Source: an uncultured Gemmatimonadales bacterium (GTDB taxonomy: Bacteria; Gemmatimonadota; Gemmatimonadetes; Longimicrobiales; RSA9). From it: a stretch of DNA of 64,000 nucleotides. The notes under the pieces are model-generated. The model saw nothing but the letters and a program-made list of their open reading frames with translations. It had not been told where the DNA came from and made no database searches. The DNA lies in the NCBI GenBank assembly GCA_963786235.1, contig CAWAYJ010000017.1, forward strand, positions 245,855 to 309,854, in the 5' to 3' direction. The position numbers were made by a program, and so were the translations under genes. Each line of letters starts with the position of its first letter. The stretch's first letter is position 1. Positions 1 to 64,000 of the stretch are shown here, one piece after another.

Positions 1-2159
1 TGTCCGGCGCCGGCCTGGCCATGCTCGTGGTGCTGCTCTTTCTTGGCTCGCTCCGCAAAACCTTCATCGTCGGGCTGGCCATCCCGCTCGCCATCCTTGC
101 CACATTCGTGATGATGGGGATGGGCAAGCTGACGCTGAACATCATGTCGCTGGGCGGGCTCGCGCTCGGTGTCGGGCTGCTGATCGATAACTCGATCGTG
201 ATGATCGAGAACATCTTCCGACACCGTGAGGCGGGCGAGGCGGACCCGGAGAAGGCCGCGCACGTCGGTGCGGGCGAGGTGACCAGCGCCGTCGTCGCCT
301 CGACCACGACCAACCTCGCTGCCGTCGTGCCCTTCCTGCTGGTCAGCGGGCTTGCCGCCCTGATCTTCCGCGAGCTGATCCTCACGATCTCCTTCGCCAT
401 CGTGGCCTCGCTCGCCGTCGCGCTCACCGTCGTGCCCATGCTCTCGGCGCAGCTCGCCAAGATCCGCTTCAGCTCCGGCATCGGGAAACGCGGCCCGCTG
501 CGCGCGTTCGACCGGTTCATCGGCCGGATGCGCGACGGCTACCGCCGCATCGCGCGCCGCACGCTGCGCTGGCGCTGGCTCGTGCTGGGCGGCGCCGCCC
601 TGCTGCTGGTCGTCGTGTACTATTCCGCGCGAGGCCTGGGCAACCAGTTCCTGCCCGCGGTCGATGATGGCAACGTCAGCGTCAACATCTCGCTGCCGCC
701 CGGCTCGTCGGTCGAGCAGACCAACGCGGTGGTCGAGGAAGTGCAGACCATGACGCGCGCGATGCCGGACGTGCAGAACATCTTCCTGACGTCGGGCGGG
801 ATGTCGTTCGGCGGCTCGACCGCGGAATCGGGCGGGCGCGGCTCGCTCACGATCAAGCTCGCACCGGTCACGACGCGCTCGCTCTCGGCCAACGCGTGGG
901 TCGCGCAGCTGCAGCAGAAGATCAACGACCGCGGCTTCCCCGGCGCCCGCATCTACGTCTCGCCGCCCCGGCTCCGCGGCATCCGCACCTCGCGCGCCGG
1001 CACCGACATCTCGATCACGATCCTGGGCGACCAGCTGGCCGAGCTAGGCCGCATCTCGGACGAGATCATCCAGCGCATCCAGACGGTGCCCGGCCTGCAG
1101 AGCGTGCGGCCGTCCACCGAGGACGCGAGCCCGCTGATCACGATCGCACTCGATCGGGAACGCGCCGCCTACCTCGGGCTCAACGTTGCCAGCGTGGGCC
1201 AGACCCTGCGTACGGCCATGGACGGCACGATCGCGACCCGCTACACCGAGGGGAACCGCGAGTACGACGTGCGCGTGATGTTCCCGCGGAACCGGTTCCA
1301 GAGCCCGGAGGACATCGGAGGGATCGCGCTGTTCCCGGGCGGTCTGAACGGTGCGCCCATTTACGTTCGCGACGTCGCGACCGTCGAGTCGAAGCTGGGC
1401 CCGACCTCGATCAACCGGGAGAACCAGAACCGGATCCTCCGCATCTCGGGTGACGTGGTGAACGAGGAGTACTCGATCGGCGAGGTCAACGACTCGATCC
1501 GCATGCGACTCGCCGGCCTCGAGCTGCCGGAGGGCTACGGCCTGATCTACGGCGGCGAGGAGGAGGCAGTCCGGGAGAGCAACCGGCAGCTGGCCATCGT
1601 CGTCAGCCTCGCCATCTTCCTGGTCTTCGTCGTGCTCGCCGTGCAGTACGAGAGCTTCGTCAACCCGCTCGTCATCATCACGACGATCCCGCTCTCGCTG
1701 GTCGGCGTCGGGCTGGCATTGCTGATCACGAATACGCCGCTGTCCGCGCCCGTGCTGCTCGGCGTCATCCTGCTGGCGGGCATCGTCGTCAACAACGCGA
1801 TCCTGCTCGTGGATTTCGTCGAACAGCGCCGACGCGACGACAACATTCCCATGGAAGAGGCCGTGATCGAGGCCGGTGCGGTCCGCCTGCGGCCCATCCT
1901 CATGACCACGACCACTACCGCGTTCGGCATGCTGCCGCTCGCGCTCGGCATCGGCAGTGGCACCGAGCTGATGCAACCGCTGGCGATTGCGGTCGTCGGT
2001 GGGCTCACGCTCTCCACTTTCCTCACGCTCTTTGTCGTACCGAGTGCGTATGTCATCTTCAATCGTGGGGCCGATGCGGTCCTGGGATTCCTGACCGGCC
2101 CGCGTGCGGCACGCCAGGCCGCGAGCCCGCTGAAGGAGGCCGAAGCCACCAGCGACTGA
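1..2159 (+). CDS. RND-family efflux transporter permease (AcrB/CzcA-like), C-terminal part; the 5' end lies outside the window
   Basis: The frame is open to the window start. The protein has many TM segments and a large periplasmic loop, with RND-typical stretches such as GGLALGVGLLIDNSIVMIENI and LAGIVVNNAILLVDF. Confidence 0.9.
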   Translation, partial: SGAGLAMLVVLLFLGSLRKTFIVGLAIPLAILATFVMMGMGKLTLNIMSLGGLALGVGLLIDNSIVMIENIFRHREAGEADPEKAAHVGAGEVTSAVVASTTTNLAAVVPFLLVSGLAALIFRELILTISFAIVASLAVALTVVPMLSAQLAKIRFSSGIGKRGPLRAFDRFIGRMRDGYRRIARRTLRWRWLVLGGAALLLVVVYYSARGLGNQFLPAVDDGNVSVNISLPPGSSVEQTNAVVEEVQTMTRAMPDVQNIFLTSGGMSFGGSTAESGGRGSLTIKLAPVTTRSLSANAWVAQLQQKINDRGFPGARIYVSPPRLRGIRTSRAGTDISITILGDQLAELGRISDEIIQRIQTVPGLQSVRPSTEDASPLITIALDRERAAYLGLNVASVGQTLRTAMDGTIATRYTEGNREYDVRVMFPRNRFQSPEDIGGIALFPGGLNGAPIYVRDVATVESKLGPTSINRENQNRILRISGDVVNEEYSIGEVNDSIRMRLAGLELPEGYGLIYGGEEEAVRESNRQLAIVVSLAIFLVFVVLAVQYESFVNPLVIITTIPLSLVGVGLALLITNTPLSAPVLLGVILLAGIVVNNAILLVDFVEQRRRDDNIPMEEAVIEAGAVRLRPILMTTTTTAFGMLPLALGIGSGTELMQPLAIAVVGGLTLSTFLTLFVVPSAYVIFNRGADAVLGFLTGPRAARQAASPLKEAEATSD

Positions 2160-2161
2160 GG

Positions 2162-3103
2162 ATGCCAGCCAACCTGACACCCGTCTACCACGCCGCCGAG
2201 CAGCAGTACAAGTCGGCGACGACCCCGGCCGAGCGCCTCGCCGCGCTCGAGCTGATGCTGCGCACCATCCCGAAACACAAGGGCACCGAGAAGCTCCAGG
2301 CAGACATCAAGCGCCGCATCGCGCGCGAGCGGAACGAGGGGCAGAAGAAGGGCGGCGTCGCGCACGCGGCGCCGTTCTGGCTGATCCCGGCCGAGGGGGC
2401 GGGCCAGGTCGCGCTCGTGGGCGCGCCGAACGCCGGCAAGTCGCGGCTCGTCGCGTCGCTCACCAACGCGCACGTCGAGGTCGCGGAATGGCCTTTCTCG
2501 ACCCGCGTGCCCGTGCCCGGCATGATGCCGGTCGAGGATGTGCAGGTGCAGCTGCTCGACCTCCCGCCGCTATGCGCCGAGGCGACCGAGTCGTGGATGC
2601 CGGAGGTGCTCCGCATGGCCGACGCCGCGATCCTCGTGGTCGATGCCGGCGATCCCGACGTCCTCGGCCGCACCGACTTCATCCTCACCCGCCTCGCCGA
2701 GTGGGATGTCCCCGATCCCATCCTGCTGCTCGGCACCAAGCTCGACCTCGCGAGGGCGCGGCAGGACTTCGCCGACCTGCTCGAGTTCTACCCGGACCGC
2801 TTCCCGTCGCTGGCCGTGTCCGCGGAGACGGGCGAGCGGTTGGACGCGTTCGCGCACACGGTCTTCGAGCTGCTCGACGTGGTCCGCGTGTACACCAAGC
2901 GGCCCGGCCATCCGGCCGAGCTGGATTCGCCGTACATCCTGCCCCGCGGCGCGACGGTCGAAGACGCGGCCGCCAGGGTCCACCATGACTTCCTCGAGAA
3001 CCTGAAGTTCGCGAAGCGCTTCCACCGCGATGGCAGCGGCGGGCTCATGGTCGAGCGCACGCACGAAGTCGAGGATGGCGACGTCCTCGAGTTTCACGTC
3101 TGA
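2162..3103 (+). CDS. OBG/DRG-like GTP-binding protein with C-terminal TGS domain
   Basis: P-loop GAPNAGKSRLV, an N-terminal helical DRG-like segment, and a C-terminal TGS-like end (VYTKRPG...GDVLEFHV). It starts 3 nt after the RND stop. Confidence 0.8.
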   Translation: MPANLTPVYHAAEQQYKSATTPAERLAALELMLRTIPKHKGTEKLQADIKRRIARERNEGQKKGGVAHAAPFWLIPAEGAGQVALVGAPNAGKSRLVASLTNAHVEVAEWPFSTRVPVPGMMPVEDVQVQLLDLPPLCAEATESWMPEVLRMADAAILVVDAGDPDVLGRTDFILTRLAEWDVPDPILLLGTKLDLARARQDFADLLEFYPDRFPSLAVSAETGERLDAFAHTVFELLDVVRVYTKRPGHPAELDSPYILPRGATVEDAAARVHHDFLENLKFAKRFHRDGSGGLMVERTHEVEDGDVLEFHV

Positions 3104-3230
3104 GTGCGCTTGACACTCCAGCGAGGCACCGTGACAATCATGCGCCCTCGAGCGACGGGGGCGCGGCACCGGATCGTCGAGGGGCGAGTTCCGGCCGCGG
3201 GCAGGCACTCCTGAACGACGAACCCACGGC

Positions 3231-4181
3231 GTGAACACGAGCATCGATTCCGCACCCACCCGTTCGCCGGCCCGGCGCGCCATCGCCCGGGCCGGCGTTC
3301 TGCTGCTGTCGCTCACGCCGGTCATTGCGCCGGCCCACGGCTCCGCGCAGACGGCCAGCGGATGGCGCTTCGAGCTGCTGCCCGAGCGCGGCATGTTCGC
3401 CGCGCCGCTCGCCGATCCGCTCGAGCCGCGCATGGCGGCCGGCCTCATCACGACCGACCTGCTCCGGGCGCCCGGCCCCGAACGGCCCGCGTGGACGGGC
3501 GTCAGCTCGCGCGAATGGCAGGCCGCCGTGGCGATCGGCGGCAAGATCCCGCTGCTCCGCCTGCTCGACCGGCCCGAAGGCGGCATCGTGGTGAGCGCGC
3601 AGGCCGGCGTTCTCGCGCGCTTCCGCATCGAGCTGTGGAGCCGCGACGACCTCGGCCAGGACTGGATCGTCGGCATGCCGGTCGAGGCGGCGTGGAACCG
3701 CTGGTCCGCACGCTTCCGCTTCTTCCACCGGAGCGCGCACATCGGCGACGAGTTCGCGGACTCGACCGGCGCTCGACGCATCGAGTTCGGCGGCGAGACG
3801 ATCGACCTGCTGAACGCGCTGCAGCTCGGCGCCGTTCGCGTCTACGGCGGCGGCGGCTGGACCTTCCATTCGAACACGGAGGACACGCAGGCGCTGGTGC
3901 GCGAGAACCGGGCCGACCGCTTCATCGTGCAGGCGGGCTTCGATGCGAGCTGGCCGCTCTGGCCGGACCGTGGCATCGGCTTCGTGGCCGGCTTCGACTG
4001 GCAGACCGCGGAACGGACGAACTGGCGCGCCGCGACCGGCGTGGCCGCGGGCATCGAGTACCGCCGCGGCAACCGATTCGCGCGCCTCACCGCGCGCGGG
4101 TTCGAGGGGACGTCGCCCATGGGCGAGTTCTTCCTCACCAACGAGCGGTACGGCGGGCTCGAGTTCGAGCTCGGCTTCTGA
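3231..4181 (+). CDS. Hypothetical secreted or outer-membrane protein, possibly DUF1207-like
   Basis: GTG start and an N-terminal signal-like segment ending AHGSAQ. The composition is beta-rich, with an FFHRSAHIGDEF motif. The family name is from memory only. Confidence 0.5.
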   Translation: MNTSIDSAPTRSPARRAIARAGVLLLSLTPVIAPAHGSAQTASGWRFELLPERGMFAAPLADPLEPRMAAGLITTDLLRAPGPERPAWTGVSSREWQAAVAIGGKIPLLRLLDRPEGGIVVSAQAGVLARFRIELWSRDDLGQDWIVGMPVEAAWNRWSARFRFFHRSAHIGDEFADSTGARRIEFGGETIDLLNALQLGAVRVYGGGGWTFHSNTEDTQALVRENRADRFIVQAGFDASWPLWPDRGIGFVAGFDWQTAERTNWRAATGVAAGIEYRRGNRFARLTARGFEGTSPMGEFFLTNERYGGLEFELGF

Positions 4182-4291
4182 GATCGGGCAGCAGCAAGCG
4201 TGGCACGGAACTCGCCTCGCGCCTCCGGCAACCCCGCGAACCGTCCGGAGTATCGGAGAAGACGATTCGCGAATTCTCCGGAGGCCGAAGC

Positions 4292-5635
4292 ATGATGAAG
4301 CCGGGCGTGCACCCGATTCTCCTCGCGTCGCTGCTCGTCGCGAGCACCGCGATCGCGGCCGGCGCCGCGCCCGCGGCCGCGCAGCAGGACACCACGAAGC
4401 TTCCGCCCGGCGTCGAGCTGGCGTCGCGCTACACGAAGCTCGGCCGCCCGCTCATCGCCGTCCGCACGTTCGCCGGTACGGCCGGAGACGAGGCCGGCGT
4501 GGTCCGCAACGACCTGTTGCGGAGCGACCGGTTCGAGATCGCCGCCACGCCGGCCTCGCTCGATGCCGGCCCGGTGGACTACGCCGCCTGGAACAGCCTG
4601 AACATCGTGTACCTCGTCACCGGCACGATCGCGCCCGCCGGAAACGGCGCGAGCCGGCTGGACCTGACCGTGCACGACGTCGTCTACGGGAAGGTCGTTC
4701 AACAGCGCGCGTTCGACCTGCCGCCGACCACGTCGCGGGACTACCGGCTGGCGATCCACGTCGCGTCCGACCAGATCGTGCGCTGGCTGACCCAGCAGCC
4801 GGGCATGGCGGCGACCCGGATCGCGTTCGTGCGCAAGAACGGGCAGGCCGGGTACGGTCTGTTCGTCGTGGATTCGGACGGCGAGAACCTGCAGCGGCTG
4901 GACGGCTCGCCCGGGATCCTGTACTCCCCGAGCTGGTCGCCCGACGGCCGGCGACTGCTGTACATGGTCAAGGCCGATGCGGAGACGCGGCTGCTCGAGC
5001 GCGACATGGCGTCCGGCCGGACGCGCACCGTCTACAACTCGGGCACGCTGCTCTACACGCCGGCGTACGCGCCGGACGGGAACGGCATCGCGTTCGCGCT
5101 CGACATGGGCAGCGGCGGCGAGATCCATACGTTCGACCTCGCAAGGACGTGCTGCCTCGCGCGCCTGACACGGACGCAGGCCGACAACCTCTCGCCCACC
5201 TTCTCGCCCGACGGCCGCCGCATCGCGTTCCAGTCCAACCGCACCGGCGCGCCGCACATCTACGTGATGGATGCGGGTGGTGGCGGACCGGTAGTCCTCT
5301 CGCCGCTCGGCCGGGACGTGCAGTACGCGTCGCCCGACTGGTCGCCCGTCGGCGACGACGTCGTCTTCCACGGCATGTCGAAAGGCTCGTACCAGCTGAT
5401 GCTGGCCTCCGCCTCGCAACCGGCGGCGCAGCTCCAGCAGCTCACGTCGAGCGGCTGGAACGAGGACCCGAGCTGGGCGCCGGACGGCCGCCACATCGTG
5501 TTCACCGGCACGACCGACTACGGCTCGGCGCTGTACGTCATCGACACGAAGACGGGCCAGATCCGCGCGCTCGCGAACGGGTACGACCGGCTCGCGGACT
5601 GGTCGCCATCGCTGGCGCCGTCGCTCGACCGCTGA
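4292..5635 (+). CDS. tolB: TolB-like periplasmic beta-propeller protein
   Basis: Signal peptide MMKPGVHPILLASLLVASTAIAAGAAPAAAQ. A TolB N-domain is followed by repeated xSPDG propeller motifs (SWSPDGRRLLY, YAPDGNGIAF, FSPDGRRIAF, SWAPDGRHIVF). The start was chosen at the internal Met of track ORF 3362..5635. Confidence 0.8.
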   Translation: MMKPGVHPILLASLLVASTAIAAGAAPAAAQQDTTKLPPGVELASRYTKLGRPLIAVRTFAGTAGDEAGVVRNDLLRSDRFEIAATPASLDAGPVDYAAWNSLNIVYLVTGTIAPAGNGASRLDLTVHDVVYGKVVQQRAFDLPPTTSRDYRLAIHVASDQIVRWLTQQPGMAATRIAFVRKNGQAGYGLFVVDSDGENLQRLDGSPGILYSPSWSPDGRRLLYMVKADAETRLLERDMASGRTRTVYNSGTLLYTPAYAPDGNGIAFALDMGSGGEIHTFDLARTCCLARLTRTQADNLSPTFSPDGRRIAFQSNRTGAPHIYVMDAGGGGPVVLSPLGRDVQYASPDWSPVGDDVVFHGMSKGSYQLMLASASQPAAQLQQLTSSGWNEDPSWAPDGRHIVFTGTTDYGSALYVIDTKTGQIRALANGYDRLADWSPSLAPSLDR

Positions 5636-5812
5636 AGCCGGGATCGTCCCGGGACTGCGCAAGGACCCGTCACCGGATTCGATCGCCATCGGGTACGCTT
5701 CGTCCGCATTGCCGGAAAGCCGAGGGTGCAGCATTCGGCGGCTTCCAGGTATGTTGCATTCAATCCCACCAACTCGGTGAAGCACGGCGAACCTGTCCCC
5801 GGGGGCGCGCAC

Positions 5813-6892
5813 ATGTATCAGGAAGTTCCCACCACGGATGGCCTCTACCTGGTTGATTACGATCTGATCAATCGTATTCTGCACGATTCCTACTACCTGC
5901 AGGGCAAGAACAGCGGTGCTCAGCTGAAAACGGCGAAGGAAGGTTGGGGCCTTCCGGAAACGTACCACTACGAAGTCAACTATCCTGCCGCTCGTCGATA
6001 CGCGGAGGGCATGCGTATGGCGTTCAACGCGCTGGGCAGGCTGGGCGCCCTCATCGATGATCGCACGAGCTTCACGTCAACGCTCCCACGTGGCGCGGAC
6101 GTGGAGCGATTCAAGGAGGAGCTGTTCGACATAGAAAGAGCGGGACGTGACGCGGCAGAGGCGCTGAAGAAGAAGCAGAAGCAGGCCACCAGGCGTTCGA
6201 TGCGCAACATCAATGACAAGGTGGAGGCCTGGGGTGCGGCCGTGGAGGTGGCGAAATTCACGAGAGATGCTTCCGTCGACGTGATCCTCGTCACCGGCGG
6301 GGTCATGAGCGGGGGCACGGCACTGGCGCTGGGTGGGACCGGCTCGCTGCTCAAGGGCGTCTACAAGTATCAGGACACCGGAAACGTGGCTGCGAGCGTC
6401 ATGGAGTCCACGGTCAGCTTCGTCACGTTCGTCATTCCATCGCCGGATGCCGGAATGTCCAAGGGCATGGCGCGTACCCTGCTCTTCACGAAGACCACCG
6501 TGGAATTCAGCGGGAAGACGGCCGTCGGTCTCGTGGAAGGCAAGAGCCTCGGCGAAGCCACGTTGTCGGCCGGCACCGACATCGCTCTCGGCGCGCTCGT
6601 GGACAAAGTGAAAGCCCTGGAGATTCCGGAAGATGAGATGAAGAAGTTGTTGAAGAACGGAATCTTCTCCCACGTCCCGGTACCGGTCGGGATCCGCCTC
6701 GTGTCCGGAGGACTGATTGGGACGGGGCTGGGCCGGCTGGGAGAACCGGCTACCGAGAAGCTGCTGTCGATCGCGAAGACCCGCAGGACAACGGGGAAAC
6801 CCGGTCTCAGGAAGGTCGCCGTGAGCGCACCCGTGCTCATCGATCTGGCCATTGCGGGGCCCGATCGTTCTACGGCGCCGCGACGCTGGTGA
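5813..6892 (+). CDS. Hypothetical protein with Gly/Ala-rich hydrophobic segments; no family recognised
   Basis: Long ORF in a locally lower-GC stretch. The composition is not Arg/Pro-biased, unlike the shadow ORFs. The start is uncertain (GTG 5726 or ATG 5813). Confidence 0.4.
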   Translation: MYQEVPTTDGLYLVDYDLINRILHDSYYLQGKNSGAQLKTAKEGWGLPETYHYEVNYPAARRYAEGMRMAFNALGRLGALIDDRTSFTSTLPRGADVERFKEELFDIERAGRDAAEALKKKQKQATRRSMRNINDKVEAWGAAVEVAKFTRDASVDVILVTGGVMSGGTALALGGTGSLLKGVYKYQDTGNVAASVMESTVSFVTFVIPSPDAGMSKGMARTLLFTKTTVEFSGKTAVGLVEGKSLGEATLSAGTDIALGALVDKVKALEIPEDEMKKLLKNGIFSHVPVPVGIRLVSGGLIGTGLGRLGEPATEKLLSIAKTRRTTGKPGLRKVAVSAPVLIDLAIAGPDRSTAPRRW

Positions 6893-7007
6893 CGGCCGAA
6901 TCGCTGCAGGGTGTCGCCGCCGGCGTGGCCCTGGCCAACCATCGCCCGGCCCGGACGTGTCCAACCCTGTGACCGTGTACCAATGAACCCGGCACAGGCT
7001 GGACCCG

Positions 7008-9728
7008 ATGTTCGCTCCGATCGCTCGCGCGGCCCCGCTGCTCGCGCTGATGGCTCTTCCGTTCCCGGCCCGCGCCCAGCAGGCGCGCGACCTTTCGGTC
7101 TCGACGACGGTGCCGATGGCGAGCGCGGCCCCACGGACGTCCGCCATCGCCATCGATGGCCGGCTGGACGAGGCGTGCTGGCAGCAGGCCGTCCCGGCCA
7201 CGGGATTCCGGCAGTCGCAGCCGGACGAGGGTGCGCCGGCGTCGCTCCCCATCGAAGTCCGGATTCTGTTCGACGACCAGGCGCTCTACATCGGCGCGCG
7301 CATGAGCGAGCCGGGGGGCGTGGTGGCGCCGCTCGCCCGGCGCGACCAGCTGCTGGACGCGAGCGGCGACAACGGCTCGTTCAACTCGCTGACCACGGAC
7401 AAGCTGATCGTCCGGCTCGACCCGTACCACAACCACCTGGACGACGCCTGGTTCGAGGTGAATCCGGCAGGCGTCCGAGGCGATCAGTTCAACGGCGACC
7501 CGTCGTGGGACCCGATCTGGGATGCGGCCACGCACGTGGACTCGCTGGGCTGGACCGCCGAGCTGCGCATCCCGTTCAGCCAGCTCCGCTTCTCGCAGGA
7601 CCCGGAACAGAGCTGGGGTCTCCAGATCTGGCGCTACGTGGATCGGCTGAACGAGCAGGACATGTGGTCGTTCCGGCGCAGGAACGAGCCGAGCGGGCCG
7701 GCCTTCTTCGGCGATCTCGATGGTCTGGCCATTCCCGGCCGGCCTCGCCAGCTCGAGGTCCTGCCCTACGTGGTGACCGCCAGCCGGTTCGATCGCGCCG
7801 CGCCGGCCGACCCGTACAACGACAACCGCGAGATGCGCTTCAGCGCGGGCGCGGACCTCAAGGTCCTGCTCACATCGAACCTGACGCTCGATGCCACGCT
7901 CAACCCCGACTTCGGCCAGGTCGAGGTCGACCCGGCAACACTCAATCTCAGCGCGTTCGAGACGTACTATGACGAGAAGCGCCCGTTCTTCATCGCCGGC
8001 GCGAGCGCGTTCCGCTTCGGCGGCATGCGCTGCATGTTCTGCAACAACTCGTCCAGCCTGAGCGCCTTCTACTCGCGCCGCATCGGCCGGCCGCCGCAGC
8101 TGAACGGCTGGGTTTCCGACAACGCGGAGTACGTCGACGCGCCGGAGAACACGTCCATCCTCGGGGCGGCCAAGATCACCGGCCGGACCGGGAACGGCTA
8201 CACGGTCGCGCTGCTCGACGCCGTCACCGGCCGTGAGGAGGCCCGCTACCTCGGCACCGCTGGCGCGGCCGAGCGCACGCAGGTCGTGGAGCCGCTGAGC
8301 AACTACTTCGTCGGCCGGGTAAAGAAGGAGTTCCGCAACGCCAGCACGCTCGGCGGCATCCTGACCTCGACCACACGCCAGCTCGGCGATTCCGTCGTGA
8401 GCGCGCAACTCCGCAGCCACGCCGAGGCCGGCGGCATCGACTGGCGCCACACGTGGGGTGGGCGCGAGTACTCGTGGATGGGAAGTGCGCTGGTGTCCAG
8501 CGTCTCCGGTTCGCCCGCCGCGACCCTGCTCACGCAGCAATCGAGCGCGCACTACTTCCAGCGGCCGGACCGGTCCGTGCACGGGGACGGGCTGTTCGAC
8601 GCGCGCTACGATCCGACCGCCACGTCGCTCCGCGGATACGGGCTGTTCACGCGCGTGGGCAAGGACAACGGCACGCTGCTGTGGGAGGCCATGTCGAACG
8701 TCCGCAGCCCCGGCTTCGAGGTCAACGACCTCGCTTTCCTCAGCCGCGCCGACTACGCCTGGTTCAACGGCAACATCGGCGGCAACTGGACTGTGCCGAC
8801 CCGCTGGTACCGGAGCATCTTCACCAGCATCGGCGGCGCCACCGAGGTCAACTACGACGGCGACCGCACGCGGGCCGCGCTGCAGACGTTCTACGGCATG
8901 GAGCTGCCCAACTACTGGAACATCCGGCTGATGGGGATCCACGACGCGCCGGCCTTCGACGACCGACTCACGCGCGGCGGACCCGTCGTCAAGCGCACGG
9001 GTTACGACGTCGCCAGCCTGGAGGTCTCCACGGATGCGCGCGCCTCGGCGGTCTGGGACGTCATGGTGCAGGCCTCGCGCGGCGTCGGCGATGACACGCG
9101 TTCGCTCACGATCCGCCCCGGCGTCGCGCTCAAGCCGGCGGCCAACATCTTCATCCAGCTCTCGCCGAGCTACTCGCGCAATCAGTCCTCGGAGCAGTAC
9201 GTCACGACCGTTGCCGATCCCACGGCGAGCGCGTTCGACGGCAATCGCTACGTCTTCGGCTACATCACGACGAAGACGGTCTCGCTGGACACCCGCGTCA
9301 ACTGGACGTTCACGCCGGACCTCACGCTGCAGCTGTTCGCGCAGCCGTTCATCGCGAGCGGTGACTACGCCTCGTTCCGCGAGTTCGCCGCGCCGCGCAC
9401 GCTCGACAAGCTCGTCTACGGACGCGAGGCCGGCACGATCTCGTACGACGAGGCGTCGTCCACGTACCGGGTGGATCCGGACGCGAGCGGACCGGCACGA
9501 CCATTCACGTTCGACAATCCCGACTTCACAACCAGCGCGTTGCGCGGGACCGCCGTGCTGCGCTGGGAGTACCGGCCCGGCTCGACGCTGTTCTTCGTCT
9601 GGACCCAGCAACGCGCGGGTGACGATCCCGTCGGCACCTTCGACTTCGGACGGGCGCGCACGGCGATCTTCCGGCAGCGGCCGCTGAACGTGTTCCAGGT
9701 CAAGGCGACATACTGGTTCGGGCGCTGA
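7008..9728 (+). CDS. DUF5916 / CBM9-like domain protein (large secreted beta-rich protein)
   Basis: Signal peptide ...PFPARAQQ. The N-terminal segment IDGRLDEACWQQAVPATGFRQSQPDEGAP...ILFDDQALYIGARM is typical of CBM9-like/DUF5916 proteins, followed by a long beta-rich C-terminal region. Confidence 0.75.
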   Translation: MFAPIARAAPLLALMALPFPARAQQARDLSVSTTVPMASAAPRTSAIAIDGRLDEACWQQAVPATGFRQSQPDEGAPASLPIEVRILFDDQALYIGARMSEPGGVVAPLARRDQLLDASGDNGSFNSLTTDKLIVRLDPYHNHLDDAWFEVNPAGVRGDQFNGDPSWDPIWDAATHVDSLGWTAELRIPFSQLRFSQDPEQSWGLQIWRYVDRLNEQDMWSFRRRNEPSGPAFFGDLDGLAIPGRPRQLEVLPYVVTASRFDRAAPADPYNDNREMRFSAGADLKVLLTSNLTLDATLNPDFGQVEVDPATLNLSAFETYYDEKRPFFIAGASAFRFGGMRCMFCNNSSSLSAFYSRRIGRPPQLNGWVSDNAEYVDAPENTSILGAAKITGRTGNGYTVALLDAVTGREEARYLGTAGAAERTQVVEPLSNYFVGRVKKEFRNASTLGGILTSTTRQLGDSVVSAQLRSHAEAGGIDWRHTWGGREYSWMGSALVSSVSGSPAATLLTQQSSAHYFQRPDRSVHGDGLFDARYDPTATSLRGYGLFTRVGKDNGTLLWEAMSNVRSPGFEVNDLAFLSRADYAWFNGNIGGNWTVPTRWYRSIFTSIGGATEVNYDGDRTRAALQTFYGMELPNYWNIRLMGIHDAPAFDDRLTRGGPVVKRTGYDVASLEVSTDARASAVWDVMVQASRGVGDDTRSLTIRPGVALKPAANIFIQLSPSYSRNQSSEQYVTTVADPTASAFDGNRYVFGYITTKTVSLDTRVNWTFTPDLTLQLFAQPFIASGDYASFREFAAPRTLDKLVYGREAGTISYDEASSTYRVDPDASGPARPFTFDNPDFTTSALRGTAVLRWEYRPGSTLFFVWTQQRAGDDPVGTFDFGRARTAIFRQRPLNVFQVKATYWFGR

Positions 9729-9789
9729 GCGCGGCACCTCCCCGCTCCGGGACCTCGGCCATGATCATCATGGTATCATGATCTGATTA

Positions 9790-9818
9790 TTGATTTTAGA
9801 TCATAAACGGCTTATGCT
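9790..9818 (+). promoter_or_regulatory. Sigma70-like promoter TTGATT-N17-TATGCT, ending 6 nt before the ATG at 9825 (copy A)
   Basis: The hexamers and 17-nt spacer were read directly. The same element occurs at 14347..14375. Confidence 0.4.
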
Positions 9819-9824
9819 AGTTGC

Positions 9825-10088
9825 ATGAAGGACGTCAAGCGATACCTGGCGCAGATCGGCTCCCGGGGCGGCCGCAAGAGCCGGCGGACCCTGGACCCCG
9901 AGACAGCCCGGACGATGGTGCGGGTGCGAGAGGCGCGACGGGCGTTTCGTCGCTTTCGGACGATGTGCTTCTGGTCGTGCCGGCCGGATCTGGAGATCGG
10001 CGTCGATGACGTTGCCTGGGTTGCGGAGCAGCTGATGAAGCATGGCAACCGGGACGCCTGGAACGCGGGGGTCCGGCTGTGCCGTTGA
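9825..10088 (+). CDS. Small putative antitoxin-like protein upstream of the degraded AbiEii copy
   Basis: The 87-aa ORF is identical in sequence to 14382..14645. It has a basic N-terminus, IGSRGGRKSRRTLDPETARTMVRVREARR. Confidence 0.5.
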   Translation: MKDVKRYLAQIGSRGGRKSRRTLDPETARTMVRVREARRAFRRFRTMCFWSCRPDLEIGVDDVAWVAEQLMKHGNRDAWNAGVRLCR

Positions 10089-10659
10089 CGGATTTCCAGC
10101 GGGCGTTGCTCGCGGACCTCGCCGCGAGCGCGACGGGCGACCGTTATCTCGCGGGCGGCGCCGCACTGCACTTTGCGCCGAACACGACGCGCTACAGCGA
10201 CGACCTCGACTTCTTCCACGACTCCGAAGCCCGCGTGGCCTCGGCCTTCGCGGCCGACCGCGAGCAGCTCGGGCGGGCCGGCTACGCCGTGGACGTCGAG
10301 CTGAGCCTGCCCGGGCTCATTCGAGCGACCCGGGGTTGACGCCGCTTTCGCTGCTCGAGCTGCTCGAGCGGAGGGGCCGGTATCGGCCCGAGGACTTCGC
10401 CCGGCTGAATCTCGTCGAGCCGTTCGACCTGAAGCGGAGCCGGGAGACGTGGCTCGCGGCGCTGACGGAGGCGGAGGCGTTCGTACGCGAGCGGCCGCAG
10501 GAAGAGTACGGCTGTCTGTACTATTCCATGCGCATGCGCCGGTTCGTCGTGCCACGCGCCAATGCGAGCCTTGCGGCACAGGAGATCGTGCCCCATTTCG
10601 GTGCCCCCGGCGGGGTGGTGCCTCGCATGGCGGACGCCCGCGTCGAGGGCGTTGGCTGA
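10079..10659 (+). pseudogene. AbiEii/AbiGii-family nucleotidyltransferase toxin, with internal deletion and frameshift
   Basis: The N-terminal 86 aa match 14636..15454 and then hit a stop (..LIRATRG*). The C-terminal part (DPGLTPLSLLELLERRGRY...) continues in another frame (track ORF 10042..10659). About 80 codons present in copy B are missing. Confidence 0.75.
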
Positions 10660-10671
10660 AGTCAGCTGCAA

Positions 10672-11180
10672 TCTGAGAAGGACGGCTGGTACTGGCTGTT
10701 CTTCGGCGCCAACGACATCCAGAACGACGAGCAGGTCGGCGGGATCGGAGTGGCGCGCGCGCGTTCATCGGCGGGTCCGTTCGAGGACTGGCTGGAGAAG
10801 CCGCTCATCGACAGGTTCCACAACGGCGCGCAGCCGATCGACCAGATAGTGTTCCGTGACGCGGACGGCGCCTGGTGGATCGTCTACGGTGGCTGGCGGC
10901 ATTGCAACATCGCGCGGCTGAACGACGACTTCACCGGCTTCGTCCCGTTCCCGATGGCAGCACGTTCAGGGAGATCACGACCGAGGGCTACGTCGAGGGC
11001 GCGTTCATGCTGCTGAAGGACGGCAGGTACCATTTCATGTGGTCCGAAGGCGGCTGGACCGGCCCGGACTACGCGGTCGCGTACGAGATCGGCGGCTCGC
11101 GGTTCGGACCCTTCGAGCGGATCGCCAGGATCCTGCAGCAGGATCCCACGGTGGCGACGGGCGCCGGTCACCACTTCGTG
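10672..11180 (+). pseudogene. GH43 glycoside hydrolase fragment, 5'-deleted and frameshifted
   Basis: Track ORFs 10750..11016 and 10875..11249 together reproduce the middle of the GH43 gene at 15502..16983 (GPFEDWLEKPLI..., YVEGAFMLLKDGRYHFMWSEGGWTGPDYAVAY) in two frames. The N-terminal catalytic part is absent. Confidence 0.75.
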
Positions 11181-11206
11181 GCATCCTGTGCGCCATCCGC
11201 CCGGCG

Positions 11207-12316
11207 TCAGCGAATGAGCCGCAGAGTCAGGATCTGGACGGACATGTAGCCATCAGCGTCTTCATGGATTGCCGTGAGTCGACCGTCGTCCAGGAATGCC
11301 TGAGCAACCGAGTTGGGCAGGGACAGGCGCTGGTGGACAATCACTTCCCCTGTTGATGGATCCAGCACACTAATGATCGCGTCAAAGCTGGCGGCGAGCC
11401 GCGCCGGACTGAAGTAGTCCCGAGGCAGGGGGGATCCGGGTTCGACGGGGCGGAATGGATCCGGTTTGGAAGGATCCTGCAGTACCGTCGCCACCCATAG
11501 CAGCCCGGTAGCGGAATCCTGCCAGAGTGATCGCGCCCGTGTCAGAGGCTCAGCCGACTCCGATTTGGCAAACACGCCTCCCAGATGGCGGGCCCAGCCC
11601 GGATCCCATTTCAACGTGCTTTGGTGGCGACCATCCAGACTCCACAGCGAGAACTCCATCGGTGAATCAACCAACCAGACCTCCGACAGACTCCTGGCAG
11701 TGGCCACGTCCGTAATGCCCGGCGAAGTCGTGATGCCGTCACCGAGGGCCACGACAAAACGCCCGGAATGAAGCTCATAGACGCGAATTTCGTGACGGTA
11801 ACTTCCCTCCGCTTGCCGCAGCACTTCCGGTACCGCCACCAAGCTGTCGCCGACGGCCGTGATATCAGCGGGTGATGAAGGAATACCGCGGACCACCCGT
11901 TGAAAGTGCCCAGCCGGATCGAAAACATGGATCGCGCCACGGAGATCCTGGATCAGGATGTCACCGGATCGTGTCGTCGCGACCTTCATCGCCTGAGAAA
12001 GCTCCCCGGGGCCATTGCCCGACCGACCCAAGGTTCCCAACAGGACGCCGGCGGAGTCATAGGTGAGCGCGCCCGCCGTCGGCATGAACGGAGATACGAC
12101 GTAGAATTCCCCGCTACCTCCAGCCGCAACATTGCTCAACCCCGCTATGCCGACGCTGTCCGAGCGCGAACCGAGAATCACGCGGCTACGGACCCTGACT
12201 TCGCACGTTCCACACGATGGCACTCCCGACACGCGTATGGCCACGGGCAACTGAGCGGCAAGGCTTCCAGCCGATAGAACTAGCAGGCCGACAGCCTTGA
12301 AGGCTGCATCCATCAT
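11207..12316 (-). CDS. NHL-like 6-bladed beta-propeller protein, secreted (paralog 1 of 9)
   Basis: Signal MMDAAFKAVGLLVLSAGSLAAQ and the GRSGNGPGEL motif. The C-terminal strand ..SVQILTLRLIR is shared with the paralogs. Its start overlaps the stop of 12313..12837 as ATGA. Confidence 0.75.
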   Translation of the reverse strand: MMDAAFKAVGLLVLSAGSLAAQLPVAIRVSGVPSCGTCEVRVRSRVILGSRSDSVGIAGLSNVAAGGSGEFYVVSPFMPTAGALTYDSAGVLLGTLGRSGNGPGELSQAMKVATTRSGDILIQDLRGAIHVFDPAGHFQRVVRGIPSSPADITAVGDSLVAVPEVLRQAEGSYRHEIRVYELHSGRFVVALGDGITTSPGITDVATARSLSEVWLVDSPMEFSLWSLDGRHQSTLKWDPGWARHLGGVFAKSESAEPLTRARSLWQDSATGLLWVATVLQDPSKPDPFRPVEPGSPLPRDYFSPARLAASFDAIISVLDPSTGEVIVHQRLSLPNSVAQAFLDDGRLTAIHEDADGYMSVQILTLRLIR

Positions 12317-12837
12317 TCGCGAATCCACTCGGCCGCTGCCCGTTGTGCCAATGTCTGTCCCAACCACCTGGATACATGCCGATCAAGGTCGATCTGGACG
12401 GTGGCACCTCCGCAGGTACGTAGGTCCAGCAGTGCGCGCGCCTCATCGAAATCCGCTCGACCATCCTCGACATACGTGGCAAGAGCAACGATATCGCCAC
12501 CCTTGACGGCGGACGACACTTCCGCCAGCGTTTGCCCGCAGTTCGCGGCCGGACAGTTTCCTTCGTGCGGCACCAGAGGATCATAGCAGTAATTCTCGCT
12601 GGCGTCGCACACTCGGCAGCCGGGACTCCGGGATGGCTCGTCGCAACCGTCCTCGCCGTGCCACCAGTGCGCCGGTCTGCCGAAGTAGTAGCCCTCAGAA
12701 CAATTCGCACAGACCGAGTAGCCTGGCTCGCGCCCCAGCACCTGCTGGGCATGAACTCTGTTGGCGCCGCAGACCAGGACTGGGACCAGCGGCGCGAGGG
12801 AGACGAGTGTACGCTTGACTGGGTGCATCATTCTCAC
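12313..12837 (-). CDS. Secreted Cys/His-rich protein, family member A
   Basis: Signal ...VCGANRVHAQQ. Motifs: CANC, HWWHGEDGC, CRVC. The C-terminal domain has a single Cys (LDLRTCGGATVQIDLD). The architecture matches 30007, 53784 and 54514. Confidence 0.65.
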   Translation of the reverse strand: MRMMHPVKRTLVSLAPLVPVLVCGANRVHAQQVLGREPGYSVCANCSEGYYFGRPAHWWHGEDGCDEPSRSPGCRVCDASENYCYDPLVPHEGNCPAANCGQTLAEVSSAVKGGDIVALATYVEDGRADFDEARALLDLRTCGGATVQIDLDRHVSRWLGQTLAQRAAAEWIRE

Positions 12838-13042
12838 CTCCTGTGAAGGCCGTCTGGCGGAAGCCGAACGCGAAGCGCAGCCAGGTGTCCCGGTACTCCT
12901 TGACGCGCTCAGACCCGATGCGACGGATCCAATTTACGCCCCGGTGCGGCCATCTCCAAAGGCGAATGCGACAGATGCTCCGGCAAACGCGACATCCTCT
13001 GGCTCGCTGAACGAGCTGGGGCGACGCCGGGAAAGGCTGTCG

Positions 13043-13834
13043 TCACCAACGTGGCCGCATCAGCGCAGCGAGCCCCTCGGCAAGGCTGGTGCGGCCAACC
13101 AGCGCGGGAGACAACTGCCGCCTCCCGTGACTGGATTGTCGGAGGAGGCGCGCCGAGTCGGCGCCCGGACATGCGCCGATCAGCCGGAGCGCGGTACCCT
13201 TTAGCATCTGCGGGTCCGCGTCCGCATGGTTGCCCAGTGCGGCCCAGGACGATGCGTCGGGGAACGCGTCCAGAGCCCACAGCAGTACCATGGCATCCAG
13301 GAAGAACCTGGGTGTTATCCCGGACGCGAAATCTCGTGCGAACCACCGCTCGAGCGTCCGGACGGTCGTGGCTACGGCTCGAGCCCACGCCGCAACCGTG
13401 CGTATCGGTGGATCTGTGCCGGCCGCCCCGAGCAGAGCCGCCGTCGTTCGTTTCGAACAGACCACACTACGTCGGATGAAGCGGGCCATGCGGCTCCGGA
13501 GGCTGTCCCACGGTGCTTGCACGGCCTTCGTCAATTCGGCACGCGCGTGGCGAAACCACACGATCGCGTCGGCGAGGTTGGGTGCCACGATCGCGTTCTC
13601 GCCCTCCAACCTCGTGACCAGCACGAAACGCGTCCATGGATGGGCGCTCCGCAAGGCGCGCAGCTCGGGAGCGCCCGGCGCCTCGGCCAGCCATTCCTGC
13701 ACGGCCACGGCGGTATCAGCCCGGCGAACGCTCTTCGCGAACGCCGGCCACTTCTCGTGAAACTCCGCCGCAACTCCGATTGCCGGCTCGACCAGGTCTC
13801 TGAACCTCGGCGGACAGTACACTGCGACTCGCAT
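13043..13834 (-). CDS. Putative transcriptional regulator: receiver-like N-domain plus AraC-like HTH
   Basis: MRVAVYCPPRF... is a paralog of 28862, 61864 and (C-terminal half only) 51864. The C-terminal segment IRTVAAWARAVATTVRTLERWFARDFASGITPRFFLDAMVLLWAL resembles the AraC HTH_18 domain. Confidence 0.6.
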   Translation of the reverse strand: MRVAVYCPPRFRDLVEPAIGVAAEFHEKWPAFAKSVRRADTAVAVQEWLAEAPGAPELRALRSAHPWTRFVLVTRLEGENAIVAPNLADAIVWFRHARAELTKAVQAPWDSLRSRMARFIRRSVVCSKRTTAALLGAAGTDPPIRTVAAWARAVATTVRTLERWFARDFASGITPRFFLDAMVLLWALDAFPDASSWAALGNHADADPQMLKGTALRLIGACPGADSARLLRQSSHGRRQLSPALVGRTSLAEGLAALMRPRW

Positions 13835-13901
13835 GATGGCCTCCGTGAGCGCAGTTCACTCGATTCACAACCACCTCCCCGAGAAATGTGGAGCCTCCGC
13901 T

Positions 13902-14285
13902 CCCACGGCGAGCGCGTTCGACGGCAATCGCTACGTCTTCGGCTACATCACGACGAAGACGGTCTCGCTGGACACCCGCGTCAACTGGACGTTCACGCCG
14001 GACCTCACGCTGCAGCTGTTCGCGCTGCCGTTCATCGCCAGCGGCGACTACTCCTCCTTCCGCGAATTCGCAGCGCCGCGCACGCTCGACAAACTCGTGT
14101 ACGGACGCGACGCCGGCATGATCTCGTACGACGACGCGGCGTCCACGTACCGGGTGGATCCGGACGCGAGCGGACCGGCACAACCATTGGGCGACTTCGA
14201 CTTCGGCCGGGCGCGCACGGCCATCTTCCGGCAGCGGCCGCTGAACGTGTTCCAGGTCAAGGCGACGTACTGGTTCGGGCGCTGA
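13902..14285 (+). pseudogene. 3' remnant of a DUF5916 gene (duplicate of the 9220..9728 region, with an internal deletion)
   Basis: It encodes PTASAFDGNRYVFGYITTKTVSLDTRVNWTFTPDLTLQLFA...NVFQVKATYWFGR, matching the C-terminus of 7008..9728. It lacks the segment RPFTFDNPDF...QQRAGDDPV and the whole N-terminus. Confidence 0.8.
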
Positions 14286-14324
14286 GCGCGGCACCTCCCC
14301 GATCCGGGACCTCGACCAGAAGAG

Positions 14325-14375
14325 TCATGATATCATGATCTCATTATTGATTTTAGATCATAAACGGCTTATGCT
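14325..14375 (+). promoter_or_regulatory. Perfect 14-bp palindrome TCATGATATCATGA plus promoter TTGATT-N17-TATGCT, immediately upstream of the ATG at 14382
   Basis: Palindrome at 14325..14338, -35-like hexamer at 14347..14352, -10-like hexamer at 14370..14375. Only 6 nt separate the -10 from the ATG and no SD is present, which suggests a leaderless transcript. Confidence 0.45.
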
Positions 14376-14381
14376 AGTGCC

Positions 14382-14645
14382 ATGAAGGACGTCAAGCGGT
14401 ACCTGGCGCAGATCGGCTCACGGGGCGGCCGCAAGAGCCGGCGGACCCTGGACCCCGAGACGGCCCGGACGATGGTGCGGGTGCGTGAGGCGCGACGGGC
14501 GTTTCGTCGCTTTCGGACGATGTGCTTCTGGTCGTGCCGGCCGGATCTGGAGATCGGCGTCGATGACGTTGCCTGGGTTGCGGAGCAACTGATGAAGCAT
14601 GGCAACCGGGACGCCTGGAACGCGGGGGTCCGGCTGTGCCGTTGA
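14382..14645 (+). CDS. Small putative antitoxin-like protein of the AbiEii module
   Basis: 87 aa with a basic N-terminal segment. It overlaps the downstream AbiEii start by 10 nt. Confidence 0.55.
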   Translation: MKDVKRYLAQIGSRGGRKSRRTLDPETARTMVRVREARRAFRRFRTMCFWSCRPDLEIGVDDVAWVAEQLMKHGNRDAWNAGVRLCR

Positions 14646-15454
14646 CGGGTTTCCAGCGGGCGTTGCTCGCGGACCTCGCCGCGAGCGCGACGGGCGACCG
14701 TTATCTCGCGGGCGGCGCCGCACTGCACTTTGCGCCGAACACGACGCGCTACAGCGACGACCTCGATTTCTTCCACGACTCCGAAGCCCGCGTGGCCTCG
14801 GCCTTCGCGGCCGACCGCGAGCAGCTCGGGCGGGCCGGCTACGCCGTGGACGTCGAGCTGAGCATGCCCGGGTTCATTCGAGCGGTCGTCCGGCGAGAAG
14901 AGCAGGCTACACGGGTGGATTGGGCGCACGACTCGGCGTGGCGGTTCATGCCGCTCGTTCGAGACCCCCTGGGCGGGTTGCTCCTCCATTCGGTTGATCT
15001 GGCGGTCAACAAGACGCTTGCGCTGGGCGGACGGGATGAGCCTCGCGATTTCGTGGACATCCTCTTCGTGCACGATCGCATACTGCGCATTTCGGCGCTC
15101 TGCTGGGCCGCTGCGGGAAAGGACCCGGGACTCACCCCGCTCTCGCTGCTCGAGCTGCTCGAGCGGAGGGGCCGGTATCGGCCCGAGGACTTCGCCCGGC
15201 TGAATCTCGTCGAGCCGTTCGACCTGAAGCGGAGCCGGGAGACGTGGCTCGCGGCGCTGACGGAGGCGGAGGCGTTCGTGCGCGAGCGGCCGCAGGAGGA
15301 GTACGGCTGCCTGTACTACTCCACGCGCTTGCGCCGGTTCGTCGTGCCACGCGCCGATCCGAGCCTTGCGGCACAGGAGATCGTGCCCCATTTCGGCGCC
15401 CCCGGCGGCGTGGTGCCTCGCATGGCGGACGCCCGCGTCGAAGGCATGGGCTGA
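14636..15454 (+). CDS. AbiEii/AbiGii-family nucleotidyltransferase toxin
   Basis: FQRALLADLAASATGDRYLAGGAALHFAPNTTRYSDDLDFFHD matches the family signature (GGTAL..R.S.DLDFF). Full length, 272 aa. Confidence 0.8.
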   Translation: MPLTGFQRALLADLAASATGDRYLAGGAALHFAPNTTRYSDDLDFFHDSEARVASAFAADREQLGRAGYAVDVELSMPGFIRAVVRREEQATRVDWAHDSAWRFMPLVRDPLGGLLLHSVDLAVNKTLALGGRDEPRDFVDILFVHDRILRISALCWAAAGKDPGLTPLSLLELLERRGRYRPEDFARLNLVEPFDLKRSRETWLAALTEAEAFVRERPQEEYGCLYYSTRLRRFVVPRADPSLAAQEIVPHFGAPGGVVPRMADARVEGMG

Positions 15455-15501
15455 AGCTGCAATCGTTCGACTCACATTGGTTCCTTTCCCGGAGATGTGT
15501 G

Positions 15502-16983
15502 ATGGGCCAACCACCGAGGATCCGCCGTGCGCTCGTCGTCTGCGTCCTCGCGCTGGTGCCGGGCGCGACCGTGCTCGCGCAGCAGAGCCGGTCCGGCAAC
15601 CCGATCCTGCCCGGCTGGTACGCGGACCCCGAGGCGCACGTCTTCGACGGCCGGTACTGGATCTTCCCGACGTACTCGGCGCGCTACGACGAGCAGACGT
15701 TCCTGGACGCGTTCTCGTCGCACGACCTGATCACGTGGACGAAGCACGAGCACGTGCTCGATGCCGCCAACGTGAAGTGGGCGCGCCGCGCGATGTGGGC
15801 GCCCTCGATCATCGAGAAGGACGGCTGGTACTACCTGTTCTTCGGCGCCAACGACATCCAGAACGACGAGCAGACCGGCGGCATCGGCGTCGCCCGCGCG
15901 CGCACGCCGGCGGGTCCATTCGAGGACTGGCTGGGCAAGCCGCTGATCGGCCAGTTCCACAACGGCGCGCAGCCGATCGACCAGATGGTGTTCCGCGACG
16001 CGGACGGCGCGTACTGGATCGTCTACGGCGGCTGGCGGCACTGCAACATTGCGCGGCTGAACGACGACTTCACGGGCCTCGTCCCGTTCCCCGACGGCAC
16101 CACGTTCAAGGAGATCACGCCCGACGGGTACGTCGAGGGCGCGTTCATGCTGATCCGGGATGGGAAGTACTACTTCATGTGGTCCGAGGGCGGCTGGACG
16201 GGACCCGACTACGCGGTGGCGTACGCGATCGGCGACTCGCCGTTCGGCCCGTTTCAGCGGATCGGCAAGATCCTGCAGCAGGATCCCGCGGTGGCGACGG
16301 GCGCCGGTCACCACTCCGTGCTGCATTCGCCGGCGTCGGATCGCTGGTACATCGTCTACCACCGGCGGCCGCTCGGCGAGACCGACCGGAACCACCGCGC
16401 CGTGAGCATCGACCGGCTCGAGTTCGACGAGAACGGCCGGATCCGGCCGGTGAAGATCACGTTCGATGGCGTCGCCGCGGACCCGCTTCCCGGCGTGCGC
16501 CAGGACACCCGACAGGAGGCACGCATGGGCGCGATCGGTCTGGAAGACCTCGCCGGTGAATGGACGGGCACCAACAAGCTGTGGGTCATGCCCGGCGAGC
16601 CCGTCCGCGAATCCGATGCCTCCGCATCGGCGAGCCTGGTCGGACAGGGCCAGTTCCTCATGGTGCGCTACACTTGGGCCGAGGGCGGCAAGCCGCAGGA
16701 CGGCACGCTGCTGATCGGGACGGCGTCCGGCGAGAAGCCGGTGGACATCGTGTGGCTCGACTCCTGGCACATGCGCAACGACGTGATGCGGCTCCGCGTG
16801 GAACCGGCCGGCGACGCGCTGCTGAACGTGCTCGGCAGCTACCCGGCGCCGACCGGACCCGATTGGGGCTGGCGGATCGTGCTCCGGCCCGAGTCCCGTG
16901 ACGCGTTCCGCATGCTGATGTACAACATCAAGCCGGGTGGGCCGGACGTGCTGGCGGTGGAAGCGGCGTACACGCGGCGCTGA
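15502..16983 (+). CDS. Glycoside hydrolase family 43 with a fused C-terminal domain of about 150 aa (possibly DUF1579-like)
   Basis: Signal ...ATVLAQQ. GH43 motifs: NPILPGWYADPE, WAPSIIEKDGWYYLFF, YVEGAFM..DGKYYFMWSEGGW. The C-terminal domain begins at the in-frame ATG 16525, which is preceded by AGGAGG. Confidence 0.85.
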   Translation: MGQPPRIRRALVVCVLALVPGATVLAQQSRSGNPILPGWYADPEAHVFDGRYWIFPTYSARYDEQTFLDAFSSHDLITWTKHEHVLDAANVKWARRAMWAPSIIEKDGWYYLFFGANDIQNDEQTGGIGVARARTPAGPFEDWLGKPLIGQFHNGAQPIDQMVFRDADGAYWIVYGGWRHCNIARLNDDFTGLVPFPDGTTFKEITPDGYVEGAFMLIRDGKYYFMWSEGGWTGPDYAVAYAIGDSPFGPFQRIGKILQQDPAVATGAGHHSVLHSPASDRWYIVYHRRPLGETDRNHRAVSIDRLEFDENGRIRPVKITFDGVAADPLPGVRQDTRQEARMGAIGLEDLAGEWTGTNKLWVMPGEPVRESDASASASLVGQGQFLMVRYTWAEGGKPQDGTLLIGTASGEKPVDIVWLDSWHMRNDVMRLRVEPAGDALLNVLGSYPAPTGPDWGWRIVLRPESRDAFRMLMYNIKPGGPDVLAVEAAYTRR

Positions 16984-17115
16984 CGATCGCCGCTCGAGAG
17001 CCGCGCGGACCGGTACGGACTCGCCACGCCGTCCCGCCATGAGAGCGGCCGGTCCCCGTCGACTGGACCGGCCCACGGCCCCGACCTATGATCCAGCCGG
17101 GCTCACCATTCCCGG

Positions 17116-20100
17116 ATGATCGATAGAGGTCGAACCATGATTGGCTTGCCGCGCATTTCCCGTACCCCGTCTTCCCGATTCCTCGTCGTCTTCGCACTGC
17201 TCGCGCTGCCGGCCGGCTCCGCGCCGCTCGTCGCGCAGCAGATGGCGCCCGACACGCTGAAATCGTCCGACGTGTCCGCCCTGAAATTCCGCAACCTGGG
17301 CGGCGCGTTCATGAGCGGCCGCATCGTCGAGGTCGCCGTCGATCCGACGGACAGGGCGACGTGGTACGTCGCATCCGCGTCGGGCGGCGTGTGGAAGACG
17401 ACGAACGCGGGCAACACGTTCGATCCGATCTTCGACCATTACGGCTCCTACTCGATCGGCACAGTGGCCATCGATCCGAACAATCCGGCCACCATCTGGG
17501 TCGGCACGGGCGAGAACAACTCGCAGCGCTCCGTCGCGTACGGCGACGGTATCTACAAGTCGCTCGACGGCGGCCGCTCGTTCGAGAACATGGGCCTGAA
17601 GACGTCGGAGCACATCGCACGTATCCTCGTCGATCCGCGGAGCTCCGACCGCGTGTTCGTCGCGGCGCAGGGCCCGCTCTGGAGCGCGGGCGGCGAGCGC
17701 GGCGTGTACCGCACGGAGGACGGCGGGCAGACGTGGGAGCAGGTGCTCGCGGTCGATGAGAATACCGGTGCCACGGACCTGCTCATGGACCCGCGCAACC
17801 CGGACGTGCTCTACGCCGCGACGTACCAGCGGCGCCGGCACGTGTGGACGCTGATCGACGGCGGTCCCGGCTCCGGCATCTGGAAGAGCACGGACGGCGG
17901 CGACACGTGGCGCAAGATCGAGTCCGGCATCCCGGGCGGCGACAAGGGCCGGATCGGTCTCGCGCTCGCGCCCTCGGACCCGGACATCCTGTACGCCATC
18001 ATCGAGCTGCCCGAGTACTCCGGCGGGTTCTACCGTTCGATGAACGGCGGCGAGAGCTGGGAGCGGCGGAGCGACCACGTGTCCGGCAGCCCGCAGTACT
18101 ACAACGAGATTTACGTGGACCTGAAGAATCCGGACGTGGTCTACTCGCTCGACACCTACACGATGATCACGGAGGACGGCGGGCGCACGTTCTCGCCGCT
18201 GGGCGAGACCGACAAGCACGTGGACAACCACGCGCTCTGGATCGATCCCGACGACGGCAACCACCTCCTCGAGGGCTGCGACGGCGGCCTCTACGAGACG
18301 TGGGACCGCGGCGCGACCTGGCGCTTCTTCACCAACCTGCCGCTCGCCCAGTACTACAAGACGGCGGTCAGCTACGGCGAGCCGTTCTTCTACGTGTACG
18401 GCGGCACGCAGGACAACGCGACGCACGGCGTGCCGAGCGGCACCATGAACACGCACGGGATCCGGAACTCCGACTGGTTCACCACCGTGTTCGGCGACGG
18501 CTTCGGCCCCGCGGTCGACCCGAGCAATCCCGACATCGTGTACTCGGAGTGGCAGTACGGCGGCCTGGTCCGCTACGACCGGAAGTCGGGCGAGGCGGTG
18601 GACATCAAGCCGCAGGAGAGCGCGGACGGCCCGCCGCTCGTCTGGAACTGGGACTCGCCCATCCTGATCTCGCCGCACAACCCGTCGCGGCTCTACTTCG
18701 GCGCGCAGATCCTCTTCCGGAGCGACGACCGCGGCGACTCGTGGACCGCGATCTCGCCCGACCTCACGCGTGGCCTCGATCGCAACAAGCTGGAGATCAT
18801 GGGCCGGGTCTGGAGCGTGGACGCCGTCGCCAAGAACGCGTCCACCTCGATCTACGGCAACCTCACGACGGTGAGCGAATCGCCCGTCGTCGCGAACCTG
18901 CTCTACGCCGGCACCGACGACGGCCTCATCCAGGTGAGCGAGGACGGCGGCGCGAACTGGCGGAAGATCGAGCAGTTCCCCGGCATCCCGGACCGCACCT
19001 ACGTCAACGACATCGAGGCGTCGCAGACCAATGCCAACACCGTGTACGCCGCGTTCAACAACCACAAGATGGGCGACTTCAAGCCCTATCTGCTGGTGAG
19101 CCGGGACCGCGGCCGGACCTGGCGCTCGATCGCCGGCAACCTGCCGGAGCGCGGCTCCGTCTACACGGTCGTGCAGGACGACGAGGTGCCGAGTCTCATG
19201 TTCGCCGGCACCGAGTTCGGCGTGTTCGTCACTCGCGATGAAGGCAACAGCTGGACGAAGATGGGCGGTGGCCTGCCCACCATCGCGATTCGCGACCTCG
19301 TGATCCAGCGCGACCAGGACGCGCTCGTCGCCGCATCGTTCGGCCGCGGCTTCTGGATCCTCGACGACTACGCGCCGCTTCGCACCGTCGGCAAGACCGC
19401 ACAGGACGCCGAAGCGCATTTCTTCCCGATCAAGCCGGCGAAGCTCTACGTCCGCGTCACGCCGCTCGGCGTGACCGGCAAGGCGTTCCAGGGCTCCGAT
19501 TTCCACACGGACCCGAACCCCACGTTCGGCGCCGTATTCACGTACAACCTGAAGACAGCGCTGCAGACGAAGAAGGCGGAGCGGCAGGCGGAGGAGAAGA
19601 AGCTCGAGAAGGACGGCAAGGACACGCCCTACCCGTCGTGGGACGAGCTCAAGGCCGAGGACCGCGAGGAGGAGCCGGCCATCGTGCTCACGGTGCGGGA
19701 TCAGGATGGCGACGTGGTGCGACGCATCACCGGTCCGGTTTCCGCCGGCGTGCACACCGTCTCGTGGGACCTCACGTATCCGGGCTTCACGCCGGTCAAC
19801 GCAAACACCGGCTCCGACGGCAACGGCCCCAGCGTCGTGCCCGGCCGCTTCACGGTCGAGCTTGCGCGCCGCGTCGACGGCGAGTTCGAGACGCTGACCG
19901 ACCGTGTGCCCTTCCAGGTCGAGGCCATCGGCGTGCACACGCTGCCGGTGCCGGACCGTGCGCAAACGCTCGCGTTCTACCAGCGAGCGGGCGACCTGCA
20001 GCGTCGCGTGATGGGCATGAACGCCGCCCTCGGCGAGGCGATGCAGAGCATCCAGGCGATGAAGAACGCCGCCATGCGCGATCCCGCGGGTACGCCCGAG

Positions 20101-20424
20101 CTCCGCCAGCAGGCGCGCACGCTCGAGCTGCGCATGATGGACCTGCAGCAGATCCTGACCGGCGATCCCACGAAGGCGAGGCGCCAGGAAGCGTCGATGC
20201 CCGGCGTGATCGGCCGCATCCAGACCGCGATGGGCGACATGGGCGCGACGCACGGGCCGAGCGCCACGCAGCGCCAGCAGCTCGACATCGCGGAGCAGGC
20301 GTTCAGCGCCGCGTTGCCCGGATTCCGGCAGATGATCGACCAGGACGTGCCCGCGCTCGAGCGGCAGTTCGACGCGGCCGGCATCCGCTGGACAACCGGG
20401 AGGGGTGTGCCGGGCGGGGACTGA
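17116..20424 (+). CDS. BNR/Asp-box repeat, sortilin/VPS10-like beta-propeller protein
   Basis: Signal ...PLVAQQ. At least nine SxDxGxTW-type Asp-boxes ([66 protein letters not shown], and others). 1102 aa. Confidence 0.8.
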
Positions 20425-20495
20425 CCGCGCCCGAAGCGCTGGCACCGGGGCGCCGTGTCTGATACCATTCTCAATGGATATATGATACTAGTCCG

Positions 20496-21065
20496 ATGGA
20501 GAATGATATCATGGCGACGAAGGCGTCAGGACGGTTCGTGCTGCGGCTGGAGCCGGGGTTGCATGCGGCGTTGCGGCGGGCGGCGGCGGCGGCGGGCGTG
20601 TCGCTCAACGAGTACTGCGCGCGGAAGCTGTCGGCGCCGGGTTCGGATGCGACGGGCGCGGCGGGTGCGATCGTGGCACGTGCGGCGGAAACGGTCGGGG
20701 ACGGCCTTGTCGGGGTTGTGGCGTTCGGCTCGTGGGCGCGCGGCGAGGAGCGGTCGGACTCGGACCTGGACATCCTGATCGTGGTGGATCGGCGCGTGAA
20801 GTTGAATCGTTCGGTCTACCGCGGCTGGGATTCCGGGGACCTGGAGGTGGGCGGGCTGCGGGTGGAGCCGCACATCGTGCATCTGCCGGAGCCATCGGAT
20901 CGGCCGTCGTCGTTGTGGCTGGAGGTGGCGGTGGACGGTGTGGTGCTGTTCGAGCGAGGGCTGGAGGTTTCGCGGCATCTGGCGCGGGTCCGGTCGTTCA
21001 TCGCGGAGGGTGGGGCGCGGCGGAAGTGGTCGCACGGTCAGCCGTACTGGGTCGAGGCGGCGTGA
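20496..21065 (+). CDS. RHH/HicB-like domain fused to a minimal nucleotidyltransferase (MNT) domain
   Basis: The N-terminus GRFVLRLEPGLHAALRRAAAAAGVSLNEYC resembles HicB/Arc-like antitoxins. It is followed by the MNT motif GSWARGEERSDSDLDILIVVD. The start may instead be ATG 20511. Confidence 0.7.
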   Translation: MENDIMATKASGRFVLRLEPGLHAALRRAAAAAGVSLNEYCARKLSAPGSDATGAAGAIVARAAETVGDGLVGVVAFGSWARGEERSDSDLDILIVVDRRVKLNRSVYRGWDSGDLEVGGLRVEPHIVHLPEPSDRPSSLWLEVAVDGVVLFERGLEVSRHLARVRSFIAEGGARRKWSHGQPYWVEAA

Positions 21066-21484
21066 TGCGGAACCCGGCGCTGGCGCGCGACCACATGCGG
21101 CGGGCATCGGCGCGGCTTCGCGCGCTGGACGTTCTGTACGAGGCGGAGAGCTGGGCCGACGTAGTCCGCGAATCGCAGGAAGTCGTGGAGCTTACGCTCA
21201 AGGCGTTGCTGCGTGTCGCGGGCGTTGAACCGCCGCGCAGCCACGACGTATCGGACGTTCTGCTCACGGAACGCGAGCGGCTGCCGGACCCGGTGCGGAC
21301 CCACGTCGAGAAACTGGCGGAAGCGTCGCGGCAGCTCCGCCGGGACCGCGAGCTGGCGTTCTACGGCGCGGAGGATCTGACGCCGTCGGGCTTCTACGCG
21401 AAGGCGGATGCCGATCGTGCGCGATCGAGCGCGAGGATGGCGGTGGAGCTGGTCGCGCCGCACGTGGCTTCGCCGGACTCATGA
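21065..21484 (+). CDS. HEPN domain protein, partner of the MNT
   Basis: The start overlaps the MNT stop by 1 nt (TGATG). The protein is helical, with ...LRRDRELAFYG... typical of PF05168-type HEPN domains. Confidence 0.7.
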   Translation: MRNPALARDHMRRASARLRALDVLYEAESWADVVRESQEVVELTLKALLRVAGVEPPRSHDVSDVLLTERERLPDPVRTHVEKLAEASRQLRRDRELAFYGAEDLTPSGFYAKADADRARSSARMAVELVAPHVASPDS

Positions 21485-21534
21485 GGCCCGGCAGCCGGCG
21501 ATCTCGCATCAGCCGACCCGTGATCCGGGCTGTT

Positions 21535-21712
21535 GTCGGCGATAAACGCGTTGAGGTCAGGTCTGGTGCCTCAAACAGGTAGGTGATTCAAACCGTTGCT
21601 GCTTCTGGCCTTCCACGAGCGTGGTGCGGACCTCGACCCCCTCCAGGAGGGCCCCGACGATCTCCAGACGCGTTTCGTCGTCTAGGTCGAGGTCCCGGTA
21701 GCGGCCCAGCGC
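21535..21712 (-). pseudogene. 3'-terminal remnant of a large serine recombinase gene (homologous to 49140..49315)
   Basis: Nucleotide similarity, read by eye, to the 3' end of 49147..49830. It encodes ..DLDLDDETRLEIVGALLEGVEVRTTLVEGQKQQRF.. on the minus strand. No upstream part of the gene is present. Confidence 0.6.
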
Positions 21713-22052
21713 CGGCCGCTGCCCACTCGCAGGTAGTTACAGGTCGACTACCGCCCGGCTCGTGAAGGTCATCGGTGGAGTGGATGGTTGGGTGGCGAAG
21801 ATCGTCAAGACGCGTACAGGCGACCAGTAGGATGGAGCAAACGGCCAGCTCGGATCAGTACCTCGATACATTGTCGCCTGAGGCATAGATCGTCGGGCGT
21901 CCCTGGCAACCATGATAAGGTCGTCGTGCGGACGACGAGCACAAGCTGCCCGATCCGCTCGCGGTACGGCGCCGTGGGCTTGTTGAGCTTTACCGGTTGC
22001 GGCCAAGCCATGCGGCCGCAGCCGACGTCGTTGTTCTGTCCCGATCGGACGA

Positions 22053-22229
22053 TCAGTCACAACAGGGGATTGGCGGATCGCCCATTCCACAGCCGGGCGA
22101 GACGCAGGCGATTTCGCCGTTGTCGAATCCAAACTTCTTCGTGCCCGACTCACCCGCCATCACTGTTGCTGCCGTGATGGCAACCGCGACTACAGCGGCC
22201 ACGATTGATCCTGCGATCCCTCTCCTCAT
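22053..22229 (-). CDS. Small secreted Cys-rich peptide, 58 aa; not in the ORF track
   Basis: My own translation: MRRGIAGSIVAAVVAVAITAATVMAGESGTKKFGFDNGEIACVSPGCGMGDPPIPCCD. A GAGGAGGG SD lies just upstream. It sits 35 nt downstream of the thioredoxin-like gene and shares the C-x-PGC...CCD pattern with 34793..34993. Confidence 0.55.
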   Translation of the reverse strand: MRRGIAGSIVAAVVAVAITAATVMAGESGTKKFGFDNGEIACVSPGCGMGDPPIPCCD

Positions 22230-22264
22230 CCAGCCCTCCTCTCAGGTGATTGTTGCCCGCACGG

Positions 22265-22780
22265 TCAGCGCCCGGTTCTGGCCATCGGGTCCAAGCTCAC
22301 GTCCAGAAGCTGCACCACAGAGTCACGCACTAGAGCAAGCCTCGCTGCATTTCCATCGAGCTGCGTGATCAGGATGGCCTTATCTGCGAGATTTCGACGC
22401 AGCCGCTCCACGCCCGGATCCGATGCAAGCGGCAACTGTACCTTCTCCCGACGAAGGAACAAGCAAACGGCCTGTGTGTCCTCCACGGCTGTAAGCACAA
22501 CGGCGATCTGCCCACCCCGTCGTTTCTCCAGCTCGATCTCTCTCAAGAGACGACCCACGTTCCAGCATTGGTAGCACGTTTCAGCCGTCACAACGATGAT
22601 TTTCCGAGGAAAGTTGGCATTCCCCGCATGGCCGCAACCGTTTCCGGCGAGATCCGCTCGGAGCACGGACCCCAAGGATTCTGCCACAGCACTTGGAAGA
22701 TCATCTTTCGGCTCGGAGTTAGCCACCAGGGCCAGCGCACCGGCCCCGAGGATTGCGGGAACGAAATGCCACCTACTCAC
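22265..22780 (-). CDS. Thioredoxin-fold CxxC protein, exported (paralog of 34215..34709)
   Basis: N-terminal hydrophobic segment WHFVPAILGAGALALVANS. The motif IIVVTAETCYQCWNVG aligns with ILVVTKEQCLGCANVG. The GTG start at 22780 overlaps the propeller stop by 8 nt. Confidence 0.6.
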   Translation of the reverse strand: MSRWHFVPAILGAGALALVANSEPKDDLPSAVAESLGSVLRADLAGNGCGHAGNANFPRKIIVVTAETCYQCWNVGRLLREIELEKRRGGQIAVVLTAVEDTQAVCLFLRREKVQLPLASDPGVERLRRNLADKAILITQLDGNAARLALVRDSVVQLLDVSLDPMARTGR

Positions 22781-23855
22781 GATCCACTGAGCGAAGGCTA
22801 TAGAGCACGAACTGCAGGGTGTTTCCCGTGGGATCCGCGATCGCCACCAGCGTATCGGCAAAAGCACCGATCACCGCTGGCGCGTTCGTCAGGGTATGCC
22901 ACTCTCCCGCGGGGCTTCGTATGGCAAGACTGATTCGATCTCCGTCGTTTCTGCTGCCGCGGACAAACGGCACGGCTACGTGGGATCCCACCTGCAACGG
23001 TGCCAGCGGTCCGTCGAACGCGCGCCGCCACTCCAGAAAGTCCAGAGCGTTCGCGAGGTTGTCGGGTTGGTCTTGGGGAGGTGCGTAGTTCACCAGCGGA
23101 ATCCCAATGCGGGAAGTACTTCCTGTGCCTGGATCGAAGGTCCACGCGGTGTCGCTGACTTCGGGTAGGATCCAGATCGTATCGTTGATGACTCCAATCG
23201 ATTGGCCGACGAAGATGTTCCAGGCCGCTCGTGCAGCTGCGGATTTCACTTCAATCGGCACGAGGCGGTCGAGGATGTTGCCATGACCGTCGAGGTGAGC
23301 GAGAGCGTTTCCACCATCGGTGAAGGACCGGACCGATGCAAACACGCTACCATTCTCGCTTGCAACCAGGCCGAACACACCGCTCAGACCGTCGAGGAGA
23401 ATCGTCTCCTCAACGGTTCCGTCCGTGAGATTCAGCAAGCTCAGTCGGTTCGTCGCGGAACCGCCGACGTACGCGTGCGCCTGGCCCACGAGTACGAGGT
23501 ATTGAGCCGATGGGAACTCGGAGGGGCCATGGCCTCTCCGGCCAATTACGTGCTGCAGTGTCCCGTCTGCCGCGTAAACCTTGACGTTCGACTCTGAGTA
23601 GTCGGCGACAATGAAACGGCCCGAAGGATCCACTTTCAGGTCGGTGATGCGCACAAGCAGGGCCGAGTCCGGTTGTTCGGGCGTTACGGTCCGTGCCAGC
23701 TCGAACATGTCGGCGAATGGCTGAATGAGACCTGTTCTCTGTTGAGGCGGTGCCGGGATCCCTTGGTCGGTGGATTCGGAGCATGCTAAACCGATGGAGA
23801 GCGGCGTCAGAAGCAGGAGGGCACATAGGGCATGGTTGCTCCACTGATTCCTCAT
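22773..23855 (-). CDS. NHL-like 6-bladed beta-propeller lipoprotein (paralog 2)
   Basis: Lipobox LSIGLAC, the motif GRRGHGPSEF, and the C-terminal strand ..LQFVLYSLRS. The start was chosen at internal Met 23855. Confidence 0.75.
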   Translation of the reverse strand: MRNQWSNHALCALLLLTPLSIGLACSESTDQGIPAPPQQRTGLIQPFADMFELARTVTPEQPDSALLVRITDLKVDPSGRFIVADYSESNVKVYAADGTLQHVIGRRGHGPSEFPSAQYLVLVGQAHAYVGGSATNRLSLLNLTDGTVEETILLDGLSGVFGLVASENGSVFASVRSFTDGGNALAHLDGHGNILDRLVPIEVKSAAARAAWNIFVGQSIGVINDTIWILPEVSDTAWTFDPGTGSTSRIGIPLVNYAPPQDQPDNLANALDFLEWRRAFDGPLAPLQVGSHVAVPFVRGSRNDGDRISLAIRSPAGEWHTLTNAPAVIGAFADTLVAIADPTGNTLQFVLYSLRSVDRE

Positions 23856-24173
23856 CTGGCGGAACACCGGTGTGTGGGCAGACGAATCACGTAGTCCGCC
23901 TTCAGGGATAGTATAAGGCACGTTGTCCAACTGGACATTATCTTGAGCCGACTCGAACGTCAAGCACTGCATTTCCGCACATTGTCTGCGGGACTGTGCG
24001 TATTCTTCTGTAGTATTTTGTCGATTCTGCGCATACAGGTTCGCAGGGTCGGTCTATGCCTCAACCGACGCCGGGTCGCGCAGCCTCTGGGCGAAATCGG
24101 TGATCGTGCTGCCATGATGGCCTTTCGGATGTGGTAGCCGTCAAACGACGTCGTTGGATCGGCATCGGCGCTC

Positions 24174-24953
24174 TCACTCAAGTGAGTTCGACCAGACGCG
24201 GAAGTGGTCTGGCGGATGCCGGCGGTCGCAGCAGGGGCACTGAACTGCCAGGAGTGGCGTAGGGGATTCCCCCACGCAGGCTCGCTCCCTTCCCGCTGGC
24301 GCGCTCGAGCGGTTGTCGCAGATTGGCACACTGGAGTTGGCCGCTGACGTGTCGTGGCTGTTTCTGGCACCATCGATCTGTAGATTGGATCGGGTGGCGC
24401 CGTTCACGGGGTCCTGCCTGATGGCTCGGAGAATGCCCGGAACCTCCCGGCGGCTCCTTGCATCGAGTTTGTCCCGGACGATCTTGACGTGATTGCTGGC
24501 GGTATTCAGGGCGATTCCGAGAGCTTGGGCGATCTCGCGGTCGGACCGCCGTTCGTTCAGTAGAAGTGCTACCTGCGCCTGCTGGCGTGTAAGTTGGAAA
24601 CGGCGGCGAAGGTCGCGTTGGTCGGGCACGGAACGGGCCGGCTGGATGACAACGACGTACCTTGCACCGGTGCACGGAGTGATCTCGTGAACCTCCACGT
24701 CGCACACATCACCCCGAACGGTTCGCTGATCCCTGAAGACCCGACGGGCGCCACCCGCTCCTTCGAGGTGATCCAGGAATCCGGCGGGCAGAATCGCCTC
24801 AAGACCCTCATCCACAAGGTCGTCCAGAACATCGGAGGGCGACTCCAAGCGCATCAGCAGCGGTCCCGAGGTTATGGCCCGGACGAATAGATCGCAGTAC
24901 CGGCTGACAATTTGCTCGAGGACGGTTACCTGGAGTTTCGCCACATAACCCAT
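24174..24953 (-). CDS. LuxR/GerE-family HTH transcriptional regulator
   Basis: LTRQQAQVALLLNERRSDREIAQALGIALNTASNHVKIVRDKL is a canonical GerE HTH. The ORF then runs on for a long Cys-containing tail that may be read-through. It is divergent from the SARP gene, with a 22-nt gap between the two starts. Confidence 0.75.
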   Translation of the reverse strand: MGYVAKLQVTVLEQIVSRYCDLFVRAITSGPLLMRLESPSDVLDDLVDEGLEAILPAGFLDHLEGAGGARRVFRDQRTVRGDVCDVEVHEITPCTGARYVVVIQPARSVPDQRDLRRRFQLTRQQAQVALLLNERRSDREIAQALGIALNTASNHVKIVRDKLDARSRREVPGILRAIRQDPVNGATRSNLQIDGARNSHDTSAANSSVPICDNRSSAPAGRERACVGESPTPLLAVQCPCCDRRHPPDHFRVWSNSLE

Positions 24954-24975
24954 TGCTACGAGGCGACATGGAGAG

Positions 24976-27402
24976 ATGGATAACAGCCGGGTAATCCGCC
25001 TCGAGCTCCTCGGCCCGGTCCGCCTGCTTGCCGCTGACGGACGAAGCCTTGATGCCGTCGTGCGGCAGCCGAAGCGCTTGGCGATTCTGACGTATCTGGT
25101 GGTTCACGACGGCTTCGTACGCAGGGACACTCTGCTTGCGCTCGGCTGGCCTGAATCCTCGGATCGGGCGGCGCGCCGTGCTCTGAATCAGACCGTCCAT
25201 TTCCTGCGATCGATGCTGGGACCCGATGCCATCGAACGCCGAGGCTCTGGGGAGGTGGCGGTCTCGCGGCAGTGGGTATCGAGCGACATCGGGGATCTCC
25301 ACCGGTCCGCCCAGGAAGGACGTCTCGGCGACGCGATCGCTCTCTATCGCGGGGACCTCCTGCAGGGTGTGCACGTCACGGATTCCGTCGAGCTCTCGCA
25401 ATGGCTCGATACGGCCCGCGACCGGTTCCGGCGGGAAGCTGTCGAGGCGGCCTGCAGGCACGCGGAGGATCTGACCGGCTCGGGCCGGTTCAAGGCCGCC
25501 GAACAGGCAGCAAGGAAAGCGCTGGACATCGAGCCCACCAGTGAGTTGGCCGTCCAGGTCTTGGTGCGGGCACTCCTGCAAACGGGGGCACGAGCGGACG
25601 CGCTCAAGGCCCTGAGGGAATTCCGCGACCGCCTGGAATCGGAGTACGGGATCGAGCCATCGGCTGAGACCGTGCGCATGGTGGAAGCGGCCAGCGAGAC
25701 AGGACCGCCAGGTGAGGCGATTCCAGAGCCGGAGTCGAATCCGATCGAGAACACCGCAGAGGACGCGCCGAACCCACCCGCGGAGCCGCTGGCGGGTCCA
25801 CCGAAGCAGCGCCCAAGTCGACTGCTCCGGAGGCTGGCAGGTTTCGCGATTCTTCTGATTTCGGCTCTGCTCCTTGGCCGCGCCGCGATCCGGCACGGGA
25901 CCGAGGCTACACCGAGTGCGCGAGCCCACCCCGCGAATCGCGTCGCCGTCTTGTACCTCCAACCTCGCGGTGATCTCGGGGATCTGAACTACCTGCCTGA
26001 TGCACTCACCGAAGCGGTTATCGACCAACTCAGCACGACCGATGGGCTCGAGGTCATTGGCCAGTCTGATGTCCGGTGGTTTCAGAGAGACCCGCAACCA
26101 GCCGCCGCCATCGCGGAGGCTTTGAACGTCGGCACCGTCGTGGTCGGCACGCTGTCGCGGCAGGGCGATGACGTACGAACGAGAGTACAGATCGTAGGAG
26201 CCGACGACGGTGCTGTCCAGAGCGTGATGGATATCACCCGTTCGGCTGTGGCCCCGATGGACCTGGTCGCGTTTTGTGTCGACTCGATCACCGCTGGAAT
26301 CCGAGGAGCGCTCGGGCGTTCGGTCAATATGACACAGTGGCATGCCGGCACGAATGACGAGCGAGTCTGGGAACTCGTGCAACGTGCGGGCGCTTTGCGC
26401 CGCACTGCGGTCTCTCTCGCTACGCATGGGGAGCTTGGCAACGTGCCACGCGTTTATGCGGCCGCGGACTCGCTGCTTTCCGTGGCGTCGTCGGCAGACC
26501 GTCGCTGGAGTGTTCCCGATCTGCTTCGAGCGCAACTCGCAGAGGAATCGGCGATCTACTGCATGGCCGTCCCGGAATGCGGCCCACAAACGAGCCTGGA
26601 ATCGGTCGAGCGAGGCATGAGCTTCGCACGCGAGGCTATCGCCCGGCAGCCGGACCATTCCGAGAGTCATACAGAGCTTGGCACACTCTTCTTTCTGGCG
26701 TCGCAGTTGGTTGATTCCACCGCCGCGACCGTGTATCTCGACTCCGCGAAGGAGGCGTTCCTTGCGGCCATCGCTCAAGCCCCGGGGAATGCGATGGCGT
26801 GGAGCCGGTTGTCGGCTGTTCAGTATTCCCGGGGTGAATTCGCGACTGCATACGCTTCGGCGCGGGAGGCCTATCGAGCCGACGCCTACCTATCGAACCG
26901 CGCGGAGGTCTTGGGACGTTTGTTTCTGACGAGTCTGCACCTCGGAGCGGACGACGATGCACGGTACTGGTGCCGGGAGATCGAAGCGACGTCCGGAGGT
27001 ACTTGGCCGGTGGCCTTCTGCCAACTTTGCCTGCTTGCATTTGTGGACTCGGTGATGCCGGATCCCGACTCGGCTTGGAGTCTCGTGCGTGCGCACGCGC
27101 GCGTAGATCTTTCGGCCAAGGTCATGATGCCGAGGTTGGAGATGCTGGTGGCGGCCGTTCTGGGACGGGTCGGAATGACCGATAGCGCGCGGGTCCTGAT
27201 CCGGAGCGGCCTCCGGGATGCCCGGGGCGATCCGGATTTCGATCTTTTCCGTGCCGGCGCCCTGGTTGCCATCGGTGCCCGGGACTCCGCCGTTACTCTG
27301 CTCGAGCAGTATGTCCATGCAAACCCCGCCCAGCGGTCGGCCGTTCTCCATTGGCGCTGGTTTGAGGCGCTCGGGCGCAGCCCCCTCGAAGATTCCCGCT
27401 AG
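24976..27402 (+). CDS. Membrane-anchored SARP/BTAD-family regulator with periplasmic and TPR regions
   Basis: N-terminal wHTH plus BTAD (IRLELLGPVRLLAADGRSL...ALYRGDLLQG...LESEYGIEPSAET), one TM segment (FAILLISALLLG), then a TolB_N-like segment and a TPR-like C-terminus. 808 aa. Confidence 0.8.
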   Translation: MDNSRVIRLELLGPVRLLAADGRSLDAVVRQPKRLAILTYLVVHDGFVRRDTLLALGWPESSDRAARRALNQTVHFLRSMLGPDAIERRGSGEVAVSRQWVSSDIGDLHRSAQEGRLGDAIALYRGDLLQGVHVTDSVELSQWLDTARDRFRREAVEAACRHAEDLTGSGRFKAAEQAARKALDIEPTSELAVQVLVRALLQTGARADALKALREFRDRLESEYGIEPSAETVRMVEAASETGPPGEAIPEPESNPIENTAEDAPNPPAEPLAGPPKQRPSRLLRRLAGFAILLISALLLGRAAIRHGTEATPSARAHPANRVAVLYLQPRGDLGDLNYLPDALTEAVIDQLSTTDGLEVIGQSDVRWFQRDPQPAAAIAEALNVGTVVVGTLSRQGDDVRTRVQIVGADDGAVQSVMDITRSAVAPMDLVAFCVDSITAGIRGALGRSVNMTQWHAGTNDERVWELVQRAGALRRTAVSLATHGELGNVPRVYAAADSLLSVASSADRRWSVPDLLRAQLAEESAIYCMAVPECGPQTSLESVERGMSFAREAIARQPDHSESHTELGTLFFLASQLVDSTAATVYLDSAKEAFLAAIAQAPGNAMAWSRLSAVQYSRGEFATAYASAREAYRADAYLSNRAEVLGRLFLTSLHLGADDDARYWCREIEATSGGTWPVAFCQLCLLAFVDSVMPDPDSAWSLVRAHARVDLSAKVMMPRLEMLVAAVLGRVGMTDSARVLIRSGLRDARGDPDFDLFRAGALVAIGARDSAVTLLEQYVHANPAQRSAVLHWRWFEALGRSPLEDSR

Positions 27403-27559
27403 AGAGCCCTGCAGAACCGGAGCGCGCGCTTCTCCGGCAGTAAAGCCAAAAAGATAGCCAATTCTTGGTCATGCGCGGTGTCCTGCCCGAGTGCATGGTA
27501 GGAGCGACCGTCTGGAATGAGCCGGGCGGGCTTCACCCGATTCCAACCCGGAGCGGACC

Positions 27560-27715
27560 ATGCGAACTCGTCGTGCGCAGGTGCTCGCGCTGTTTGCCGT
27601 CCTAGCCATCGGCCTCCTTTCGGGCTGCAGGAAGGATATCCTGGAGCCACCGCCGTCGCCCGAGTCGGGTCCGTGCTACTGGATCGGCACTCAGTACATC
27701 TGTATTCCCGGCTGA
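27560..27715 (+). CDS. Small lipoprotein-like ORF, 51 aa; not in the ORF track
   Basis: My own translation: MRTRRAQVLALFAVLAIGLLSGCRKDILEPPPSPESGPCYWIGTQYICIPG. Lipobox LLSGC, GGAG 6 nt upstream, and the stop lies 4 nt before the C1-like gene. A conserved paralog is at 60571..60723. Confidence 0.6.
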   Translation: MRTRRAQVLALFAVLAIGLLSGCRKDILEPPPSPESGPCYWIGTQYICIPG

Positions 27716-27719
27716 AGCA

Positions 27720-28751
27720 ATGATCCGGTTTCAATCGGGCGAATCAAGCCGGCCCATGGACCAGGGTCTTTCTGGGCGGCCGGCCGAGTCTCGGCGCATT
27801 CGCGACTCGTCCCCCAGGGATCCAGCGAAGGCGATACCAGTACGGCGTCTGGCGGCGCGCGGGATGGGCTGGGTACGGGACATTCCGAGCATCCGGGATT
27901 ACGGGCCGTTCCATGAGTACGTGTCCGTCAAGAAGGCGCAGCTGGGACAGAGCGACTCCATTCTCGACATGCTCGCGGAAACCGATGCTCTGGACTCCGA
28001 GCTGGATCTCCCAACTTCCGTTGACCTCCGTCAGTGGTTTCCGCCGGCAGACGACCAAGGCCCTCTGGGATCGAGCGCGGTGCACGCCGCGATCGGGCTC
28101 CTCGCGTATTTCGAGTACCGGGCGTGGGGCCGGCATGTGGATCTATCAAGCCGCTTCCTGTACAAGACCGCGCGGAAGCTCATGCAGGTTCACGGAGATG
28201 CCGGAGCGAGTCCCCGGAGCGTGCTGGACGCTCTCGTTCGGTTTGGGGCGCCACCGGAGCGACATTGGCCTCCCAATGTTGCGGCCTTCGACGAGGAACC
28301 ACCGGCGTTCTGCTACGGATACGCGCAGGACTACCAGGCGCTTTCCTACTACAGACTCGACTCCGGCAGGACGAACGGCGAGGAGCTGCTCGAGCGGATC
28401 AAGCGTCACCTGAACTCAGGCGTCCCGCTTCTTTTCGGCTTCACGGTGTTCCGGTCGATCCAGCAGGACGGCAATGTCCCGTTTCCCAACTCGGACGAGC
28501 AAGTGCTCGGAGGGCAGGTCGTTGTCGCGCTCGGCTATGACGACCGGAAGCTCATACGGAATCCGGCGCCCGTCGGACCAGAGACCCGCGGAGCCATTCT
28601 GATCCGGAGTTCCTGGGGGGAGGAGTGGGGGGAGCACGGCTACGGGTGGCTGCCATATCAATATGTACTTGGCGGGCTTGCCGCTGATTGGTGGTCGCTG
28701 ATTAGGTACGAGTGGATGGAGACGGGGGAGTTCCAGCGGCAAGACCAATGA
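27720..28751 (+). CDS. Papain-like (peptidase C1) homolog with substituted catalytic residues; likely a non-peptidase homolog
   Basis: Family motifs are present: GWVRDIPSIRDY, DLRQWFPPADDQGPLGSS, GYDD, SSWGEEWGEHGYGWLPY. The canonical GSC is GSS (S119) and the canonical GGH is GGQ (Q266). No signal peptide. Confidence 0.8.
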   Translation: MIRFQSGESSRPMDQGLSGRPAESRRIRDSSPRDPAKAIPVRRLAARGMGWVRDIPSIRDYGPFHEYVSVKKAQLGQSDSILDMLAETDALDSELDLPTSVDLRQWFPPADDQGPLGSSAVHAAIGLLAYFEYRAWGRHVDLSSRFLYKTARKLMQVHGDAGASPRSVLDALVRFGAPPERHWPPNVAAFDEEPPAFCYGYAQDYQALSYYRLDSGRTNGEELLERIKRHLNSGVPLLFGFTVFRSIQQDGNVPFPNSDEQVLGGQVVVALGYDDRKLIRNPAPVGPETRGAILIRSSWGEEWGEHGYGWLPYQYVLGGLAADWWSLIRYEWMETGEFQRQDQ

Positions 28752-28861
28752 GAGGACTCAAGACGTACGCCAGTCCGCCGAAAGGACGGCAGGCCATTGG
28801 AGCACGCCCGATCGAGGGGCCCAGGCCGGTATGTTGTTCAACTGCATCGAGGTGGTGCATC

Positions 28862-29695
28862 ATGCGAGTTGCAGTCTATTGTCCACGGGGACTCAGCGAG
28901 TCGATCAAGCCAGCACTCGGATTCCCTGCAGAGTTCCACGATTCGTGGTCAGCGTTTGAGGAAGCGGTTCGCAGCGCAGATTGTGGCGTGTCCGTCATCG
29001 AGTGGTTGAGGGAATCGCCCGGAGCACCGGAATTGAAGGGGCTTCGCAACTCCCACCCGCAGACCGGCTTGGTCTTGGTGACAAGATTCGACCGTGAGAA
29101 CGGAGGCCTTCTCCCAGACACGGCCGATAGGTTCGTGTGGCTCGCAGAGGTCGAAGAGCACTTGAATCCTGCGGTAACGGAAGCGGGGCGCGGGCTGTGT
29201 GCGCGCTTGGAACGATACATCCGGATCCAGCTACCTCGTTCTGGAGCCGGGCGCCTCGGCAACATCCGCGACGCACTGCTGGTGCTTATCGATGTCGACC
29301 CGCCGGCAAGGACCGTGAAGGAGTGGTGCGCTCTCCGAGCCGTGTCATGTTCTGTTTCGACGCTACAAAAGGGGTTCGGAAACACATTCCAGTCCGGTAT
29401 CACACCCTTGTTCATCCTGGAAGTCGTGCGCTTGTACAAAGCGCTCGACGAATTCCCGAATGCCAGCTCGTGGAGGAAGCTTGCTTTGGAGGCAGGACCG
29501 AAGTGGTATGAAGACGGAAAACTCAGTCCCAAAACGCTGTCCAACACGGCTGCCCGGCTACTTGGGCAGGTCCGCGTACCCGCAGGGACCGGGAGACACA
29601 ATGGCGTATCGATGTGGGGCCCGCCGTTGGCCGAGAGACCCAGCTCCATAGACAGGCGCTCGTTGTTACACGCGCTCGTGGGGTTGCTTTGCTAG
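28862..29695 (+). CDS. Receiver-like plus AraC-like HTH regulator (paralog of 13043 and 61864)
   Basis: MRVAVYCPRGLSESIKP...VSVIEWL...LVLVTR... followed by ARTVKEWCALRAVSCSVSTLQKGFGNTFQSGITPLFILEVVRLYKAL. Confidence 0.6.
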   Translation: MRVAVYCPRGLSESIKPALGFPAEFHDSWSAFEEAVRSADCGVSVIEWLRESPGAPELKGLRNSHPQTGLVLVTRFDRENGGLLPDTADRFVWLAEVEEHLNPAVTEAGRGLCARLERYIRIQLPRSGAGRLGNIRDALLVLIDVDPPARTVKEWCALRAVSCSVSTLQKGFGNTFQSGITPLFILEVVRLYKALDEFPNASSWRKLALEAGPKWYEDGKLSPKTLSNTAARLLGQVRVPAGTGRHNGVSMWGPPLAERPSSIDRRSLLHALVGLLC

Positions 29696-30006
29696 CCGGT
29701 GCCGCGCGTATACTCGGGAACTGGTGTTCGCACATCCGCTTCGCGATACCGCCGAGTCGGCATTTGGTCCCGATTCATCCGCTTTTGGGCATAGTGCCAT
29801 GGTTCAGGTGAAGGTAATTTGGGAATGCACCTTTGGGGCCCCCGAGGAAAGAGGAAAGATCGAACTGGAGTGGCATGGATCGGGCTGAGCGACTGCCGAA
29901 GTCGTGTGTTGTAGAATACACTCCAGATCTTCCTCGGAAGTTGAGCATAGACTTGGCCACACGAGGTGCGGCCGAAGATGATCCCCTGACCAATGGAGGA
30001 TACGCC

Positions 30007-30513
30007 GTGTCTACCCGAACCGTCATCCGGTTTTCGCGCTCGCCATGGCATGTTGGTGTGGCGGTGTTGCTTGGACTGTTCGCCGGTGCTCAGGGGCTCC
30101 AAGCGCAGTCCCACCCGCAGAGCGTGACGGAGTGTTGGGACTGCCGAGTAGAGTACTACCAGCCGCTCGACTGTTGGATTGACTCTTGCTACTGGACGTC
30201 GGGCGCCGGATGGAGTAACTGTAGCCAGTTCGGAGATTGCCAGTCTGAAGAAACCTGCCAAGGCAATGGACACGGTTGCGAAGGCGGTTTGGCGATCCTG
30301 TTGGATGGCCGTTCTGCAGTCGGGCTCTCAGCCACCCAATTGCATGCGATTCTGGCGGAGGCCGGTCCCGACGAGATGGCGAGGATGGCATGGTCCACCG
30401 AGGGCGACACCGAGTATCTGAAACTATCGTGCAACGGCACGGTGATCCACGCCGAATATTCACGCGCAGAGACCGCGCGCCTTCGGCTTCGCACGCATCG
30501 GCTAGACATCTAA
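30007..30513 (+). CDS. Secreted Cys/His-rich protein, family member B
   Basis: GTG start with GGAGGA 6 nt upstream. Signal ...FAGAQGLQAQ. Twelve Cys, including CWDC. The C-terminal domain has YLKLSCNGTVIHAEYS. The stop overlaps the next start (TAATG). Confidence 0.6.
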   Translation: MSTRTVIRFSRSPWHVGVAVLLGLFAGAQGLQAQSHPQSVTECWDCRVEYYQPLDCWIDSCYWTSGAGWSNCSQFGDCQSEETCQGNGHGCEGGLAILLDGRSAVGLSATQLHAILAEAGPDEMARMAWSTEGDTEYLKLSCNGTVIHAEYSRAETARLRLRTHRLDI

Positions 30514-31745
30514 TGCCGGCGCTAGCTGTGTTCCGGGCCGCCGGGGCGGTGGCGGACCGAGCTGCGGCCGCGGCCGGAATCCTCGGCTTCGTCCTTGCGC
30601 CGGTGGGAGCCGCGGCGCAGTCGTTCCTGAGGGCTCTGCCGGCCCGAACGGCTCACTTGGAGATATCGCTGGGTGCCTTCGACGACCCGGTGCTCGCGTT
30701 TTCGAGGGTCTCCGGTGTCACAATGGACCGGGACGGGCGGATTTACGTGCTTCAGTCCACCGAACGCGAGGTTACGGTCCTGAATCCCAATGGAACCCTA
30801 TACCAGCGCATTGGCCGCAGGGGCCAGGGGCCCGGTGAATTCGAGGGACCGAATGCACTCGGCTGGCGGGGCGACACCTTGTGGGTAACGGACATCGCGC
30901 AGCAGCGGGTGTCCTGGTTCTACCAGGGACAACACTTGCGCACGAACCGGTTTGTGCCGGTTCGTCTGGAGCGGAGTGCAATGCCCGGCGCCCAAATCGC
31001 TACGCAATTGCCGATGGCGGACGGCTCCTACTTCACAATTATGTCGTGGAGGTTCGAGCGGCCGGCCGGCTCACCAGAGAATTACTTGCCAATCATTCGT
31101 ACCACGGCTGATGCAAGAACGGAAACGGTCGTAGCCCGGTTGCAGGAGTCCTTCCCGTTCCGGCTCATCATTGAAATACCGAACGGAAGATCCTACGGGT
31201 CACCTCTGTTCTCCGATTTTCCTCTACAAACCACGAGCACCTCCGGCGAGCGCTATGCGATCGTAGATCGGCCATTCGCCAAAGGGCCGCAGGTTCGCAT
31301 CCGTTTGACAGTACTCGAGGCATCAGGTGACACGGCGTACTCGCGCGTCTACATGGTCGACACTGAACCGCTTACCGACCAGCAGTGGAATGCGAGGCTC
31401 CAAGAAGCGATCGCGCGTGTGAACCGGCCCGATCGGCCCGCTCCGGGCTGGGGACTCCGCGAACTGGAAAAGGCCTCACGTAGACCAAGCCACTGGCCGG
31501 CGGCCACCGGGGTGATTCTGGGGTCGGATTTGTCGGTGTGGATCGGACTGGCCGACCTGCCGTGGCGGGCGGACCGGGACTGGGCAGTTCTCGACAGTCA
31601 AGGCACCCCGCTCTTCAAGGTTAGTCTTCCTCGCGGCTTTTACCCCTCCACGGCGTCGTCGGCCAACATGGTCTGCGGAGTGTGGAACGACGAGCTAAAT
31701 GTACCCCACGTACAACTGTACCGGTTGGGCGAGGTCGGGGGCTGA
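30513..31745 (+). CDS. NHL-like 6-bladed beta-propeller protein (paralog 3)
   Basis: Signal ...APVGAAAQ, the motif GRRGQGPGEFEGP, and the C-terminal ..PHVQLYRLGE. It is translationally coupled on both sides. Confidence 0.75.
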   Translation: MPALAVFRAAGAVADRAAAAAGILGFVLAPVGAAAQSFLRALPARTAHLEISLGAFDDPVLAFSRVSGVTMDRDGRIYVLQSTEREVTVLNPNGTLYQRIGRRGQGPGEFEGPNALGWRGDTLWVTDIAQQRVSWFYQGQHLRTNRFVPVRLERSAMPGAQIATQLPMADGSYFTIMSWRFERPAGSPENYLPIIRTTADARTETVVARLQESFPFRLIIEIPNGRSYGSPLFSDFPLQTTSTSGERYAIVDRPFAKGPQVRIRLTVLEASGDTAYSRVYMVDTEPLTDQQWNARLQEAIARVNRPDRPAPGWGLRELEKASRRPSHWPAATGVILGSDLSVWIGLADLPWRADRDWAVLDSQGTPLFKVSLPRGFYPSTASSANMVCGVWNDELNVPHVQLYRLGEVGG

Positions 31746-32638
31746 TGAGCGGCGCAGCCCGACGAGAACTATGCCGGTCGGTCACGTGGCTTATGCTGTT
31801 TCCGGGTCCGGCCATGGCACAAGCGAAGCCAGCATTGACGCTGACAGAGGCTTGGTCCGTCCGCTGGCCCGAAAGGAGCAGGATATCGAGAGTCGTTCCA
31901 GGCGTGCAGATGAGAATCGCTATCCAGAGTGGCTCTTGGATCTACATGCTGAAGGACGCGCTTCCTCCCGTCCCGATCGGAAATTTCGAGATACTAGATG
32001 TCGTCGGATTGGCCGCCAGCGAGGCCGGCCTGGAACTCGTGGACCGCCGTACCCACCGCATCGTGCGAACGGACACGGCGGGGCGGGTCACATCCTGGAC
32101 GCCGGTCCCCACCGCCAGCGACGATGAGATCGCGTCGGGCGCATCGACTCCATGTGGTTGGGCGATCGGGTTGAGAGCGAACGGTGGCACCGGCAACCGT
32201 CTCCTGTTCCTGGACTGGGCGGAGCCAAAGAACCACCCGCTCGAACTTCCCTTTGCTCCGCGCCGACTAACTGCGACGGGAAAGTTGTTGGCGATAAGCG
32301 AGGACACGGCCCCCTATCGCGTGGCGCTCGTGAACTGCGACTCAACCCAGGTGATTACAATCGATACTTCCGAGGTCCAGGCGGATCTGGACATGCAGAC
32401 ATGGCGCCCGCTCCCGGCGTTCGTCGTCAACACGCAAGTTCTGCAGACATGGGTGGACGCGGGAAGCGACCGCCGGCGATTCGCATCCTACGGGCTGGAC
32501 GGGACGGTGCTCAGGTGGGTCGATCTCAGCGCACCCCTGACGCTAGTCGCCGCTTTCCCCTCGGGTTTCGTGATCGGTCTCCGCGGCATCGGAGATCTCG
32601 AGGTCGTAGGGTTCACGTTGAGTGCACAGGGGCGATAA
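31745..32638 (+). CDS. Secreted hypothetical protein, probably a divergent or degenerate member of the propeller family (paralog 4)
   Basis: The start overlaps the previous stop (TGATG). Signal ...GPAMAQA. It lacks the GPGEF motif but ends with the family-like strand DLEVVGFTLSAQGR. Confidence 0.5.
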   Translation: MSGAARRELCRSVTWLMLFPGPAMAQAKPALTLTEAWSVRWPERSRISRVVPGVQMRIAIQSGSWIYMLKDALPPVPIGNFEILDVVGLAASEAGLELVDRRTHRIVRTDTAGRVTSWTPVPTASDDEIASGASTPCGWAIGLRANGGTGNRLLFLDWAEPKNHPLELPFAPRRLTATGKLLAISEDTAPYRVALVNCDSTQVITIDTSEVQADLDMQTWRPLPAFVVNTQVLQTWVDAGSDRRRFASYGLDGTVLRWVDLSAPLTLVAAFPSGFVIGLRGIGDLEVVGFTLSAQGR

Positions 32639-33043
32639 TAGCGAGAGGGGCCAAACTAACAGGTGTGGTTGCCGGGTTTGGATCAGTTGGCGGTTGCATA
32701 CTCAAACGCACCGCAAAGGCCTCTGAAGATTATCAGATGTACCGCGTGAGCAATCGACGAATGGCTGGGAACAGCGGAAGAGTCTTGGCGTCGACGATTC
32801 AGTCGGCTTTGTCGGGCAGGGTAGCCGTAAGTACTCTTCTCGCGATAGCCGGCGGCCAGCCGGCGCGGCGAAAGTCGGAACGCGTGCCATGTTGGCTTAT
32901 GGCCGTGCTATCATCCCAGCCGAAGACCCTGCGAAGCAACTTGACGCTGAACAGACAGGCCGTTGAACGTTCATTCATTCTTGAACTGGCTATTTCTGCC
33001 CTGTGCAATGCGCAAAGTGATCGCGCGATGAAAGGGACTGCCA

Positions 33044-34192
33044 ATGCAAGCCGCTACGCACCAGCGCCGGTCAAAGTGCCGAGGCGTTCTCACCTTCCGG
33101 TTCGGTCCGATCACTTGCGCTTTGCTGGTTGTCGGAGCGATTGGCTGTGCAGAACCACCGGCGGCGTCGCAGGTCGCATCGCGGACAGCAGACGTGCAAT
33201 CCGCGTCCGAGGACTCGCTTCCGGCCGTCGAAATCGAAGCGCTTATTGCATTTGACTCAGCATACATGGCAATCGACTCGTTCACGCTCAAGCAAGACGA
33301 CGAGAACGTGGTTGCAAGAGTTGCCAATGTGGTTATCGATGAACACCGACATGTCGTCTTCGTAGTTGACGCCTCCGAGCGAAACGTGAAGGAATTCGAC
33401 TTCGGCGGCAGGTTGATTAAGGTGTACGGAAGAGCCGGTGCGGGCCCTGGCGAATTCCGGACCCCAGAGGACGGAGCCATCGACCCGCTTGGGCGGCTTG
33501 TGGTGTTCGACGGACTAGCGAATCGTGTAACGGTGTTCCTGCCAGACAGCGCGCCGCGAGTTGTGCAGGTACATGGCATGACAAAGGTACGCGACTTCAC
33601 GATCAGTGCGTCAGGGACATATCTCTTTGTGGCGGCACTGGCGAGCAATGAAGACGTCCTCTTTGAGACGAGTGAGGATGGCACGATCCTTCAGGAAGCC
33701 CTGCCGTTGGCGCACGTCGTCCCGGAAGGTGAAACCGACGGCCCACTGTGGACCTTTCCGCGTACGTTCTTTCTCAGTGCGCGCCAGGACACGGCATTAG
33801 TAATCTGCAGTCTATTGCCTCGCATTTGGAGAGTATCCCTCGCCGATCATTCAGTTGTCCATCAGGATGTCGTGTTTCCGGGGTATTTACCCCCACGGAG
33901 CCCTCCGCGAGATAAGAGCACCAGCACAGCGGATGTCGTACAGTGGTTCTATTCCCGACACCTGACCGCATTCCTAACAACGACGAGGAAAGAGGTCTTT
34001 TGGCCATTCATGCATGGAGAAGTCATGCAGAACAATCCGATGGTTGTTGTGCATCAAGGACCCGACGGGAAATGGGAAGCCCTCGACGGGGCACCAATCA
34101 TATTGAAGCCATTTGCTGACGGGCGTCTGCTCGTCTACAGGGACCCGACGGCGGATGCGCCGCGCTTTGTCATTTATCGGAGGCGACCATGA
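33044..34192 (+). CDS. NHL-like 6-bladed beta-propeller lipoprotein (paralog 5)
   Basis: Lipobox VVGAIGC, the motif GRAGAGPGEFRTP, and the C-terminal ..PRFVIYRRRP. Confidence 0.75.
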   Translation: MQAATHQRRSKCRGVLTFRFGPITCALLVVGAIGCAEPPAASQVASRTADVQSASEDSLPAVEIEALIAFDSAYMAIDSFTLKQDDENVVARVANVVIDEHRHVVFVVDASERNVKEFDFGGRLIKVYGRAGAGPGEFRTPEDGAIDPLGRLVVFDGLANRVTVFLPDSAPRVVQVHGMTKVRDFTISASGTYLFVAALASNEDVLFETSEDGTILQEALPLAHVVPEGETDGPLWTFPRTFFLSARQDTALVICSLLPRIWRVSLADHSVVHQDVVFPGYLPPRSPPRDKSTSTADVVQWFYSRHLTAFLTTTRKEVFWPFMHGEVMQNNPMVVVHQGPDGKWEALDGAPIILKPFADGRLLVYRDPTADAPRFVIYRRRP

Positions 34193-34214
34193 GGGGGCCG
34201 TTGTCTTGGTTGTG

Positions 34215-34709
34215 GTGAAACAGGTGACGGTTGTTGGAGTGCTTGTCGGGCAAATTGCAGGTGCGGCTTGTGCTCGCGAGCCGGAGGGATCCGGGACCCT
34301 CGTTGCGAGTGCGCTTGCGGCTGTCGGCCGCCATGGCGCACATCCAGTTTGTGGTGGACGGGCTCGCTTGGATGTGCATGGACGGCCGATCCTAGTCGTG
34401 ACAAAGGAGCAGTGCCTAGGGTGTGCGAACGTCGGCTTCGAAGCGCGGAAATGGCTCCGAACGGACGACGGCAAAGTCCTTGGACTTACACTTGCGACGC
34501 CGGCTGGCGACACGGCTATGGTATGCCGGTACGCCGCCATGGAACGTCTAGGCGTTCCAGTTGTTGCGCTAAGCGGAATGCCGGAGGCTGCGGTGCATTT
34601 TGCTGAGCGACATCTTGTGCTTATATCGGGGACTGATGGCGGCGTTCGGTGGGATACTGCCCAAACGGCGGATTCGATATTTGAACGGCTTGGAAGGATT
34701 GCTCACTGA
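34215..34709 (+). CDS. Thioredoxin-fold CxxC protein, exported (paralog of 22265..22780)
   Basis: GTG start; alternatives are 34206 and 34212. Signal/lipobox-like VVGVLVGQIAGAAC, then ILVVTKEQCLGCANVG. It lies directly downstream of propeller 33044..34192. Confidence 0.6.
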   Translation: MKQVTVVGVLVGQIAGAACAREPEGSGTLVASALAAVGRHGAHPVCGGRARLDVHGRPILVVTKEQCLGCANVGFEARKWLRTDDGKVLGLTLATPAGDTAMVCRYAAMERLGVPVVALSGMPEAAVHFAERHLVLISGTDGGVRWDTAQTADSIFERLGRIAH

Positions 34710-34792
34710 GAGTTGTAGGCGTGGGGAAGAGGTTGCCAGCTAAGCCAACGCGGGTGGCATCCGGCATTGAGACGAACGAAGGGAGGCTGACG

Positions 34793-34993
34793 ATGAAGAA
34801 GATTGTTCTCTCTGTTGTGTTTGCCGGGCTTGCTGCGCTCGGAGCAATGAGCTATTCGGCAGGCAGAGTGGCTGCGGCTGACGAGTGGCCTTTGGATCAC
34901 CCATTCGGCCGCGATTGTGAGCCGGGTTGTTACACGGTTTGTGGACCGCTCTGCTTTTGCTGCGATCAGAATATCTGTGGGCAGGGCTGTTAG
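34793..34993 (+). CDS. Small secreted Cys-rich peptide, 66 aa
   Basis: MKKIVLSVVFAGLAALGAMSYSAGRVAAADEWPLDHPFGRDCEPGCYTVCGPLCFCCDQNICGQGC. GGGAGG lies 6 nt upstream. There are eight Cys in the last 25 residues. The start is the internal Met of track ORF 34721..34993. Confidence 0.65.
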   Translation: MKKIVLSVVFAGLAALGAMSYSAGRVAAADEWPLDHPFGRDCEPGCYTVCGPLCFCCDQNICGQGC

Positions 34994-35029
34994 CAAGTCT
35001 ATGAGCCATGTAGTACGCGTCGTGCGAAA

Positions 35030-35341
35030 ATAGGATGCACCGAATGCTCCCCGCGTTGGCTGGTATGACGTTCGACCGCCCGCACGTAGTCACGGTTGCG
35101 AATAGCCGCCGGTGTAGCCGGCGGCCTGAATCTCCTCGAGGAGTCGGACCGAGGACAGCTCCGGGTACGCCTCGAGTCGGTGGCCGATGATCGCCTTGTA
35201 GGGATCCAGCTTCGTCGGCCGCGGCGGCCAGGACCGGTAGCGCGGCGCCTCGTCCAGATCCCGGTCGAGTTCGCCGGCCGCGATCCAGCGGGTGATCGTC
35301 CGCCGGTCGATGCCCAGTTGCCGGGCGATCGCTCGCTTCTG
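35030..35341 (-). mobile_element. istA: IS21-family istA 5' remnant (HTH region); truncated and frameshifted
   Basis: The minus strand encodes ..KRAIARQLGIDRRTITRWIAAGELDRD...LDPYKAIIGHRLEAYPELSSVRLLEEIQAAGYTGGYS, then a stop. RDYVRAVER continues in another frame. An in-frame stop directly precedes QKRAIA. Confidence 0.7.
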
Positions 35342-35371
35342 TCATCCATCATCTGAAATTCCCCACCCCGG

Positions 35372-35680
35372 TCACGTTGTAGGGACGGGTTCATGGGCCT
35401 GGGCGGACCGCAGGAGCCCGGCCCGGCGTTTCTCTTTCAGGCGGTAGCTCTCTCCTTTGATGTTGACGGTGGTGGCGTGGTGGAGCAGCCGGTCGAGGAT
35501 GGCGCTGGCGATGATGGTGTCGCCGAAGACGTCGCCCCAGGCGCCGAGGCTCTGGTTGCTGGTGAGCGGGATGGAGCCCCGTTCGTAGCGGCGGGAGACG
35601 AGCTGGAAGAAGAGGTTTGCGCCCTGGCGGTCGATGGGGATGTAGCCGATCTCGTCGATGATCAGGAGCTCAGTGGTGGG
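35372..35680 (-). mobile_element. istB: IS21-family istB 3' remnant (from Walker B to the C-terminus)
   Basis: The minus strand encodes ELLIIDEIGYIPIDRQGANLFFQLVSRRYERGSIPLTSNQSLGAWGDVFGDTIIASAILDRLLHHATTVNIKGESYRLKEKRRAG. The N-terminal half, including Walker A, is absent. Confidence 0.75.
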
Positions 35681-35817
35681 GTGGCTAGGTTTCCGCGGCC
35701 CATTGCCCGCCGCCGGGATCGCGGAAGCTCCGGCGGATTTGTGCCAATATTTGTGCAGAAAAAGGCCGTATCTGGCCGTAGGTGGTCAGGGCACTTCAGA
35801 GCGAACATTCAGCATTT

Positions 35818-35897
35818 CAACGAATTACGCTCCGACCCGCAGCTCCTGAAGCGGCCTCCGGAGCCGAAGATTACAGGTTCGAATCCTGCCCTGCGAC
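35818..35897 (+). other. tRNA-Arg(CCG)-like 3' fragment within a repeated intergenic element; not an intact tRNA
   Basis: Anticodon-arm-like cggc-CTCCGGA-gccg at 35852..35866 and T-arm-like caGGTTCGAATCCtg at 35874..35888. There is no matching 5' acceptor or D arm. The left ~50 nt resemble 48375..48427. Confidence 0.35.
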
Positions 35898-35949
35898 CGA
35901 GAATTGCTTTCGCTCGTGGCGTCGGCAGGTAGCGAGAGTCGCCGCGCTC

Positions 35950-38671
35950 TCAGGAGTCGTGCACGGCGACGGCGGGATCGACCCGGGCGGCGCGGAGCGC
36001 GGGTACGAGGCAGGCGGCGAGCGCGACTGTGGCGAGAAGGAGCGCGGACGCGGCGTAGGTGATCGGGTCGGAAGCGCGGACGCCGAAGATCTGGCTGGCG
36101 ATGGCGCGGGTGAGGGCGAGGCTGGCGAGGGCGCCGAAGCTGAGGCCGAGCAGCACGCGAGTCAGGCCCTGACGTACGACGTGGCGAACGACGGTGTCGC
36201 GCTGGGCGCCGAGGGCCATGCGGATGCCGATCTCGCGGGTGCGCAGGCTGACGGAGAAGCTGATGACGCCGTAGAGGCCGACGGCGGCGAGAAGCAGCGC
36301 GGTCGAGGCGAAGATGCCGAGCAGCAACAGCCGGAACCGACGCGAGTCGAGCGAGTGAGCGAGAACGTCGTTCATGCTCATGAGCCCGTACAGCGGCAGC
36401 GTCGGGTCCGCATCCTGGATCGCGCGGCGCACGGCGGGAGCCAGCGCGTACGGGTCGCCGGGGGTGCGCACGACGAAGCTCGAGCGGGACATGGGGGCCT
36501 GCGTGACGGGCATGTACGCCTCGGGCTCGGGCGTCTGATCGAGACCTTCCTTCACGGTGTTGCCGACCACGCCGACAATGGTGGACCACTCGGTGTCGGG
36601 GTCGTCGGGGTCGCCCCAGAAGGTGACGCGTTGTCCGAGTGGATCGCTTCCGGGCCAGTAGCGGCGCGCCATCGCCTCGTTGATCACGACGACACCGGGT
36701 CCGTCCTCGCGATCCGTTTCCTCGATGGCGCGGCCCCGCAACAGGGGAATGCGAAGCGTGCGGAAGTAGTCCGGACTGGCCGACTGGTATCCGGCCAGCA
36801 GGTCGCGCTGCGCTTCGGCCGCGCGTCCGAAGATGCTGAAGTGGAAGGTCCCCCGGATGGCCCAGTGCATGGGCAGCGTCAGGATGGTCGATGCGCTCTC
36901 GACGCCGGGAAGCGCCCGGATCCTCGCCAGCGCGTCGTCGTAGAACGCCGCCTGCGCGGTGGGGTCCGGGTAGTTCGACGCGGGAAGCGAGACGTGAGCG
37001 ACGAGCACGTGGGACGGGTCGAAGCCCGGGTCCGTCCTGTCCAGCACACGCAGCGTGCGCAGCATCAGACCGGCGCCGATGACCAGCAGCAGGGAGAGCG
37101 CGATCTCCGTGATCACCACGAAGTCGCGCAGCCGTTCGGTGCGCGCCTGCGTACGGGCGTCGCGCAGCGTGAGGTTCGCGCCCTTCCCCGAGAGTCCGAC
37201 CATCGGGGCGAGGCCGAAGGCGAACCCGGTCACGAGCGTGATCGCGACGCTGAAACCGAGGATCCGGGGATCGACCGCGACCTCGGACAGCCGCGGGATT
37301 CCCGCGGGTGCGATCGCGACGAGCGCGCGCGTTCCCCAGAGCGCGAGGAGGAAGCCCGGCACACCGCCGAGCACGGCCAGCGCGACGGCTTCCGTCAGGA
37401 GCTGCCTCCGGATGCGCGCCAGGCCCGCACCCAGCGAGATGCGGACGGCGATCTCGCGCCGGCGGCGCGTGGCCCGGATCGTCAGCAGGTTCGCGACGTT
37501 GGCGCACGCGATCAGCAGAACGAGTCCGACGGCGCCGAGGAGCACGAAGAACGTCGGCCGGACATCGCCGACCAGATCCTCCTGCAGGGACACCACCAGC
37601 GGTTCGATGGCATCCGTGGTATCCCGCGCCTCCTCGCCCATGCGGGCGGTGAGCGCGCGCATCTCGGCCTGCGCAGAACCGATGCTCGCGCCGTCCCGCA
37701 GTCGACCGACCACGCGCAGGTACCCCGAGGTCCGGTCGTCGCTCATGTCCTGGTCGTCCAGGGGCGTGAGCGGCACCCGGTACGGAGAGGGGACGTACAG
37801 GCCGGTGCCTTCCGGGAACTCGAGTCCCGGCGGCAGCACGGCGACGATCGTGTGCGGCTTGCCGTTCAGAATCAGAGGCGTGCCGAGGATCCGGCGGTCG
37901 GCGCCATACCTCGCCTTCCACAGCGCATCGGAGAGCGCCACCGTGCCGGCCGCCGTCGCGGGATCGTCGTCCGGAGCGGGGAGTCGTCCGAGCGCCGCGG
38001 TGATGCCCAGAACGCGGAAGAACTCCGGCGTGATGGATACGCCGGAGATCCGCTCGGGAAAGTCGTCGTCACCCGTGACGTTGATGTCCATCGGACGGAA
38101 CGCCGCGATGCCGGCGAACGACCGCGCTTCCCGCGTCCAGTCGAGGTACGTCGCGCCGGCAACGACGTTACGATACTCGCCCGTCGCCGGCCGGGTCATC
38201 CGAGATGTCCACGAGACGGCGCGAATCCGCGTACGGCAACGGCCGCAGGAGAACCGTGTCCACGACGCTGAAGACCGACGTCGCGGCCGCGATGCCGACC
38301 GTCAGCGTGGCCACCGCCAGGAGCGTGAAGCCCGGACTCCGCGCGAAGCTCCGGACCGCGAAGCGGAGATCCCGGAGGAGACCGCCACCCACGCGCTCCG
38401 CGACCGGCAACGACGCCCGCCGGGTCGCGTGCGCGCCCGGATCGGCCACGTCGTTGCCGGGACCCGCGTCGCGCCGTCGGACCCGCTCCCATGCGTAGGC
38501 CGCCGACACCTGAGCCGCCGCACGCCAGTACCAGAGTCGCGTGCGCACCCGCCCGCGAACGAGCCGCTCGCGGTATTCGTCGTCCAGATCCGCCAGCACG
38601 GACTCTCCGCGCCACCCGCGCGGCACCGACAGCTTCAACAGGCGCCTGGCCAGCCGGGGAGGACCGCCCAT
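35950..38671 (-). pseudogene. MacB/FtsX-type (ADOP-family) ABC transporter permease, interrupted by one frameshift near 38210-38220
   Basis: The N-terminal part is in track ORF 38168..38905 (MGGPPRLARRLLKL...LRDLRFAVRSFARSPGFTLLAVATLTVGIAA...). The rest is in 35950..38199. The join aligns with its paralog 42598..45006 (RLVQVWETN...). It could also be a sequencing error. Confidence 0.8.
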
Positions 38672-38673
38672 CG

Positions 38674-39000
38674 TCACGCCTCGTCGCCGAGGATCGACTC
38701 GATGCCGTTCCACGACGCGAGCAGGGACTCGCGGGCTTCCCGCAACGCCGTCAACCCCGCTTCCGTTACCGCGAGGTACCGGCGTGGACGGCCGGCCGCG
38801 CCCGCTTCCGGACGCGACCGCAGGAGCCCCTTCCGCTCCAGCCGGTCCAGCGACACGTACAGCGAGCCCCGGTTCACCGACCGTCCCGTGCTCTCTTCCA
38901 CCCATGCCAGCACGAGCGGCGGATACGCCGCCTCGCCCACCTGCAGAATGGCGGCCAGGACGAGCTGTTCGAAGGTACCGAGGAGTGGCTGAGGCGTCAT
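38674..39000 (-). CDS. PadR-family transcriptional regulator
   Basis: FEQLVLAAILQVGEAAYPPLVLAWVEESTGRSVNRGSLYVSLDRLERKGLL is a canonical PadR wHTH. The stop lies 2 nt before the permease start. Confidence 0.85.
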   Translation of the reverse strand: MTPQPLLGTFEQLVLAAILQVGEAAYPPLVLAWVEESTGRSVNRGSLYVSLDRLERKGLLRSRPEAGAAGRPRRYLAVTEAGLTALREARESLLASWNGIESILGDEA

Positions 39001-39124
39001 GCTTTCATGGTAAGCATGGCCACGGTATGGCGCAAGAGCCGACTCCAGCAATCGTTGAGTAGGCACATTCGTGTCTGGCCGACCGTGCGAATACCGACGG
39101 AATCGACCTACGTCTATCTTCTTC

Positions 39125-39985
39125 GGTTGATGCGGTAAACCCAACGCATTGGGGTTAAGCACCAGCAACCCCGGTGGTCGAGTTCCTCGAGCGGGTCCCG
39201 AATATGGCCACCGTGCCGCAGGGCGCTCTCGCGGTGGCGCGGAACGCAGTACGGCATTCTCTCGACAAATGCTTACCCCCTAAGTAATTTGCAGCATGGA
39301 CCTTCCTGACGACGTGCGCGAGCAGTTCCGACGGCACGGCCGCGTGGGTGGCCTCCGTCGCGCCGAAGGCATGGAGCCTGCGGCTCGGCGAAGCGTGGCC
39401 CGCCGTGCCGCGGTTGCGCGCTGGATCCGGCGACGCTTCGGTGCGGCGAGCTTCGAGGAACTGGGCCTGCCGGGCGGCGAGTCGGTGGACGCCGGTCTCG
39501 CCGACCTCGCTGCCGGACGCGTGAGCGCGGAGAGTCTGGCGGTGTCGATTGCCGCGCCCCGGCTCCGGCGCGAAGGAGTTCCGATCGGTCCGGTTCTGGG
39601 GGATCCGGAGCGCCGACTCTTCGCGCTCCTGCAGGACACCGAGGGAGATCTGGCGCACGCGCGCTACAACGCCTGGCTGCGCCAACTGGTCTCCTTCGCC
39701 GATGCCTGTCACCACATTCGCGTGGGCCGGCGCGCTTGCTGAGACGCGAGCTTACGGGCGAGGCGCTGCGGGAGCTGATGGGCGAGCTGGCGCGCACGGC
39801 ACCGCGCGGGGCGATGTTCCGGGTTTACCTGGTTGGAGGCGGCACGGCTGTTCTGGCCGGCTGGCGCTCTGCCACGATCGACGCCGATCTGTGCGCCGAC
39901 CGCGACGAGGTCTTCCGGGACATCCAGGGAATCAAGGAGCGGCTCCAGCTGAACATCGAATTCGTCCGGCCGGAAGACTTCGTCC
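39125..39985 (+). repeat. Duplicated segment, copy 1 (partner 56522..57373)
   Basis: Similarity runs from ttgatgcggtaaaccca through the 148-aa ORF into the first ~80 codons of the nucleotidyltransferase-like gene. Confidence 0.8.
39296..39742 (+). CDS. Hypothetical protein, putative antitoxin-like partner of 39736..40281
   Basis: 148 aa with an N-terminal RHGRVGGLRRAEGMEPAARRSVARRAAVARW basic motif. It overlaps the downstream gene by 7 nt. Confidence 0.45.
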   Translation: MDLPDDVREQFRRHGRVGGLRRAEGMEPAARRSVARRAAVARWIRRRFGAASFEELGLPGGESVDAGLADLAAGRVSAESLAVSIAAPRLRREGVPIGPVLGDPERRLFALLQDTEGDLAHARYNAWLRQLVSFADACHHIRVGRRAC

Positions 39986-40281
39986 CGGCGCTGGCGGGCA
40001 CCGCGGAGAGGCACCGATTCATCGAACGCGTGGGAAGCGTCGACTTCTATCACTACGATCCGTACGCGCAGGTTCTGTCGAAGGTGGTGCGGGGGTTTCG
40101 CAAGGACCTGGTGGACGCGGAGCGGTTCGTGCGCAGCGGGTGGGTGGATCGACGACGATTCCGGGATCTGGTGGAGGCTGTTCCCGACTCGGCGTACAGT
40201 CGCTACCCGAATCTGAGTCGGGAGTCCGTGCTCGGGGCGGTGGACGCATTCCTCGCCGGCCTGGTCACCGACACGCCCTGA
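39736..40281 (+). CDS. Putative nucleotidyltransferase-fold protein (DUF6036-like)
   Basis: FRVYLVGGGTAVLAGWRSATIDADLCAD resembles the G-x-x-A...R.T.D.D NTase motif. The family name is from memory and uncertain. Confidence 0.5.
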   Translation: MLRRELTGEALRELMGELARTAPRGAMFRVYLVGGGTAVLAGWRSATIDADLCADRDEVFRDIQGIKERLQLNIEFVRPEDFVPALAGTAERHRFIERVGSVDFYHYDPYAQVLSKVVRGFRKDLVDAERFVRSGWVDRRRFRDLVEAVPDSAYSRYPNLSRESVLGAVDAFLAGLVTDTP

Positions 40282-40447
40282 AGGTGTACGGTCGATCATC
40301 ACCGCGACATTGTCCCAGCCGCGGCCGAACACGCGGACGTTCGACGCCGGTATCGCCGGGAACTGCGCGCACCACGAACTCCGCGGCCATCCCGGCCGTG
40401 ACTTCGACTTCCGCGTCCAGGGTCGGCTCACCGGCGTCCGTTCGCCT

Positions 40448-40930
40448 TCATTTTCTCTGCGACAGACTCACGATGCCCTGGCTGTGCGTGAGGTAGCGCA
40501 TCGTGCCGCTCTTCTCGTACACGCGTTGGGTGACGGACGCGTCCGGTGGCGACGGGTCCTGCCGCAGGCTCCAGCCTGCGGCGACACACTGCCGCTCGAT
40601 CGCTTCGAACAGCGCGGCCGGATCGCGCGCGGACCACCAGAGCGCCATGGTGGGCACCTCCGCCGTCCCCAGCATGACCACCTCGTCCGGCACGTACGGG
40701 AAGTCCGCGGGATAGCCGTCCGGCCTGACTTCGGAGCCGAGCATGACGCGAGTCGCGACCGGCCTGTCCGCCTGCTGCACCAGGAACTCCGCCTCGGACA
40801 CCCGCTTCAACCGCATCGGCTCCCCGACCCACTCGACCACGATGTCGTCTTCACCGGAATCGAAGGCCTCTCTCAACCGCCGGGCCAGCGCCTCGGCATC
40901 CTCTCGCAGGATCGGTCTCTCCTGACGCAT
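40448..40930 (-). CDS. Hypothetical cytoplasmic protein
   Basis: 160-aa ORF with ordinary amino-acid composition. No motif recognised. Confidence 0.35.
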   Translation of the reverse strand: MRQERPILREDAEALARRLREAFDSGEDDIVVEWVGEPMRLKRVSEAEFLVQQADRPVATRVMLGSEVRPDGYPADFPYVPDEVVMLGTAEVPTMALWWSARDPAALFEAIERQCVAAGWSLRQDPSPPDASVTQRVYEKSGTMRYLTHSQGIVSLSQRK

Positions 40931-42000
40931 CGCGGACTCCTGGACGGGAGATCGAGGATCGGTGGGCCGTTGAACGATGGGTCGCGGTCAGGGCCGGCTC
41001 CGACCACGTGTGCCGTCCGCGGGCCCGGCAGACGGAGGAACCGCGCGGCGTTGTTGTAGAGGATGTCGCGCTTCTGCGCAGTCGTCAGGAACGGCGCCTC
41101 CTCGATCGTCCGAATGGCGCGCTCGATCGTCTCCGGCCAGACCATCTGATCGGAGCCGAACATCACGCGGCTGCCGAATCCGGCTTCCACCATCGTGCGC
41201 AGGTAGCGGTAGAACTCCTCCCGCGGAAGCGCGTAGACGATCACGCCGACGTCCACGTACACCTGCGGGTAGGTCCACATCATGGCGAGCAGGTCGTCGA
41301 GCATGGGCCAGCCCGCGTGCATGATCCAGACGCGCAGCTTCGGGTGCCGCACCAGCGCCTCCTCCAGCCCGAGCGGGCTGTGGAGCCGCGCCCGGTATGC
41401 CGGAAAGCCGAGGTACGGCGCGCCGGGAGGCCCCGTTCCGATGTGGATCCCGACCGGTATATCCAGCTCTTCGGCGACCGCGAGATACGGGTCGAACGCG
41501 GGATCGTCGGGCGCGATCCCCGCGTACTGGTTCGTCACCTCGGCCAGCGCCACGAAGCGGCCGCTCGCGAGCGCGCGGCGCAGCGAATCCGGCGAGACCG
41601 TGTCCCTCGCGAGATTCAACGCGTACGCGGACAGGATCCGGTCCGGAGCGGCGTCCTTCCACTGCCGAAGAATCCGGAGCGGGCCGCTCGCGACGCCGGT
41701 GACGTTCCTGCGCTCGAAGATCTCGAGCGTCCGCCGCATCAGCTGTTCGTCGGTTTCCGGGGACCAGATCGGGTCCGTGCAGGGCGGCTGCTTGAACGCC
41801 CGCATGATGCGCTCGGGCCACGGCTCCGACGGGTCGCCGCCCACCACGACGGGCGTGCACATTGCGAGCGGCGGCGGCCCCTGGTCGTCCGCCGGGAAGG
41901 CGTGGACATGCACATCGATGATCGGCTGCGGGCGTTCCTGCGCGGACGCGGCGGAGGTCTCGACGGCGAGAAGGAGCAGACCCGGCGAGGCGAGCTTCAT
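40873..42000 (-). CDS. Amidohydrolase-family (TIM-barrel metal-dependent hydrolase) protein, secreted
   Basis: Signal MKLASPGLLLLAVETSAASAQ, the metal-binding motif IIDVHVHAF, and ...MFGSDQMVWP...ILYNNAARFLRL, typical of amidohydrolase_2. A long C-terminal tail overlaps 40448..40930. Confidence 0.75.
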   Translation of the reverse strand: MKLASPGLLLLAVETSAASAQERPQPIIDVHVHAFPADDQGPPPLAMCTPVVVGGDPSEPWPERIMRAFKQPPCTDPIWSPETDEQLMRRTLEIFERRNVTGVASGPLRILRQWKDAAPDRILSAYALNLARDTVSPDSLRRALASGRFVALAEVTNQYAGIAPDDPAFDPYLAVAEELDIPVGIHIGTGPPGAPYLGFPAYRARLHSPLGLEEALVRHPKLRVWIMHAGWPMLDDLLAMMWTYPQVYVDVGVIVYALPREEFYRYLRTMVEAGFGSRVMFGSDQMVWPETIERAIRTIEEAPFLTTAQKRDILYNNAARFLRLPGPRTAHVVGAGPDRDPSFNGPPILDLPSRSPRCVRRDRSCERMPRRWPGG

Positions 42001-42208
42001 GACCCGTTCAATGTGCGGTGCTGCCGCCGCTCGCGCCACGTTCTTCGGGATCGCCGGCATGGGTCAGCAGCTCGTGCAGCCGTTGGATGAAGCGGCCGAC
42101 GGGCGCTCCATGGGTGACCGCGTCCGCCTGCAGTCGGGCAGCGGCCGTGCGCTCGAGGCCGACGAGGTGGAAGTAGAAATGGGGGTTCAGGGCGCGCCGG
42201 CGGGGGGA

Positions 42209-42290
42209 GCGACTTCTGTCACTCCGACCCGTACGCGCAGGTCCTGTCGAAGGTGGTGTGGGGCTTTCGCAAGGACCTGCTGGACGCCAA
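42209..42290 (+). pseudogene. ~80-bp fragment of a third copy of the DUF6036-like nucleotidyltransferase gene
   Basis: gcgacttctgtcactccgacccgtacgcgcaggtcctgtcgaaggtggtgtggggctttcgcaaggacctgctggacgcc matches 40039..40119 with few mismatches. Confidence 0.55.
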
Positions 42291-42597
42291 GTGGTTGGGG
42301 CTGGCCCAATTGGCCCATCACCCTGAGGACGCAGGCCGGGCTCGGCTCACAAGGGGATAGGCTGCCGGGTGCTCGATGCTATCCAACGTGAGATCGACTC
42401 AAGGAGAACTCCGCTCGGCGCAGCGACCCTGTCCTCGAGTGTACGCTCAGGGGATGCCCCGTCCCGGAAGCGGTCGGAGGGTTCCGGCTGCCTGCCCGCC
42501 GGTCCGCGCGTTCCTCCCTCGCAGCGCCTCCGTCCCGCCGCGGCACGCCGGTACGGCACGGTCCTTGTCTGATGGGCGGTACCATCGACTCGCGGAA

Positions 42598-45006
42598 ATG
42601 TACCGGAGGACCGACGTGGAAGGCATGTGGCACGATTTCCGATTCGCGGCCCGGGCGCTGGCCCGGAACCGCGGGATCACGATCATCGCGATCCTGACGC
42701 TGGCGCTGGGCGTCGGCGCGAACACCTCGATCTTCAGCGTGGTGAACGCGGTGCTGCTCCGGCCGTTGCCGTATCCGGACGCGGACCGGCTGGTGCAGGT
42801 CTGGGAAACGAACCGCGAGCAGGGCGGCACCAGCACGATCGCGCCGGCCAACTACCTCGACCTGCGCGCGGACAATCGCACGCTCGCCGAGATCGCCGTC
42901 TTCGGCTACGAGAGCTTCATCCTCGTCGGCGACGGCGAGCCGCAGCGGATCGTGGGCGCCGAAGTCACGCCGGGCTTCTTCCGCGTGATGCGCGAGGACG
43001 CCGCGGTGGGACGGCACTTCGGTTCGGACGACGACGGCGGCCCCGCCTCCCTCGTGCTGTCCGACGGCTTCTGGCACAGCCGGTTCGCCGCGGATCCCGG
43101 CGTGGTCGGCCGCACGCTCGTGCTCTCGGGCCGGCCCTACACCGTGACCGGCGTGATGCCGCCCGGCTTCGCGTTCCCGCGTGTGGACGTGTGGGCGACG
43201 ATGGTCGAAGACCTCGCATCCGTCCACCGCGGCCGCCACTACCTCTACGGCGTCGCACGCCTGGCGGACGGCGCCTCGCTCGCGCAGGCCAACGCGGATG
43301 TCGACGCGATCGCCGAGCGCCTCGAAGCCGACTACCCCGACACGAATCGCGACGTCCGCGTGAAGCTCGTGCCGCTCCGCGACCAGGTCACCGGCGACGC
43401 GCGCACTCCCCTCATCGCACTGCTCGTCGCCGTCGGGTTCGTCCTGCTCATCGCGTGCGTGAACGTGGTCAACCTGCTGCTCACGCGCGCATCCGGCCGG
43501 AAGCGCGAAGTGGCCGTGCGCCGCGCGCTGGGCGCGAGCACCGGCCGGCTCGCACGCCAGTTCCTGACCGAGGGGCTGCTGCTCGCCGCGTGCGGCGGCG
43601 GCGGCGGCCTGCTGCTCGGCGTCTGGGGCGTCGACCTGCTGATGCTGGTCACGGGCTCCCGGCTTCCGCGCGCAGCGGAAGTCCGGATGGACGGCGCGGT
43701 GTTCCTGTTCGCGTTCGCCATTCTCGCGGTGGTCGCGCTCGGCATCGGCGGCGCGCAGGCGTTCGCGCTGGCGCGCTCCGGCGAGGCCGGCGAGCTGCGC
43801 GAGCGCGGCACGACCGGCAGCGCGCGTCGCGCCCGCGTCCGCGCCGGGCTGGCCGTCACGCAGCTCGCCCTCGCGCTGCCGCTCCTCGCGGGCGTGGCGC
43901 TGCTGCTGCGGACGCTGGTCGCGCTCGAGCGCGTGCCGACCGGGTTCAGCCCCGACGACGTGCTGACGATGAACGTGTCACTGCCCGCATCGAAGTATCC
44001 GGATGCCGAGCGGCAGCGCCTGTTCGTGTCGGGCGCGCTCGAAGGCGTGAGCGCGATCCCGGGCGTCGTCGCCGCCGGCATGACGAGCGACCTGCCGTTC
44101 GCCGGCTCGCGCTCGACCAGCACGTTCACGATCGCGGGCCGTCCGGACCCGGAAGGAGCGGGGCCGTCCGCGGATTCGCGGCAGGTGAGCCCCGGCTACT
44201 TCGAGGCGATGGGCATCCCGATCGTCCGCGGGCGCGGAGTCGAGACGCGCGACGATGATCGCGCCGCCCGCGTCGTCGTCATCAACCAGGCCCTCGCCGA
44301 CCGCTGGTTCCCCGGCGAAGAGCCGATCGGCCAGCGGTTGCGGATCGGCGGGCGCGAGGGCACCGCCGAGCACGAGATCGTCGGCATCGTCGAGAACGTC
44401 CACCACGACGACCTGCGCGCCGCGCCCGAGCCGGAGTACTACACGTCCATGCTGCAGCACCCGCTCACGCGCCTGTTTCTCGCCGTCCGCGCGCGGGCCG
44501 ACGCGCCGGCCCTGACCGACGCCGTCCGCCGCGCGATCCGGAACGTCGATCCCGACCAGCCCGCATGGTCCGTCGAGACGATGCAGGCCCGACTCTCTGA
44601 TGCGATCGCGCCCGAGCGCTCGACGCTGCTGCTGCTCGCCATCTTCGCGGCCGTCGCCGTCACGCTGGCGATCGTCGGACTCTACGGCGTGATCGCTTTC
44701 GGCGTCGCCCAGCGCGTCCGCGAGATGGGGATCCGCATGGCGCTCGGCGCCGTCGCCGGCGACATCGCGCGCCTCGTGCTGCGGCAGGCGGCGATCATCG
44801 TGGGTATCGGCGTGGCAGCCGGCCTCGCCGCCACCCTGGCGCTGGGCCGGCTGATGCGCAGCATGCTGTTCGAGGTGGCGCCCACCGACCCGGCCACGCT
44901 GGTCGCGGTCACGAGCGTGATCGCGGTCGTCGCCGTCGCGGCCTGCCTCAGGCCGGCGTGGCGCGCGACGCGCGTGGATCCGGCGAGCACGATGCGCGTC
45001 GAGTAG
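42598..45006 (+). CDS. MacB/FtsX-type (ADOP-family) ABC transporter permease
   Basis: FRFAARALARNRGITIIAILTLALGVGANTSIFSVVNAVLLRPLPYPDADRLV, followed by two FtsX-like 4-TM halves. An alternative start is at 42625. Confidence 0.85.
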   Translation: MYRRTDVEGMWHDFRFAARALARNRGITIIAILTLALGVGANTSIFSVVNAVLLRPLPYPDADRLVQVWETNREQGGTSTIAPANYLDLRADNRTLAEIAVFGYESFILVGDGEPQRIVGAEVTPGFFRVMREDAAVGRHFGSDDDGGPASLVLSDGFWHSRFAADPGVVGRTLVLSGRPYTVTGVMPPGFAFPRVDVWATMVEDLASVHRGRHYLYGVARLADGASLAQANADVDAIAERLEADYPDTNRDVRVKLVPLRDQVTGDARTPLIALLVAVGFVLLIACVNVVNLLLTRASGRKREVAVRRALGASTGRLARQFLTEGLLLAACGGGGGLLLGVWGVDLLMLVTGSRLPRAAEVRMDGAVFLFAFAILAVVALGIGGAQAFALARSGEAGELRERGTTGSARRARVRAGLAVTQLALALPLLAGVALLLRTLVALERVPTGFSPDDVLTMNVSLPASKYPDAERQRLFVSGALEGVSAIPGVVAAGMTSDLPFAGSRSTSTFTIAGRPDPEGAGPSADSRQVSPGYFEAMGIPIVRGRGVETRDDDRAARVVVINQALADRWFPGEEPIGQRLRIGGREGTAEHEIVGIVENVHHDDLRAAPEPEYYTSMLQHPLTRLFLAVRARADAPALTDAVRRAIRNVDPDQPAWSVETMQARLSDAIAPERSTLLLLAIFAAVAVTLAIVGLYGVIAFGVAQRVREMGIRMALGAVAGDIARLVLRQAAIIVGIGVAAGLAATLALGRLMRSMLFEVAPTDPATLVAVTSVIAVVAVAACLRPAWRATRVDPASTMRVE

Positions 45007-45212
45007 GCCGGCCCAGCGCCAGCCGGCGCGACTCCCCGACGTCGTCGGTCAACGCCTTCGCGGCCGCTGCCGCGGGTGGCCGCACGTCGACAGCGCGGTT
45101 CCAGCTGCACGTGTCCGAGCGTTCGTGACCGGCTCGTGACGTCTTCGTTGCATTGCCTTGCGAAGATGATACTGAATCGGCGCGAGACCACACACGAACG
45201 GGAAACGGAACC

Positions 45213-46325
45213 ATGATGCTCGACGCGCGGAAATGGGGCGGCCTGGTGGCCGCAGTGCTGCTGGCGGCATGCGGCGGATCGGGCGATGGTGGCGCGACGC
45301 CGGCGCAGATGAGCTCCGGCGGCGGCGGTTCGGCCACGACGCTCACGGGTGCAGGCTCGAGCTTCGACTTCCCGATCTTCTCCCGCTGGTTCGCGGCCTA
45401 CGGCAACGATCACGCGCTCCAGGTGAACTACCAGCCCATCGGATCGGGCGGCGGGATCCGCCAGTTCACGGAGGGGACGGTGGACTTCGGCGCCACGGAC
45501 GCCCCGCTCAACGACGAGGAGCAGGCGAAGATCCCCGATGCGGCAAACCTCCCGGTGATCCTGGGCGCGGTGGCGGTGACGTACAACCTGCCGTCGGTCC
45601 AGCAGCCCCTGAAGCTGAGCGGTCCCGTGCTGGCCGACATGTTCCTGGGGAACATCACGCGCTGGAACGCGCCGGCGATCCAGAAGCTCAACCCGGGCGT
45701 GGACCTCCCCGGCTCCGATGTCCTCGTCGTCCACCGTTCGGATGGCAGCGGCACGACCTACATCTTCAGCGACTACCTCGCCACCGTCGGGCCGGCCTGG
45801 AAGAACGGCCCGGGGGTGGGCAAGTCCCTCTCCTGGCCGACGGGGCTCGGCGCGAAGGGGAACGAGGGCGTGTCCGGGCAGGTCAAGCAGACGGAGGGCG
45901 CGATCGGCTACGTCGAGCTGGCGTACGCGATGCAGAACGATCTCGCGGTCGCGCAGCTGCAGAACAGCGCCGGGACGTTCGTGGCGCCGTCGGTCGAGAG
46001 CACGGCGGCCGCCGCGGCGTCGATCGGCTCGCGGCTCGACGAGCACCCGGACTTCAAGCTGTCGATCGTGGATGCGCCCGGCGCCGACGCGTACCCGATC
46101 GCGGCGTGGTCGTACGTCCTCGTGCACCAGCATCTCGATGACTGCCAGAAGGCGAGAGCGCTGGTGGACGTGTTCACGTGGTCGCTCCAGAACGGGGACG
46201 CGGCCGCGCGCGAGCTCCACTACGCGCCGCTCCCGGACAACGTCAAGAGCCGCGTGCTCGACAAGCTCCGCGCCGTGACCTGCGGCGCGGACAACCAGCT
46301 CGCGAGCACCGCGGCCAGCGGCTGA
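45213..46325 (+). CDS. pstS: Phosphate ABC transporter substrate-binding lipoprotein PstS
   Basis: Lipobox LLAAC, then TLTGAGSSFDFPIFSRWFAAY...YQPIGSGGGIRQF..GTVDFGATDAP. Confidence 0.9.
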   Translation: MMLDARKWGGLVAAVLLAACGGSGDGGATPAQMSSGGGGSATTLTGAGSSFDFPIFSRWFAAYGNDHALQVNYQPIGSGGGIRQFTEGTVDFGATDAPLNDEEQAKIPDAANLPVILGAVAVTYNLPSVQQPLKLSGPVLADMFLGNITRWNAPAIQKLNPGVDLPGSDVLVVHRSDGSGTTYIFSDYLATVGPAWKNGPGVGKSLSWPTGLGAKGNEGVSGQVKQTEGAIGYVELAYAMQNDLAVAQLQNSAGTFVAPSVESTAAAAASIGSRLDEHPDFKLSIVDAPGADAYPIAAWSYVLVHQHLDDCQKARALVDVFTWSLQNGDAAARELHYAPLPDNVKSRVLDKLRAVTCGADNQLASTAASG

Positions 46326-46348
46326 TCTTCCGGACCGGGAGCGGGGCA

Positions 46349-47344
46349 GTGAGAGGGTCGAGCGCACCGGTGCACGCGCGGCCCCCCGCGCGAGGCCTCC
46401 GTGCGCGTCTGGCGCGCGGAGGCCGGCGCGATCACGGACACACGGCGGATCGCGTCTACGATTCCATCCTCCTCGTTCTCGGCCTCGCCCTGCCCGTCCT
46501 GTTCGCGTTCATCCTCTACCGGGTGGGTGTGTCGGCGTGGCCGGCGATGCGGGCGTTCGGCGCGGCGTTCCTCACCCGCTCCGACTGGGACCCGGTGGCG
46601 GGCAAGTTCGGTGCGCTGCCGTTCATCTTCGGCACCGTCGTGTCCTCGATCATCGCCGTGGCCGTGGCGTTCCCGTTCGCGCTCGGGCTCGCCCTTTTCC
46701 TCACCGAGCTCGCCCCGCGCTGGCTGGCGCGGCCGGTGGCGTTCGCCACCGACCTGCTCGCGGCGATCCCAAGCGTGGTCTACGGGCTCTGGGGCATCTT
46801 CGTGCTCGTGCCGTGGCTGCGGAACCGTATCGAGCAGCCTCTCGCCAGCGCGTTCGGCGACTCGATCCCTTTCCTGGCGGGGCCCGTGTATGGCGTCAGC
46901 ATCTTCGCCGCGGGGGTCATTCTCGCGATCATGATCGTGCCCTTCATCTCCGCGGTCTCGCGCGAGGTGATCGCCGCGGTGCCCCGCGACCAGCGGGAGG
47001 CGGCATTGGCACTCGGGGCCACGCGCTGGGAGACGGTGCGCGGCGCCGTGGTGCCGGCCGCGCTGCCCGGGATCTTCGGCGCCGTGATGCTCGGACTCGG
47101 CCGGGCGCTGGGCGAGACCATGGCCGTGACCATGGTGATCGGGAACCGGCCGGAGGTGCCGTCGTCGATCTTCCACCCGGGCTATACCATGGCGAGCGTG
47201 CTCGCCAACGAGTTCACCGAAGCCTCGAGCGATCTCTACCTGTCCGCGCTCATGGAGATCGGCCTCGTGCTGCTCGGCGTCACCATCGTCGTGAACGCCA
47301 TCGCCCGGTTCATGATCTGGCGCATCGCGCGGAGGCGCGCATGA
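46349..47344 (+). CDS. pstC: Phosphate ABC transporter permease PstC
   Basis: FGALPFIFGTVVSSIIAVAVAFPFALGLALFLTEL and EAALALGATRWETV (EAA loop). The GTG start was chosen after the pstS stop. Confidence 0.85.
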   Translation: MRGSSAPVHARPPARGLRARLARGGRRDHGHTADRVYDSILLVLGLALPVLFAFILYRVGVSAWPAMRAFGAAFLTRSDWDPVAGKFGALPFIFGTVVSSIIAVAVAFPFALGLALFLTELAPRWLARPVAFATDLLAAIPSVVYGLWGIFVLVPWLRNRIEQPLASAFGDSIPFLAGPVYGVSIFAAGVILAIMIVPFISAVSREVIAAVPRDQREAALALGATRWETVRGAVVPAALPGIFGAVMLGLGRALGETMAVTMVIGNRPEVPSSIFHPGYTMASVLANEFTEASSDLYLSALMEIGLVLLGVTIVVNAIARFMIWRIARRRA

Positions 47345-48240
47345 GCCCCCGGCCCGAAACGCCGGCTGCCCGGCCGCCTGCGCCCGACTCGGCGTGGAAG
47401 AACGCCGCGTCGTGGCGCGCCCGGCGTCGCCGCGCGGTGAACGTCGTCATGCTCACGCTGACCGGCGTGGCGGCCGCGGCCACCATCGTCCCTCTCGTGC
47501 TGATCCTCTGGCACCTGTTGTCCGCCGGCATCAGCTCGCTCGGCATCAACTTCTTCACCCGCATGCCCGCGCCTCCCGGCCAGGAGGGCGGCGGCATGGC
47601 CAACGGGCTGGTCGGCACGGTGCTCATCGTCACCATGGCCGCCGTCATCGGCATCCCGATCGCCATCGGCGCCGGCGTCTACCTGTCCGAGAACGACGAG
47701 AGCCGCCTGGCCACGATCGTCCGCTTCGTCGCCGACGTGATGAACGGGATCCCGTCCATCGTGGTGGGGATCTTCGTGTGGGCGTGGATCGTCGTCGCGA
47801 TCGGGCACTTCTCGGCGTTCGCCGGAAGCGTCGCGCTCGCCATCATGCTGATCCCGATGGTCACGCGCACCACCGAGGAGATGGTGCGCCTCGTGCCCCG
47901 CGAGCTCCGCGAGGGGAGCGTCGCGCTGGGCGCCAGCCGGTGGCGCACGACCCTGAGCGTGGTCATCCCCGCCGCCCGCAGCGGCATCGTCACCGGAATC
48001 CTGGTCGCGCTCGCGCGCATCGCCGGTGAGACCGCGCCCCTTCTCTTCACCACCCTCGGCAACAACTTCTGGACGTTGAACCCCGGCCATCCGATGGCCG
48101 CGCTCCCGCTCCAGATCTTCAGCTACGCGATTTCCCCGTACGACGACTGGCACCGCCAGGCCTGGGCCGCGGCCCTGGTCCTCATCGCCGTCGTCCTGCT
48201 CACCAGCATCGCCGCCCGGATCGCGGTGCGCGAGCGGTAG
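47341..48240 (+). CDS. pstA: Phosphate ABC transporter permease PstA
   Basis: The start overlaps the pstC stop (ATGA). GGMANGLVGTVLIV and EGSVALGASRWRTTLSVVIPAA (EAA loop). Confidence 0.9.
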   Translation: MSPRPETPAARPPAPDSAWKNAASWRARRRRAVNVVMLTLTGVAAAATIVPLVLILWHLLSAGISSLGINFFTRMPAPPGQEGGGMANGLVGTVLIVTMAAVIGIPIAIGAGVYLSENDESRLATIVRFVADVMNGIPSIVVGIFVWAWIVVAIGHFSAFAGSVALAIMLIPMVTRTTEEMVRLVPRELREGSVALGASRWRTTLSVVIPAARSGIVTGILVALARIAGETAPLLFTTLGNNFWTLNPGHPMAALPLQIFSYAISPYDDWHRQAWAAALVLIAVVLLTSIAARIAVRER

Positions 48241-48374
48241 CGCAAACCACACGGGGTGCGGGCGCCTCCGGCCGGGCCGTGCCATACGGTTCGCGGGCAC
48301 GTTCCCCCGCGGGCGAGTTGTTGAGCGCGATCATCGCGTCAGGGATGCGTCCGGCGCCTGAGAATTGTTTCAAG

Positions 48375-48427
48375 ACAACGATTTCCGCTCCGGCCAGTAA
48401 CTCCGGAAACGGCCTCCGGAGCCGCAG
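48375..48427 (+). repeat. Intergenic repeat related to 35818..35870, containing the hairpin cggc-CTCCGGA-gccg
   Basis: caacgatttccgctccggccagtaactccggaaacggcctccggagccgcag versus caacgaattacgctccgacccgcagctcctgaagcggcctccggagccgaag. It lies between convergent gene ends. Confidence 0.4.
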
Positions 48428-48449
48428 GTCACACATCGCCCGGCCGGGG

Positions 48450-49004
48450 TCAGGCGGCCATCTGCGCGAGACGGTCGTTCACGATGCGGAACCGTTGCCG
48501 CATGTCCTCGCCGACGCCGTCGAGGCGTCCACTGAGCGCGAGCGTGCCGGCCTCCAGAGCCTCGATGCGCGTGTTCATCTCTTCGACCTGGCCCGCGACC
48601 GCACCCACGCGCGCCTCGAGGACGTCGATCCGCTCCGCGAGTATCGCCACCTGATCGCGCACATCGCGGACGGCGGCCATTACCCGGTTCTCGAAGTGCT
48701 CGACCCGCAACGCAAGCGTCGAGAAGCGCTCGTCCATCGTGGCGATCCGATCCTCGATGGCTTCGAGTCGGGCCTCGATGGCATCAAACCGGGCCTCGAT
48801 GGCATCAAACCGGGCCTCAACCCCGGCCTCGAACCGATCCAGCCGAGACTCGAGCACCGCCAGTTGCTGATGGGTTCGCATTCCCGTGGCCTCGATGTGC
48901 CCGACGATCCTCTCGAGCATGCGGTCGAGGTCCGCCCTGGTCGCGAATTCCATGCTGGAACCATACCGGCGCATCCGGGGCCTCGCCATGGCGGTCTGGG
49001 TCAC
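48450..49004 (-). CDS. Coiled-coil hypothetical protein with heptad repeats
   Basis: 184 aa, highly helical, with repeats such as RFDAIEARFDAIEARLEAIEDRI. It contains an exact 21-bp tandem duplication at 48770..48811. Confidence 0.5.
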   Translation of the reverse strand: MTQTAMARPRMRRYGSSMEFATRADLDRMLERIVGHIEATGMRTHQQLAVLESRLDRFEAGVEARFDAIEARFDAIEARLEAIEDRIATMDERFSTLALRVEHFENRVMAAVRDVRDQVAILAERIDVLEARVGAVAGQVEEMNTRIEALEAGTLALSGRLDGVGEDMRQRFRIVNDRLAQMAA

Positions 49005-49146
49005 CGAAGGGCGGGTCGACCGCGCCCCCGCTGCCGGATCCGCGAGGGATCACGCGCGGGAAGCGGGTAACCATGGACAACGTGGCGCCACCGGCCCATC
49101 CCGGAGGGGACAGGAGAAAACGGTCGCCGGCGGTCGTTGGTGGCGA

Positions 49147-49830
49147 CTATCGCGTTGGGGATAGGGATGGCGCCTCAAATAGATACGTGATCTCAAATCG
49201 TTGCTGTTTCTGCCCTTCCACGAGCGTGGTGTGGACCTCGATGCCCTCCAGTAGGGCCCCTACGATCTCCATGCGCGTCTCATCGTCCAGGTCGAGGTCC
49301 CGGTAGCCTGCGAGCAGCCCCGCGACCGTAGCGCCACGGGAGGCGGCTTCCTGGGCATTCACGAGTCGAGTGTCCAGTTCCTCGAGCTGGTCTTGGATCG
49401 CGGTGGTCTCCTTGGCGACCTCGGCGAGCTCCCGATCGGCCTCTTCCTCGCTCAGCACGCCGCGGCGGAGGCCGGCGACCACGCGGGCCCGTTCGGCTTT
49501 CTTCGCCTCCAGCGCGCCGTCGAGTTTCTTCCTCTCGTCCGCGAGTTGCTCGGCCGTGTCATCGGTCTCCGTGAAGTAGGCCTCGACCTCTTCGGCTAGC
49601 GCCCCGGGGTTCTGGAGCATGGCGTCGATGTCGGCCCAGACCAATTCCTCGAGCCACTCGGCGCGGATAGCTTTGTGCACGCACTCGCCCGTATGGCCGC
49701 GACGCCAACGGTCACGACTGATGTTGTAATACTGACGGCGGATACCTCCGGTGTCGTCAAATGCCTGCCCCACGTACACCGTAGCACAAGCGGCGCAGCG
49801 CACCTTGCCGCGGAGGAGGTTGAGCCGCTT
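49147..49830 (-). pseudogene. Large serine recombinase, C-terminal fragment (zinc-ribbon and coiled-coil region); the resolvase catalytic domain is absent
   Basis: The last 227 aa of track ORF 49147..50661: LLRGKVRCAACATVYVGQ...GECVHKAIRAEWLEELVW... followed by a long coiled coil. The upstream part of the ORF is Arg-rich, not recombinase-like, and overlaps 50391..51554. Confidence 0.7.
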
Positions 49831-50390
49831 GGCGGCCGCAGCGCGAGGACTGGACGCGCGGCTTTCAGGACGGCCTCGAAGGCAACGACTTCGATCCCTG
49901 ATCGCTTGGACCCATAATGCCCGTGCTGGCCCGACGTTCCTATTGACACTTCGGATTGTGCGGGCACATCTTGCTGTCGCTGCTGGTGTTGTCTCCCCAG
50001 GACCCCAGTCTCCAGAGTGTCTGCCCACTGCAAGCAGACGCACGCCAAGTTCCCTGCAACGGGCTTCTGCATAGAGCAGGAGCCAGCAAACCGGTAGCTG
50101 AGTCATGGAGGCATTCTCACAACCGACCCTGCCTGACCACACTGCCCGGGATGCGCCCTGGCAGAGCGCTGTCCACGTGCGCGAGCGTCCGGCGGTGTGC
50201 GCACGTCGTTGTGTGGCGCGAATATTCCCCAACACGACCAAGCCCCGGCGACAACGCCTGAACCCGGCCCGGCCAAAGCACCTTCGGAGGTGCGCGGCAC
50301 GCGCCCGGCAACCGACCGATGGGGGGACCGATGTCCAGCGGAACGATGAGACCAATGAGCGCCGCCTGCGTGGCAGGACGCTACAACTTG

Positions 50391-51554
50391 ATGAGGCCGC
50401 GTGGATCACTTGAATCAGCGCGTCTGCTCGCCAGGATCCTCTTCTTGATACCTGTCGCGGCAGTTGCTGCGTGCATAGGACGCGAAGGCGACGCAGCTCC
50501 CGGCGAGATCCGAGAGGACCTATGTGCCACGTGCAAGATCGTACTCGACGACGCGGTCCACATCGGGTCGTCAAACGGTTGGGCGGTGCTCTCACAATTC
50601 GCGTACTTCGGGATCGATGAACGCGGGTGGGTGGTTGTAGCGGACCCAATGTCCTATCCAAACCAAGTACTTTTCCTGAGTTCCGCTTCTGATACGATCC
50701 CTACGCCTATCGGTCGGGAAGGGGCTGGCCCTGGCAAACTGCTGCGCATCACGGGGTTATGGACAAGCGATCAGGGTGTCCACGTGTTCGACGGCGGCAC
50801 TGGTCGAGAGACGGTGTTTGACACAGCGGGTCAGTTTCTGAGTACCTATGTGTACAGGTTCGGGCCGATCGGCCGTCTCGGTTCGCGGATTCCCCTGGAC
50901 GGGAACCGTTTGCTGATCAACGCTACTATACGAACACCCGACAACGCGGGCTATCCTCTTCATATTCTCGACTCCGAAAGAAGAATAGAACGTTCCTTCG
51001 GAGCGGACACCGCACTCCTCCTACCCGGGTTCGTGGATTTCAATGCGCGTGCCTTGGCATGGTCCAGCGACAGTGTGCTCTGGGTTGCGAGATTCAACGA
51101 ATATCGTATCGAGAAGTGGACGTTGAGGGGGGAACACGTCCTCACTCTCATCAGACATCCAGACTGGTTCGAGCCTTGGTGGACAGTAGAAACAACGGAC
51201 TACATGGTTGCGGCGCCTCCACCGTCATTGGCATGGATTCATGAAGACAAGGAACGTCACCTACTGTGGTTGATGTTCTGGCTCGCGGATTCGGACTACC
51301 ATCCGGTGAAGAAAGCGACCGATCCGCAATCACGGATCAACAAAGTGGAGATGAACCGTTTCTTCGATACGATGGTCGAGGTGGTCGACTTGGTGACCCG
51401 CACGGTAGTTGCGCAACGACGCTTCGGTCCGCTCTTCGGGGTCGCCGGGGATGCGTTGATCTACGAGCAGTCTGAGGCCAATGATGGGTCAGCTCGCTTC
51501 GTTGGCTACACATTTCGACTTGCTGGTTATGAGGAGGGGCAACGGCAGGAATGA
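50391..51554 (+). CDS. NHL-like 6-bladed beta-propeller lipoprotein (paralog 6)
   Basis: Lipobox AAVAAC, the motif GREGAGPGKL, and the C-terminal ..ARFVGYTFRLAGY. Confidence 0.75.
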   Translation: MRPRGSLESARLLARILFLIPVAAVAACIGREGDAAPGEIREDLCATCKIVLDDAVHIGSSNGWAVLSQFAYFGIDERGWVVVADPMSYPNQVLFLSSASDTIPTPIGREGAGPGKLLRITGLWTSDQGVHVFDGGTGRETVFDTAGQFLSTYVYRFGPIGRLGSRIPLDGNRLLINATIRTPDNAGYPLHILDSERRIERSFGADTALLLPGFVDFNARALAWSSDSVLWVARFNEYRIEKWTLRGEHVLTLIRHPDWFEPWWTVETTDYMVAAPPPSLAWIHEDKERHLLWLMFWLADSDYHPVKKATDPQSRINKVEMNRFFDTMVEVVDLVTRTVVAQRRFGPLFGVAGDALIYEQSEANDGSARFVGYTFRLAGYEEGQRQE

Positions 51555-51605
51555 GAGCGCATTGTGGTGGCGACGTTCATTAGACCGCATCAAAGGAGGC
51601 CAAAA

Positions 51606-51770
51606 ATGAAAGGCGTTTGGGCCGTTACCGCGATCGGTGCATTGGCGATTCTGGGTGTCGGTGCACTGGTCGTGTCGCCCAAGGAGGCGGATGCAAGCGT
51701 TTTGACGTGGACTCTGGAGCAAAGTTCGTGCCATTCTCAGTTGCGAATCGTGCGTGTTCCATTGCAGTAG
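51606..51770 (+). CDS. Small signal-peptide ORF, 54 aa
   Basis: MKGVWAVTAIGALAILGVGALVVSPKEADASVLTWTLEQSSCHSQLRIVRVPLQ. An AAAGGAGG SD lies upstream. The position (just after a propeller gene) and N-terminus resemble 22053 and 34793, but the tail has only one Cys. Confidence 0.4.
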   Translation: MKGVWAVTAIGALAILGVGALVVSPKEADASVLTWTLEQSSCHSQLRIVRVPLQ

Positions 51771-51863
51771 GCTTCATCAACCTACCCATCAGCCCAGCGG
51801 AGCGCCATCCTCAATCACGGGGACTTATGCAGAGCTTCCTTAGCGGGCTCCGGCAACGGCCGC

Positions 51864-52307
51864 ATGGCCAGGATTCGCGATTCTCTGCTGGTGCTTCTTC
51901 GGGCCGACCCGCCGTTTCGGACCGTGAAAGAGTGGTGCAGGGCCGTGTCGTGCTCGGTATCGACGATGGAGAAGTGGTTCTCAAGCGCGTTCGCTTCAGG
52001 GATTACGCCGCAGTTCGTCCAGGAAGCCGTGCGCTTGTACAGGGCCCTCGACGCGTTTCCGCAAGCCCGCTCGTGGACGAAGCTCGGGTGGCATGCATCG
52101 ACATGGTACGAGAACGGGCAACTCAGCCCGGAGACACTATCCGACATGGCGGCCCGGCTGCTCGGGAGGATCCGGGTACCCGATGAGATCCGGAGAAGCC
52201 GTGGCTCATCCGATCGCTGCGGCAGGTGGGACCCTCCACTCGTCGAGAAACCCGCGGACATCGATCGACGCGTGTTGTTCGACGGGCTCGTGCTGCTGCT
52301 CCGGTGA
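51864..52307 (+). CDS. AraC-like HTH half of the receiver-like regulator family; N-terminally truncated paralog, possibly a pseudogene
   Basis: FRTVKEWCRAVSCSVSTMEKWFSSAFASGITPQFVQEAVRLYRAL aligns with the C-terminal half of 28862..29695. No receiver-like part precedes it. Confidence 0.5.
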   Translation: MARIRDSLLVLLRADPPFRTVKEWCRAVSCSVSTMEKWFSSAFASGITPQFVQEAVRLYRALDAFPQARSWTKLGWHASTWYENGQLSPETLSDMAARLLGRIRVPDEIRRSRGSSDRCGRWDPPLVEKPADIDRRVLFDGLVLLLR

Positions 52308-52666
52308 GATGACACCGAGCCACGTCGGAGCCGATCGAATGGGAGTGGATTTGATTTCGGCGTTTGCCGGCGATTCTTCCGCGTTTCCCGGTTGGAGCCG
52401 GGGCGCGACCGGGCGTATCTTTGAATCAGTCGGCGGATCGGGACGACATCGATTGATCCGTCGCAGCTGCCGTCGAACCGCATGTTGTGGCGAGAGTTCG
52501 GGAGTTGCCTGACGGTGGCGAGAAGGCGGAGGAGCCCCAAGAATGCACAGGGGGGTAGGTGCCAGTAGGGGGACGTTCCTTTCCGAGGAGTCCGCTGCCA
52601 GCATCGTGTTGGAACCACAACCGGGAACGCAGACGTTCATTGGCGCAACTCAACCTAGAGGCGTGC

Positions 52667-53761
52667 ATGGCAAAATGTGCGGTCGGGGTGGGACGACACA
52701 GAAGCCCGCCAGGGCAATGGCGTGTATTCGCCGTGCTCACAGTGTTTGCTTCCGCGTGCGGTACCGACACTGGCGGAGTCCGAACGACGCGACTCGCATT
52801 CCAATCCGAGGCCCGAGGTGACACAACGGACATGCAGATGCCGTTCAAGGCGGAATCGGGCGCCGATGGCCAAGCGTACGTGAGTACGGGGACGCTGTCG
52901 GGGTTGGTGATGGTCTTCGACTCTCTTGGCCACCTCGTGGGGACGGTCGGTGGCCGGGGTCCTGGCCCCGGCGAGTTCAGGCAGCCTACGTTCGTTGTCA
53001 GCAAGGCTGATTCGGTGATGGTCGGAGATCTCGACGGAGACATATCGTTGTTCGATTCCACTGGTCGATTCATTCGAATGCTACAATGCAAAGTGGTCGG
53101 CAACCCTGATGTCTTGCTACTGCGAGGAGACACAATGGTGGTGGCAACGCATATTCCAACGCCGCAGCGCTTTGGTCTGCCGCTGCATGTTGTGGCGCCT
53201 GACTGCACTATTGTGCGCTCGTTCGGCAGTGAGGATCGCACGGTGGATCCGAAGTTCAGCAAGGCGTTGCTAAGGCCGCTTGCGCAAGAGAACGACACGT
53301 CGTTCTGGGTTGCCAGACCCGATCGATATGTTCTGGAGCTATGGTCTATCACGGGCAGGAAGTTGAAGGAACTCGCCATCGAGCGAGAGTGGTACGAGCC
53401 GATGACGATGGATGGCAGAGGCTATGGTGTGGATCGTCCTGGCAGCATCGTGATGAGCTTGCACAGGACAAGGGCCGGGTACCTGACAGTTCTTCTACAA
53501 CGGGCACGTTCCGATTGGAAACAACGAGACATGCACAATGCAAGTGCGGAGAAACGCTATTTCGCCCTTGCGGACTGGCTGGAATACGTAGAGCAGATTG
53601 TAGAGGTGGTCGATACGGCGTCTGGGAAGCTGGTCGGGAGCACGAGCAACACTACTGGGGACTACCTGCTGCGCTTCCTAAGCGACGGACGGCTCTTTGG
53701 AACTCGCGCGAAGGAAGATGGGTTGCAGGTTCCGGTGTTTTGGCGCGTTGCGGTTAACTGA
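52667..53761 (+). CDS. NHL-like 6-bladed beta-propeller lipoprotein (paralog 7)
   Basis: Lipobox VFASAC, the motif GGRGPGPGEFRQP, and the C-terminal ..LQVPVFWRVAVN. Confidence 0.75.
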   Translation: MAKCAVGVGRHRSPPGQWRVFAVLTVFASACGTDTGGVRTTRLAFQSEARGDTTDMQMPFKAESGADGQAYVSTGTLSGLVMVFDSLGHLVGTVGGRGPGPGEFRQPTFVVSKADSVMVGDLDGDISLFDSTGRFIRMLQCKVVGNPDVLLLRGDTMVVATHIPTPQRFGLPLHVVAPDCTIVRSFGSEDRTVDPKFSKALLRPLAQENDTSFWVARPDRYVLELWSITGRKLKELAIEREWYEPMTMDGRGYGVDRPGSIVMSLHRTRAGYLTVLLQRARSDWKQRDMHNASAEKRYFALADWLEYVEQIVEVVDTASGKLVGSTSNTTGDYLLRFLSDGRLFGTRAKEDGLQVPVFWRVAVN

Positions 53762-53783
53762 CAATCAAACGGGTGAGGTTGTG

Positions 53784-54320
53784 ATGCGTACTGGAATGTA
53801 TCTCTGTGGAGTGACGGCGATGCTTATATGCTGTCTGCCGGTCGACGCAGCCGCACAGGAGCGCGGTAAGGTGAAGCCGGACGCTGTTGCAGTGTGTGAG
53901 TACGGTACGCAGGAGGGCGCCTGTTGCGCTTGCATTAACGGTGGCATGGTTGACCTGCACAACTTCCATGGTACCGAGCAATGCACATATGGATCGAGCT
54001 GTGCCTCGTGCGAAGGCAGTTCATGCCCTAAGGGTGATTGTCACTACGCAAGTGATGCGGAGGGGTCGTGCGAGACGTGGCACGACGCATGTGCGTCCGG
54101 ATTCGCATCGGCCGTTGGGGCGGCTGTCCGTGCTGGTTCAGCCGCGGTGTACGCGGTTGCGCGTGAGCACCCGGAGTTCGTACGAGTGGTAGATTCCGCG
54201 TACGTGATCCTGATGGACTGTACGGGACGCTACGTTGTGGAAGCGAGGCGCCTGCCGAAAGTGGACGTTGCACAGACCGTTGAGGATAACAAGGTTACCG
54301 TGGTTGCTGCCAAGTACTGA
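53784..54320 (+). CDS. Secreted Cys/His-rich protein, family member C
   Basis: Signal ...CCLPVDAAAQ. Motifs: CCAC, HNFHGTEQC, CASC. The C-terminal domain has VILMDCTGRYVVEARRL. Confidence 0.6.
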   Translation: MRTGMYLCGVTAMLICCLPVDAAAQERGKVKPDAVAVCEYGTQEGACCACINGGMVDLHNFHGTEQCTYGSSCASCEGSSCPKGDCHYASDAEGSCETWHDACASGFASAVGAAVRAGSAAVYAVAREHPEFVRVVDSAYVILMDCTGRYVVEARRLPKVDVAQTVEDNKVTVVAAKY

Positions 54321-54513
54321 ACATTCGCGCTTACGTTAGCAGCACTGACGCTTGCGATATTCTCATGGATCGGAACGGCCGGCAGGTTGCGCGAAGGAAC
54401 GTGGCTTGGAGGCTCGCGAATGTGTTGGCGGGTTGCGGTTAAGCTAAGCGCCGTCGCCGGCCGGTTTCGCCCCGTGTGGCACACTCCAACTACCCAGATG
54501 AGGAGGCGAACGA

Positions 54514-54996
54514 ATGAAAGCCCTGCAACGCAGTATCGCCACCATGCTCGTCATCGGAGCGTTCATTCCACTGGAAGGGTCTACTCGCAAAGCCGGGAGC
54601 GGGAATGATTATCTCTCCCTCCCAATTACTGACGGCGATTGTGAACTGCTCTGCATGGAATGCTCCGTGGGTCACAGCATGGACACACAAGTCGACCCGG
54701 ACCACGCGAACCACGGCGGCGCGCACGGGTGTTTGGGACCTTACCCTTGCAGGATCGTGGATCATCCCCCGTGTTCCCAGTCTTTCGCATCGTTGGACCT
54801 CCACACTAGGAATGAGCTTTGGAGCGTCCTCATTGGCTCGGACGCAATGGCTATCCGTAGCACGTTGGCGGCGCACCCTGATTACATGTGGCTAAATGTC
54901 AAACGCCAAAGCATCCAAATCGCCGGCTGTGCGCCCGGTACCGTTGCCTACAACATTCCGGTAGATTCATACTTGCTCGGCATGATCGCGGAGTGA
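54514..54996 (+). CDS. Secreted Cys/His-rich protein, family member D
   Basis: A GAGGAGG SD lies upstream and the N-terminus is signal-like. Motifs: CMEC, HANHGGAHGC. The C-terminal domain has IQIAGCAPGTVAYNIPVD. Confidence 0.6.
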   Translation: MKALQRSIATMLVIGAFIPLEGSTRKAGSGNDYLSLPITDGDCELLCMECSVGHSMDTQVDPDHANHGGAHGCLGPYPCRIVDHPPCSQSFASLDLHTRNELWSVLIGSDAMAIRSTLAAHPDYMWLNVKRQSIQIAGCAPGTVAYNIPVDSYLLGMIAE

Positions 54997-55112
54997 CTTG
55001 CCCGGAGCCATTCTGAATCCTGGATCAATCGGGACGACCTCGTCGGTTGCCGTCGTGGAGGCGGTGAGGTGCCACAGTGACATAGACGTTGAACTACGGA
55101 AGGGAGTTTACG

Positions 55113-56234
55113 ATGTCTCCGCGTGGCCATGTGCGTTTGCGAGCCGCGACGACCCTATGCTGCGTCTGGCTCAGCACAGTTGGTGTGGCCGGTCAGACAG
55201 TCAGCTTGCAGGAGGATCCGGATTGCGCTGGCTGCGTGATCAGGGCTGAGCTGAAGGCAGTACTTGGCGGGTCGGGAACAGATTATGTCGGTCCGTCAAT
55301 GATGATTGATAGCAATTCGAAAGGCCAATTCATCCTTGCACATGATCAGGCTGCCGATGAGATCCGCGTATTCGATTCGCGGGGAAGGTTCGTCAGGATA
55401 GTTGGACGGGAGGGACACGGGCCAGGGGAATACGAAGGTATCCGGGCAATATGCGTACTTCCCGGCGACACTGTGCTGGTTTTTGACGGGAAGAACGCTG
55501 CAGAAACAACGCTCGGACCTGGCTTTGATCTTATCGAGTCGAGGAGGTTTCCGTTGCCTGCGATCAGCCCGGGCGGCGTGGTCGCCTTCTCGAGCAATGA
55601 GATCGTTGCGAACGCGTCCGTCAGTACACCGGAGCGAGTTGGCTTGCCGTTGCATCTAGTGGAAGCGGGAAAGGGCATCGTGCGGTCGTTCGGCTCCGAC
55701 GACGGTGCCTACCGGGCGGATGTCGATGGGTCGGGCACTAGACGGATTAGTCGCGGGTCGAATGGTACTGTGTGGTCAATGCGCATCAATGAGTATGTTC
55801 TCGAGCAGTGGTCAACGGATGGAAGAAAGGTGCGGGCGTTGCGGCGCGAGGTTGACTGGTTCCGGACGTGGTACAGATACCCGAGTGTGGTCGATGGACA
55901 ACACCCAATGCCTCCGATGACGCGCGCCGTCCATGAGGACTCAGCTGGTTTGGTATGGGTGGCGGTGGAGCTGCCCGGCGGAAATTGGGCGAAACAAGGC
56001 TTGGACGCTGAGACAGCTGACGGCCGCCGCTTTATTCCAGACCCAGTGAAGGCATGGGATACGATGGTGGAAGTCATCGATCCCATCCGAGGATTTGTTC
56101 TCGGGTCGGTCCGCCATCCGGGGCGCGTATTGTTCATTACTTCGCACGGCGACATGGTCATCAACGCTGAGAGAGATGACGGCACACCGACGTTGGAGAT
56201 TTGGAGCTTCTCGCTTGCAAGAAACATGCGATGA
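55113..56234 (+). CDS. NHL-like 6-bladed beta-propeller protein, secreted (paralog 8)
   Basis: An AAGGGAG SD lies upstream. Signal ...STVGVAGQ, the motif GREGHGPGEYEGI, and the C-terminal ..PTLEIWSFSLAR. Confidence 0.75.
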   Translation: MSPRGHVRLRAATTLCCVWLSTVGVAGQTVSLQEDPDCAGCVIRAELKAVLGGSGTDYVGPSMMIDSNSKGQFILAHDQAADEIRVFDSRGRFVRIVGREGHGPGEYEGIRAICVLPGDTVLVFDGKNAAETTLGPGFDLIESRRFPLPAISPGGVVAFSSNEIVANASVSTPERVGLPLHLVEAGKGIVRSFGSDDGAYRADVDGSGTRRISRGSNGTVWSMRINEYVLEQWSTDGRKVRALRREVDWFRTWYRYPSVVDGQHPMPPMTRAVHEDSAGLVWVAVELPGGNWAKQGLDAETADGRRFIPDPVKAWDTMVEVIDPIRGFVLGSVRHPGRVLFITSHGDMVINAERDDGTPTLEIWSFSLARNMR

Positions 56235-56684
56235 TGTGAATTGTGGCGACAAGAACCCCCGGCCGTGTTGAGCCGAGATTGATGGCCGAGCGGAGACTTG
56301 ACGGACGCCGGTGAAATTCTTGGCCCGGCCGCAAGGGTTGCAGCCATCGCGGCAAACTGGACCACGGATGCGCCTCTCCGCCAAGTAGTGCAACGACAGC
56401 AACTTCCGGGGACCTACAGTACCGCCCGGAGGTTTGGACCTAGGCGCTCGCCCACATGTCCAATGCTGACCGGGTTAAGACACTTGGATTCCGGTCCGAT
56501 CACGCACGAGCCTTCTCAACCTTGATGCGGTAAACCCATCGCGTTGGGGTTGGGGATCGGCATGGCCCGAGGATTCGACGGAAAGTCGTCGCCTCGGGTT
56601 GATGCCGCCCGGAGCGGCCGGTGGGCACATTGCCGGGGAACCGCCGCACCTCGACAAATGCTTACCCCCTAAGTAGATTCAAAC

Positions 56685-57131
56685 ATGGACCTTCCTGACG
56701 ACGTGCGCGAGCAGTTCCGACGGCACGGCCGCATGGGTGGCCTCCGGCGCGCCGAAGGCATGGAGCCTGCGGCTCGGCGAAGCGTGGCCCGCCGTGCCGC
56801 CGCGGCACGCTGGATCCGGCGACGCTTCGGTGCGCCGAGCTTCGAGGAACTGGGCCTGCCGGGCGGCGAGTCGGTGGACGCCGGTCTGGCCGACCTCGCG
56901 GCCGGACGCGTGAGCGCGGCGAGTCTGGCAGTGTCGATTGCCGCGCCCCGGCTCCGGCGCGAAGGAGTGCCGATCGGTCCGGTTCTGGACGATCCGGAAC
57001 GCCGCCTTTTCGCGCTGCTGCAGAACACCGAGGGAGATCTGGCGCACGCGCGCTACAACGCCTGGCTGCGCCAACTGGTCTCCTTCGCCGATGCCTGCCA
57101 CCAGATTCGCGCGGGCCGGCGCGCTTGCTGA
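56685..57131 (+). CDS. Hypothetical protein, duplicate of 39296..39742
   Basis: 148 aa, nearly identical to 39296..39742 by eye. Confidence 0.45.
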   Translation: MDLPDDVREQFRRHGRMGGLRRAEGMEPAARRSVARRAAAARWIRRRFGAPSFEELGLPGGESVDAGLADLAAGRVSAASLAVSIAAPRLRREGVPIGPVLDDPERRLFALLQNTEGDLAHARYNAWLRQLVSFADACHQIRAGRRAC

Positions 57132-57373
57132 GACGCGAGCTTACGGGCGAGGCGCTGCGGGAGCTGATGGGCGAGCTGGCGCGCACGGCGCCGCGCGGGG
57201 GGATGTTCCGGGTTTACCTGGTCGGAGGCGGCACGGCAGTTCTGGCCGGCTGGCGCTCTGCCACGATCGACGCCGATCTGTGCGCCGACCGCGATGAGGT
57301 TTTCCGGGACATCCAGGGAATCAAGGAGCGGCTCCAGCTGAACATCGAATTCGTCCGGCCGGAGGACTTCGTC
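57125..57373 (+). pseudogene. DUF6036-like nucleotidyltransferase gene, truncated after ~80 codons
   Basis: It matches 39736..39985. The track ORF then runs into unrelated sequence (..VRPSAFMISGISRRL..). Confidence 0.65.
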
Positions 57374-57391
57374 CGGCCGAGCGCTTTTATG

Positions 57392-57925
57392 ATCTCCGGA
57401 ATATCCCGGCGGCTCCGTGCATTGAGCTTGTCCCGGACGATCTTGACGTGATTGCTGGCCGTGTTCAGGGCGATGCAGAGGGCCTGGGCAATCTCGCGGT
57501 CGGACCGCCGTTCGTTCAGTAGAAGTGCTACCTGCGCCTGCTGGCGTGTAAGCTGGAAACGGCGGCGAAGGTCGCGTTGGTCGGGCGCGGAACGAGCCGG
57601 TTGGACGACGACGACGTACTTGGCACCGGTGCATGGGGAGACCTCATGAACTTCCACGTCGCACAGTTCTCCCCGGACAGTTTTCTGACCCGCGAAAACC
57701 CGTCGGAGCCCTTCTGCTTCATCGGGGGACGGTTGACCATCCGGGAATCCATCGGACAGAATCGCCTCAAGACCCTCATCGAAAAGGGCCTCCAGTACAC
57801 TGGGGGGCGACTCCAGAAGCATTGGCAGCACTCGCGGGGCATCAGTCTACGGGATGATCGCACCACCGGCTGACAATGTCGTGAAACGCGGTCACACGGA
57901 GTTTCGCCACATAACCTGTTGTCAT
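57392..57925 (-). pseudogene. LuxR-family regulator, copy 2; disrupted near the N-terminus and truncated at the 3' junction
   Basis: The N-terminal MTTGYVAKLRVTAFHDIVSRWCDHPVD runs into a stop (track ORF 57842..58069). The rest, including the GerE HTH, lies in another frame (57214..57831), whose end reads through the junction. Confidence 0.65.
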
Positions 57926-57941
57926 GGGGCCACATGGAGAG

Positions 57942-60380
57942 ATGGATAACGGCTGGGTGATCCGCCTCGAACTGCTTGGGCCGGTCCGCCTGCTTGCCGC
58001 CGACGGACGCAGCCTTGATGCCGTCGTGCGCCAGTCGAAGCGTCTGGCGATTCTGACGTACCTGGTCATCCATGACGGGTTCGTGCGCCGGGACCCTCTA
58101 CTGGCTCTCGGTTGGCCGGAGTCTTCAGACCGGTCGGCGCGGCGTGCGCTGAATCAGACGATCCACTTCCTCCGGTCGGAACTTGGGCAGCACATCATCT
58201 CACGGCGGGGTGCGGGCGAAGTGCGCGTGTCTCCTGACCATGTGTCGAGCGACGTGGTCGACTTCCGGCGGGCCATTCAGGAGGGACGATTCGGCGACGC
58301 GATCGATCTCTATCGAGGCGAACTGCTGAGTGGGGTGCATGTGGCCGATTCCGTCGAGCTATCCCAATGGCTTGACGGCGCACGTGACGAGTTTCGGCGT
58401 GAATCTGTCGAGGCGGCCTGCAGGCATGCGGAGAGATTGGCGGCTTCGGGCAGATTCCAGGCAGCAGAACAGACAGCGAGAAAAGCCCTCAAGATCGAAC
58501 CGACCAGCGAGGTGGCCGTCCAGGTCTTGGCACGGACGCTCCTGCAAGCAGGGGCGCGACCCGCAACTCTCAAGGTTCTGAACGAATTCCGGGCTCGCCT
58601 GGAATCCGAGTACGGGATCGAGCCATCCGCTGAGACCTTGCGTTTGGCGGAAGCGGCGGCCAGCGAGACAGGATCGCCGATCGAGGCGATCCCAGAGCCG
58701 GTCTCGGATCCGATCGAGAACACTACTAAGGACGCGCCGAACCCAGCTGCGGAGCCGTCGCCACCGGCGCGGCCAAGTCGGCCACTGTGGGGGCTGGCAG
58801 GTCTCGCGATCCTGTTGGCTGCGGTTCTGCTGCTTGGCCGTGTCGCAATCCGGCACGGGACCGAGGCTACCCCGAGTGCCGCAGCCTACCCCGCGAACCG
58901 GGTGGCCGTGATGTATCTCCAACCTCGCGGTGATCTCGGGGACCTGGACTACCTGCCTGATGCGCTCACCGAAGCGGTTATCGACCAACTCAGCATGACA
59001 GATGGGCTCGAGGTCATTGGCCAGTCAGATGTCCGGTGGCTACAGAGCGACCCGCAACCGGCCGCCGCCATTGCGGAGGCTTTGAACGTCGGCACCGTCG
59101 TGGTCGGCACGGTGTCGCGGCAGGGCGATAACGTACGAACGAGAGTCCAGGTCGTAGAAGCCGACGACGGTGCTGTCCGAAGTGTGATGGACATTGCCCG
59201 TTCCGCCGTTCCGCCGATGGACCTGGTCGCGTTCTGCGTCGACTCTATCACCGCTGGTATCCGAGAGGCACTCGGGCGTTCGGTCGAACTGACACACTGG
59301 CATGCCGGCACGAATGACGAGCGGGTCTGGGAACTCGTGCAACGTGCAAGCGCGTTGCGTCGCTCTGCGGTCTCTCTCGCTACGCGTGGGGAGCTCGGCA
59401 ACGTGCCACGCGTTTACGCGGCTGCGGACTCACTTCTTTCCGTGGCGTCGTCGACAGACCGTCGCTGGAGCGTTCCCGATCTGTTTCGAGCTCAACTCGC
59501 AGGGGAATCGGCGGTCTACTGCATGGCCCTCCCGCGAATGCAGGCTCACAAACGGGCTTGAAGTCGGTCGAGCGAGGTATCGGTTTCGCACGCGAGGCCA
59601 TTGCCCGAGCAGCCGGACCATTCCGAGAGTCATACAGAACTTGGCACGCTCTACTTCCTGGGGTCGCAGTTGGTTGATTCCACCCGCACGACGGTGTATC
59701 GCGACTCCGCCAAGGAAGCCTTCCATGCAGCAATCGCCCAAGTCCCCGCGGGAATGCCATGGCCTGGAGCCGTTTGTCCGCGGTTCAGTACTCCAAGGGT
59801 GAATTCGCCGAGAGCAAACGCATTCGGCGCGGGAGGCCTATCGAGCCGACTCCTACCTTTCGAACCGCGCAGAGGTTCTGGGACGCCTGTTCCTGACGAG
59901 TCTGCACTTGGGGGCGGACGACGATGCACGGTACTGGTGCCGGGAGATCGAAGCGACGTCAGCCGGCACTTGGCCAGTGGCTTTCTGCGACCTTTGCCTG
60001 ATTGCATTCGTGGACTCGGTGATGCCGGATCCGGACTCGGCCAGGAATCTCGTACGCGTGCACGCGCGTGCGGATCCTACCCCAAGGCGATGATGCCGAG
60101 GCTGGAGATGCTGGTGGCGGCCGCTCTGGGCCGTGCAGGCATGGTGGACAGTGCCCAAGCCTTGATTCGAACCACGCTCCAAGAAGGCCGCGGCGATCCA
60201 CAAATGGCCCTTTTCCATGCGGGAGCCTTGCTGGCCATCGGTTCCCGGGATTCGGCCAGAGCTGTGCTCGAACGGTATGTTCACGAGAATCCTGCGGAAC
60301 GGTCTGCCGTGACTCGCTGGCGTTGGTTTCAACCGCTCGGGTTAATCCAAGCACTCCCGGAGGACAGCTACAGCAAGTAG
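57942..60380 (+). pseudogene. SARP/BTAD-TPR regulator, copy 2, with several frameshifts in the C-terminal third
   Basis: Colinear with 24976..27402 up to ..AVYCMALP, where it hits a stop at 59561. Homologous segments continue in 59601..60380 and 59908..60093 in different frames. Confidence 0.75.
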
Positions 60381-60570
60381 AACTTAGCGGCGAACCCACG
60401 CCGGTGGCAGACGGGGCTTTGAACGCCAACGTGGATCTCTCCGGTTTCCTGAGTCTCCCAAGAAATATAGCCAATTATTGGTCATGCGCCATCGCAGCCC
60501 GGATTACATGGTGGAGAGACCGGTCTGAATAGCCGGATCGTGGTTTCTCAACTCGGACGCGGAGTCAACC

Positions 60571-60723
60571 ATGCGGGTTCGGCGTGGGCATGTGCTAGTG
60601 GTGATCGTGATTGCGGCATTGGGTCTCGTTGCTGGGTGCCGGGATGGCATCACGGAGCCGCCCCCATCTGCGGGCGAGGTCTGCTTCTGGATCGAAGGCC
60701 AGTACATCTGTATCCCGGGCTGA
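60571..60723 (+). CDS. Small lipoprotein-like ORF, 50 aa; not in the ORF track
   Basis: My own translation: MRVRRGHVLVVIVIAALGLVAGCRDGITEPPPSAGEVCFWIEGQYICIPG. Lipobox LVAGC and GGAG 6 nt upstream. It is a paralog of 27560..27715. Confidence 0.6.
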   Translation: MRVRRGHVLVVIVIAALGLVAGCRDGITEPPPSAGEVCFWIEGQYICIPG

Positions 60724-60744
60724 GGTCCGGGGGGGTGATGAGGT

Positions 60745-61767
60745 ATGATTCACTTCCAGGGAGATTCTGACCGGCTCGCGGCCCCCGTGCAGCTGCCGGC
60801 TCATCGGGCCGAGCAACGTGATTCCACGGAGGTTTCCGGCAGACCGGGCGCGCAGCTAACTCGCGTGAACCCGAGAGGCATGGGCTGGATTCGTGACATT
60901 CCGAGCATCCGGGACCACGGTCCGTTCCACGAGCACGTGTCCATGAAGAAGATGCAATTGGGGCAGAATGAGTCAATTCGCGAGATGCTCGAGGAGACGG
61001 ATGCCCTGGATTCCGGGGTCGACCTCCCATCATCAGTCGACCTGCGCGAATGGTTCCCGCCCGTCGATGACCAGGGGTCGCTGGGATCGAGCGCCGTGCA
61101 CGCGGTGATCGGGCTCCTGGCGTACTTCGAGTACCGGGCGTGGGGCCGGCACGTGGATCTATCGAGCCGGTTCTTGTACAAGACGGCGCGCAAGCTCATG
61201 CAGCTCGAGGGAGACACCGGAGCGAATCCGCGGAGCGTTTTCGATGCCCTGGTGCGGTTTGGGGCACCACTGGAGCGATACTGGCCGCACGACGTGCAGG
61301 GTTTCGATGAGGAACCACCCCCGTTCTGCTACGGGTACGCGCAGGACTACCAGGCGCTTTCCTACTACAGACTCGACTCCGGTGGGATACACGGCGAGGA
61401 GTTGCTCGGTCGGATCAAGCGGCACCTCAACTCAGGCCTGCCCTCAATGTGCGGGTTCACCGTGTTTCGATCGATCCAGCAGAACGGCGATATTCCGTTC
61501 CCGACCGCTGACGAAACCGTCTTGGGTGGGCAGGCGGTCGTGGTCGTCGGGTTTGACGATCGTAGGGTGATCGCGAATCCTGACCCTGTCGGGCCGAAGA
61601 CCCGCGGAGCATTGCTGGTACGGAATTCCTGGGGCGAGGAATGGGGCAAAGCTGGGTACGGGTGGCTCCCCTATCGATATGTCGTGGATGGACTAACCGC
61701 CGACTGGTGGTCGCTGATCCGGTACGAGTGGATCGAGACCGGGGAGTTCCAGCGCCCTGAACGATAG
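60745..61767 (+). CDS. Papain-like (peptidase C1) homolog with substituted catalytic Cys and His, copy 2
   Basis: DDQGSLGSSAVHA (Ser in place of the catalytic Cys), LGGQAVVVVGFDD (Gln in place of His), and VRNSWGEEWGKAGYGWLPY (Asn retained). Confidence 0.8.
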   Translation: MIHFQGDSDRLAAPVQLPAHRAEQRDSTEVSGRPGAQLTRVNPRGMGWIRDIPSIRDHGPFHEHVSMKKMQLGQNESIREMLEETDALDSGVDLPSSVDLREWFPPVDDQGSLGSSAVHAVIGLLAYFEYRAWGRHVDLSSRFLYKTARKLMQLEGDTGANPRSVFDALVRFGAPLERYWPHDVQGFDEEPPPFCYGYAQDYQALSYYRLDSGGIHGEELLGRIKRHLNSGLPSMCGFTVFRSIQQNGDIPFPTADETVLGGQAVVVVGFDDRRVIANPDPVGPKTRGALLVRNSWGEEWGKAGYGWLPYRYVVDGLTADWWSLIRYEWIETGEFQRPER

Positions 61768-61863
61768 GCACCTTGCGGTACGGCTGGTTGGCTGTGGCCG
61801 CGTGCTGATCGGTGCTGATTGCCGCAGCCATGTGGTCACGTGGTTCGACGTCTGGAGGGTATC

Positions 61864-62652
61864 ATGCGAGTCGCAGCGTATTGCCCGCCGAGATTCAGGA
61901 GCCTCGTTGAGCCAGCCATCGGAACTCCGGCTGCGTTTCACGAACGGTGGCCGGATTTCGAGAGGGCGGTCGGCGGCGCGGACTGCGGCGTGGCCGTGAT
62001 CGAATGGCTGGATGAATCGCCGGGCGCCGTCGACCTGAATGCCTTGCGCGCCGACCAGCCGTGGACGCGGGTTGTCGTGGTCACGCGAATGGACGGCGAA
62101 AACGCGCTCGTGGCACCGAACGTGGCCGACTCAATCGTATGGATTCGCCACGCCCGGGCCCTATTGAGGAAGGCAGTAGAGACGCCACAAGGCGGCCTTC
62201 GAAGCCGCATGGCCAGCTTCATCAGAGACAGTCTGGTTTGCTCGATGCAAACGAAGGTGGCTCTGCTCGAGGCGACCAACGCGGATCCACCAATCCGCAC
62301 CGTTGCGGAGTGGGCAGACCGTCTCGCAACAACTGTCCGGACGCTCGAGAGGTGGTTCGCAAGAGACTTCGCGTCTGGGATCACCCCCAAGCTCCTCCTG
62401 GATGCCACAGTAATCGTGTGGGCACGGGACCGATTCCCGGCTGCGTCGTCCTGGACCGGACTCGGCAACCATGCCGAGGCGGACCCGCAGATGCTCAGAG
62501 AAACCGCCGTCAGGCTGATCGGCGCATCGCCAAGCGCCGACGCGACATGGCTCCTCCGAGAGTTCAGGCGCGGGACCCGAGTGTCTCCCGAGATGGTTGG
62601 CCCCACTTCCCTTGCAGAGGGGCTAGCCGCCCTGCTGCGGTCGCGATGGTAA
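61864..62652 (+). CDS. Receiver-like plus AraC-like HTH regulator (paralog of 13043 and 28862)
   Basis: MRVAAYCPPRFRSLVEPAIG...VAVIEWL...VVVVTR...IRTVAEWADRLATTVRTLERWFARDFASGITPKLLLDATVIVWA. Confidence 0.6.
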   Translation: MRVAAYCPPRFRSLVEPAIGTPAAFHERWPDFERAVGGADCGVAVIEWLDESPGAVDLNALRADQPWTRVVVVTRMDGENALVAPNVADSIVWIRHARALLRKAVETPQGGLRSRMASFIRDSLVCSMQTKVALLEATNADPPIRTVAEWADRLATTVRTLERWFARDFASGITPKLLLDATVIVWARDRFPAASSWTGLGNHAEADPQMLRETAVRLIGASPSADATWLLREFRRGTRVSPEMVGPTSLAEGLAALLRSRW

Positions 62653-63336
62653 GGCTGCCCATTCGACGCCAAAGCCCCGGTCCTTTCAGCGAGCCACGGA
62701 TTGTCGCATTCGCCGGCGATTCTGTCGGATTCTCCTTTGGAGTTGGCCGGACTGCCCTGTAAATTGAACCTGTCCGGATGACAGTGTTGTTCGGCTCTCT
62801 CGGAGCCGGCGATGTGAAACGACAAGCGGACCCGGGAAGCAAGCTCGACCGGAGATTGGAAGCCTCGTGGTAAAGAAACGCGCCAGTTTCGCGGTCCGGC
62901 CGGTTCAGCGTGGATATAGAATCCGGACGTGGGTGCAAGGGCCTAACCATCGAGGAAGACGTCCTGATGAACCGCCAGGAACGACCGGGCTGACGATGGT
63001 GCGACTTGCGGCGCAATTGTTGGGGGTGACCGTTCGTGCCAGCGGGCTGTAGAGTGCGAGAAAACGACAAGGCATGTGCTCAGGACTGTAGCGCCCTCGA
63101 GGCCGTCACTAGGCCGATACATGTTACAAAACGTGACAAGAGCAGTGTTTTCCGGCCGGAGTACGCGAGCTCGGTGCCGAAACCCGCGAAAGTACCTGTG
63201 CCAAGGGTAATGTGAGTTTCCCTGGCGTAAAGATGTACAACGCCGCATTGTAATCGCATGAACGACTAGCAATCGGGATTGCGGCTCTGGCCGGAATGAC
63301 GCGACAAAGTGGAAACACGAATAGGAGGGCGATTAC

Positions 63337-64000
63337 GTGTCGACGCGCGCTGTAGTGCTCATCGGGCTAGTGATGGCGTTTGGGTGCGAGGAAGCCGATT
63401 CGGCTTATGTGGCCACGCTTGTACCCCGGGACTCGGCACGAGTTGCTGTACTCGACGCGCGCAATCCGGAACGCACACGGGGAAGCGCATATCGTATCGA
63501 ACGCACAATCGGCGGCCAGGATGACAACGAGACCGGAGCGTTTAGCTATGTGACAGGCCTAGCTGTGCTAACGGATGCGTACATTGTCGCCGACAAAGAC
63601 TTAGGTCTACGATTGTACGGGGTCGGAGGGGATTACACTCGTACCCTCGGCGGCCCTGGTTCTGGGCCTGGAGAGTTCAAGTTGCTGTCCTGGCTCGGCA
63701 CATTGGCGGGCGATAGCATCGTGGCGTTTGCCGTCGGTCTGGGGCGGGGTTCGGTGTTTGATAAACGCGGGAACCTCGCACGTATTGTATCAATGGCGGC
63801 ACCCGGGCTGGTATTTGACGTCACGAAGACCGGTCGATTTGTTGCTGTGACAATGGCGACTGCCGAGGGCGAGCAAGCACAAGGTCATAAGGTGTGGGGC
63901 GTCGCATCGGTAGTGGTGTCAGATCCGAGTGGTGTGTTTCAGGACTCCATCGCCACCTTCAGGCCCTTCTTATGCATGAAAGTTGTCAATGGGATATGCG
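63337..64000 (+). CDS. NHL-like 6-bladed beta-propeller lipoprotein (paralog 9); the 3' end lies outside the window
   Basis: Not in the ORF track because there is no stop within the window. GTG start with AGGAGGG 7 nt upstream. My translation, VSTRAVVLIGLVMAFGCEE...LGGPGSGPGEFKLL..., is open to position 64000. Confidence 0.65.
   Translation, partial: MSTRAVVLIGLVMAFGCEEADSAYVATLVPRDSARVAVLDARNPERTRGSAYRIERTIGGQDDNETGAFSYVTGLAVLTDAYIVADKDLGLRLYGVGGDYTRTLGGPGSGPGEFKLLSWLGTLAGDSIVAFAVGLGRGSVFDKRGNLARIVSMAAPGLVFDVTKTGRFVAVTMATAEGEQAQGHKVWGVASVVVSDPSGVFQDSIATFRPFLCMKVVNGIC

Follow-up and report, generated by a model that had tools for sequence, protein, structure and literature searches.

A direct repeat around an orphan operon in a Gemmatimonadota genome, very probably of recombinational origin and mosaic ancestry

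A 64,000-nucleotide stretch of DNA from a soil Gemmatimonadota genome (the window) carries, on either side of a three-gene operon, two copies of a segment made up of the 3' end of a DUF5916 gene, an AbiEii-type toxin-antitoxin (TA) pair and the 5' part of a GH43 gene. How did the segment come to stand on both sides of this operon, and how did one intact DUF5916 gene and one intact GH43 gene survive? An earlier note had proposed an insertion- or recombination-associated duplication of DUF5916-TA-GH43, followed by reciprocal loss. The data presented here indicate that, very probably, the repeat is real, arose by recombination, has a mosaic ancestry and bears no signature of a mobile element.

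A repeat finder, BLASTN and global alignment all recovered the ~2-kb segmental duplication that the earlier note had described, and the pairwise alignment it had suggested as a check gave 93.6% identity over 1821 columns, with 117 mismatches, between copy A (9214-11180) and copy B (13897-16320). This similarity is far above chance level and is distributed over five collinear blocks:

A 9214-9505 = B 13897-14188: repeat block 1, 94.9% identity
A 9638-10326 = B 14195-14883: repeat block 2, 96.7% identity
A 10327-10659 = B 15122-15454: repeat block 3, 94.6% identity
A 10674-10949 = B 15813-16088: repeat block 4, 89.1% identity
A 10950-11180 = B 16090-16320: repeat block 5, 86.6% identity

The edges are sharp: homology starts abruptly at 9213/9214 (A) and 13896/13897 (B) and stops abruptly at 11180/11181 (A) and 16320/16321 (B), where copy B runs unbroken into the remainder of GH43. 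We consider the direct duplication of the DUF5916 3' end, the TA pair and the GH43 5' part to be genuine, with the following genes in and around the copies:

7008-9728, plus strand: intact DUF5916 gene, 906 aa
9214-11180, plus strand: copy A, 1967 bp; DUF5916 3' end, intact antitoxin-like gene, AbiEii pseudogene, internal GH43 fragment
9825-10088, plus strand: copy-A antitoxin-like gene, 87 aa, intact
10079-10659, plus strand: copy-A AbiEii pseudogene, out-of-frame deletion at 10326/10327, ~residues 83-161 gone
10674-11180, plus strand: copy-A GH43 fragment, matching codons ~105-273 of the copy-B gene
13833-14285, plus strand: chimeric ORF, 21 new codons from the flank of the central module joined to a DUF5916 C-terminal stub of 129 codons that has lost 126 bp in frame
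13897-16320, plus strand: copy B, 2424 bp; DUF5916 stub, intact TA pair, GH43 5' part
14382-15454, plus strand: copy-B TA operon, intact
15502-16983, plus strand: GH43 + DUF1579 gene, intact, 493 aa

Gene identities were assigned by Pfam profile search. The intact DUF5916 gene (PF19313, E=7.7e-62; weak CBM9-like N-terminus; GC3 of 0.92) contributes its last 515 bp to the left part of copy A. Within the copy-B operon, the antitoxin-like gene (14382-14645, 87 aa) overlaps by 10 bp the AbiEii nucleotidyltransferase gene (14636-15454, 272 aa), whose product matches PF08843 (27.5 bits against a cut-off of 22.5) as well as PADLOC AbiEii models and has over 3000 homologs (the best ~74-81% identical), Gemmatimonadota accounting for many of the named ones. 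The antitoxin-like protein, for which Pfam, NCBIfam and PADLOC gave no family match, is 100% identical between the copies by tblastn, with 5 synonymous and 0 nonsynonymous differences in the genes. The intact GH43 gene, whose first ~273 codons lie inside copy B, encodes a protein with 93% amino acid identity to P0001; its domains (PF04616, E=2e-49, and PF07617) were scored on the ORF 15244-16983, the called gene (in the ENA contig introduced below) being 15502-16983.

The indels that the earlier note listed for each copy proved correct, with small refinements to their lengths and positions. Copy B is missing ~126 bp in frame (A 9506-9631). In copy A, the AbiEii gene has lost 238 bp (B 14884-15121), or 79 codons and one further base; this deletion is itself out of frame and so causes the frameshift in the pseudogene, both remaining parts of which are free of stop codons. 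The copy-A GH43 fragment shows a net loss of 345 bp, in which a ~348-bp deletion (B 15465-15812) is partly offset by a small insertion; it takes away the upstream region, the start codon and ~104 codons. A C4 run at 10949/10950 has in addition lost 1 bp. This fragment also lacks everything 3' of 11180, a loss absent from the earlier note. Among contigs of related strains, L085 and L088 carry the 126-bp segment, as does copy A, and L088 carries the 238 bp, as does copy B; as outgroups carry these and the GH43 5' sequences, all three large indels are deletions. At positions at least 90% conserved, the copy-A GH43 fragment has 9 radical changes in 130, compared with 2 in 171 for the other dead pieces (1/53 in the DUF5916 stub and 1/118 in the AbiEii pseudogene; pooled p=0.011), and thus bears real pseudogene damage. 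The stub carries a Q>L change at a position invariant in 62/62 orthologs, and the chimeric ORF that contains it is probably non-functional.

Complementary decay, as first envisaged, does not describe this pattern well: the DUF5916 stub of copy B and the 3'-truncated GH43 of copy A end exactly at the repeat boundaries. On the simplest reading, both were incomplete from the moment the junctions formed, and the 126-bp and 345-bp deletions struck fragments that were already dead. Decay in the strict sense holds for the TA pair, which alone was duplicated whole and of which only the copy-A toxin decayed; later loss of DUF5916 and GH43 does not.

The space between the copies is filled exactly by the operon, module M, and the alignment edges bear out the minus-strand three-gene module that the earlier note had placed there:

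11177-11188: junction J1 (11180/11181), GH43 fragment to M
11181-13896, minus strand: module M, 2716 bp, complete three-gene operon
11207-12367, minus strand: secreted beta-propeller-like orphan, 386-aa ORF (368-369 aa as called in other assemblies)
12313-12837, minus strand: Cys-rich secreted orphan protein, 172-174 aa, hydrophobic N-terminus, many Cys
13043-13834, minus strand: putative regulator, 263 aa, receiver-like beta/alpha N-terminus and helical C-terminus
13890-13903: junction J2 (13896/13897), M upstream flank to DUF5916 codon 736

M has a GC content of ~0.61-0.68, mostly below the 0.64-0.71 of the flanking copies, and its margins extend just 26 bp past the last stop codon and 62 bp before the first start codon. 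No Pfam family was found for its three ORFs. The propeller protein gave a weak NHL-type match to ScyF (E=0.005) and 3 matches among 5.8 billion proteins, namely its own cluster, one at 41% identity and another, at 24%, whose annotation is 6-bladed beta-propeller; paralogs with 25-27% identity lie in the window at 50.5-56.2 kb. Searches of Pfam, NCBIfam and PADLOC yielded nothing meaningful for the Cys-rich protein (a single NCBIfam match scored 12 bits where the cut-off is 586), and the window contains no paralog of it. The regulator belongs to a small family (91 representatives among 1.84 billion proteins) with 4 copies in the window, the paralogs lying at 61864-62649 (68%), 28862-29566 (44%) and 51870-52304 (43%). 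Its C-terminus probably contains an HTH, to judge from its sequence; distant family members give sub-threshold HTH matches, and the AF2 model is of low confidence (pLDDT 56).

The earlier note had suggested inspecting the junctions for repeats, and inspection revealed convincing microhomology at neither. J1 sits 6 bp 3' of a 24-nt quasi-palindrome (11151-11174), and 7 of the first 8 nt on its M side are reverse-complementary to 11139-11146, an inverted repeat that could be due to chance. J2, which was found in the window and in ENA contig_11097 only, shows no repeat and no clear microhomology. No short target duplication was found, inverted repeats of at least 30 nt are absent from 7-19 kb, and a scan of 20 ORFs in 21-21065 and 24976-38199 turned up no member of an integrase or transposase family. 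The origin of the locus is therefore recombination-associated.

Comparison with related genomes, also suggested by the earlier note, was productive, and yielded a different ancestral state from the DUF5916-TA-GH43 that it had assumed. In L084/L085 and L086, DUF5916 is followed directly by GH43, with no TA pair and no M, and L088 carries a single copy of DUF5916 end, antitoxin, intact AbiEii and GH43. Neither GH43 nor a TA pair lies downstream of DUF5916 in any of 80 orthologous loci in Gemmatimonadota.

With the relatives known from contigs of 2-4.6 kb and small counts per block, divergence between A and B is patchy (0-13%), and dS ranges from 0.016 in the N-terminal part of AbiEii to 0.31 in GH43, the latter exceeding that of the stub (0.11; p=0.0075). 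Their dN/dS is 0.19-0.27; at least ~0.5 would be expected had one partner been dead throughout. In the stub A and B differ by 5.1%, against 12.7% from L086, and in the TA pair by 1.7-4.4%, against 4-8% from L088, a pattern in which the two copies appear as sisters. GH43 differs: the copy-A fragment is ~12% from every allele (10.9-13.4% from copy B), and copy B is 3.9-6.2% from L084. Site patterns in this gene (B=L≠A at 47, A=L≠B at 13 and A=B≠L at 11) and dS values (0.308 for A-B, 0.293 for A-L and 0.146 for B-L) follow suit, and the maximum-likelihood change point falls at 10647, with divergence of 4.1% before and 12.3% after. For the same strain pair, dS is 0.55 between DUF5916 (copy A) and L085 and 0.12 between GH43 (copy B) and L084 (p=6e-7), a contrast that shows a recombination breakpoint between the two genes; as an L084-type donor has no TA pair, the homologous tract could not extend left of GH43, in agreement with where the change point lies. 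On the branch leading to the copy-A GH43, 20 changes are synonymous and 21 nonsynonymous (p=3e-4 to 9e-3 for departure from neutrality), and there is no stop codon. In the stub, polarized with L086, 7 changes are A-derived and 8 B-derived (a B dead since the split would be expected to give 3.3:1; p=0.037), dN/dS is 0.25, and divergence is itself patchy, 0.8% and then 8.6% (p=0.002). Low dN/dS, uneven dS and a copy-B GH43 nearer to other strains therefore require, beyond duplication and decay, either inter-strain recombination or an origin from two alleles.

Our preferred history, held tentatively and with somewhat less than even confidence, is that one illegitimate recombination in a D-TA-G haplotype (D, DUF5916; G, GH43) took up an orphan operon, and that deletions and replacement of the functional GH43 by another strain's allele came afterwards. 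D and G were originally adjacent in this Gemmatimonadota lineage, as in L084-L086, and an AbiEii-type TA pair then entered their spacer to give the D-TA-G order that survives in L088. A single illegitimate, non-site-specific recombination or template switch in such a chromosome may have joined GH43 codon ~273 to M, a foreign, lower-GC 2.7-kb operon, and M to DUF5916 codon 736, giving D-[P_A]-M-[P_B]-rest of G, with P denoting the D 3' end, TA and the G 5' part. The left GH43 and the right DUF5916 would have been truncated from the outset, and intact D and G survive because each crosses the outer edge of one copy uninterrupted. The 238-bp (A toxin), 345-bp net (A GH43), 126-bp (B stub) and 1-bp deletions came later, the copy-A antitoxin remaining intact with synonymous changes only. 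Finally, the functional right-hand GH43 would have been overwritten through homologous recombination by an allele of another strain, probably along with the BNR gene downstream; the tract would end on the left at the TA|GH43 boundary. Within the TA core, some tracts may in addition have been made uniform by gene conversion. It follows from this history that the copy-A GH43 is an old diverged allele with pseudogene damage, that the copy-B GH43 clusters with foreign alleles, and that divergence steps from ~4% to ~12% at ~10647. Against it, neither junction has convincing microhomology, the propeller gene of M is essentially unique, and the balanced polarity, dN/dS and patchiness of the stub fit a two-allele origin with gene conversion at least as well.

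That two-allele origin, in which the copies were never identical in this genome, is quite possible and almost as likely as the favoured account. Here M would first have inserted into the GH43 of a resident D-TA-G, killing that gene in what is now copy A, and an intact D-TA-G-BNR segment would then have been acquired from a related strain, either by homology-facilitated illegitimate recombination (HFIR), with a homologous downstream end and an upstream end inside DUF5916 joined illegitimately beside M, or by a Campbell-type route, in which a circle with M and P integrated by a single crossover. A working GH43 would thus have been restored and the old copy left as wreckage. The A-B dN/dS in every block resembles that between functional alleles of different strains (B-L 0.19-0.33), the stub polarity is balanced (7:8), and the alternation of ~0-1% and 7-13% tracts resembles diverged alleles partly homogenised by gene conversion. 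The copy-B DUF5916 end equals L088 with 0 differences in 90 bp, at which copy A differs at 3 sites. Extra decay of the copy-A GH43 would be expected if it had died before copy B arrived, although its comparison with the stub alone is not significant (p=0.29). Transformation can give merodiploids with a cassette-inactivated and an intact gene copy (PMC3784515), a precedent for such an origin. However, the donor must have had DUF5916 and TA close to the resident (2-5%) but GH43 12% away, the model requires either a pre-formed M+P circle or a pair of illegitimate joins made at different times, the divergence step exactly at the TA|GH43 boundary is left without a reason, and M within a single-copy GH43 was found in no strain, the protein index giving only the P-M-P form.

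An old, larger tandem duplication is improbable. The whole of D-TA-G would have doubled, both units diverging under selection while functional, until a single event put M in place of the 3' part of the first G and the 5' part of the second D, so that the "complementary loss" would be one deletion-insertion across the inter-copy junction. This accounts for the low dN/dS, the stop-free truncated pieces and the intact gene at each outer edge. Tandem duplications are unstable, however, and a ~10-kb repeat would have had to persist without collapse for a dS of 0.1-0.3; none of the five related haplotype contigs has two units. TA phylogenies place the A/B split after the split from L088, against an old event, and a copy-B GH43 nearer to other strains beside sister TA and stub is unexplained unless inter-strain recombination is added.

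We give still less credence to the model of the earlier note, in which a 2-kb segment was duplicated in place, together with the insert or because of it, and then underwent only neutral decay and reciprocal loss without any contribution from other strains. The structure fits, the deletions and frameshift are real, and neutral-type divergence outside GH43 (~0.08-0.14) could reflect one age, but the GH43 data contradict it unless synonymous rates differ threefold between adjacent genes, as the dS contrast with the stub shows. Were 0.31 taken as a date, the dead copy-A GH43 branch should have gathered ~60 nonsynonymous changes, rather than the 21 seen; its synonymous fraction is 20/41, against 0.23-0.30 under neutrality, and GH43 A and B have no derived states in common against L084 (11 vs 13 sites).

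The P-M-P layout recurs in ENA ERZ25039500 contig_11097 (657 kb, 99.7% identical), from which the window is separated by 63 scattered SNPs and indels over 20 kb, none of them inside M, and a Logan contig from another sequencing run (SRR28023568_370183, L089) equals window 10535-12394 with 1 mismatch and no gaps, covering J1, the 345-bp deletion and the GH43 frameshift. An assembly artefact, either two strain haplotypes stitched in series or a mis-expanded repeat, is thus unlikely and has the slightest chance of the readings considered. In its favour, the sequence comes from a metagenome assembly of a population in which several haplotypes co-occur, and L086 is apparently from the same study as the 657-kb contig (judged from neighbouring accession numbers only). 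Against it, two contigs 0.3% apart have the layout in common, and over 1860 bp the contig from the other run repeats J1 and the copy-A lesions with a single mismatch. As M is joined to repeat sequence on both sides, real molecules must contain both junctions, and 6% divergence with three large indels makes the copies easily told apart in assembly.

Collectively, these data suggest that the locus is a structural rearrangement, a small merodiploid, rather than a functional element or a new kind of element, and that it represents a genuine but ordinary scar of illegitimate and inter-strain recombination.

Two direct copies of a roughly 2-kb segment, recovered alike by a repeat finder, BLASTN and global alignment, flank a central module (M, 11181-13896), with copy A at 9214-11180 and copy B at 13897-16320. 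When aligned pairwise, as the earlier note had proposed, the copies resolved into five collinear same-strand blocks comprising 1821 aligned columns with 117 mismatches (93.6% identity overall), and the similarity stops abruptly at both outer repeat edges. The segmental duplication around the module that the earlier note described is borne out by these direct, sharply bounded copies, whose similarity is not low, though their divergence is patchy (0-12.6%). The GC content of the window is high, at about 0.58-0.72.

Collinear blocks of the repeat (copy A; copy B; identity)
Block 1: 9214-9505; 13897-14188; 94.9%
Block 2: 9638-10326; 14195-14883; 96.7%
Block 3: 10327-10659; 15122-15454; 94.6%
Block 4: 10674-10949; 15813-16088; 89.1%
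Block 5: 10950-11180; 16090-16320; 86.6%

The Pfam assignments of the genes concerned agree with the identities guessed from sequence (DUF5916, AbiEii and GH43), while the three ORFs of M are without a family.

7008-9728, plus strand, DUF5916 gene
14636-15454, plus strand, AbiEii toxin gene
15502-16983, plus strand, GH43+DUF1579 gene
17116-20424, Sortilin/BNR protein gene, the 3' neighbour of GH43

The repeat copies are only ~2 kb long, and the sole unit wholly contained in them is the TA pair, comprising AbiEii and an 87-aa antitoxin-like partner. In copy B, DUF5916 is a truncated 3' stub from which a further 126 bp or so is missing in frame. Copy A has lost 238 bp of AbiEii out of frame, so that the frameshift in this gene is due to the deletion itself, as well as a net 345 bp that took with it the region 5' of GH43, the start codon and some 104 codons. 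The remaining GH43 fragment has lost one base from a C4 run (10949/10950) and is without everything past 11180. Because the stub and the 3' truncation of GH43 coincide with the repeat boundaries and no unit but the TA pair lies entirely within the copies, reciprocal loss of complete genes, as previously envisaged, is not borne out.

None of 80 representative species-level genomes had GH43, the TA pair or M beside DUF5916, and such relatives are therefore uninformative on the ancestral state. The best DUF5916 orthologs, with up to 79% amino acid identity, came from Gemmatimonadales and Longimicrobiales MAGs; exact look-up of the 906-aa DUF5916 protein gave no match, probably owing to differing start calls or to the source contig being absent from the gene index. 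Strain-level relatives were traced via GH43 and AbiEii protein clusters.

Arrangements in contigs from related strains
L084/L085 (Logan): DUF5916 3' end, ~170-bp spacer, GH43, BNR; GH43 93% amino acid and 94.8% nucleotide identity to copy B
L086 (ENA): DUF5916 then GH43, without the TA pair
L088 (JGI): single copy of DUF5916 end, antitoxin, intact AbiEii, GH43
L087 (JGI 3300042191): decayed AbiEii 5' of GH43

This comparison with genomes lacking the insert, which the earlier note had called for, yielded single-copy haplotypes from which the order of arrangements could be recovered, namely D|G, then D-TA-G, then the D-TA'-G'-M-'D-TA-G of the window (D, DUF5916; G, GH43). The oldest state is accordingly DUF5916|GH43 without the TA pair (L084/L085 and L086), and the DUF5916-TA-GH43 order taken to be ancestral is a later one (L088). 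As the 126-bp, 238-bp and GH43 5' sequences are all present in outgroups, the three indels are deletions. In L087 (positions 1-352), AbiEii aligns only to 14976-15179 and 15306-15454 of copy B, with a gap of ~126 bp; the toxin gene is thus degraded there as well, and toxin loss at the GH43 locus has occurred more than once.

Divergence between the copies differs from gene to gene and from tract to tract.

A-B divergence by gene (Nei-Gojobori; ω, dN/dS)
DUF5916 stub: dS 0.114, ω 0.25
Antitoxin-like gene: 5 synonymous, 0 nonsynonymous changes
AbiEii N: dS 0.016
AbiEii C: dS 0.144, ω 0.19
GH43: dS 0.308, ω 0.27

A-B divergence along the repeat (copy A coordinates)
9214-9342: 0.8%
9343-9505: 8.6%
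9738-9837: 11%
9938-10326: 1.3%
10348-10484: 0%
10485-10659: 7.4%
10674-11149: 12.6%

A fragment dead since duplication would be expected to give an A-B ω of at least about 0.5. The maximum-likelihood change point falls at 10647, the AbiEii stop codon, with 4.1% divergence before it and 12.3% after. To its left the copies are sisters, both in the stub (A-B 5.1% vs 12.7% to L086) and in the TA core (1.7-4.4% vs 4-8% to L088), with A, B and L088 forming a trichotomy in AbiEii C. In GH43, copy A lies 10.5-13.4% from every allele, functional alleles are 0.7-9.5% apart, and copy B is closest to L084 and L087. The view of A and B as twin copies therefore applies to the stub and TA pair but not to GH43, in which the nearest partners of B are L084 and L087.

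When L084 (L) is added to the comparison, 47 GH43 sites show the pattern B=L≠A, 13 show A=L≠B and 11 show A=B≠L. These counts and the dS values (A-B 0.308, A-L 0.293, B-L 0.146) indicate that A and B have no derived state in common and that, on a synonymous clock, the separation of A is about twice as old as that between B and L084. The A branch carries 20 synonymous and 21 nonsynonymous changes with no stop in 168 codons, which does not agree with neutral change over the entire branch (p=2.7e-4 to 8.8e-3); an old in-place duplication was rejected on account of this nonsynonymous deficit. Among the 130 positions with at least 90% conservation across GH43 homologs, the A fragment has nine radical substitutions (Y>W, P>S, G>E, P>T, Y>H, A>E, P>R, G>A and S>F) and B has two; the corresponding counts in the dead stub (1/53) and the dead AbiEii pieces (1/118) are lower (pooled, p=0.011). 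About 13-15 further differences in the A fragment lie at naturally variable positions. Together these changes point to an A branch that first diverged as an ordinary allele and then went through a shorter phase as a pseudogene.

Between the window and the L084/L085 strain, dS is 0.55 in DUF5916 vs 0.12 in GH43 and 0.17 in BNR (p=6e-7), which places a recombination breakpoint between the first two of these genes in the ancestry of the strains. Over codons 1-104 of GH43 (15502-15813; signal peptide and N-terminus), dN/dS against L084 is 0.62, compared with 0.19-0.20 for the rest, indicating relaxed or diversifying evolution or a further recombination tract.

The account that we tentatively favour is a single event in a D-TA-G chromosome that would have produced the repeat-M-repeat layout, after which the copies would have suffered their deletions and the functional GH43(-BNR) of copy B would have been replaced by homologous recombination from an L084/L087-like donor. 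Such donors are without the TA pair, so the replacement tract would not extend left of GH43, and this fits the place of the change point, where the TA pair gives way to GH43.

Nearly as likely is a two-allele origin, in which M killed the resident GH43, an intact D-TA-G-BNR was captured by homology-facilitated illegitimate recombination (HFIR) or Campbell-type integration, and later gene conversion homogenised tracts of the repeat. This gives the better fit to the uniformly low ω, the balanced polarity of changes in the stub (7:8 against L086) and the heavier decay of GH43 in copy A, whereas the position of the change point speaks for later replacement. GH43 in copy B is of foreign type relative to A, and the stub and TA pair are sisters. 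A more speculative reading, which we consider doubtful, is a "rescue by merodiploidy" in an uncultivated population of soil Gemmatimonadota: an orphan secreted-protein operon knocked out GH43, a complete allele was captured from another strain, with one of its joints homologous and the other illegitimate, and the old antitoxin was kept as a selected orphan against the incoming or a neighbouring toxin. If this were true, a TA pair between two housekeeping-type genes would influence the positions at which recombination tracts stop.

An old full-length tandem duplication, cut later by M, fits worse and is improbable: none of the five related contigs carries an older, larger duplication, nor does any hold two complete D-TA-G units. 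The pure duplicate-and-decay model of the earlier note also fits worse and has very little probability. An assembly artefact is unlikely, given that the same layout is present in ENA ERZ25039500 contig_11097 (657 kb), which is 99.7% identical to the window across 20 kb and encodes the antitoxin-like protein twice, and that a 1860-bp Logan contig (SRR28023568) aligns without gaps to window 10535-12394, differing by a single mismatch and spanning the GH43-M junction, the 345-bp deletion and the homopolymer frameshift. The junction of M with the stub was seen only in the two long contigs, that of the window and contig_11097.

The 63 differences between contig_11097 and the window are scattered like strain SNPs, with five in 9214-16320 and none in M. 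Four of these five carry the paralog's base; gene conversion was rejected as a reading of them, since any new mutation at a site where A and B agree gives the same pattern. Single-base indels in contig_11097 relative to the window (687, 780, 5111, 7112, 7478, 8209-8234 and 17774) split AcrB, a TolB-like gene, DUF5916 (called at 729 aa) and BNR (238 and 872 aa), all of which are intact in the window. These are probably uncorrected sequencing errors, which calls for caution with frameshift calls in that assembly.

Both joints of M, J1 (11180/11181, GH43 fragment to M) and J2 (13896/13897, M to stub), lie inside coding sequence, and their inspection, as suggested previously, found no repeat common to the two. 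There were no inverted repeats of at least 30 nt in 7-19 kb, and those at the junctions are short and at chance level. The repeat is 2 kb long, and the M proteins are without a transposase or integrase family; no integrase family occurred among the ORFs scanned (21-21065), and no attachment repeats were found at J1 or J2. A transposon or IS insertion was rejected for want of terminal inverted repeats, a short target duplication or a transposase, and site-specific integration (integrase/att or integron cassette) for want of a recombinase and conserved end repeats. Of the insertion- or recombination-associated origin first proposed, the recombination part stands, with no transposon or integrase hallmark. 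Coding-sequence joints of this kind point instead to illegitimate recombination or template switching. J1 lies 6 bp past a 24-nt quasi-palindrome and near a GGATCCTGCAGCAGGATCC palindrome, and its first 8 nt within M repeat 11139-11146 in inverted form, with 7/8 positions agreeing. These features hint at a hairpin-associated or snap-back template switch, although the 12-nt inverted repeat that spans J1, with one mismatch, lies in a palindrome-rich stretch and may be due to chance. A promoter and terminator scan of 9-17.2 kb gave results at or below shuffle expectation.

M itself (2716 bp) contains three minus-strand ORFs and little besides, with 26 bp past the last stop and 62 bp ahead of the first start. 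No usable match to any of the three proteins came from Pfam, NCBIfam or PADLOC. The 263-aa putative regulator belongs to a small family that has four paralogs in the window; 91 family representatives occur among 1.84 billion proteins, and distant members give weak HTH matches; a structural model from the four-paralog alignment reached a pLDDT of only 56. The Cys-rich secreted protein has no relatives and the secreted propeller-like protein essentially none, and a search with the latter indicated that M is absent from JGI data at useful identity. No copy of M elsewhere turned up in the databases searched. The GC and GC3 of M are mostly lower than those of its flanks and resemble those of two lower-GC islands with paralogs in the window. 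M looks like a stray member of the island cassette family.

These islands (24437-28738 and 57396-61754) are 80-82% identical at the DNA level, and M segment 12947-13844 matches 62749-61854 in inverted orientation. Each contains a BTAD/TPR regulator (24976-27402 in the first) and a papain-like C1 peptidase (27720-28751; 60745-61767), with a homolog of the 263-aa regulator 3' of the peptidase (28862-29566, 44% amino acid identity; 61864-62649, 68%). Secreted beta-propeller ORFs at 50523-51425, 52754-53722 and 55218-56222 are 25-27% identical to the M propeller, whereas ORF 30276-31745 encodes a six-bladed propeller (Pfam DUF5128) that is not among the tblastn matches of the M propeller. All four cluster with regulator homologs (51864-52307, 28862-29566) in a repeated regulator-plus-propeller arrangement. 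Lower-GC cassettes of putative regulators and secreted propeller proteins are recurrent in the window and almost absent from databases. Directly 5' of the second island is one copy of a 729-bp duplication (39261-39989 and 56650-57377, 95% identity) that adjoins a DUF6036 nucleotidyltransferase gene (39736-40281); this duplication may represent a further TA-like module present twice. Directly 3' of BNR, at the edge of a lower-GC region, a HicB/nucleotidyltransferase fusion gene (20496-21065, plus strand; Pfam) is followed by a HEPN gene (about 21065-21484, plus strand; ENA contig annotation), forming a second TA-type (MNT-HEPN-like) pair.

The toxin of the repeated TA pair scores 27.5 bits vs a gathering cut-off of 22.5 (PF08843/DUF1814, Pfam), matches PADLOC AbiEii models (E=5e-5) and contains the motif AGGAALHF...SDDLDFF, which we read as a putative G-G...D-x-D nucleotidyltransferase signature of the polymerase-beta-type kind. 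Its family has >3000 homologs; of those with names, many belong to Gemmatimonadota, and the closest share about 74-81% identity. The 87-aa gene lies 5' of AbiEii and overlaps it by 10 bp; as it matched neither AbiEi nor any other family in Pfam, NCBIfam or PADLOC, the pair is not a canonical AbiE system, and we take it to be a Gemmatimonadota-specific variant with a putative toxin-antitoxin function. In copy A the toxin is destroyed and the antitoxin-like gene intact, leaving a putative orphan antitoxin. All five of its changes relative to copy B are synonymous (p about 0.002 under neutrality, a rough estimate from a synonymous fraction of ~0.3 and not a formal test); the orphan is apparently under purifying selection, and its retention could reflect short-term chance. 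The AT-rich spacer 5' of this gene (9770-9824 and 14327-14381) contains repeated ATCATGAT palindromes (…ATCATGATATCATGATCT…TTAGATCAT…) and is probably the operator or promoter of the TA pair. The differences between A and B are concentrated immediately 5' of this spacer, at 9758-9785.

As a worked example, the locus illustrates how five short contigs from related strains and two repeat copies let an order of events be reconstructed, from adjacent genes through TA insertion and the rearrangement around M to deletions and allelic replacement. It also illustrates how reading a bacterial repeat as "duplicate then decay" can go wrong when populations recombine. It opens no long-standing question and would leave a specialist unsurprised.

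HFIR was reportedly described by de Vries and Wackernagel in 2002 and is listed in PMC3240628; its joints typically show 3-10 bp of GC-rich microhomology, and sequence is usually replaced. As in HFIR, foreign DNA in the window is joined at arbitrary positions within genes and runs seamlessly into homologous sequence on one side, where GH43-BNR is a foreign-type allele; unlike in the usual replacement, 2 kb is duplicated, and neither joint shows convincing microhomology. Campbell-type integration proceeds by a single crossover. The window resembles its products, and merodiploids generally, in having direct chromosomal repeats around heterologous DNA and an interrupted target gene coexisting with an intact one, with no need for a site-specific recombinase. 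Transformation and recombination can give merodiploids and tandem duplications, which in pneumococcus span 100-900 kb and are bounded by IS-derived repeats (Johnston et al. 2013, PLoS Genet, PMC3784515); the window differs in its 2-kb repeat and its novel junctions in coding sequence, with no pre-existing repeat visible.

The TA pair resembles AbiE (type IV TA) in its above-threshold AbiEii toxin and small overlapping upstream gene, and differs in that the 87-aa partner lacks the AbiEi architecture of a winged-helix N-terminal and a C-terminal antitoxin domain. In Vibrio cholerae, displacement of T6SS effector genes has left arrays of orphan immunity genes (Kirchberger et al. 2017, PMC5361080). 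In a similar way, copy A has lost its toxin and keeps an intact, putatively protective partner beside a newer complete pair, although the window has one orphan only, from a TA pair and not a T6SS effector-immunity pair. In the lpl clusters of S. aureus, tandem paralogs recombine at a conserved central region (PMC2568036). DUF5916 and GH43, unlike the lpl genes, are unrelated, and the repeat boundaries are one-off illegitimate joints; like the units of those clusters, the repeat runs from the 3' part of one gene across a spacer into the 5' part of the following gene and does not consist of whole ORFs. Set beside these systems, the window locus is another instance of an already known kind of rearrangement.

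Follow-up and report, generated by a model that had tools for sequence, protein, structure and literature searches.

A 64,000-nucleotide stretch of DNA, referred to here as the window, carries three full-length paralogs of a regulator gene and one copy that retains only the C-terminal half. The N-terminal domain has lost most of the residues that receivers use in phosphotransfer, the C-terminal domain contains two helix-turn-helix (HTH) units, and a conserved repeat element lies 3' of every copy. Taken as a whole, these features are probably best explained if the proteins are phosphorylation-independent factors, with a pseudo-receiver joined to an AraC-like domain, that bind the repeats and activate the adjacent genes.

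Regulator genes and their two domains

The original prediction placed three full copies and one truncated copy of the regulator in the window, and open reading frames are found at all four locations:

13043..13834, minus strand: regulator copy 1, 263 aa; putative pseudo-receiver at about residues 1-106 (13517-13834) and bipartite HTH region at about residues 128-235 (13130-13453)
28862..29695, plus strand: regulator copy 2, 277 aa; 44% identity to copy 1
61864..62652, plus strand: regulator copy 3, 262 aa; 68% identity to copy 1
51864..52307, plus strand: regulator copy 4, DNA-binding half only, 147 aa; 46% identity to copy 1

Pairwise identities among the four paralogs are 44-68%, and tblastn comparisons between copies give E-values of 1e-22 to 1e-111, far beyond chance. 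The expected MRVA(V/A)YCP start is present in all three full copies. Longer starts are possible in the ORF list for copy 2 (28712) and copy 3 (61819), but those at 28862 and 61864 are preferred because of homology and the common MRVA start. GC3 exceeds GC2 in the copies scored (1, 3 and 4). Values of dN/dS between copies are 0.18-0.47 at dS of 0.4-1.5, with 0.21-0.33 for truncated copy 4, and the copies are therefore coding sequences under constraint. Copy 4 aligns only with the C-terminal half of its relatives. In tblastn its homology begins at 51831, 33 nt upstream of its ATG, a point that corresponds roughly to copy 2 residue 121. Judging from these alignments, copy 4 arose via deletion of the receiver-like half.

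The four proteins belong to a family that comprises at least 456 clusters at 50% identity. Its proteins are uniformly about 260 aa long, and those for which a placement was possible come from Gemmatimonadota MAGs. A genome-collection scan succeeded when seeded with a tight sequence subset; seeding with the close-family alignment yielded no confirmed relative. Searched against Pfam and NCBIfam, the four proteins have no match even at E <= 10, and a PDB sequence search with a four-sequence profile gives noise only. Because they fall below every curated threshold, the window proteins cannot formally be counted in PF00072 or in the Pfam families for AraC. The family represents a version of a familiar regulator type that has not been catalogued before, and not a new kind of system.

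An AlphaFold model of the N-terminal domain alone, made from a deep alignment, has a pLDDT of 95.5, a pTM of 0.89 and the order β1α1β2α2β3α3β4α4β5α5. This is the (βα)5 doubly wound fold of receivers, with five parallel strands. The segments VAV(Q/I)EWL and V(L/V)VTR, previously read as CheY-like strands, fall on β3 and β4. A Foldseek comparison of the model with the PDB ranks receiver or pseudo-receiver domains in at least 34 of the first 50 places. These include VbrR, KdpE, Spo0F, ComE, RcsB, NtrC1 and the AraT REC domain (6swb), together with known pseudo-receivers such as FrzS and CpaE-type domains, at TM-scores of 0.76 or less. The E-values are modest (3e-4 to 1e-2), and RCK, MilB and flavodoxin folds are intermixed at similar E.

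Profile comparison by hhalign aligns the N-terminal domain with a receiver profile over 82 columns in the canonical register (72% probability, E 3.4e-5). Glu47 thereby corresponds to CheY Asp57 and Thr74 to Thr87, and a second profile comparison gives the same register. The receiver profile consists of five canonical receivers, and any errors in these reference sequences could only weaken the match. Response_reg (PF00072) matches neither the window copies (E <= 10) nor the 95 family members nor the family consensus, which gives weak matches to OKR_DC_1_N (8e-4), PF06490/FleQ (0.03) and TrkA_N. Structure and profile comparisons thus bear out the proposed receiver likeness as a remote similarity only, and at that level of homology the assignment of the domain as a CheY-like pseudo-receiver is supported.

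Of the five catalytic residues of receivers, the domain lacks four and keeps only the Thr at the end of β4 (T74, CheY T87), which is present in 88 of 95 members and in every full window copy. As predicted, YCPP after β1 and Q/I-E at the end of β3 take the place of the acidic pocket and Asp57. Where CheY has its Mg2+-binding pair D12/D13 after β1, positions 7-8 are Cys-Pro in the full window copies. In the 95-member alignment, column 7 holds Cys (56 members), Ser (17) or Ala (12), and column 8 Pro (30), Ala (16), Ser (16) or Glu (7). The phospho-acceptor position is occupied by Glu47 in all three full window copies, in a register taken from hhalign and the strand ends of the model; family column 47 contains Glu in 34 members, Pro in 31 and Asp in 16. 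At the site of CheY K109, placed by topology and not by superposition, there is no conserved Lys among residues 93-96, where β5 ends in Trp93 (85/95) followed by Phe, Leu or Ile. The domain therefore falls under the definition of a pseudo-receiver or ALR, a receiver fold without the residues needed for phosphotransfer (PMC12632262, PMC4395418). Histidine kinases (HisKA or HATPase) are found neither among the roughly 35 ORFs scanned across the window nor in precomputed Pfam tables of homologous loci. A redox disulphide between Cys7 and Cys41 was considered and set aside, since the model puts the two residues at far ends of adjacent parallel strands and each of them varies among the window copies.

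The model of the C-terminal domain has seven helices (residues 128-139, 147-153, 158-168, 175-190, 197-204, 208-221 and 225-235) that form two HTH units joined by a long helix within about 100 aa, which is the AraC/XylS architecture. The DNA-binding domain of MarA has seven helices in the same order. The family consensus covers positions 1-77 of the 80 in HTH_18, from helix 3 of the first HTH to the second HTH, with E 1.2e-7 and 32.3 bits against a cut-off of 33.6. Against HTH_AraC it scores 26.7 bits, the cut-off being 26.6. Individually, 10 of the 95 members match HTH_18 and six match HTH_AraC (E <= 0.01). The generic HTH_23 and HTH_28 models equal or outscore the AraC models, HTH_23 having the higher score.

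The family profile also finds SoxS (E 4e-3, residues 155-232 against 28-103) and AdpA (E 0.03) in the PDB. Comparison with MarA, SoxS and Rob by hhalign gives E 2.2e-4 with the second HTH of the family aligned to the first of MarA, so that the register is ambiguous. A phmmer search of the PDB with the C-terminal consensus has no match, and Foldseek with the full-length model returns nothing below E 0.5; CdpR (E 0.59) is the one AraC-family protein that was recognized high in that list. These comparisons sustain the earlier reading of an HTH_18-like C-terminal half, again as remote similarity, and they turned up no other known family. A divergent AraC/XylS-type DNA-binding domain is thus supported at the level of remote homology.

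A repeat element downstream of the regulator genes

A conserved DNA element is present 3' of all four window copies and of seven homologous genes in six independent loci. It consists of two 13-nt direct repeats 21 bp apart that abut the promoter-like sequence TTGGAG-N17/18-TAnnTT:

12931..13009, minus strand: element after copy 1; box CAGCGAGCCA at 13000-13009, repeat 1 TGTCGCGTTTGCC at 12982-12994, repeat 2 TGTCGCATTCGCC at 12961-12973
Same element, minus strand, promoter-like part: TTGGAG at 12954-12959, 17-nt spacer, TAAATT at 12931-12936
29756..29820, plus strand: degenerate element after copy 2; repeats GTCGGCATTTGGT at 29756-29768 and ATCCGCTTTTGGG at 29777-29789, TAATTT at 29815-29820
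52356..52421, plus strand: element after copy 4; repeats at 52356-52368 and 52377-52389, TTGGAG at 52392-52397, TATCTT at 52416-52421; GCC box at 52313-52322
62687..62765, plus strand: element after copy 3; box at 62687-62696, repeats at 62702-62714 and 62723-62735, TTGGAG at 62737-62742, TAAATT at 62760-62765

In a shift test, self-similarity of the element peaks only at 21 bp (z = 7.5). A position weight matrix (PWM) trained on three of the window sites was used to scan all 64 kb for repeat pairs. At a threshold of 16 or more it finds only three sites, all of them after regulator genes; shuffled sequence gives a mean of 0.48 at threshold 14. The copy 2 element has no clear TTGG hexamer and lies below the PWM threshold, and that of locus L001 is likewise degenerate. 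Matches in the independent loci L003, L009 and L007b fall directly after regulator genes. Counting instances recognized by PWM or by eye, the element is directly 3' of an AraC-like gene in 11 of 11 cases.

In an alignment of ten loci, the GCC box and TA..TT are invariant and the repeat positions and TTGG nearly so, but these loci are paralogs or orthologs and their conservation is therefore not independent evidence. The 21-bp repeat and TA..TT are kept where flanking non-coding DNA has diverged beyond alignment. Locus L003 has extra GCGTTT units phased at 10-11 bp. Half-sites occur as the variants TGTCGCATTC and TTCCGCGTTT, and recognition helices carry the residue types RTLERW and STLQK.

These properties make the element a candidate AraC-type operator with an adjoining promoter. 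TTGGAG/TAAATT agrees with the sigma-70 consensus at 7 of 12 positions, counted by hand. A strong sigma-70 promoter was rejected because a promoter scan called none at any of the four window sites. A structured RNA or riboswitch in the intergenic block was likewise rejected, as there is no Rfam match and there are zero consensus pairs.

Neighbouring genes and models of gene control

Each regulator copy sits in a module with recurrent neighbours:

27720..28751, plus strand: pseudo-protease with a papain fold (Peptidase_C1), immediately 5' of copy 2; Ser in place of the catalytic Cys and Gln in place of the His, as read from the translation
60745..61767, plus strand: paralogous pseudo-protease directly upstream of copy 3
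24976..27402, plus strand: SARP-like protein of module 2; weak OmpR-type winged HTH (wHTH), then BTAD, then TPR
57924..60380, plus strand: paralogous SARP-like gene of module 4; 68% identity, in-frame stop at about 59559-59561
12313..12837, minus strand: Cys-rich protein, first gene past the copy 1 element; signal-peptide-like N-terminus, judged by eye
30007..30513, plus strand: Cys-rich protein, first gene past the copy 2 element; signal-peptide-like N-terminus, judged by eye; homolog in locus L007
11207..12367, minus strand: NHL/DUF5128-like six-bladed propeller of module 1
22773-23972 (minus strand), 30276-31745, 33044-34192, 50319-51554, 52559-53761, 55089-56234 and 63336 to the window end: propeller paralogs

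The N-terminal Trans_reg_C match of the BTAD/TPR proteins is weak (E about 1e-3), and the same SARP-like wHTH-BTAD-TPR arrangement occurs in L007. Profile scans assign the Cys-rich protein at 12313..12837 to no family, and no literature on DUF5128 was found. The idea that each copy marks a propeller and Cys-rich module holds for the propellers and fails for the Cys-rich gene in modules 3 and 4, which pass straight to propellers, in module 4 after about 570 nt between the element and the next gene. Elsewhere, the regulator precedes a small ORF and/or propellers in L007, L008 and L010 and has a C1-like gene on its upstream side in L001, L007 and L008. Synteny in six additional loci, together with the operator-like element, speaks for a putative role as module-specific regulator. 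Among distant family members, the neighbour of P0019 is unrelated, L012 and L013 have other neighbours, and L011 offers only a weak 66-aa match; the propeller link is therefore specific to the close subfamily.

In the model that we favour, the regulators would be transcription factors of about 260 aa that reside in the cytoplasm and work without phosphorylation, the pseudo-receiver serving for dimerisation or partner binding. A pair of subunits would occupy the two 13-bp direct repeats in tandem, shortly after the stop codon of the regulator gene itself, the 21-bp spacing amounting to two helical turns. Since the repeat nearer the promoter directly adjoins a weak -35-like TTGGAG, the bound protein may recruit RNA polymerase to TTGGAG-N17/18-TAnnTT and so activate the neighbouring genes for Cys-rich and propeller proteins. 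Copy 4 would operate as a free DNA-binding domain in the manner of MarA and SoxS, if it is expressed at all. The best candidates for the input signal are two products of genes close by on the upstream side, the pseudo-protease with the papain fold and the SARP-like BTAD/TPR protein.

The repeats could instead be the target of the SARP-like wHTH-BTAD-TPR protein, with the AraC-like proteins acting elsewhere or only modulating it. SARPs recognize direct repeats that adjoin the -35/-10 region and have a period of about 11 or 22 bp, and a direct repeat with two-turn spacing, to which L003 adds its phased GCGTTT units, would suit such a protein. Modules 2 and 4 and locus L007 do have BTAD/TPR genes, with the weak Trans_reg_C match, on the upstream side. 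However, the element follows the AraC-like gene in every instance, including the loci L003 and L001, where no BTAD gene occurs within 10 kb, and modules 1 and 3 of the window. In addition, one window BTAD copy has an in-frame stop. SARP-like paralogs acting in trans would limit the argument from the BTAD-less loci. On balance, we consider SARP binding unlikely. More doubtful still is a reading of the N-terminal domain as a flavodoxin-like α/β domain of generic type, a ligand-binding or oligomerisation module such as many AraC-family proteins carry, that resembles receivers by convergence of a common fold. The lack of a PF00072 match in any member, the loss of four catalytic residues, the RCK, MilB and flavodoxin-like structures at similar E and the weak OKR_DC_1_N and TrkA_N matches would all fit such a domain. 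The predominance of receivers among the top 50 structural matches, FrzS and CpaE-type pseudo-receivers included, speaks against it. So do the 82-column alignment in canonical register, the nearly invariant β4 Thr and an acceptor position that holds Asp in 16 and Glu in 34 of the 95 members.

Decay is also conceivable, given signs of mobility in and around the modules. They lie in lower-GC stretches, a segmental duplication of about 2 kb flanks module 1, a serine-recombinase-like gene borders module 3, and transposases are frequent in homologous loci. Copy 4, L010 and L008 have an N-terminal domain that is deleted, truncated or frameshifted. Some or all copies might then be remnants without a regulatory role in mobile or fast-turnover islands, conserved only through recent duplication. 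This is highly improbable, because dN/dS of 0.18-0.47 at dS of 0.4-1.5 indicates old and constrained copies, the element has outlasted its flanking non-coding DNA, and the wider family is large and uniform in length.

A more specific form of pseudo-receiver control can be imagined, and we offer it as a long shot. The module would be a phosphorylation-free cassette in which the highly conserved pseudo-protease (Cys to Ser, His to Gln), possibly with the SARP-like protein, serves as sensor or partner-switch, docks on the pseudo-receiver and gates the AraC-like domain. If so, each fast-evolving secreted propeller/Cys-rich cassette in Gemmatimonadota would have a private switch, and docking by a dead-protease partner would give pseudo-receivers an input logic of a new type.

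Comparison with known regulatory systems

REC-AraC response regulators such as YesN and AraT (Response_reg with HTH_18 or HTH_AraC) have the same domain order, a (βα)5 CheY-like domain and then an AraC-type double HTH. The window proteins differ from them in lacking the acidic pocket, the phospho-acceptor Asp and the Lys, in having no adjacent histidine kinase among the ORFs scanned and in falling under every Pfam and NCBIfam threshold. The outputs of known bacterial pseudo-receivers are of the OmpR/winged-helix or LuxR type or do not bind DNA, and a literature search for a pseudo-receiver with AraC-like output returned no example.

Pseudo-receiver and ALR regulators (ChxR, HP1043, RitR and FrzS, and the plant PRRs) likewise combine a receiver fold without catalytic residues with orphan status. 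Glu is the most frequent ALR substitution at the acceptor site (26%; PMC4395418) and is typical there of plant PRRs (PMC12632262). Most described pseudo-receivers are detected by PF00072 or one of six minor Pfam families (PMC12632262). In contrast, none of those models detects the present family, whose consensus approaches only PF06490/FleQ, and weakly (E 0.03). Pseudo-receivers are common; for the bacterial ones, the literature describes the means of switching as mostly unknown (PMC12632262). The family adds a sizeable set of at least 456 pseudo-receiver clusters missed by current Pfam and NCBIfam models. It comes with a concrete candidate operator, two 13-bp repeats 21 bp apart beside a promoter-like site, with natural experiments in the copies without a receiver half, and with conserved candidate partners, the pseudo-protease and the SARP-like protein. 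It also offers a first handle on the regulation of large, fast-diverging propeller/Cys-rich cassettes in the poorly studied Gemmatimonadota.

Copy 4 (51864-52307) resembles MarA and SoxS in consisting of the double-HTH half only, and the family profile matches SoxS in the PDB; unlike those proteins, it appears to derive from deletion of a receiver half. The layout of the candidate operator is like that used by AraC/XylS activators, with two direct-repeat half-sites, a 21-bp periodicity and a proximal half-site touching the -35 of a weak promoter. AraC at araI1-I2, XylS at Pm and RhaS act at tandem direct repeats next to the -35. Here, however, the regulator gene lies upstream and is co-directional instead of divergent, and the N-terminal domain appears to be a pseudo-receiver in place of a cupin or sugar-binding domain.

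Regulator genes and their modules

Inspection of the open reading frames in the window recovered all four regulator genes as the original prediction had described them. The three full copies share the start MRVA(V/A)YCP and are 44-68% identical to one another. The short copy aligns to the others over the C-terminal half only, with homology beginning at 51831, at about residue 121 of copy 2 (tblastn). Between copies, tblastn E-values range from 1e-22 to 1e-111. Third-position GC is raised in copies 1, 3 and 4 (the three copies scored), and the regulators have dN/dS values of 0.18-0.47 when set against their closest relatives, with 0.21-0.33 for the truncated copy 4. Judged by these sequence measures, the copies are genuine coding sequences under constraint, with paralogy beyond chance.

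Regulator genes and principal neighbours in the window
11207-12367, propeller, module 1
12313-12837, Cys-rich protein, module 1
13043-13834, minus strand, regulator copy 1, module 1
24976-27402, SARP-like wHTH-BTAD-TPR protein, module 2
27720-28751, papain-fold protein, module 2
28862-29695, plus strand, regulator copy 2, module 2
30007-30513, Cys-rich protein with a signal-peptide-like N-terminus, module 2
51864-52307, plus strand, truncated regulator copy 4, module 3
57924-60380, SARP-like protein, module 4
60745-61767, papain-fold protein, module 4
61864-62652, plus strand, regulator copy 3, module 4

Module 2 is ordered as SARP-like gene, papain-fold gene, regulator, a conserved DNA element, Cys-rich protein and NHL/DUF5128-type propellers. 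Module 4 has counterparts of the first three of these genes and continues with a propeller lipoprotein from 63336. Module 1 consists of regulator, element, Cys-rich protein and propeller, and module 3 has propellers on either side of the truncated regulator. The proposal that each copy marks a propeller and Cys-rich gene set stands for the propellers, which occur in all four modules, but in modules 3 and 4 no Cys-rich gene comes between element and propeller. In module 4 the intervening stretch of about 570 nt (62766-63335) could be a long leader or the site of a lost gene. Among contigs with homologous regulators, L007 repeats the same gene order, and L001, L008 and L010 keep parts of it. No histidine kinase is found among the window ORFs scanned. 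Genes for DsbA/Thioredoxin_4 recur near regulators at homologous and distant loci (L001 19228-19917, L007 16051-16722, L013 2769-3548), which fits a need for disulphides in secreted Cys-rich proteins.

The papain-fold proteins are the best conserved module genes, being 71-88% identical across modules and loci, compared with 42-68% for the regulators and about 25% for the propellers. Compared with their closest solved homolog, the cysteine protease 3ois, these Peptidase_C1 proteins carry Ser in place of the catalytic Cys and Gln in place of the catalytic His (DQGxLGSS for GSC and GGQ for GGH in both window copies). They are therefore probably pseudo-proteases with a binding role. The two SARP-like paralogs are 68% identical and combine a weak OmpR-type wHTH match with BTAD and TPR domains. 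In the module 4 paralog an in-frame stop near 59559-59561 leaves two ORFs, 57924-59561 and 59601-60380.

Other genes in the window encode DUF5916 and duplicated MacB/FtsX permeases, which would be in keeping with Gemmatimonadota. Module 1 (11207-13834) is flanked by a segmental direct duplication (9214-11180 and 13897-16320, 87-95% identical with indels), which suggests that recombination inserted or captured the three genes of this module. The duplication carries a C-terminal DUF5916 fragment (13833-14285; full gene 7008-9728) and an AbiEii toxin-antitoxin pair (14382-15454; degraded copy at about 9825-10768). Further toxin-antitoxin-like genes lie between modules, namely a HicB and nucleotidyltransferase fusion and a DUF6036 nucleotidyltransferase (20496-21065, 39736-40281). 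The propeller and regulator modules at 22000-35000 and 50000-64000 have lower GC (0.59-0.64) than the remainder (0.67-0.72). Bordering the second of these stretches is a serine-recombinase-like gene (Zn_ribbon_recom, 49147-50661, minus strand) that shares sequence with the mechanical ORF of the first propeller, the two overlapping.

Domain architecture

A full-length AlphaFold model built from 15 sequences was mediocre in the N-terminal region, and Foldseek searches with it returned nothing useful. When residues 1-111 were modelled by themselves from a 104-sequence alignment, the prediction reached pLDDT 95.5 and pTM 0.89, with the clean topology β1(3-6) α1 β2 α2 β3(41-46) α3 β4(69-74) α4 β5(90-93) α5. 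At least 34 of its top 50 Foldseek matches in the PDB (manual count) are receivers or known pseudo-receivers. Matches include VbrR, KdpE, Spo0F, ComE, RcsB, CosR, NtrC1, the AraT receiver, FrzS and CpaE-type domains, at TM-scores up to 0.76 and E-values of 3e-4 to 1.5e-2. A profile of 95 family members aligned by hhalign to a receiver profile of five sequences (CheY, Spo0F, PhoB, NtrC, OmpR) with 72% probability (E 3.4e-5, 82 columns); CheY alone gave E 0.18 in an unchanged register.

In that register Glu47 falls on the phospho-acceptor Asp57 and Thr74 on Thr87, which supports, at the level of remote similarity, both the receiver-like assignment and the lack of the acceptor Asp in the original prediction. 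Column counts over the 95 members give E34/P31/D16 at the acceptor position. The acidic pair is replaced (C56/S17/A12 at position 7; P, A or S at position 8), Thr74 is nearly invariant (88/95), and an almost invariant Trp93 closes β5, with no Lys. In Pfam, the family consensus has no Response_reg match and weak matches to OKR_DC_1_N (8e-4) and FleQ (0.03), the latter (PF06490) being one of the minor pseudo-receiver families (PMC12632262). The modelled N-domain is thus best described as a CheY-like pseudo-receiver, predicted to be incapable of canonical phosphotransfer. Common descent from receivers is likely.

In the model the C-terminal domain has seven helices (128-235) and a further helix behind them. 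Family members share two HTH-like motifs, PxRxVxxLAxxxGCxRxTLxxxW and SWxxVAxxLGVxxxTLxRxAxRLxG, which are connected by a long helix, RLxDFLDWxLLLRA. Generic HTH models match members most often (HTH_23, 37/95), with AraC-type models in fewer (HTH_18 in 10/95, HTH_AraC in 6/95). The consensus covers positions 1-77 of the 80 in HTH_18 (E 1.2e-7; 32.3 bits, cut-off 33.6) and scores 26.7 bits against HTH_AraC (cut-off 26.6). In the PDB, the family profile finds SoxS (4e-3) in register over both HTH units, AdpA (0.03) and also TFIIB (1e-3); by hhalign it matches MarA/SoxS/Rob at E 2.2e-4, but with the family's second HTH aligned on the first of MarA. Our reading is of a bipartite domain of divergent AraC/XylS type. 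The HTH_18 coverage and the SoxS match are among the evidence for the AraC-like label; formal membership is borderline at curated thresholds.

The DNA-binding half is intact in three regulators whose receiver-like half is damaged: frameshifted in L008 (514-1353), truncated near residue 44 in L010 (360-1064) and deleted in the window at 51864-52307. These could be recurrent losses or metagenome assembly errors.

A conserved element after the regulators

Aligning the regions after the regulator stop codons found a conserved block after every copy. First comes a CGAGCCA box, then a pair of 13-nt direct repeats that start 21 bp from each other. TTGGAG stands 1-2 nt past the second repeat, and TAnnTT another 17-18 nt on. 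The repeats are TGTCGCATTCGCC-like in copies 1 and 3 and TTCCGCGTTTSCC-like in copy 4 and L003; the copy 2 and L001 elements are degenerate. Across both strands of the whole window, PWM pairs at 21 bp and threshold >= 16 occur only at copies 1, 3 and 4, a circular recovery, as the PWM was built from these sites. Shuffled sequence gave 0.48 matches at the looser threshold of 14.

Six other contigs with homologous regulators (42-70% identical) provide an independent test. PWM matches lie directly after the regulator in L003, L009 and the second L007 copy; L003 has 31-bp spacing with phased GCGTTT units between. The same layout is visible by eye and in alignment in L007a (the first L007 copy), L008 and L010. 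In a ten-locus alignment, whose loci are not independent because they are related, GCC and TA..TT are invariant and the repeat positions and TTGG nearly so. In a motif-free shift analysis, self-similarity rises sharply at just one shift, 21 bp (45.5% identity, z = 7.5); every other shift has z <= 2.8.

The window has no Rfam match and the block no consensus RNA structure. Against a promoter, a sigma-70 scan called none at the four sites, and the hexamers match 7/12 consensus positions by manual count, a score that only a weak promoter dependent on an activator would be expected to show. The degenerate copy 2 and L001 elements and the relatedness of the loci count against it too. An arrangement in which two direct half-sites are phased at 21 bp, with the proximal one touching the -35, is classical for AraC at araI, XylS at Pm, and RhaS. 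A weaker 13-nt repeat pair with 21-bp spacing occurs inside the L001 module (18580-18613), away from any regulator gene and upstream of a 90-aa ORF (18699-18971), and may be a second regulated promoter.

Mechanism, distribution and known systems

It seems reasonably probable that the regulators are phosphorylation-independent, AraC-like activators. The pseudo-receiver would gate the output domain without phosphorylation, a dimer would bind the tandem 13-nt repeats, and the bound dimer would drive the adjoining promoter. The main competing proposal is that the repeats are instead a site for the SARP-like protein. Its plausibility comes from the weak Trans_reg_C match of that protein and from the known tendency of SARPs to favour direct repeats in phase. 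Against it, the element accompanies the AraC-like gene also at loci without a BTAD gene within 10 kb, and we consider SARP binding unlikely. Other flavodoxin-like folds (RCK, MilB, flavodoxin) make up a minority of the N-domain matches beside the receiver majority, and a generic flavodoxin-like module is a rather doubtful description of this domain. Decay of the copies into remnants, set beside their coding constraint, appears very improbable.

The four window regulators have zero Pfam or NCBIfam matches, even at E <= 10. Among 5.8 billion proteins, a word-seeded search picked up just 12 close relatives. With the family profile, an exhaustive HMM search over 1.84 billion cluster representatives yielded 456 proteins at E <= 1e-3, of which 184 reach E <= 1e-10; almost all are 240-290 aa long and match over both halves. 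The three members placed in species-representative genomes are all from Gemmatimonadota MAGs (Longimicrobiales, Longimicrobium sp., Gemmatimonadaceae). More distant members have neighbours that differ from those in the window.

Both REC-AraC response regulators and pseudo-receivers without the Asp are well documented (PMC4395418, PMC12632262), and Glu is the most frequent replacement of the acceptor Asp, in 26% of ALRs (PMC4395418). The window regulators differ from these systems in combining a pseudo-receiver with an AraC-like output, in that current curated models miss both halves, in family size, and in their association with a conserved operator-like element and a putative pseudo-protease partner.

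Follow-up and report, generated by a model that had tools for sequence, protein, structure and literature searches.

pepA, very probably a small gene for an exported cysteine-rich peptide, lies beside genes for a beta-propeller and a CxxC protein

Is a reading frame of 58 codons on the minus strand of an uncultured bacterium's contig a gene, and if so, what would its product do among its neighbours? The frame, called pepA here, lies in the 64-kb stretch of DNA that was analysed as a whole (the window). A preliminary description had read it as a signal peptide with a Cys-rich tail, with a short sequence noted immediately 5' of the ATG. Translation and stop are exactly as claimed there, and a Shine-Dalgarno sequence is present at a fitting distance from the start:

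22053..22229, minus strand: pepA, an open reading frame of 58 codons plus stop (translation, gene calls and small-ORF scan).
22234..22241, minus strand: Shine-Dalgarno site of pepA, GAGGAGGG, 4 nt (CTGG) 5' of the ATG at 22229.

The frame translates as MRRGIAGSIVAAVVAVAITAATVMAGESGTKKFGFDNGEIACVSPGCGMGDPPIPCCD and ends in TGA (22053-22055). Residues 1-25 (22155-22229) comprise MRR, a hydrophobic stretch of about 21 residues and V-M-A/G, where the slash marks the predicted cut; by inspection this part resembles a Sec signal peptide and agrees with the -3/-1 rule, so that cleavage would be expected near Ala25/Gly26. Residues 26-58 (22056-22154) would then form a mature part of 33 aa with four Cys, ending in ...CVSPGCGMGDPPIPCCD. 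The hydrophobic stretch is long for an h-region, which raises the possibility of an uncleaved membrane anchor: pepA might be a mini-protein (N-in, C-out) that holds its Cys-rich tail in the periplasm, for example as a regulatory partner of the propeller described below or of the BTAD/TPR regulator, a paralog of which has a predicted membrane segment. Since V-M-A/G fits the cleavage rule, and since inspection of the other peptides of the family finds h-regions of a typical 12-17 residues followed by A-x-A-like sites, we consider such an anchor most improbable and continue with the cleaved, exported peptide.

The frame had been described as unlisted, which is true of the 60-aa ORF track behind that description and of nothing wider, as public gene callers do call it. 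They call it on four contigs, the source contig (ENA ERZ25039500 contig_11097) and three Logan contigs, and a 49-aa version with a later start appears as a 'hypothetical protein' in an NCBI MAG labelled Rhodothermales bacterium. Annotation systematically overlooks genes for small secreted peptides or leaves them 'hypothetical'; in the study of the bacteroidetocins, 45.7% of such small peptide ORFs were unannotated (PMC6671954).

The six frames of the window were scanned for ORFs of 30-110 aa with a basic N-terminus, a hydrophobic 12-mer, an SD-like site and at least two Cys. Only four in 64 kb pass this filter (pepA, a second ORF called pepB and two lipobox mini-ORFs), and all four occupy conserved positions beside paralogous genes. 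The two lipobox mini-ORFs adjoin papain-like protease genes. Counted more simply, the window has 20 cases of GGAGG-N4-9-ATG that open an ORF of 50 aa or more, pepA and pepB among them, where composition-preserving shuffles have 4.6. The strong and correctly spaced Shine-Dalgarno sequence and the rarity of ORFs that pass the filter both argue against a spurious pepA, that is, an untranslated frame in the 3' UTR or intergenic DNA after its upstream neighbour p171A, with features that arose by chance in GC-rich DNA. We regard this explanation as unlikely, and several observations nonetheless speak for it. The comparison of codon usage proposed in the preliminary description gives +3.6 bits under a model trained on island genes, which places pepA at the 96th percentile of non-coding frames and also at the 4th percentile of coding windows, and codon statistics are thus ambiguous for a compositionally odd ORF of this length. 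The antisense frame over the same span scores slightly higher. No SNP falls within pepA among strains that are ~99.9% identical, and hence there is no polymorphism-based signal of selection. Finally, pepA found nothing beyond its own cluster, whether among 5.8 billion proteins in a word-indexed search or among 1.84 billion representatives that were searched exhaustively with phmmer.

The longer ORFs over pepA score -10 bits (21737-22153, minus strand), -23 bits (21788-22177, plus strand) and +3.5 bits (21997-22368, plus strand) in the same codon model, and so look like the shadow ORFs for which they had been taken. The GC hairpin 3' of pepA lacks a U-tract and is not significant as a terminator (z=-0.8), and the search of the locus for RNA elements and tRNAs gave no Rfam family and no tRNA. 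Short repeats found there as candidate ends of a mobile element look like chance. Taken with the genomic context, to which we now turn, these sequence features make it very probable that pepA is a genuine small gene and encodes an exported peptide rich in cysteine.

Two genes precede pepA on the same strand and form what we call cassette A:

22265..22780, minus strand: p171A, 171 aa, with an N-terminal signal or anchor and the core IIVVTAETCYQCWNVG (CxxC); called on Logan contigs.
22773..23972, minus strand: prop1, a predicted NHL/DUF5128-type six-bladed beta-propeller; likely start ATG 23855; lipobox ...SIGLAC/S.

p171A overlaps prop1 by 8 nt and ends 35 nt before pepA, and from these distances the arrangement looks operonic. 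prop1 matches Pfam DUF5128 (PF17170) with E=2.7e-6 and 27.2 bits against a cutoff of 22.9, and prop2 and prop3 also exceed the gathering cutoff of this family. Its AF2 model is mediocre (pLDDT 52, pTM 0.56); in this model of moderate quality, the confident blades find TRIM71 (7qrx, E=2e-9), a B. fragilis exported protein (4raa) and PAL (3fvz) by Foldseek. On this model prop1 is an NHL-like six-bladed propeller, and it is probably a lipoprotein.

The second gene is harder to place. p171A has a codon LLR of +32 bits and no match in Pfam, NCBIfam or PADLOC. A profile search of the PDB gave a sole, sub-threshold match, the 'putative thioredoxin' 2fgx (E=0.75), with the CxxC in register, and hhalign against E. 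coli TrxA likewise brings the CxxC into register at a score that is not significant; the AF2 model (pLDDT 38) is unusable. Within the p171 family a beta-strand precedes the conserved CxxC core and a helix follows it; there is also an [LV]P[LV] site, and the CxxC itself is CYQC, CLGC or CLSC. There is no significant match of the CxxC protein to any thioredoxin family, and it is from the motif that we infer a thioredoxin-fold thiol-disulfide oxidoreductase.

The same order of genes recurs 12 kb away in mirror orientation, as cassette B:

33044..34192, plus strand: prop3, propeller, Pfam DUF5128, lipobox ...GAIGC; first gene of cassette B.
34155..34709, plus strand: p171B, which has diverged from its paralog p171A (28-29% identity); core ILVVTKEQCLGCANVG.
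34793..34993, plus strand: pepB, an ORF of 66 aa that has a signal peptide and a tail with eight Cys, ...CEPGCYTVCGPLCFCCDQNICGQGC.

prop3 is the propeller paralog closest to prop1 (BLASTP, 23% identity over 278 aa, E=2.9e-14), and p171A finds p171B by tblastn at 34383-34697 (E=1.6e-6). The start of p171B is uncertain: one Logan contig has it called from the ATG at 34155, and the TTG at 34206 is the alternative; on L008 a gene of 184 aa is called 5' of pepB. pepB itself (34793-34993, MKKIVLSVVFAGLAALGAMSYSAGRVAAADEWPLDHPFGRDCEPGCYTVCGPLCFCCDQNICGQGC and a stop) lies 83 nt 3' of p171B, has the Shine-Dalgarno sequence GGGAGG 6 nt before its ATG and appears among the called genes of two Logan contigs. 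As in cassette A, a Cys-rich signal-peptide ORF thus follows a CxxC paralog that follows a propeller, which bears out the earlier remark that pepA mirrors 34793..34993.

A homologous locus with tandem peptides was found on one independent metagenome contig, L005. Its CxxC homolog, which has no obvious signal peptide, shares 48% identity over 62 aa with p171B (E=9e-13) and matches p171A with E=4e-9. Downstream of it lie three tandem mini-ORFs of the signal-peptide/Cys-rich kind, along with another CxxC protein and three DUF5128-like propellers; this order differs from that of the window cassettes. Small ORFs in syntenic positions, the absence of which had been named as grounds for giving up the gene, are thus present both after p171B and after the L005 homolog, and they argue against a spurious frame.

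So does a rare cysteine motif. Four of the five peptides (pepA, pepB, L5pep1 and L5pep2) contain C-x2-3-[GS]-C...P-x3-C-C, and the pattern C.{2,3}[GS]C.{0,10}P.{3}CC, which was defined post hoc, is confined to these four in the six-frame translations of the window and L005 and occurs on average 0.05 times in shuffles of the window. The numbers of Cys are mostly even (4, 8, 6 and 4, with 5 in the remaining peptide). pepA and pepB match each other by BLASTP with E=0.098. HMM profiles do not connect the window peptides with those of L005 and have no power either way, so that homology of the peptides across loci, which is not statistically demonstrable, is argued from context and the post hoc motif.

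L005 is the sole related locus across all collections searched, and it was retrieved only by a relaxed pattern in metagenomes. In the word-indexed search of 5.8 billion proteins p171A and prop3 found essentially themselves; prop1 found no locus among metagenome contigs; an alignment of the CxxC proteins and a relaxed DNA pattern found nothing in genome contigs or viral contigs; and an alignment of six propellers was too diverged to yield search patterns. P0004, the sole weak match to a propeller, was set aside, as its genomic context is unrelated. By sequence, all three products of the cassette are orphans, and no described family matches the peptide: a Pfam scan of pepA and pepB gave no family at E<=0.01. 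Small proteins of the NVEALA type are associated with DUF5128 propellers in Bacteroides. They were considered as a candidate and rejected, as neither pepA nor pepB matches PF14055 or contains an NVEALA motif; a literature search for NVEALA or DUF5128 found no paper.

What could such a set of genes do? We favour, with somewhat better than even confidence, a reading in which pepA is genuine and forms the last cistron of a three-gene periplasmic cassette of propeller lipoprotein, CxxC protein and peptide. Sec would export the 58-aa precursor, and because the host is a diderm, this export would end in the periplasm. Removal of the signal peptide near Ala25/Gly26 would release an anionic peptide of ~33 aa with a D/N-G turn and four Cys, two of which form a C-terminal vicinal Cys-Cys. 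The cognate CxxC protein may then form or rearrange the disulfides of the peptide in the periplasm. For the propeller lipoprotein we propose the part of binding partner of the peptide: a scaffold shared with the CxxC protein, so that the two would amount to a divided Trx-NHL cleft like that of NHLRC2, or else a receptor or an immunity protein.

Known systems offer partial parallels to this reading. In the bacteroidetocins (class IIf, Bacteroidetes), a dedicated thiol oxidoreductase is required for activity and has been proposed to form disulfides (PMC6671954). The pepA cassette resembles them in its small peptide gene, of a sort that often goes unannotated, with an even Cys count and a putative thiol-oxidoreductase gene beside it, in a similar mature size (about 33-42 aa) and, if the MAG label Rhodothermales is right, in a Bacteroidota-related lineage. 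The differences lie in export and in the accessory genes. Whereas bacteroidetocins have a 15-aa double-glycine leader, a C39-peptidase ABC transporter and a 5-TM protein, pepA begins with what looks like a signal peptide of Sec type, and its cassette contains no C39/ABC or 5-TM gene; Pfam finds neither Peptidase_C39 nor ABC_tran among the island ORFs, and the only nearby transporter is a MacB/FtsX permease, outside the low-GC island and on the other strand. Moreover, the pepA cassette has a propeller gene, its CxxC protein lacks a significant oxidoreductase-family match, and there is no sequence similarity to the bacteroidetocins. The N-termini of pepA, pepB and the L005 peptides are all of signal-peptide type without a GG leader, unlike those of double-glycine class II bacteriocins. 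A further parallel is with Sec-dependent class II bacteriocins and pediocin-type accessory CxxC proteins, systems of Gram-positive bacteria that have a cognate small immunity protein and, in some operons, an accessory thioredoxin-like protein that secures the correct disulfides. They share with pepA, as predicted, a Sec signal peptide where others have a GG leader, and a short disulfide-bonded mature peptide, but no immunity-like gene is recognisable in the pepA cassette, unless it is the propeller.

The pairing of a thioredoxin-like module with a propeller has its own precedent. NHLRC2 fuses a Trx-like domain with an NHL propeller, which together form a conserved cleft that is thought to bind a partner, and no conserved neighbours are reported for its bacterial homologs (PMC6107167). 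In the pepA cassette, as in proteins of the NHLRC2/SOQ1 type, a Trx-like module appears to be coupled with an NHL six-bladed propeller, but in adjacent overlapping genes that are not fused, with C-[YL]-[QGS]-C in place of the active site CC(I/V)NC of NHLRC2 and with the gene for a small Cys-rich peptide as a conserved neighbour.

The third parallel leads to a different function. In methylamine dehydrogenase, mauB (the propeller), mauE, mauD (Trx-like) and mauA (the small disulfide-rich subunit) follow one another, and the CXXC thioredoxin MauD matures the Cys-rich light chain MauA. The beta-propeller, the periplasmic CXXC thioredoxin-like factor and the small exported Cys-rich polypeptide of that system have counterparts in the same order in the cassettes, and propellers and small secreted products stand at ~1:1 in the window clusters and L005, so that by analogy pepA might belong to a periplasmic propeller enzyme as its small subunit or as the carrier of its cofactor. 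The documented role of MauD in the disulfides of MauA adds to the likeness. What separates the two is the make-up of the peptide and the propeller. MauA has two Trp for the TTQ cofactor, six disulfides and ~130 aa, and MauB is a 7-bladed propeller. pepA, with four Cys in ~33 mature residues, is about four times shorter; it contains no Trp and pepB only one, which makes a TTQ cofactor impossible; its propeller is of the 6-bladed NHL type; neither MauE nor MauG (di-haem peroxidase) domains were found in the island genes with Pfam and NCBIfam; and there is no sequence similarity. A role as an enzyme subunit is accordingly rated as decidedly unlikely. In sum, the cassette belongs to none of the bacteroidetocin, MauB/MauD/MauA and NHLRC2 types.

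Against the favoured mechanism, a membrane partner for re-oxidation (DsbB, VKOR or MauE) was not seen in the cassette. TlpA-type periplasmic thioredoxins reduce the cysteines of copper proteins, and in another reading a TlpA-like CxxC reductase would keep the thiols of a periplasmic Cu- or Zn-binding peptide reduced. The C-terminal vicinal Cys-Cys and the C-x3-4-C motifs with Pro/Gly spacers would suit such a site. Metal sites, however, do not usually change as rapidly as these peptides do, and among the island genes neither a transporter or chaperone for metals nor a regulator that senses them was identified; we give metal binding of this kind only a very small chance. An equally small one is given to a RiPP-type precursor that the propeller or an island gene, such as the papain-like protease, would modify or trim beyond its disulfides. 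Tandem, hypervariable, short precursor-like ORFs beside conserved accessory genes would be in keeping with it, NHL propellers include the peptide-processing PAL that is among the fold matches of prop1, and the island carries a papain-family peptidase and cluster-specific regulators. Yet the peptidase gene has a lipobox mini-ORF of its own as partner and no counterpart in L005, the N-terminus of pepA looks like a Sec signal and not like a recognisable leader, and Pfam and NCBIfam find no radical SAM, LanB/C/M, YcaO or other known RiPP enzyme among the island genes.

In the favoured reading, the exported, disulfide-bonded peptide might serve in competition, signalling or metal binding. The cassettes lie in low-GC islands with their own regulators (membrane BTAD/TPR, LuxR and AraC-like) and exist in several fast-diverging paralogous copies, which fits inter-bacterial competition or peptide signalling. 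One could go further and see in the three genes a previously undescribed multi-copy peptide system of diderms, in which a split Trx/NHL machine folds or recognises a repertoire of secreted disulfide-bonded toxins or signals and the BTAD/TPR, LuxR and AraC-like regulators control or sense them; this wider proposal is tentative and, in our estimate, rather doubtful. An anti-phage defence system was also considered and dismissed, as none of ten cassette and island proteins has a PADLOC match.

The function of the Trx-like/NHL pairing is not known even for the essential human NHLRC2 (PMC6107167). If the proposed mechanism is true, it would supply a physiological class of substrates for this pairing, and a Sec-dependent, propeller-associated type would join the known disulfide-peptide systems. 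If it is false, pepA would still be a small gene that has been placed correctly, within an island specific to its lineage. For poorly studied lineages the locus suggests a rule of context, namely to look downstream of CxxC genes with a linked NHL propeller for a mini-ORF that has a signal peptide and a strong Shine-Dalgarno sequence.

One further match to the peptide deserves mention. Mature pepA matches designed 'Cake' propellers in the PDB with E=4e-5, an artefact of 18 perfect repeats that contribute ~1 bit each; these matches merely underline the D/N-G beta-turn-like motif of the peptide.

The preliminary description had read pepA as a 58-aa ORF on the minus strand encoding a signal peptide and a Cys-rich tail, and its translation, ATG, TGA and SD agree exactly with the strand. 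The mirror ORF to which it pointed (pepB) likewise gives a product with a basic hydrophobic N-terminus and eight Cys, and it ends a mirrored cassette of three genes.

Features of the two small ORFs and of the genes preceding pepA
22053-22229, minus strand: pepA, 58 aa, ATG at 22229, TGA at 22053-22055
22234-22241, minus strand: SD of pepA, GAGGAGGG, 4 bases from the ATG
22265-22780, minus strand: CxxC protein p171A, 171 aa, ending 35 nt upstream of pepA
22773-23972, minus strand: prop1, DUF5128/NHL-type six-bladed propeller with a lipobox, its 3' end overlapping p171A by 8 nt
34793-34993, plus strand: pepB, 66 aa

All six frames of the window were scanned for ORFs of 30-110 aa that combine K or R within the first 8 residues with a strongly hydrophobic 12-mer, an SD-like site and two or more Cys. 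Four remain: pepA, pepB and two lipobox mini-ORFs, which lie just upstream of two papain-like protease paralogs. In the window, 20 ORFs of 50 aa or more begin at a GGAGG-N4-9-ATG signal, pepA and pepB included, against 4.6 in shuffles, and therefore this signal marks real genes here. Both in the two window clusters and in a related metagenome contig (L005), no neighbouring gene has an SD as strong as those of the small signal-peptide ORFs. The longer ORFs overlapping pepA behave in the codon model as the shadow ORFs they had been taken for. Codon usage speaks for pepA itself in one respect, its +3.6 bits lying at the 96th percentile of non-coding frames, but not in the other, as this is the 4th percentile of coding windows; such ambiguity is unsurprising for 58 codons made up of a signal peptide and a Cys/Gly/Pro-rich tail. 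Public gene callers found pepA on three Logan contigs and on its source contig, ENA ERZ25039500 contig_11097, which shares 99.87% identity with the window; in a MAG labelled Rhodothermales bacterium it is annotated as a hypothetical protein of 49 aa. No SNPs fall within the ORF among near-identical strains, which are too similar for a selection signal to have any power. The SD, the ORF scan, the gene calls and the repeated cassette context support a genuine small gene for a putatively secreted Cys-rich peptide, and we consider it very probable that pepA is real. Directly 3' of it on the same strand lies a 68-aa ORF (21805-22011) with a weakly positive codon score (+2.7 bits), for which neither a family match nor a signal peptide was found.

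The two small genes sit at the two edges of the first of two low-GC islands (22-36 kb and 50-64 kb, each about 60% GC in a window of about 68%). The CxxC protein p171A, gene-called on the Logan contigs and scoring +32 bits in the codon model, has an N-terminal hydrophobic signal or anchor and the core IIVVTAETCYQCWNVG. A tblastn search of the window finds a diverged paralog at 34383-34697 on the plus strand (29% identity, E=1.6e-6), exactly between the propeller gene prop3 (33044-34192, plus strand) and pepB, and prop1 and prop3 are mutually closest paralogs (E=2.9e-14). The island thus has two mirror-image copies, one at each end, of a three-gene cassette made up of propeller, CxxC protein and Cys-rich signal-peptide mini-ORF. 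Since protein identity between the cassettes is just 23-29%, the duplication is old, with all three positions retained. The genes between them encode a LuxR-type HTH protein, a BTAD/TPR regulator of 808 aa, a third propeller, a papain-family peptidase accompanied by a lipobox mini-ORF of its own, and unknowns. Inverted repeats of 22 nt (34743-34764 / 35040-35061, 86% complementary) and 20 nt (21873-21892 / 24050-24069, 85%) flank pepB and the entire cassette A, respectively; at these lengths either could be chance.

A word-indexed search of 5.8 billion proteins with the pepA peptide, p171A and prop3 returned nothing but themselves, and an exhaustive phmmer search of 1.84 billion representatives with the peptide returned its own cluster only; by sequence, all three are near-orphans. 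Pattern-based locus searches of genome and viral collections gave no match, nor did prop1 in metagenomes. The CxxC core (VVT.E.C..C.NVG), back-translated into a relaxed pattern and run on metagenomes, matched one contig, L005 (Ga0315281_10011084, 12.4 kb), whose 155-aa CxxC protein aligns with p171B, the CxxC protein of cassette B, at 48% identity over 62 aa (E=9e-13), and with p171A at 32% over 92 aa (E=4e-9). Judged by these alignments, the contig is a real relative. Immediately 3' of this gene, three mini-ORFs follow in tandem; all begin with a hydrophobic MKR/MRR N-terminus and end in a Cys-rich tail.

Mini-ORFs of the metagenome contig
10879-11659, minus strand: three tandem mini-ORFs, 51-62 aa, between two CxxC genes, two of the three ending Cys-Cys-stop
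Tails in order, each running to the stop: ...TCNVDGTYTCSRGCPNGYCC, ...YNADGTVNCTCSCLSPTAPCC, ...YMVNGYCVTICSHGCDCSVLDPVIIR

Beyond them come a second CxxC protein and three DUF5128-like propellers, which are related to those of the window at E=1e-10 to 1e-5. No signal peptide is obvious in the first CxxC protein (11673-12140). Four of the five peptides from the two loci have in common C-x2-3-[GS]-C...P-x3-C-C after a D/N-G turn, a framework that was defined post hoc on sequences already seen and that occurs in six-frame translations of the window and L005 in these four ORFs only, window shuffles averaging 0.05. Formal peptide comparisons are without power: pepA against pepB gives E=0.098, and HMMs from one locus fail to retrieve the other. 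The argument for a peptide family would therefore be conserved context and a rare shared framework rather than significant peptide-to-peptide similarity. A phmmer match of mature pepA (22056-22154, minus strand) to designed ‘Cake’ beta-propellers in the PDB (E=4e-5) is a statistical artefact, its score adding up 18 matches to perfect repeats, each worth about 1 bit, though the alignment highlights a hairpin-like G-x-x-G-T...F-x-F-D-N-G that resembles a propeller blade turn.

The propeller prop1 matches Pfam DUF5128 above the gathering score. Its AF2 model, built with six window paralogs, is mediocre (pLDDT 52, pTM 0.56), and the confident blades resemble NHL-repeat propellers, a B. fragilis exported protein (4raa) and PAL. 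The CxxC protein p171A has no family in Pfam, NCBIfam or PADLOC, and its AF2 model reaches a pLDDT of 38 only. Three features fit a thioredoxin/redoxin fold: the strand-CxxC-helix core, which is hydrophobic and conserved, a D[TS]xxVC segment, and a strand-turn-strand after an [LV]P[LV] site. The sole PDB profile match, sub-threshold, is the ‘putative thioredoxin’ 2fgx (E=0.75, CxxC in register), and hhalign against TrxA is in register and insignificant. As every fold comparison is insignificant, a thioredoxin fold is what we infer from these features.

We propose that the pepA precursor would be exported through Sec and its signal peptide removed near VMA|G, that the four Cys of the roughly 33-aa mature peptide would be oxidised or shuffled in the periplasm by the cognate CxxC protein, and that the propeller lipoprotein may bind the peptide as a scaffold for the CxxC protein, a receptor or an immunity factor. 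Because several inferences are combined, we favour this full mechanism with moderate confidence. Its plausibility comes from documented systems. The small MauA subunit, the partner of MauB, depends for its disulfides on MauD, a thioredoxin with a CXXC. MauB is a beta-propeller. Bacteroidetocins have 4 Cys and, in hosts without general Dsb machinery, depend for activity on a thiol oxidoreductase encoded next to them (PMC6671954). In NHLRC2, a thioredoxin-like domain and a six-bladed NHL propeller are fused and form a conserved cleft (PMC6107167).

None of these is the cassette itself: a bacteroidetocin is ruled out without a GG leader, C39/ABC transporter and 5-TM protein; MauA without a Trp pair, MauE or MauG, the propeller being six-bladed NHL; and NHLRC2 by separate genes and an absent CC(I/V)NC motif. 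Known RiPP classes are ruled out because the class enzyme is absent, and an NVEALA protein, a PADLOC defence component and an Rfam element are ruled out too. The closest functional parallel for pepA would be a disulfide-bonded peptide secreted through Sec and served by a dedicated oxidoreductase, here in a new gene context. The cassette, apparently undescribed, would tie the thioredoxin-like/NHL pairing to a candidate substrate class; it is known from only one lineage and one metagenome contig. Several features would fit a role in competition or signalling: the low island GC, the regulators encoded in the islands and the numerous, fast-diverging paralogs, with six propellers in the window, own secreted Cys-rich products per cluster and tandem peptides in the metagenome contig.

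The second low-GC cluster (50319-56234), where no CxxC gene was found, holds three further DUF5128-like propellers (50319-51554, 52559-53761, 55089-56234) alternating with signal-peptide ORFs: sp54 (51606-51770) and two Cys-rich proteins (53697-54320, 54514-54996) that by eye apparently have a C-terminal domain in common, with no BLAST match between them. A third secreted Cys-rich protein (12313-12831, minus strand, 172 aa, ...SPGCRVCD..., strong SD) adjoins 13043-13834 (minus strand), the third copy of a regulator-like family of 263-277 aa, 68% identical to 61819-62652 and 42% to 28862-29695. The two lipobox mini-ORFs (27560-27715 and 60571-60723, plus strand; 51 and 50 aa) are paralogous, 55% identical, and end in C[YF]WI.[GE].QYICIPG; after a gap of 4-21 nt, each is followed by a papain-family Peptidase_C1 gene (27720-28751 and 60745-61767, 71% identical). 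They form a second conserved class of small ORFs under the 60-aa cutoff and may encode a partner or inhibitor of the protease. A BTAD/TPR regulator paralog lies in two plus-strand ORFs (57924-59561 and 59601-60380), 81% identical to 24976-27402 across the first 530 aa, which points to a frameshift, a pseudogene or an error of assembly. At the left edge of the first island, HicB/nucleotidyltransferase and HEPN genes (20496-21484, plus strand) look like a toxin-antitoxin or MNT-HEPN pair, and farther left there are AbiEii-like genes and a segmental duplication, the copies of which (at about 9.2-11.2 kb and about 13.9-16.3 kb) are 88-97% identical.
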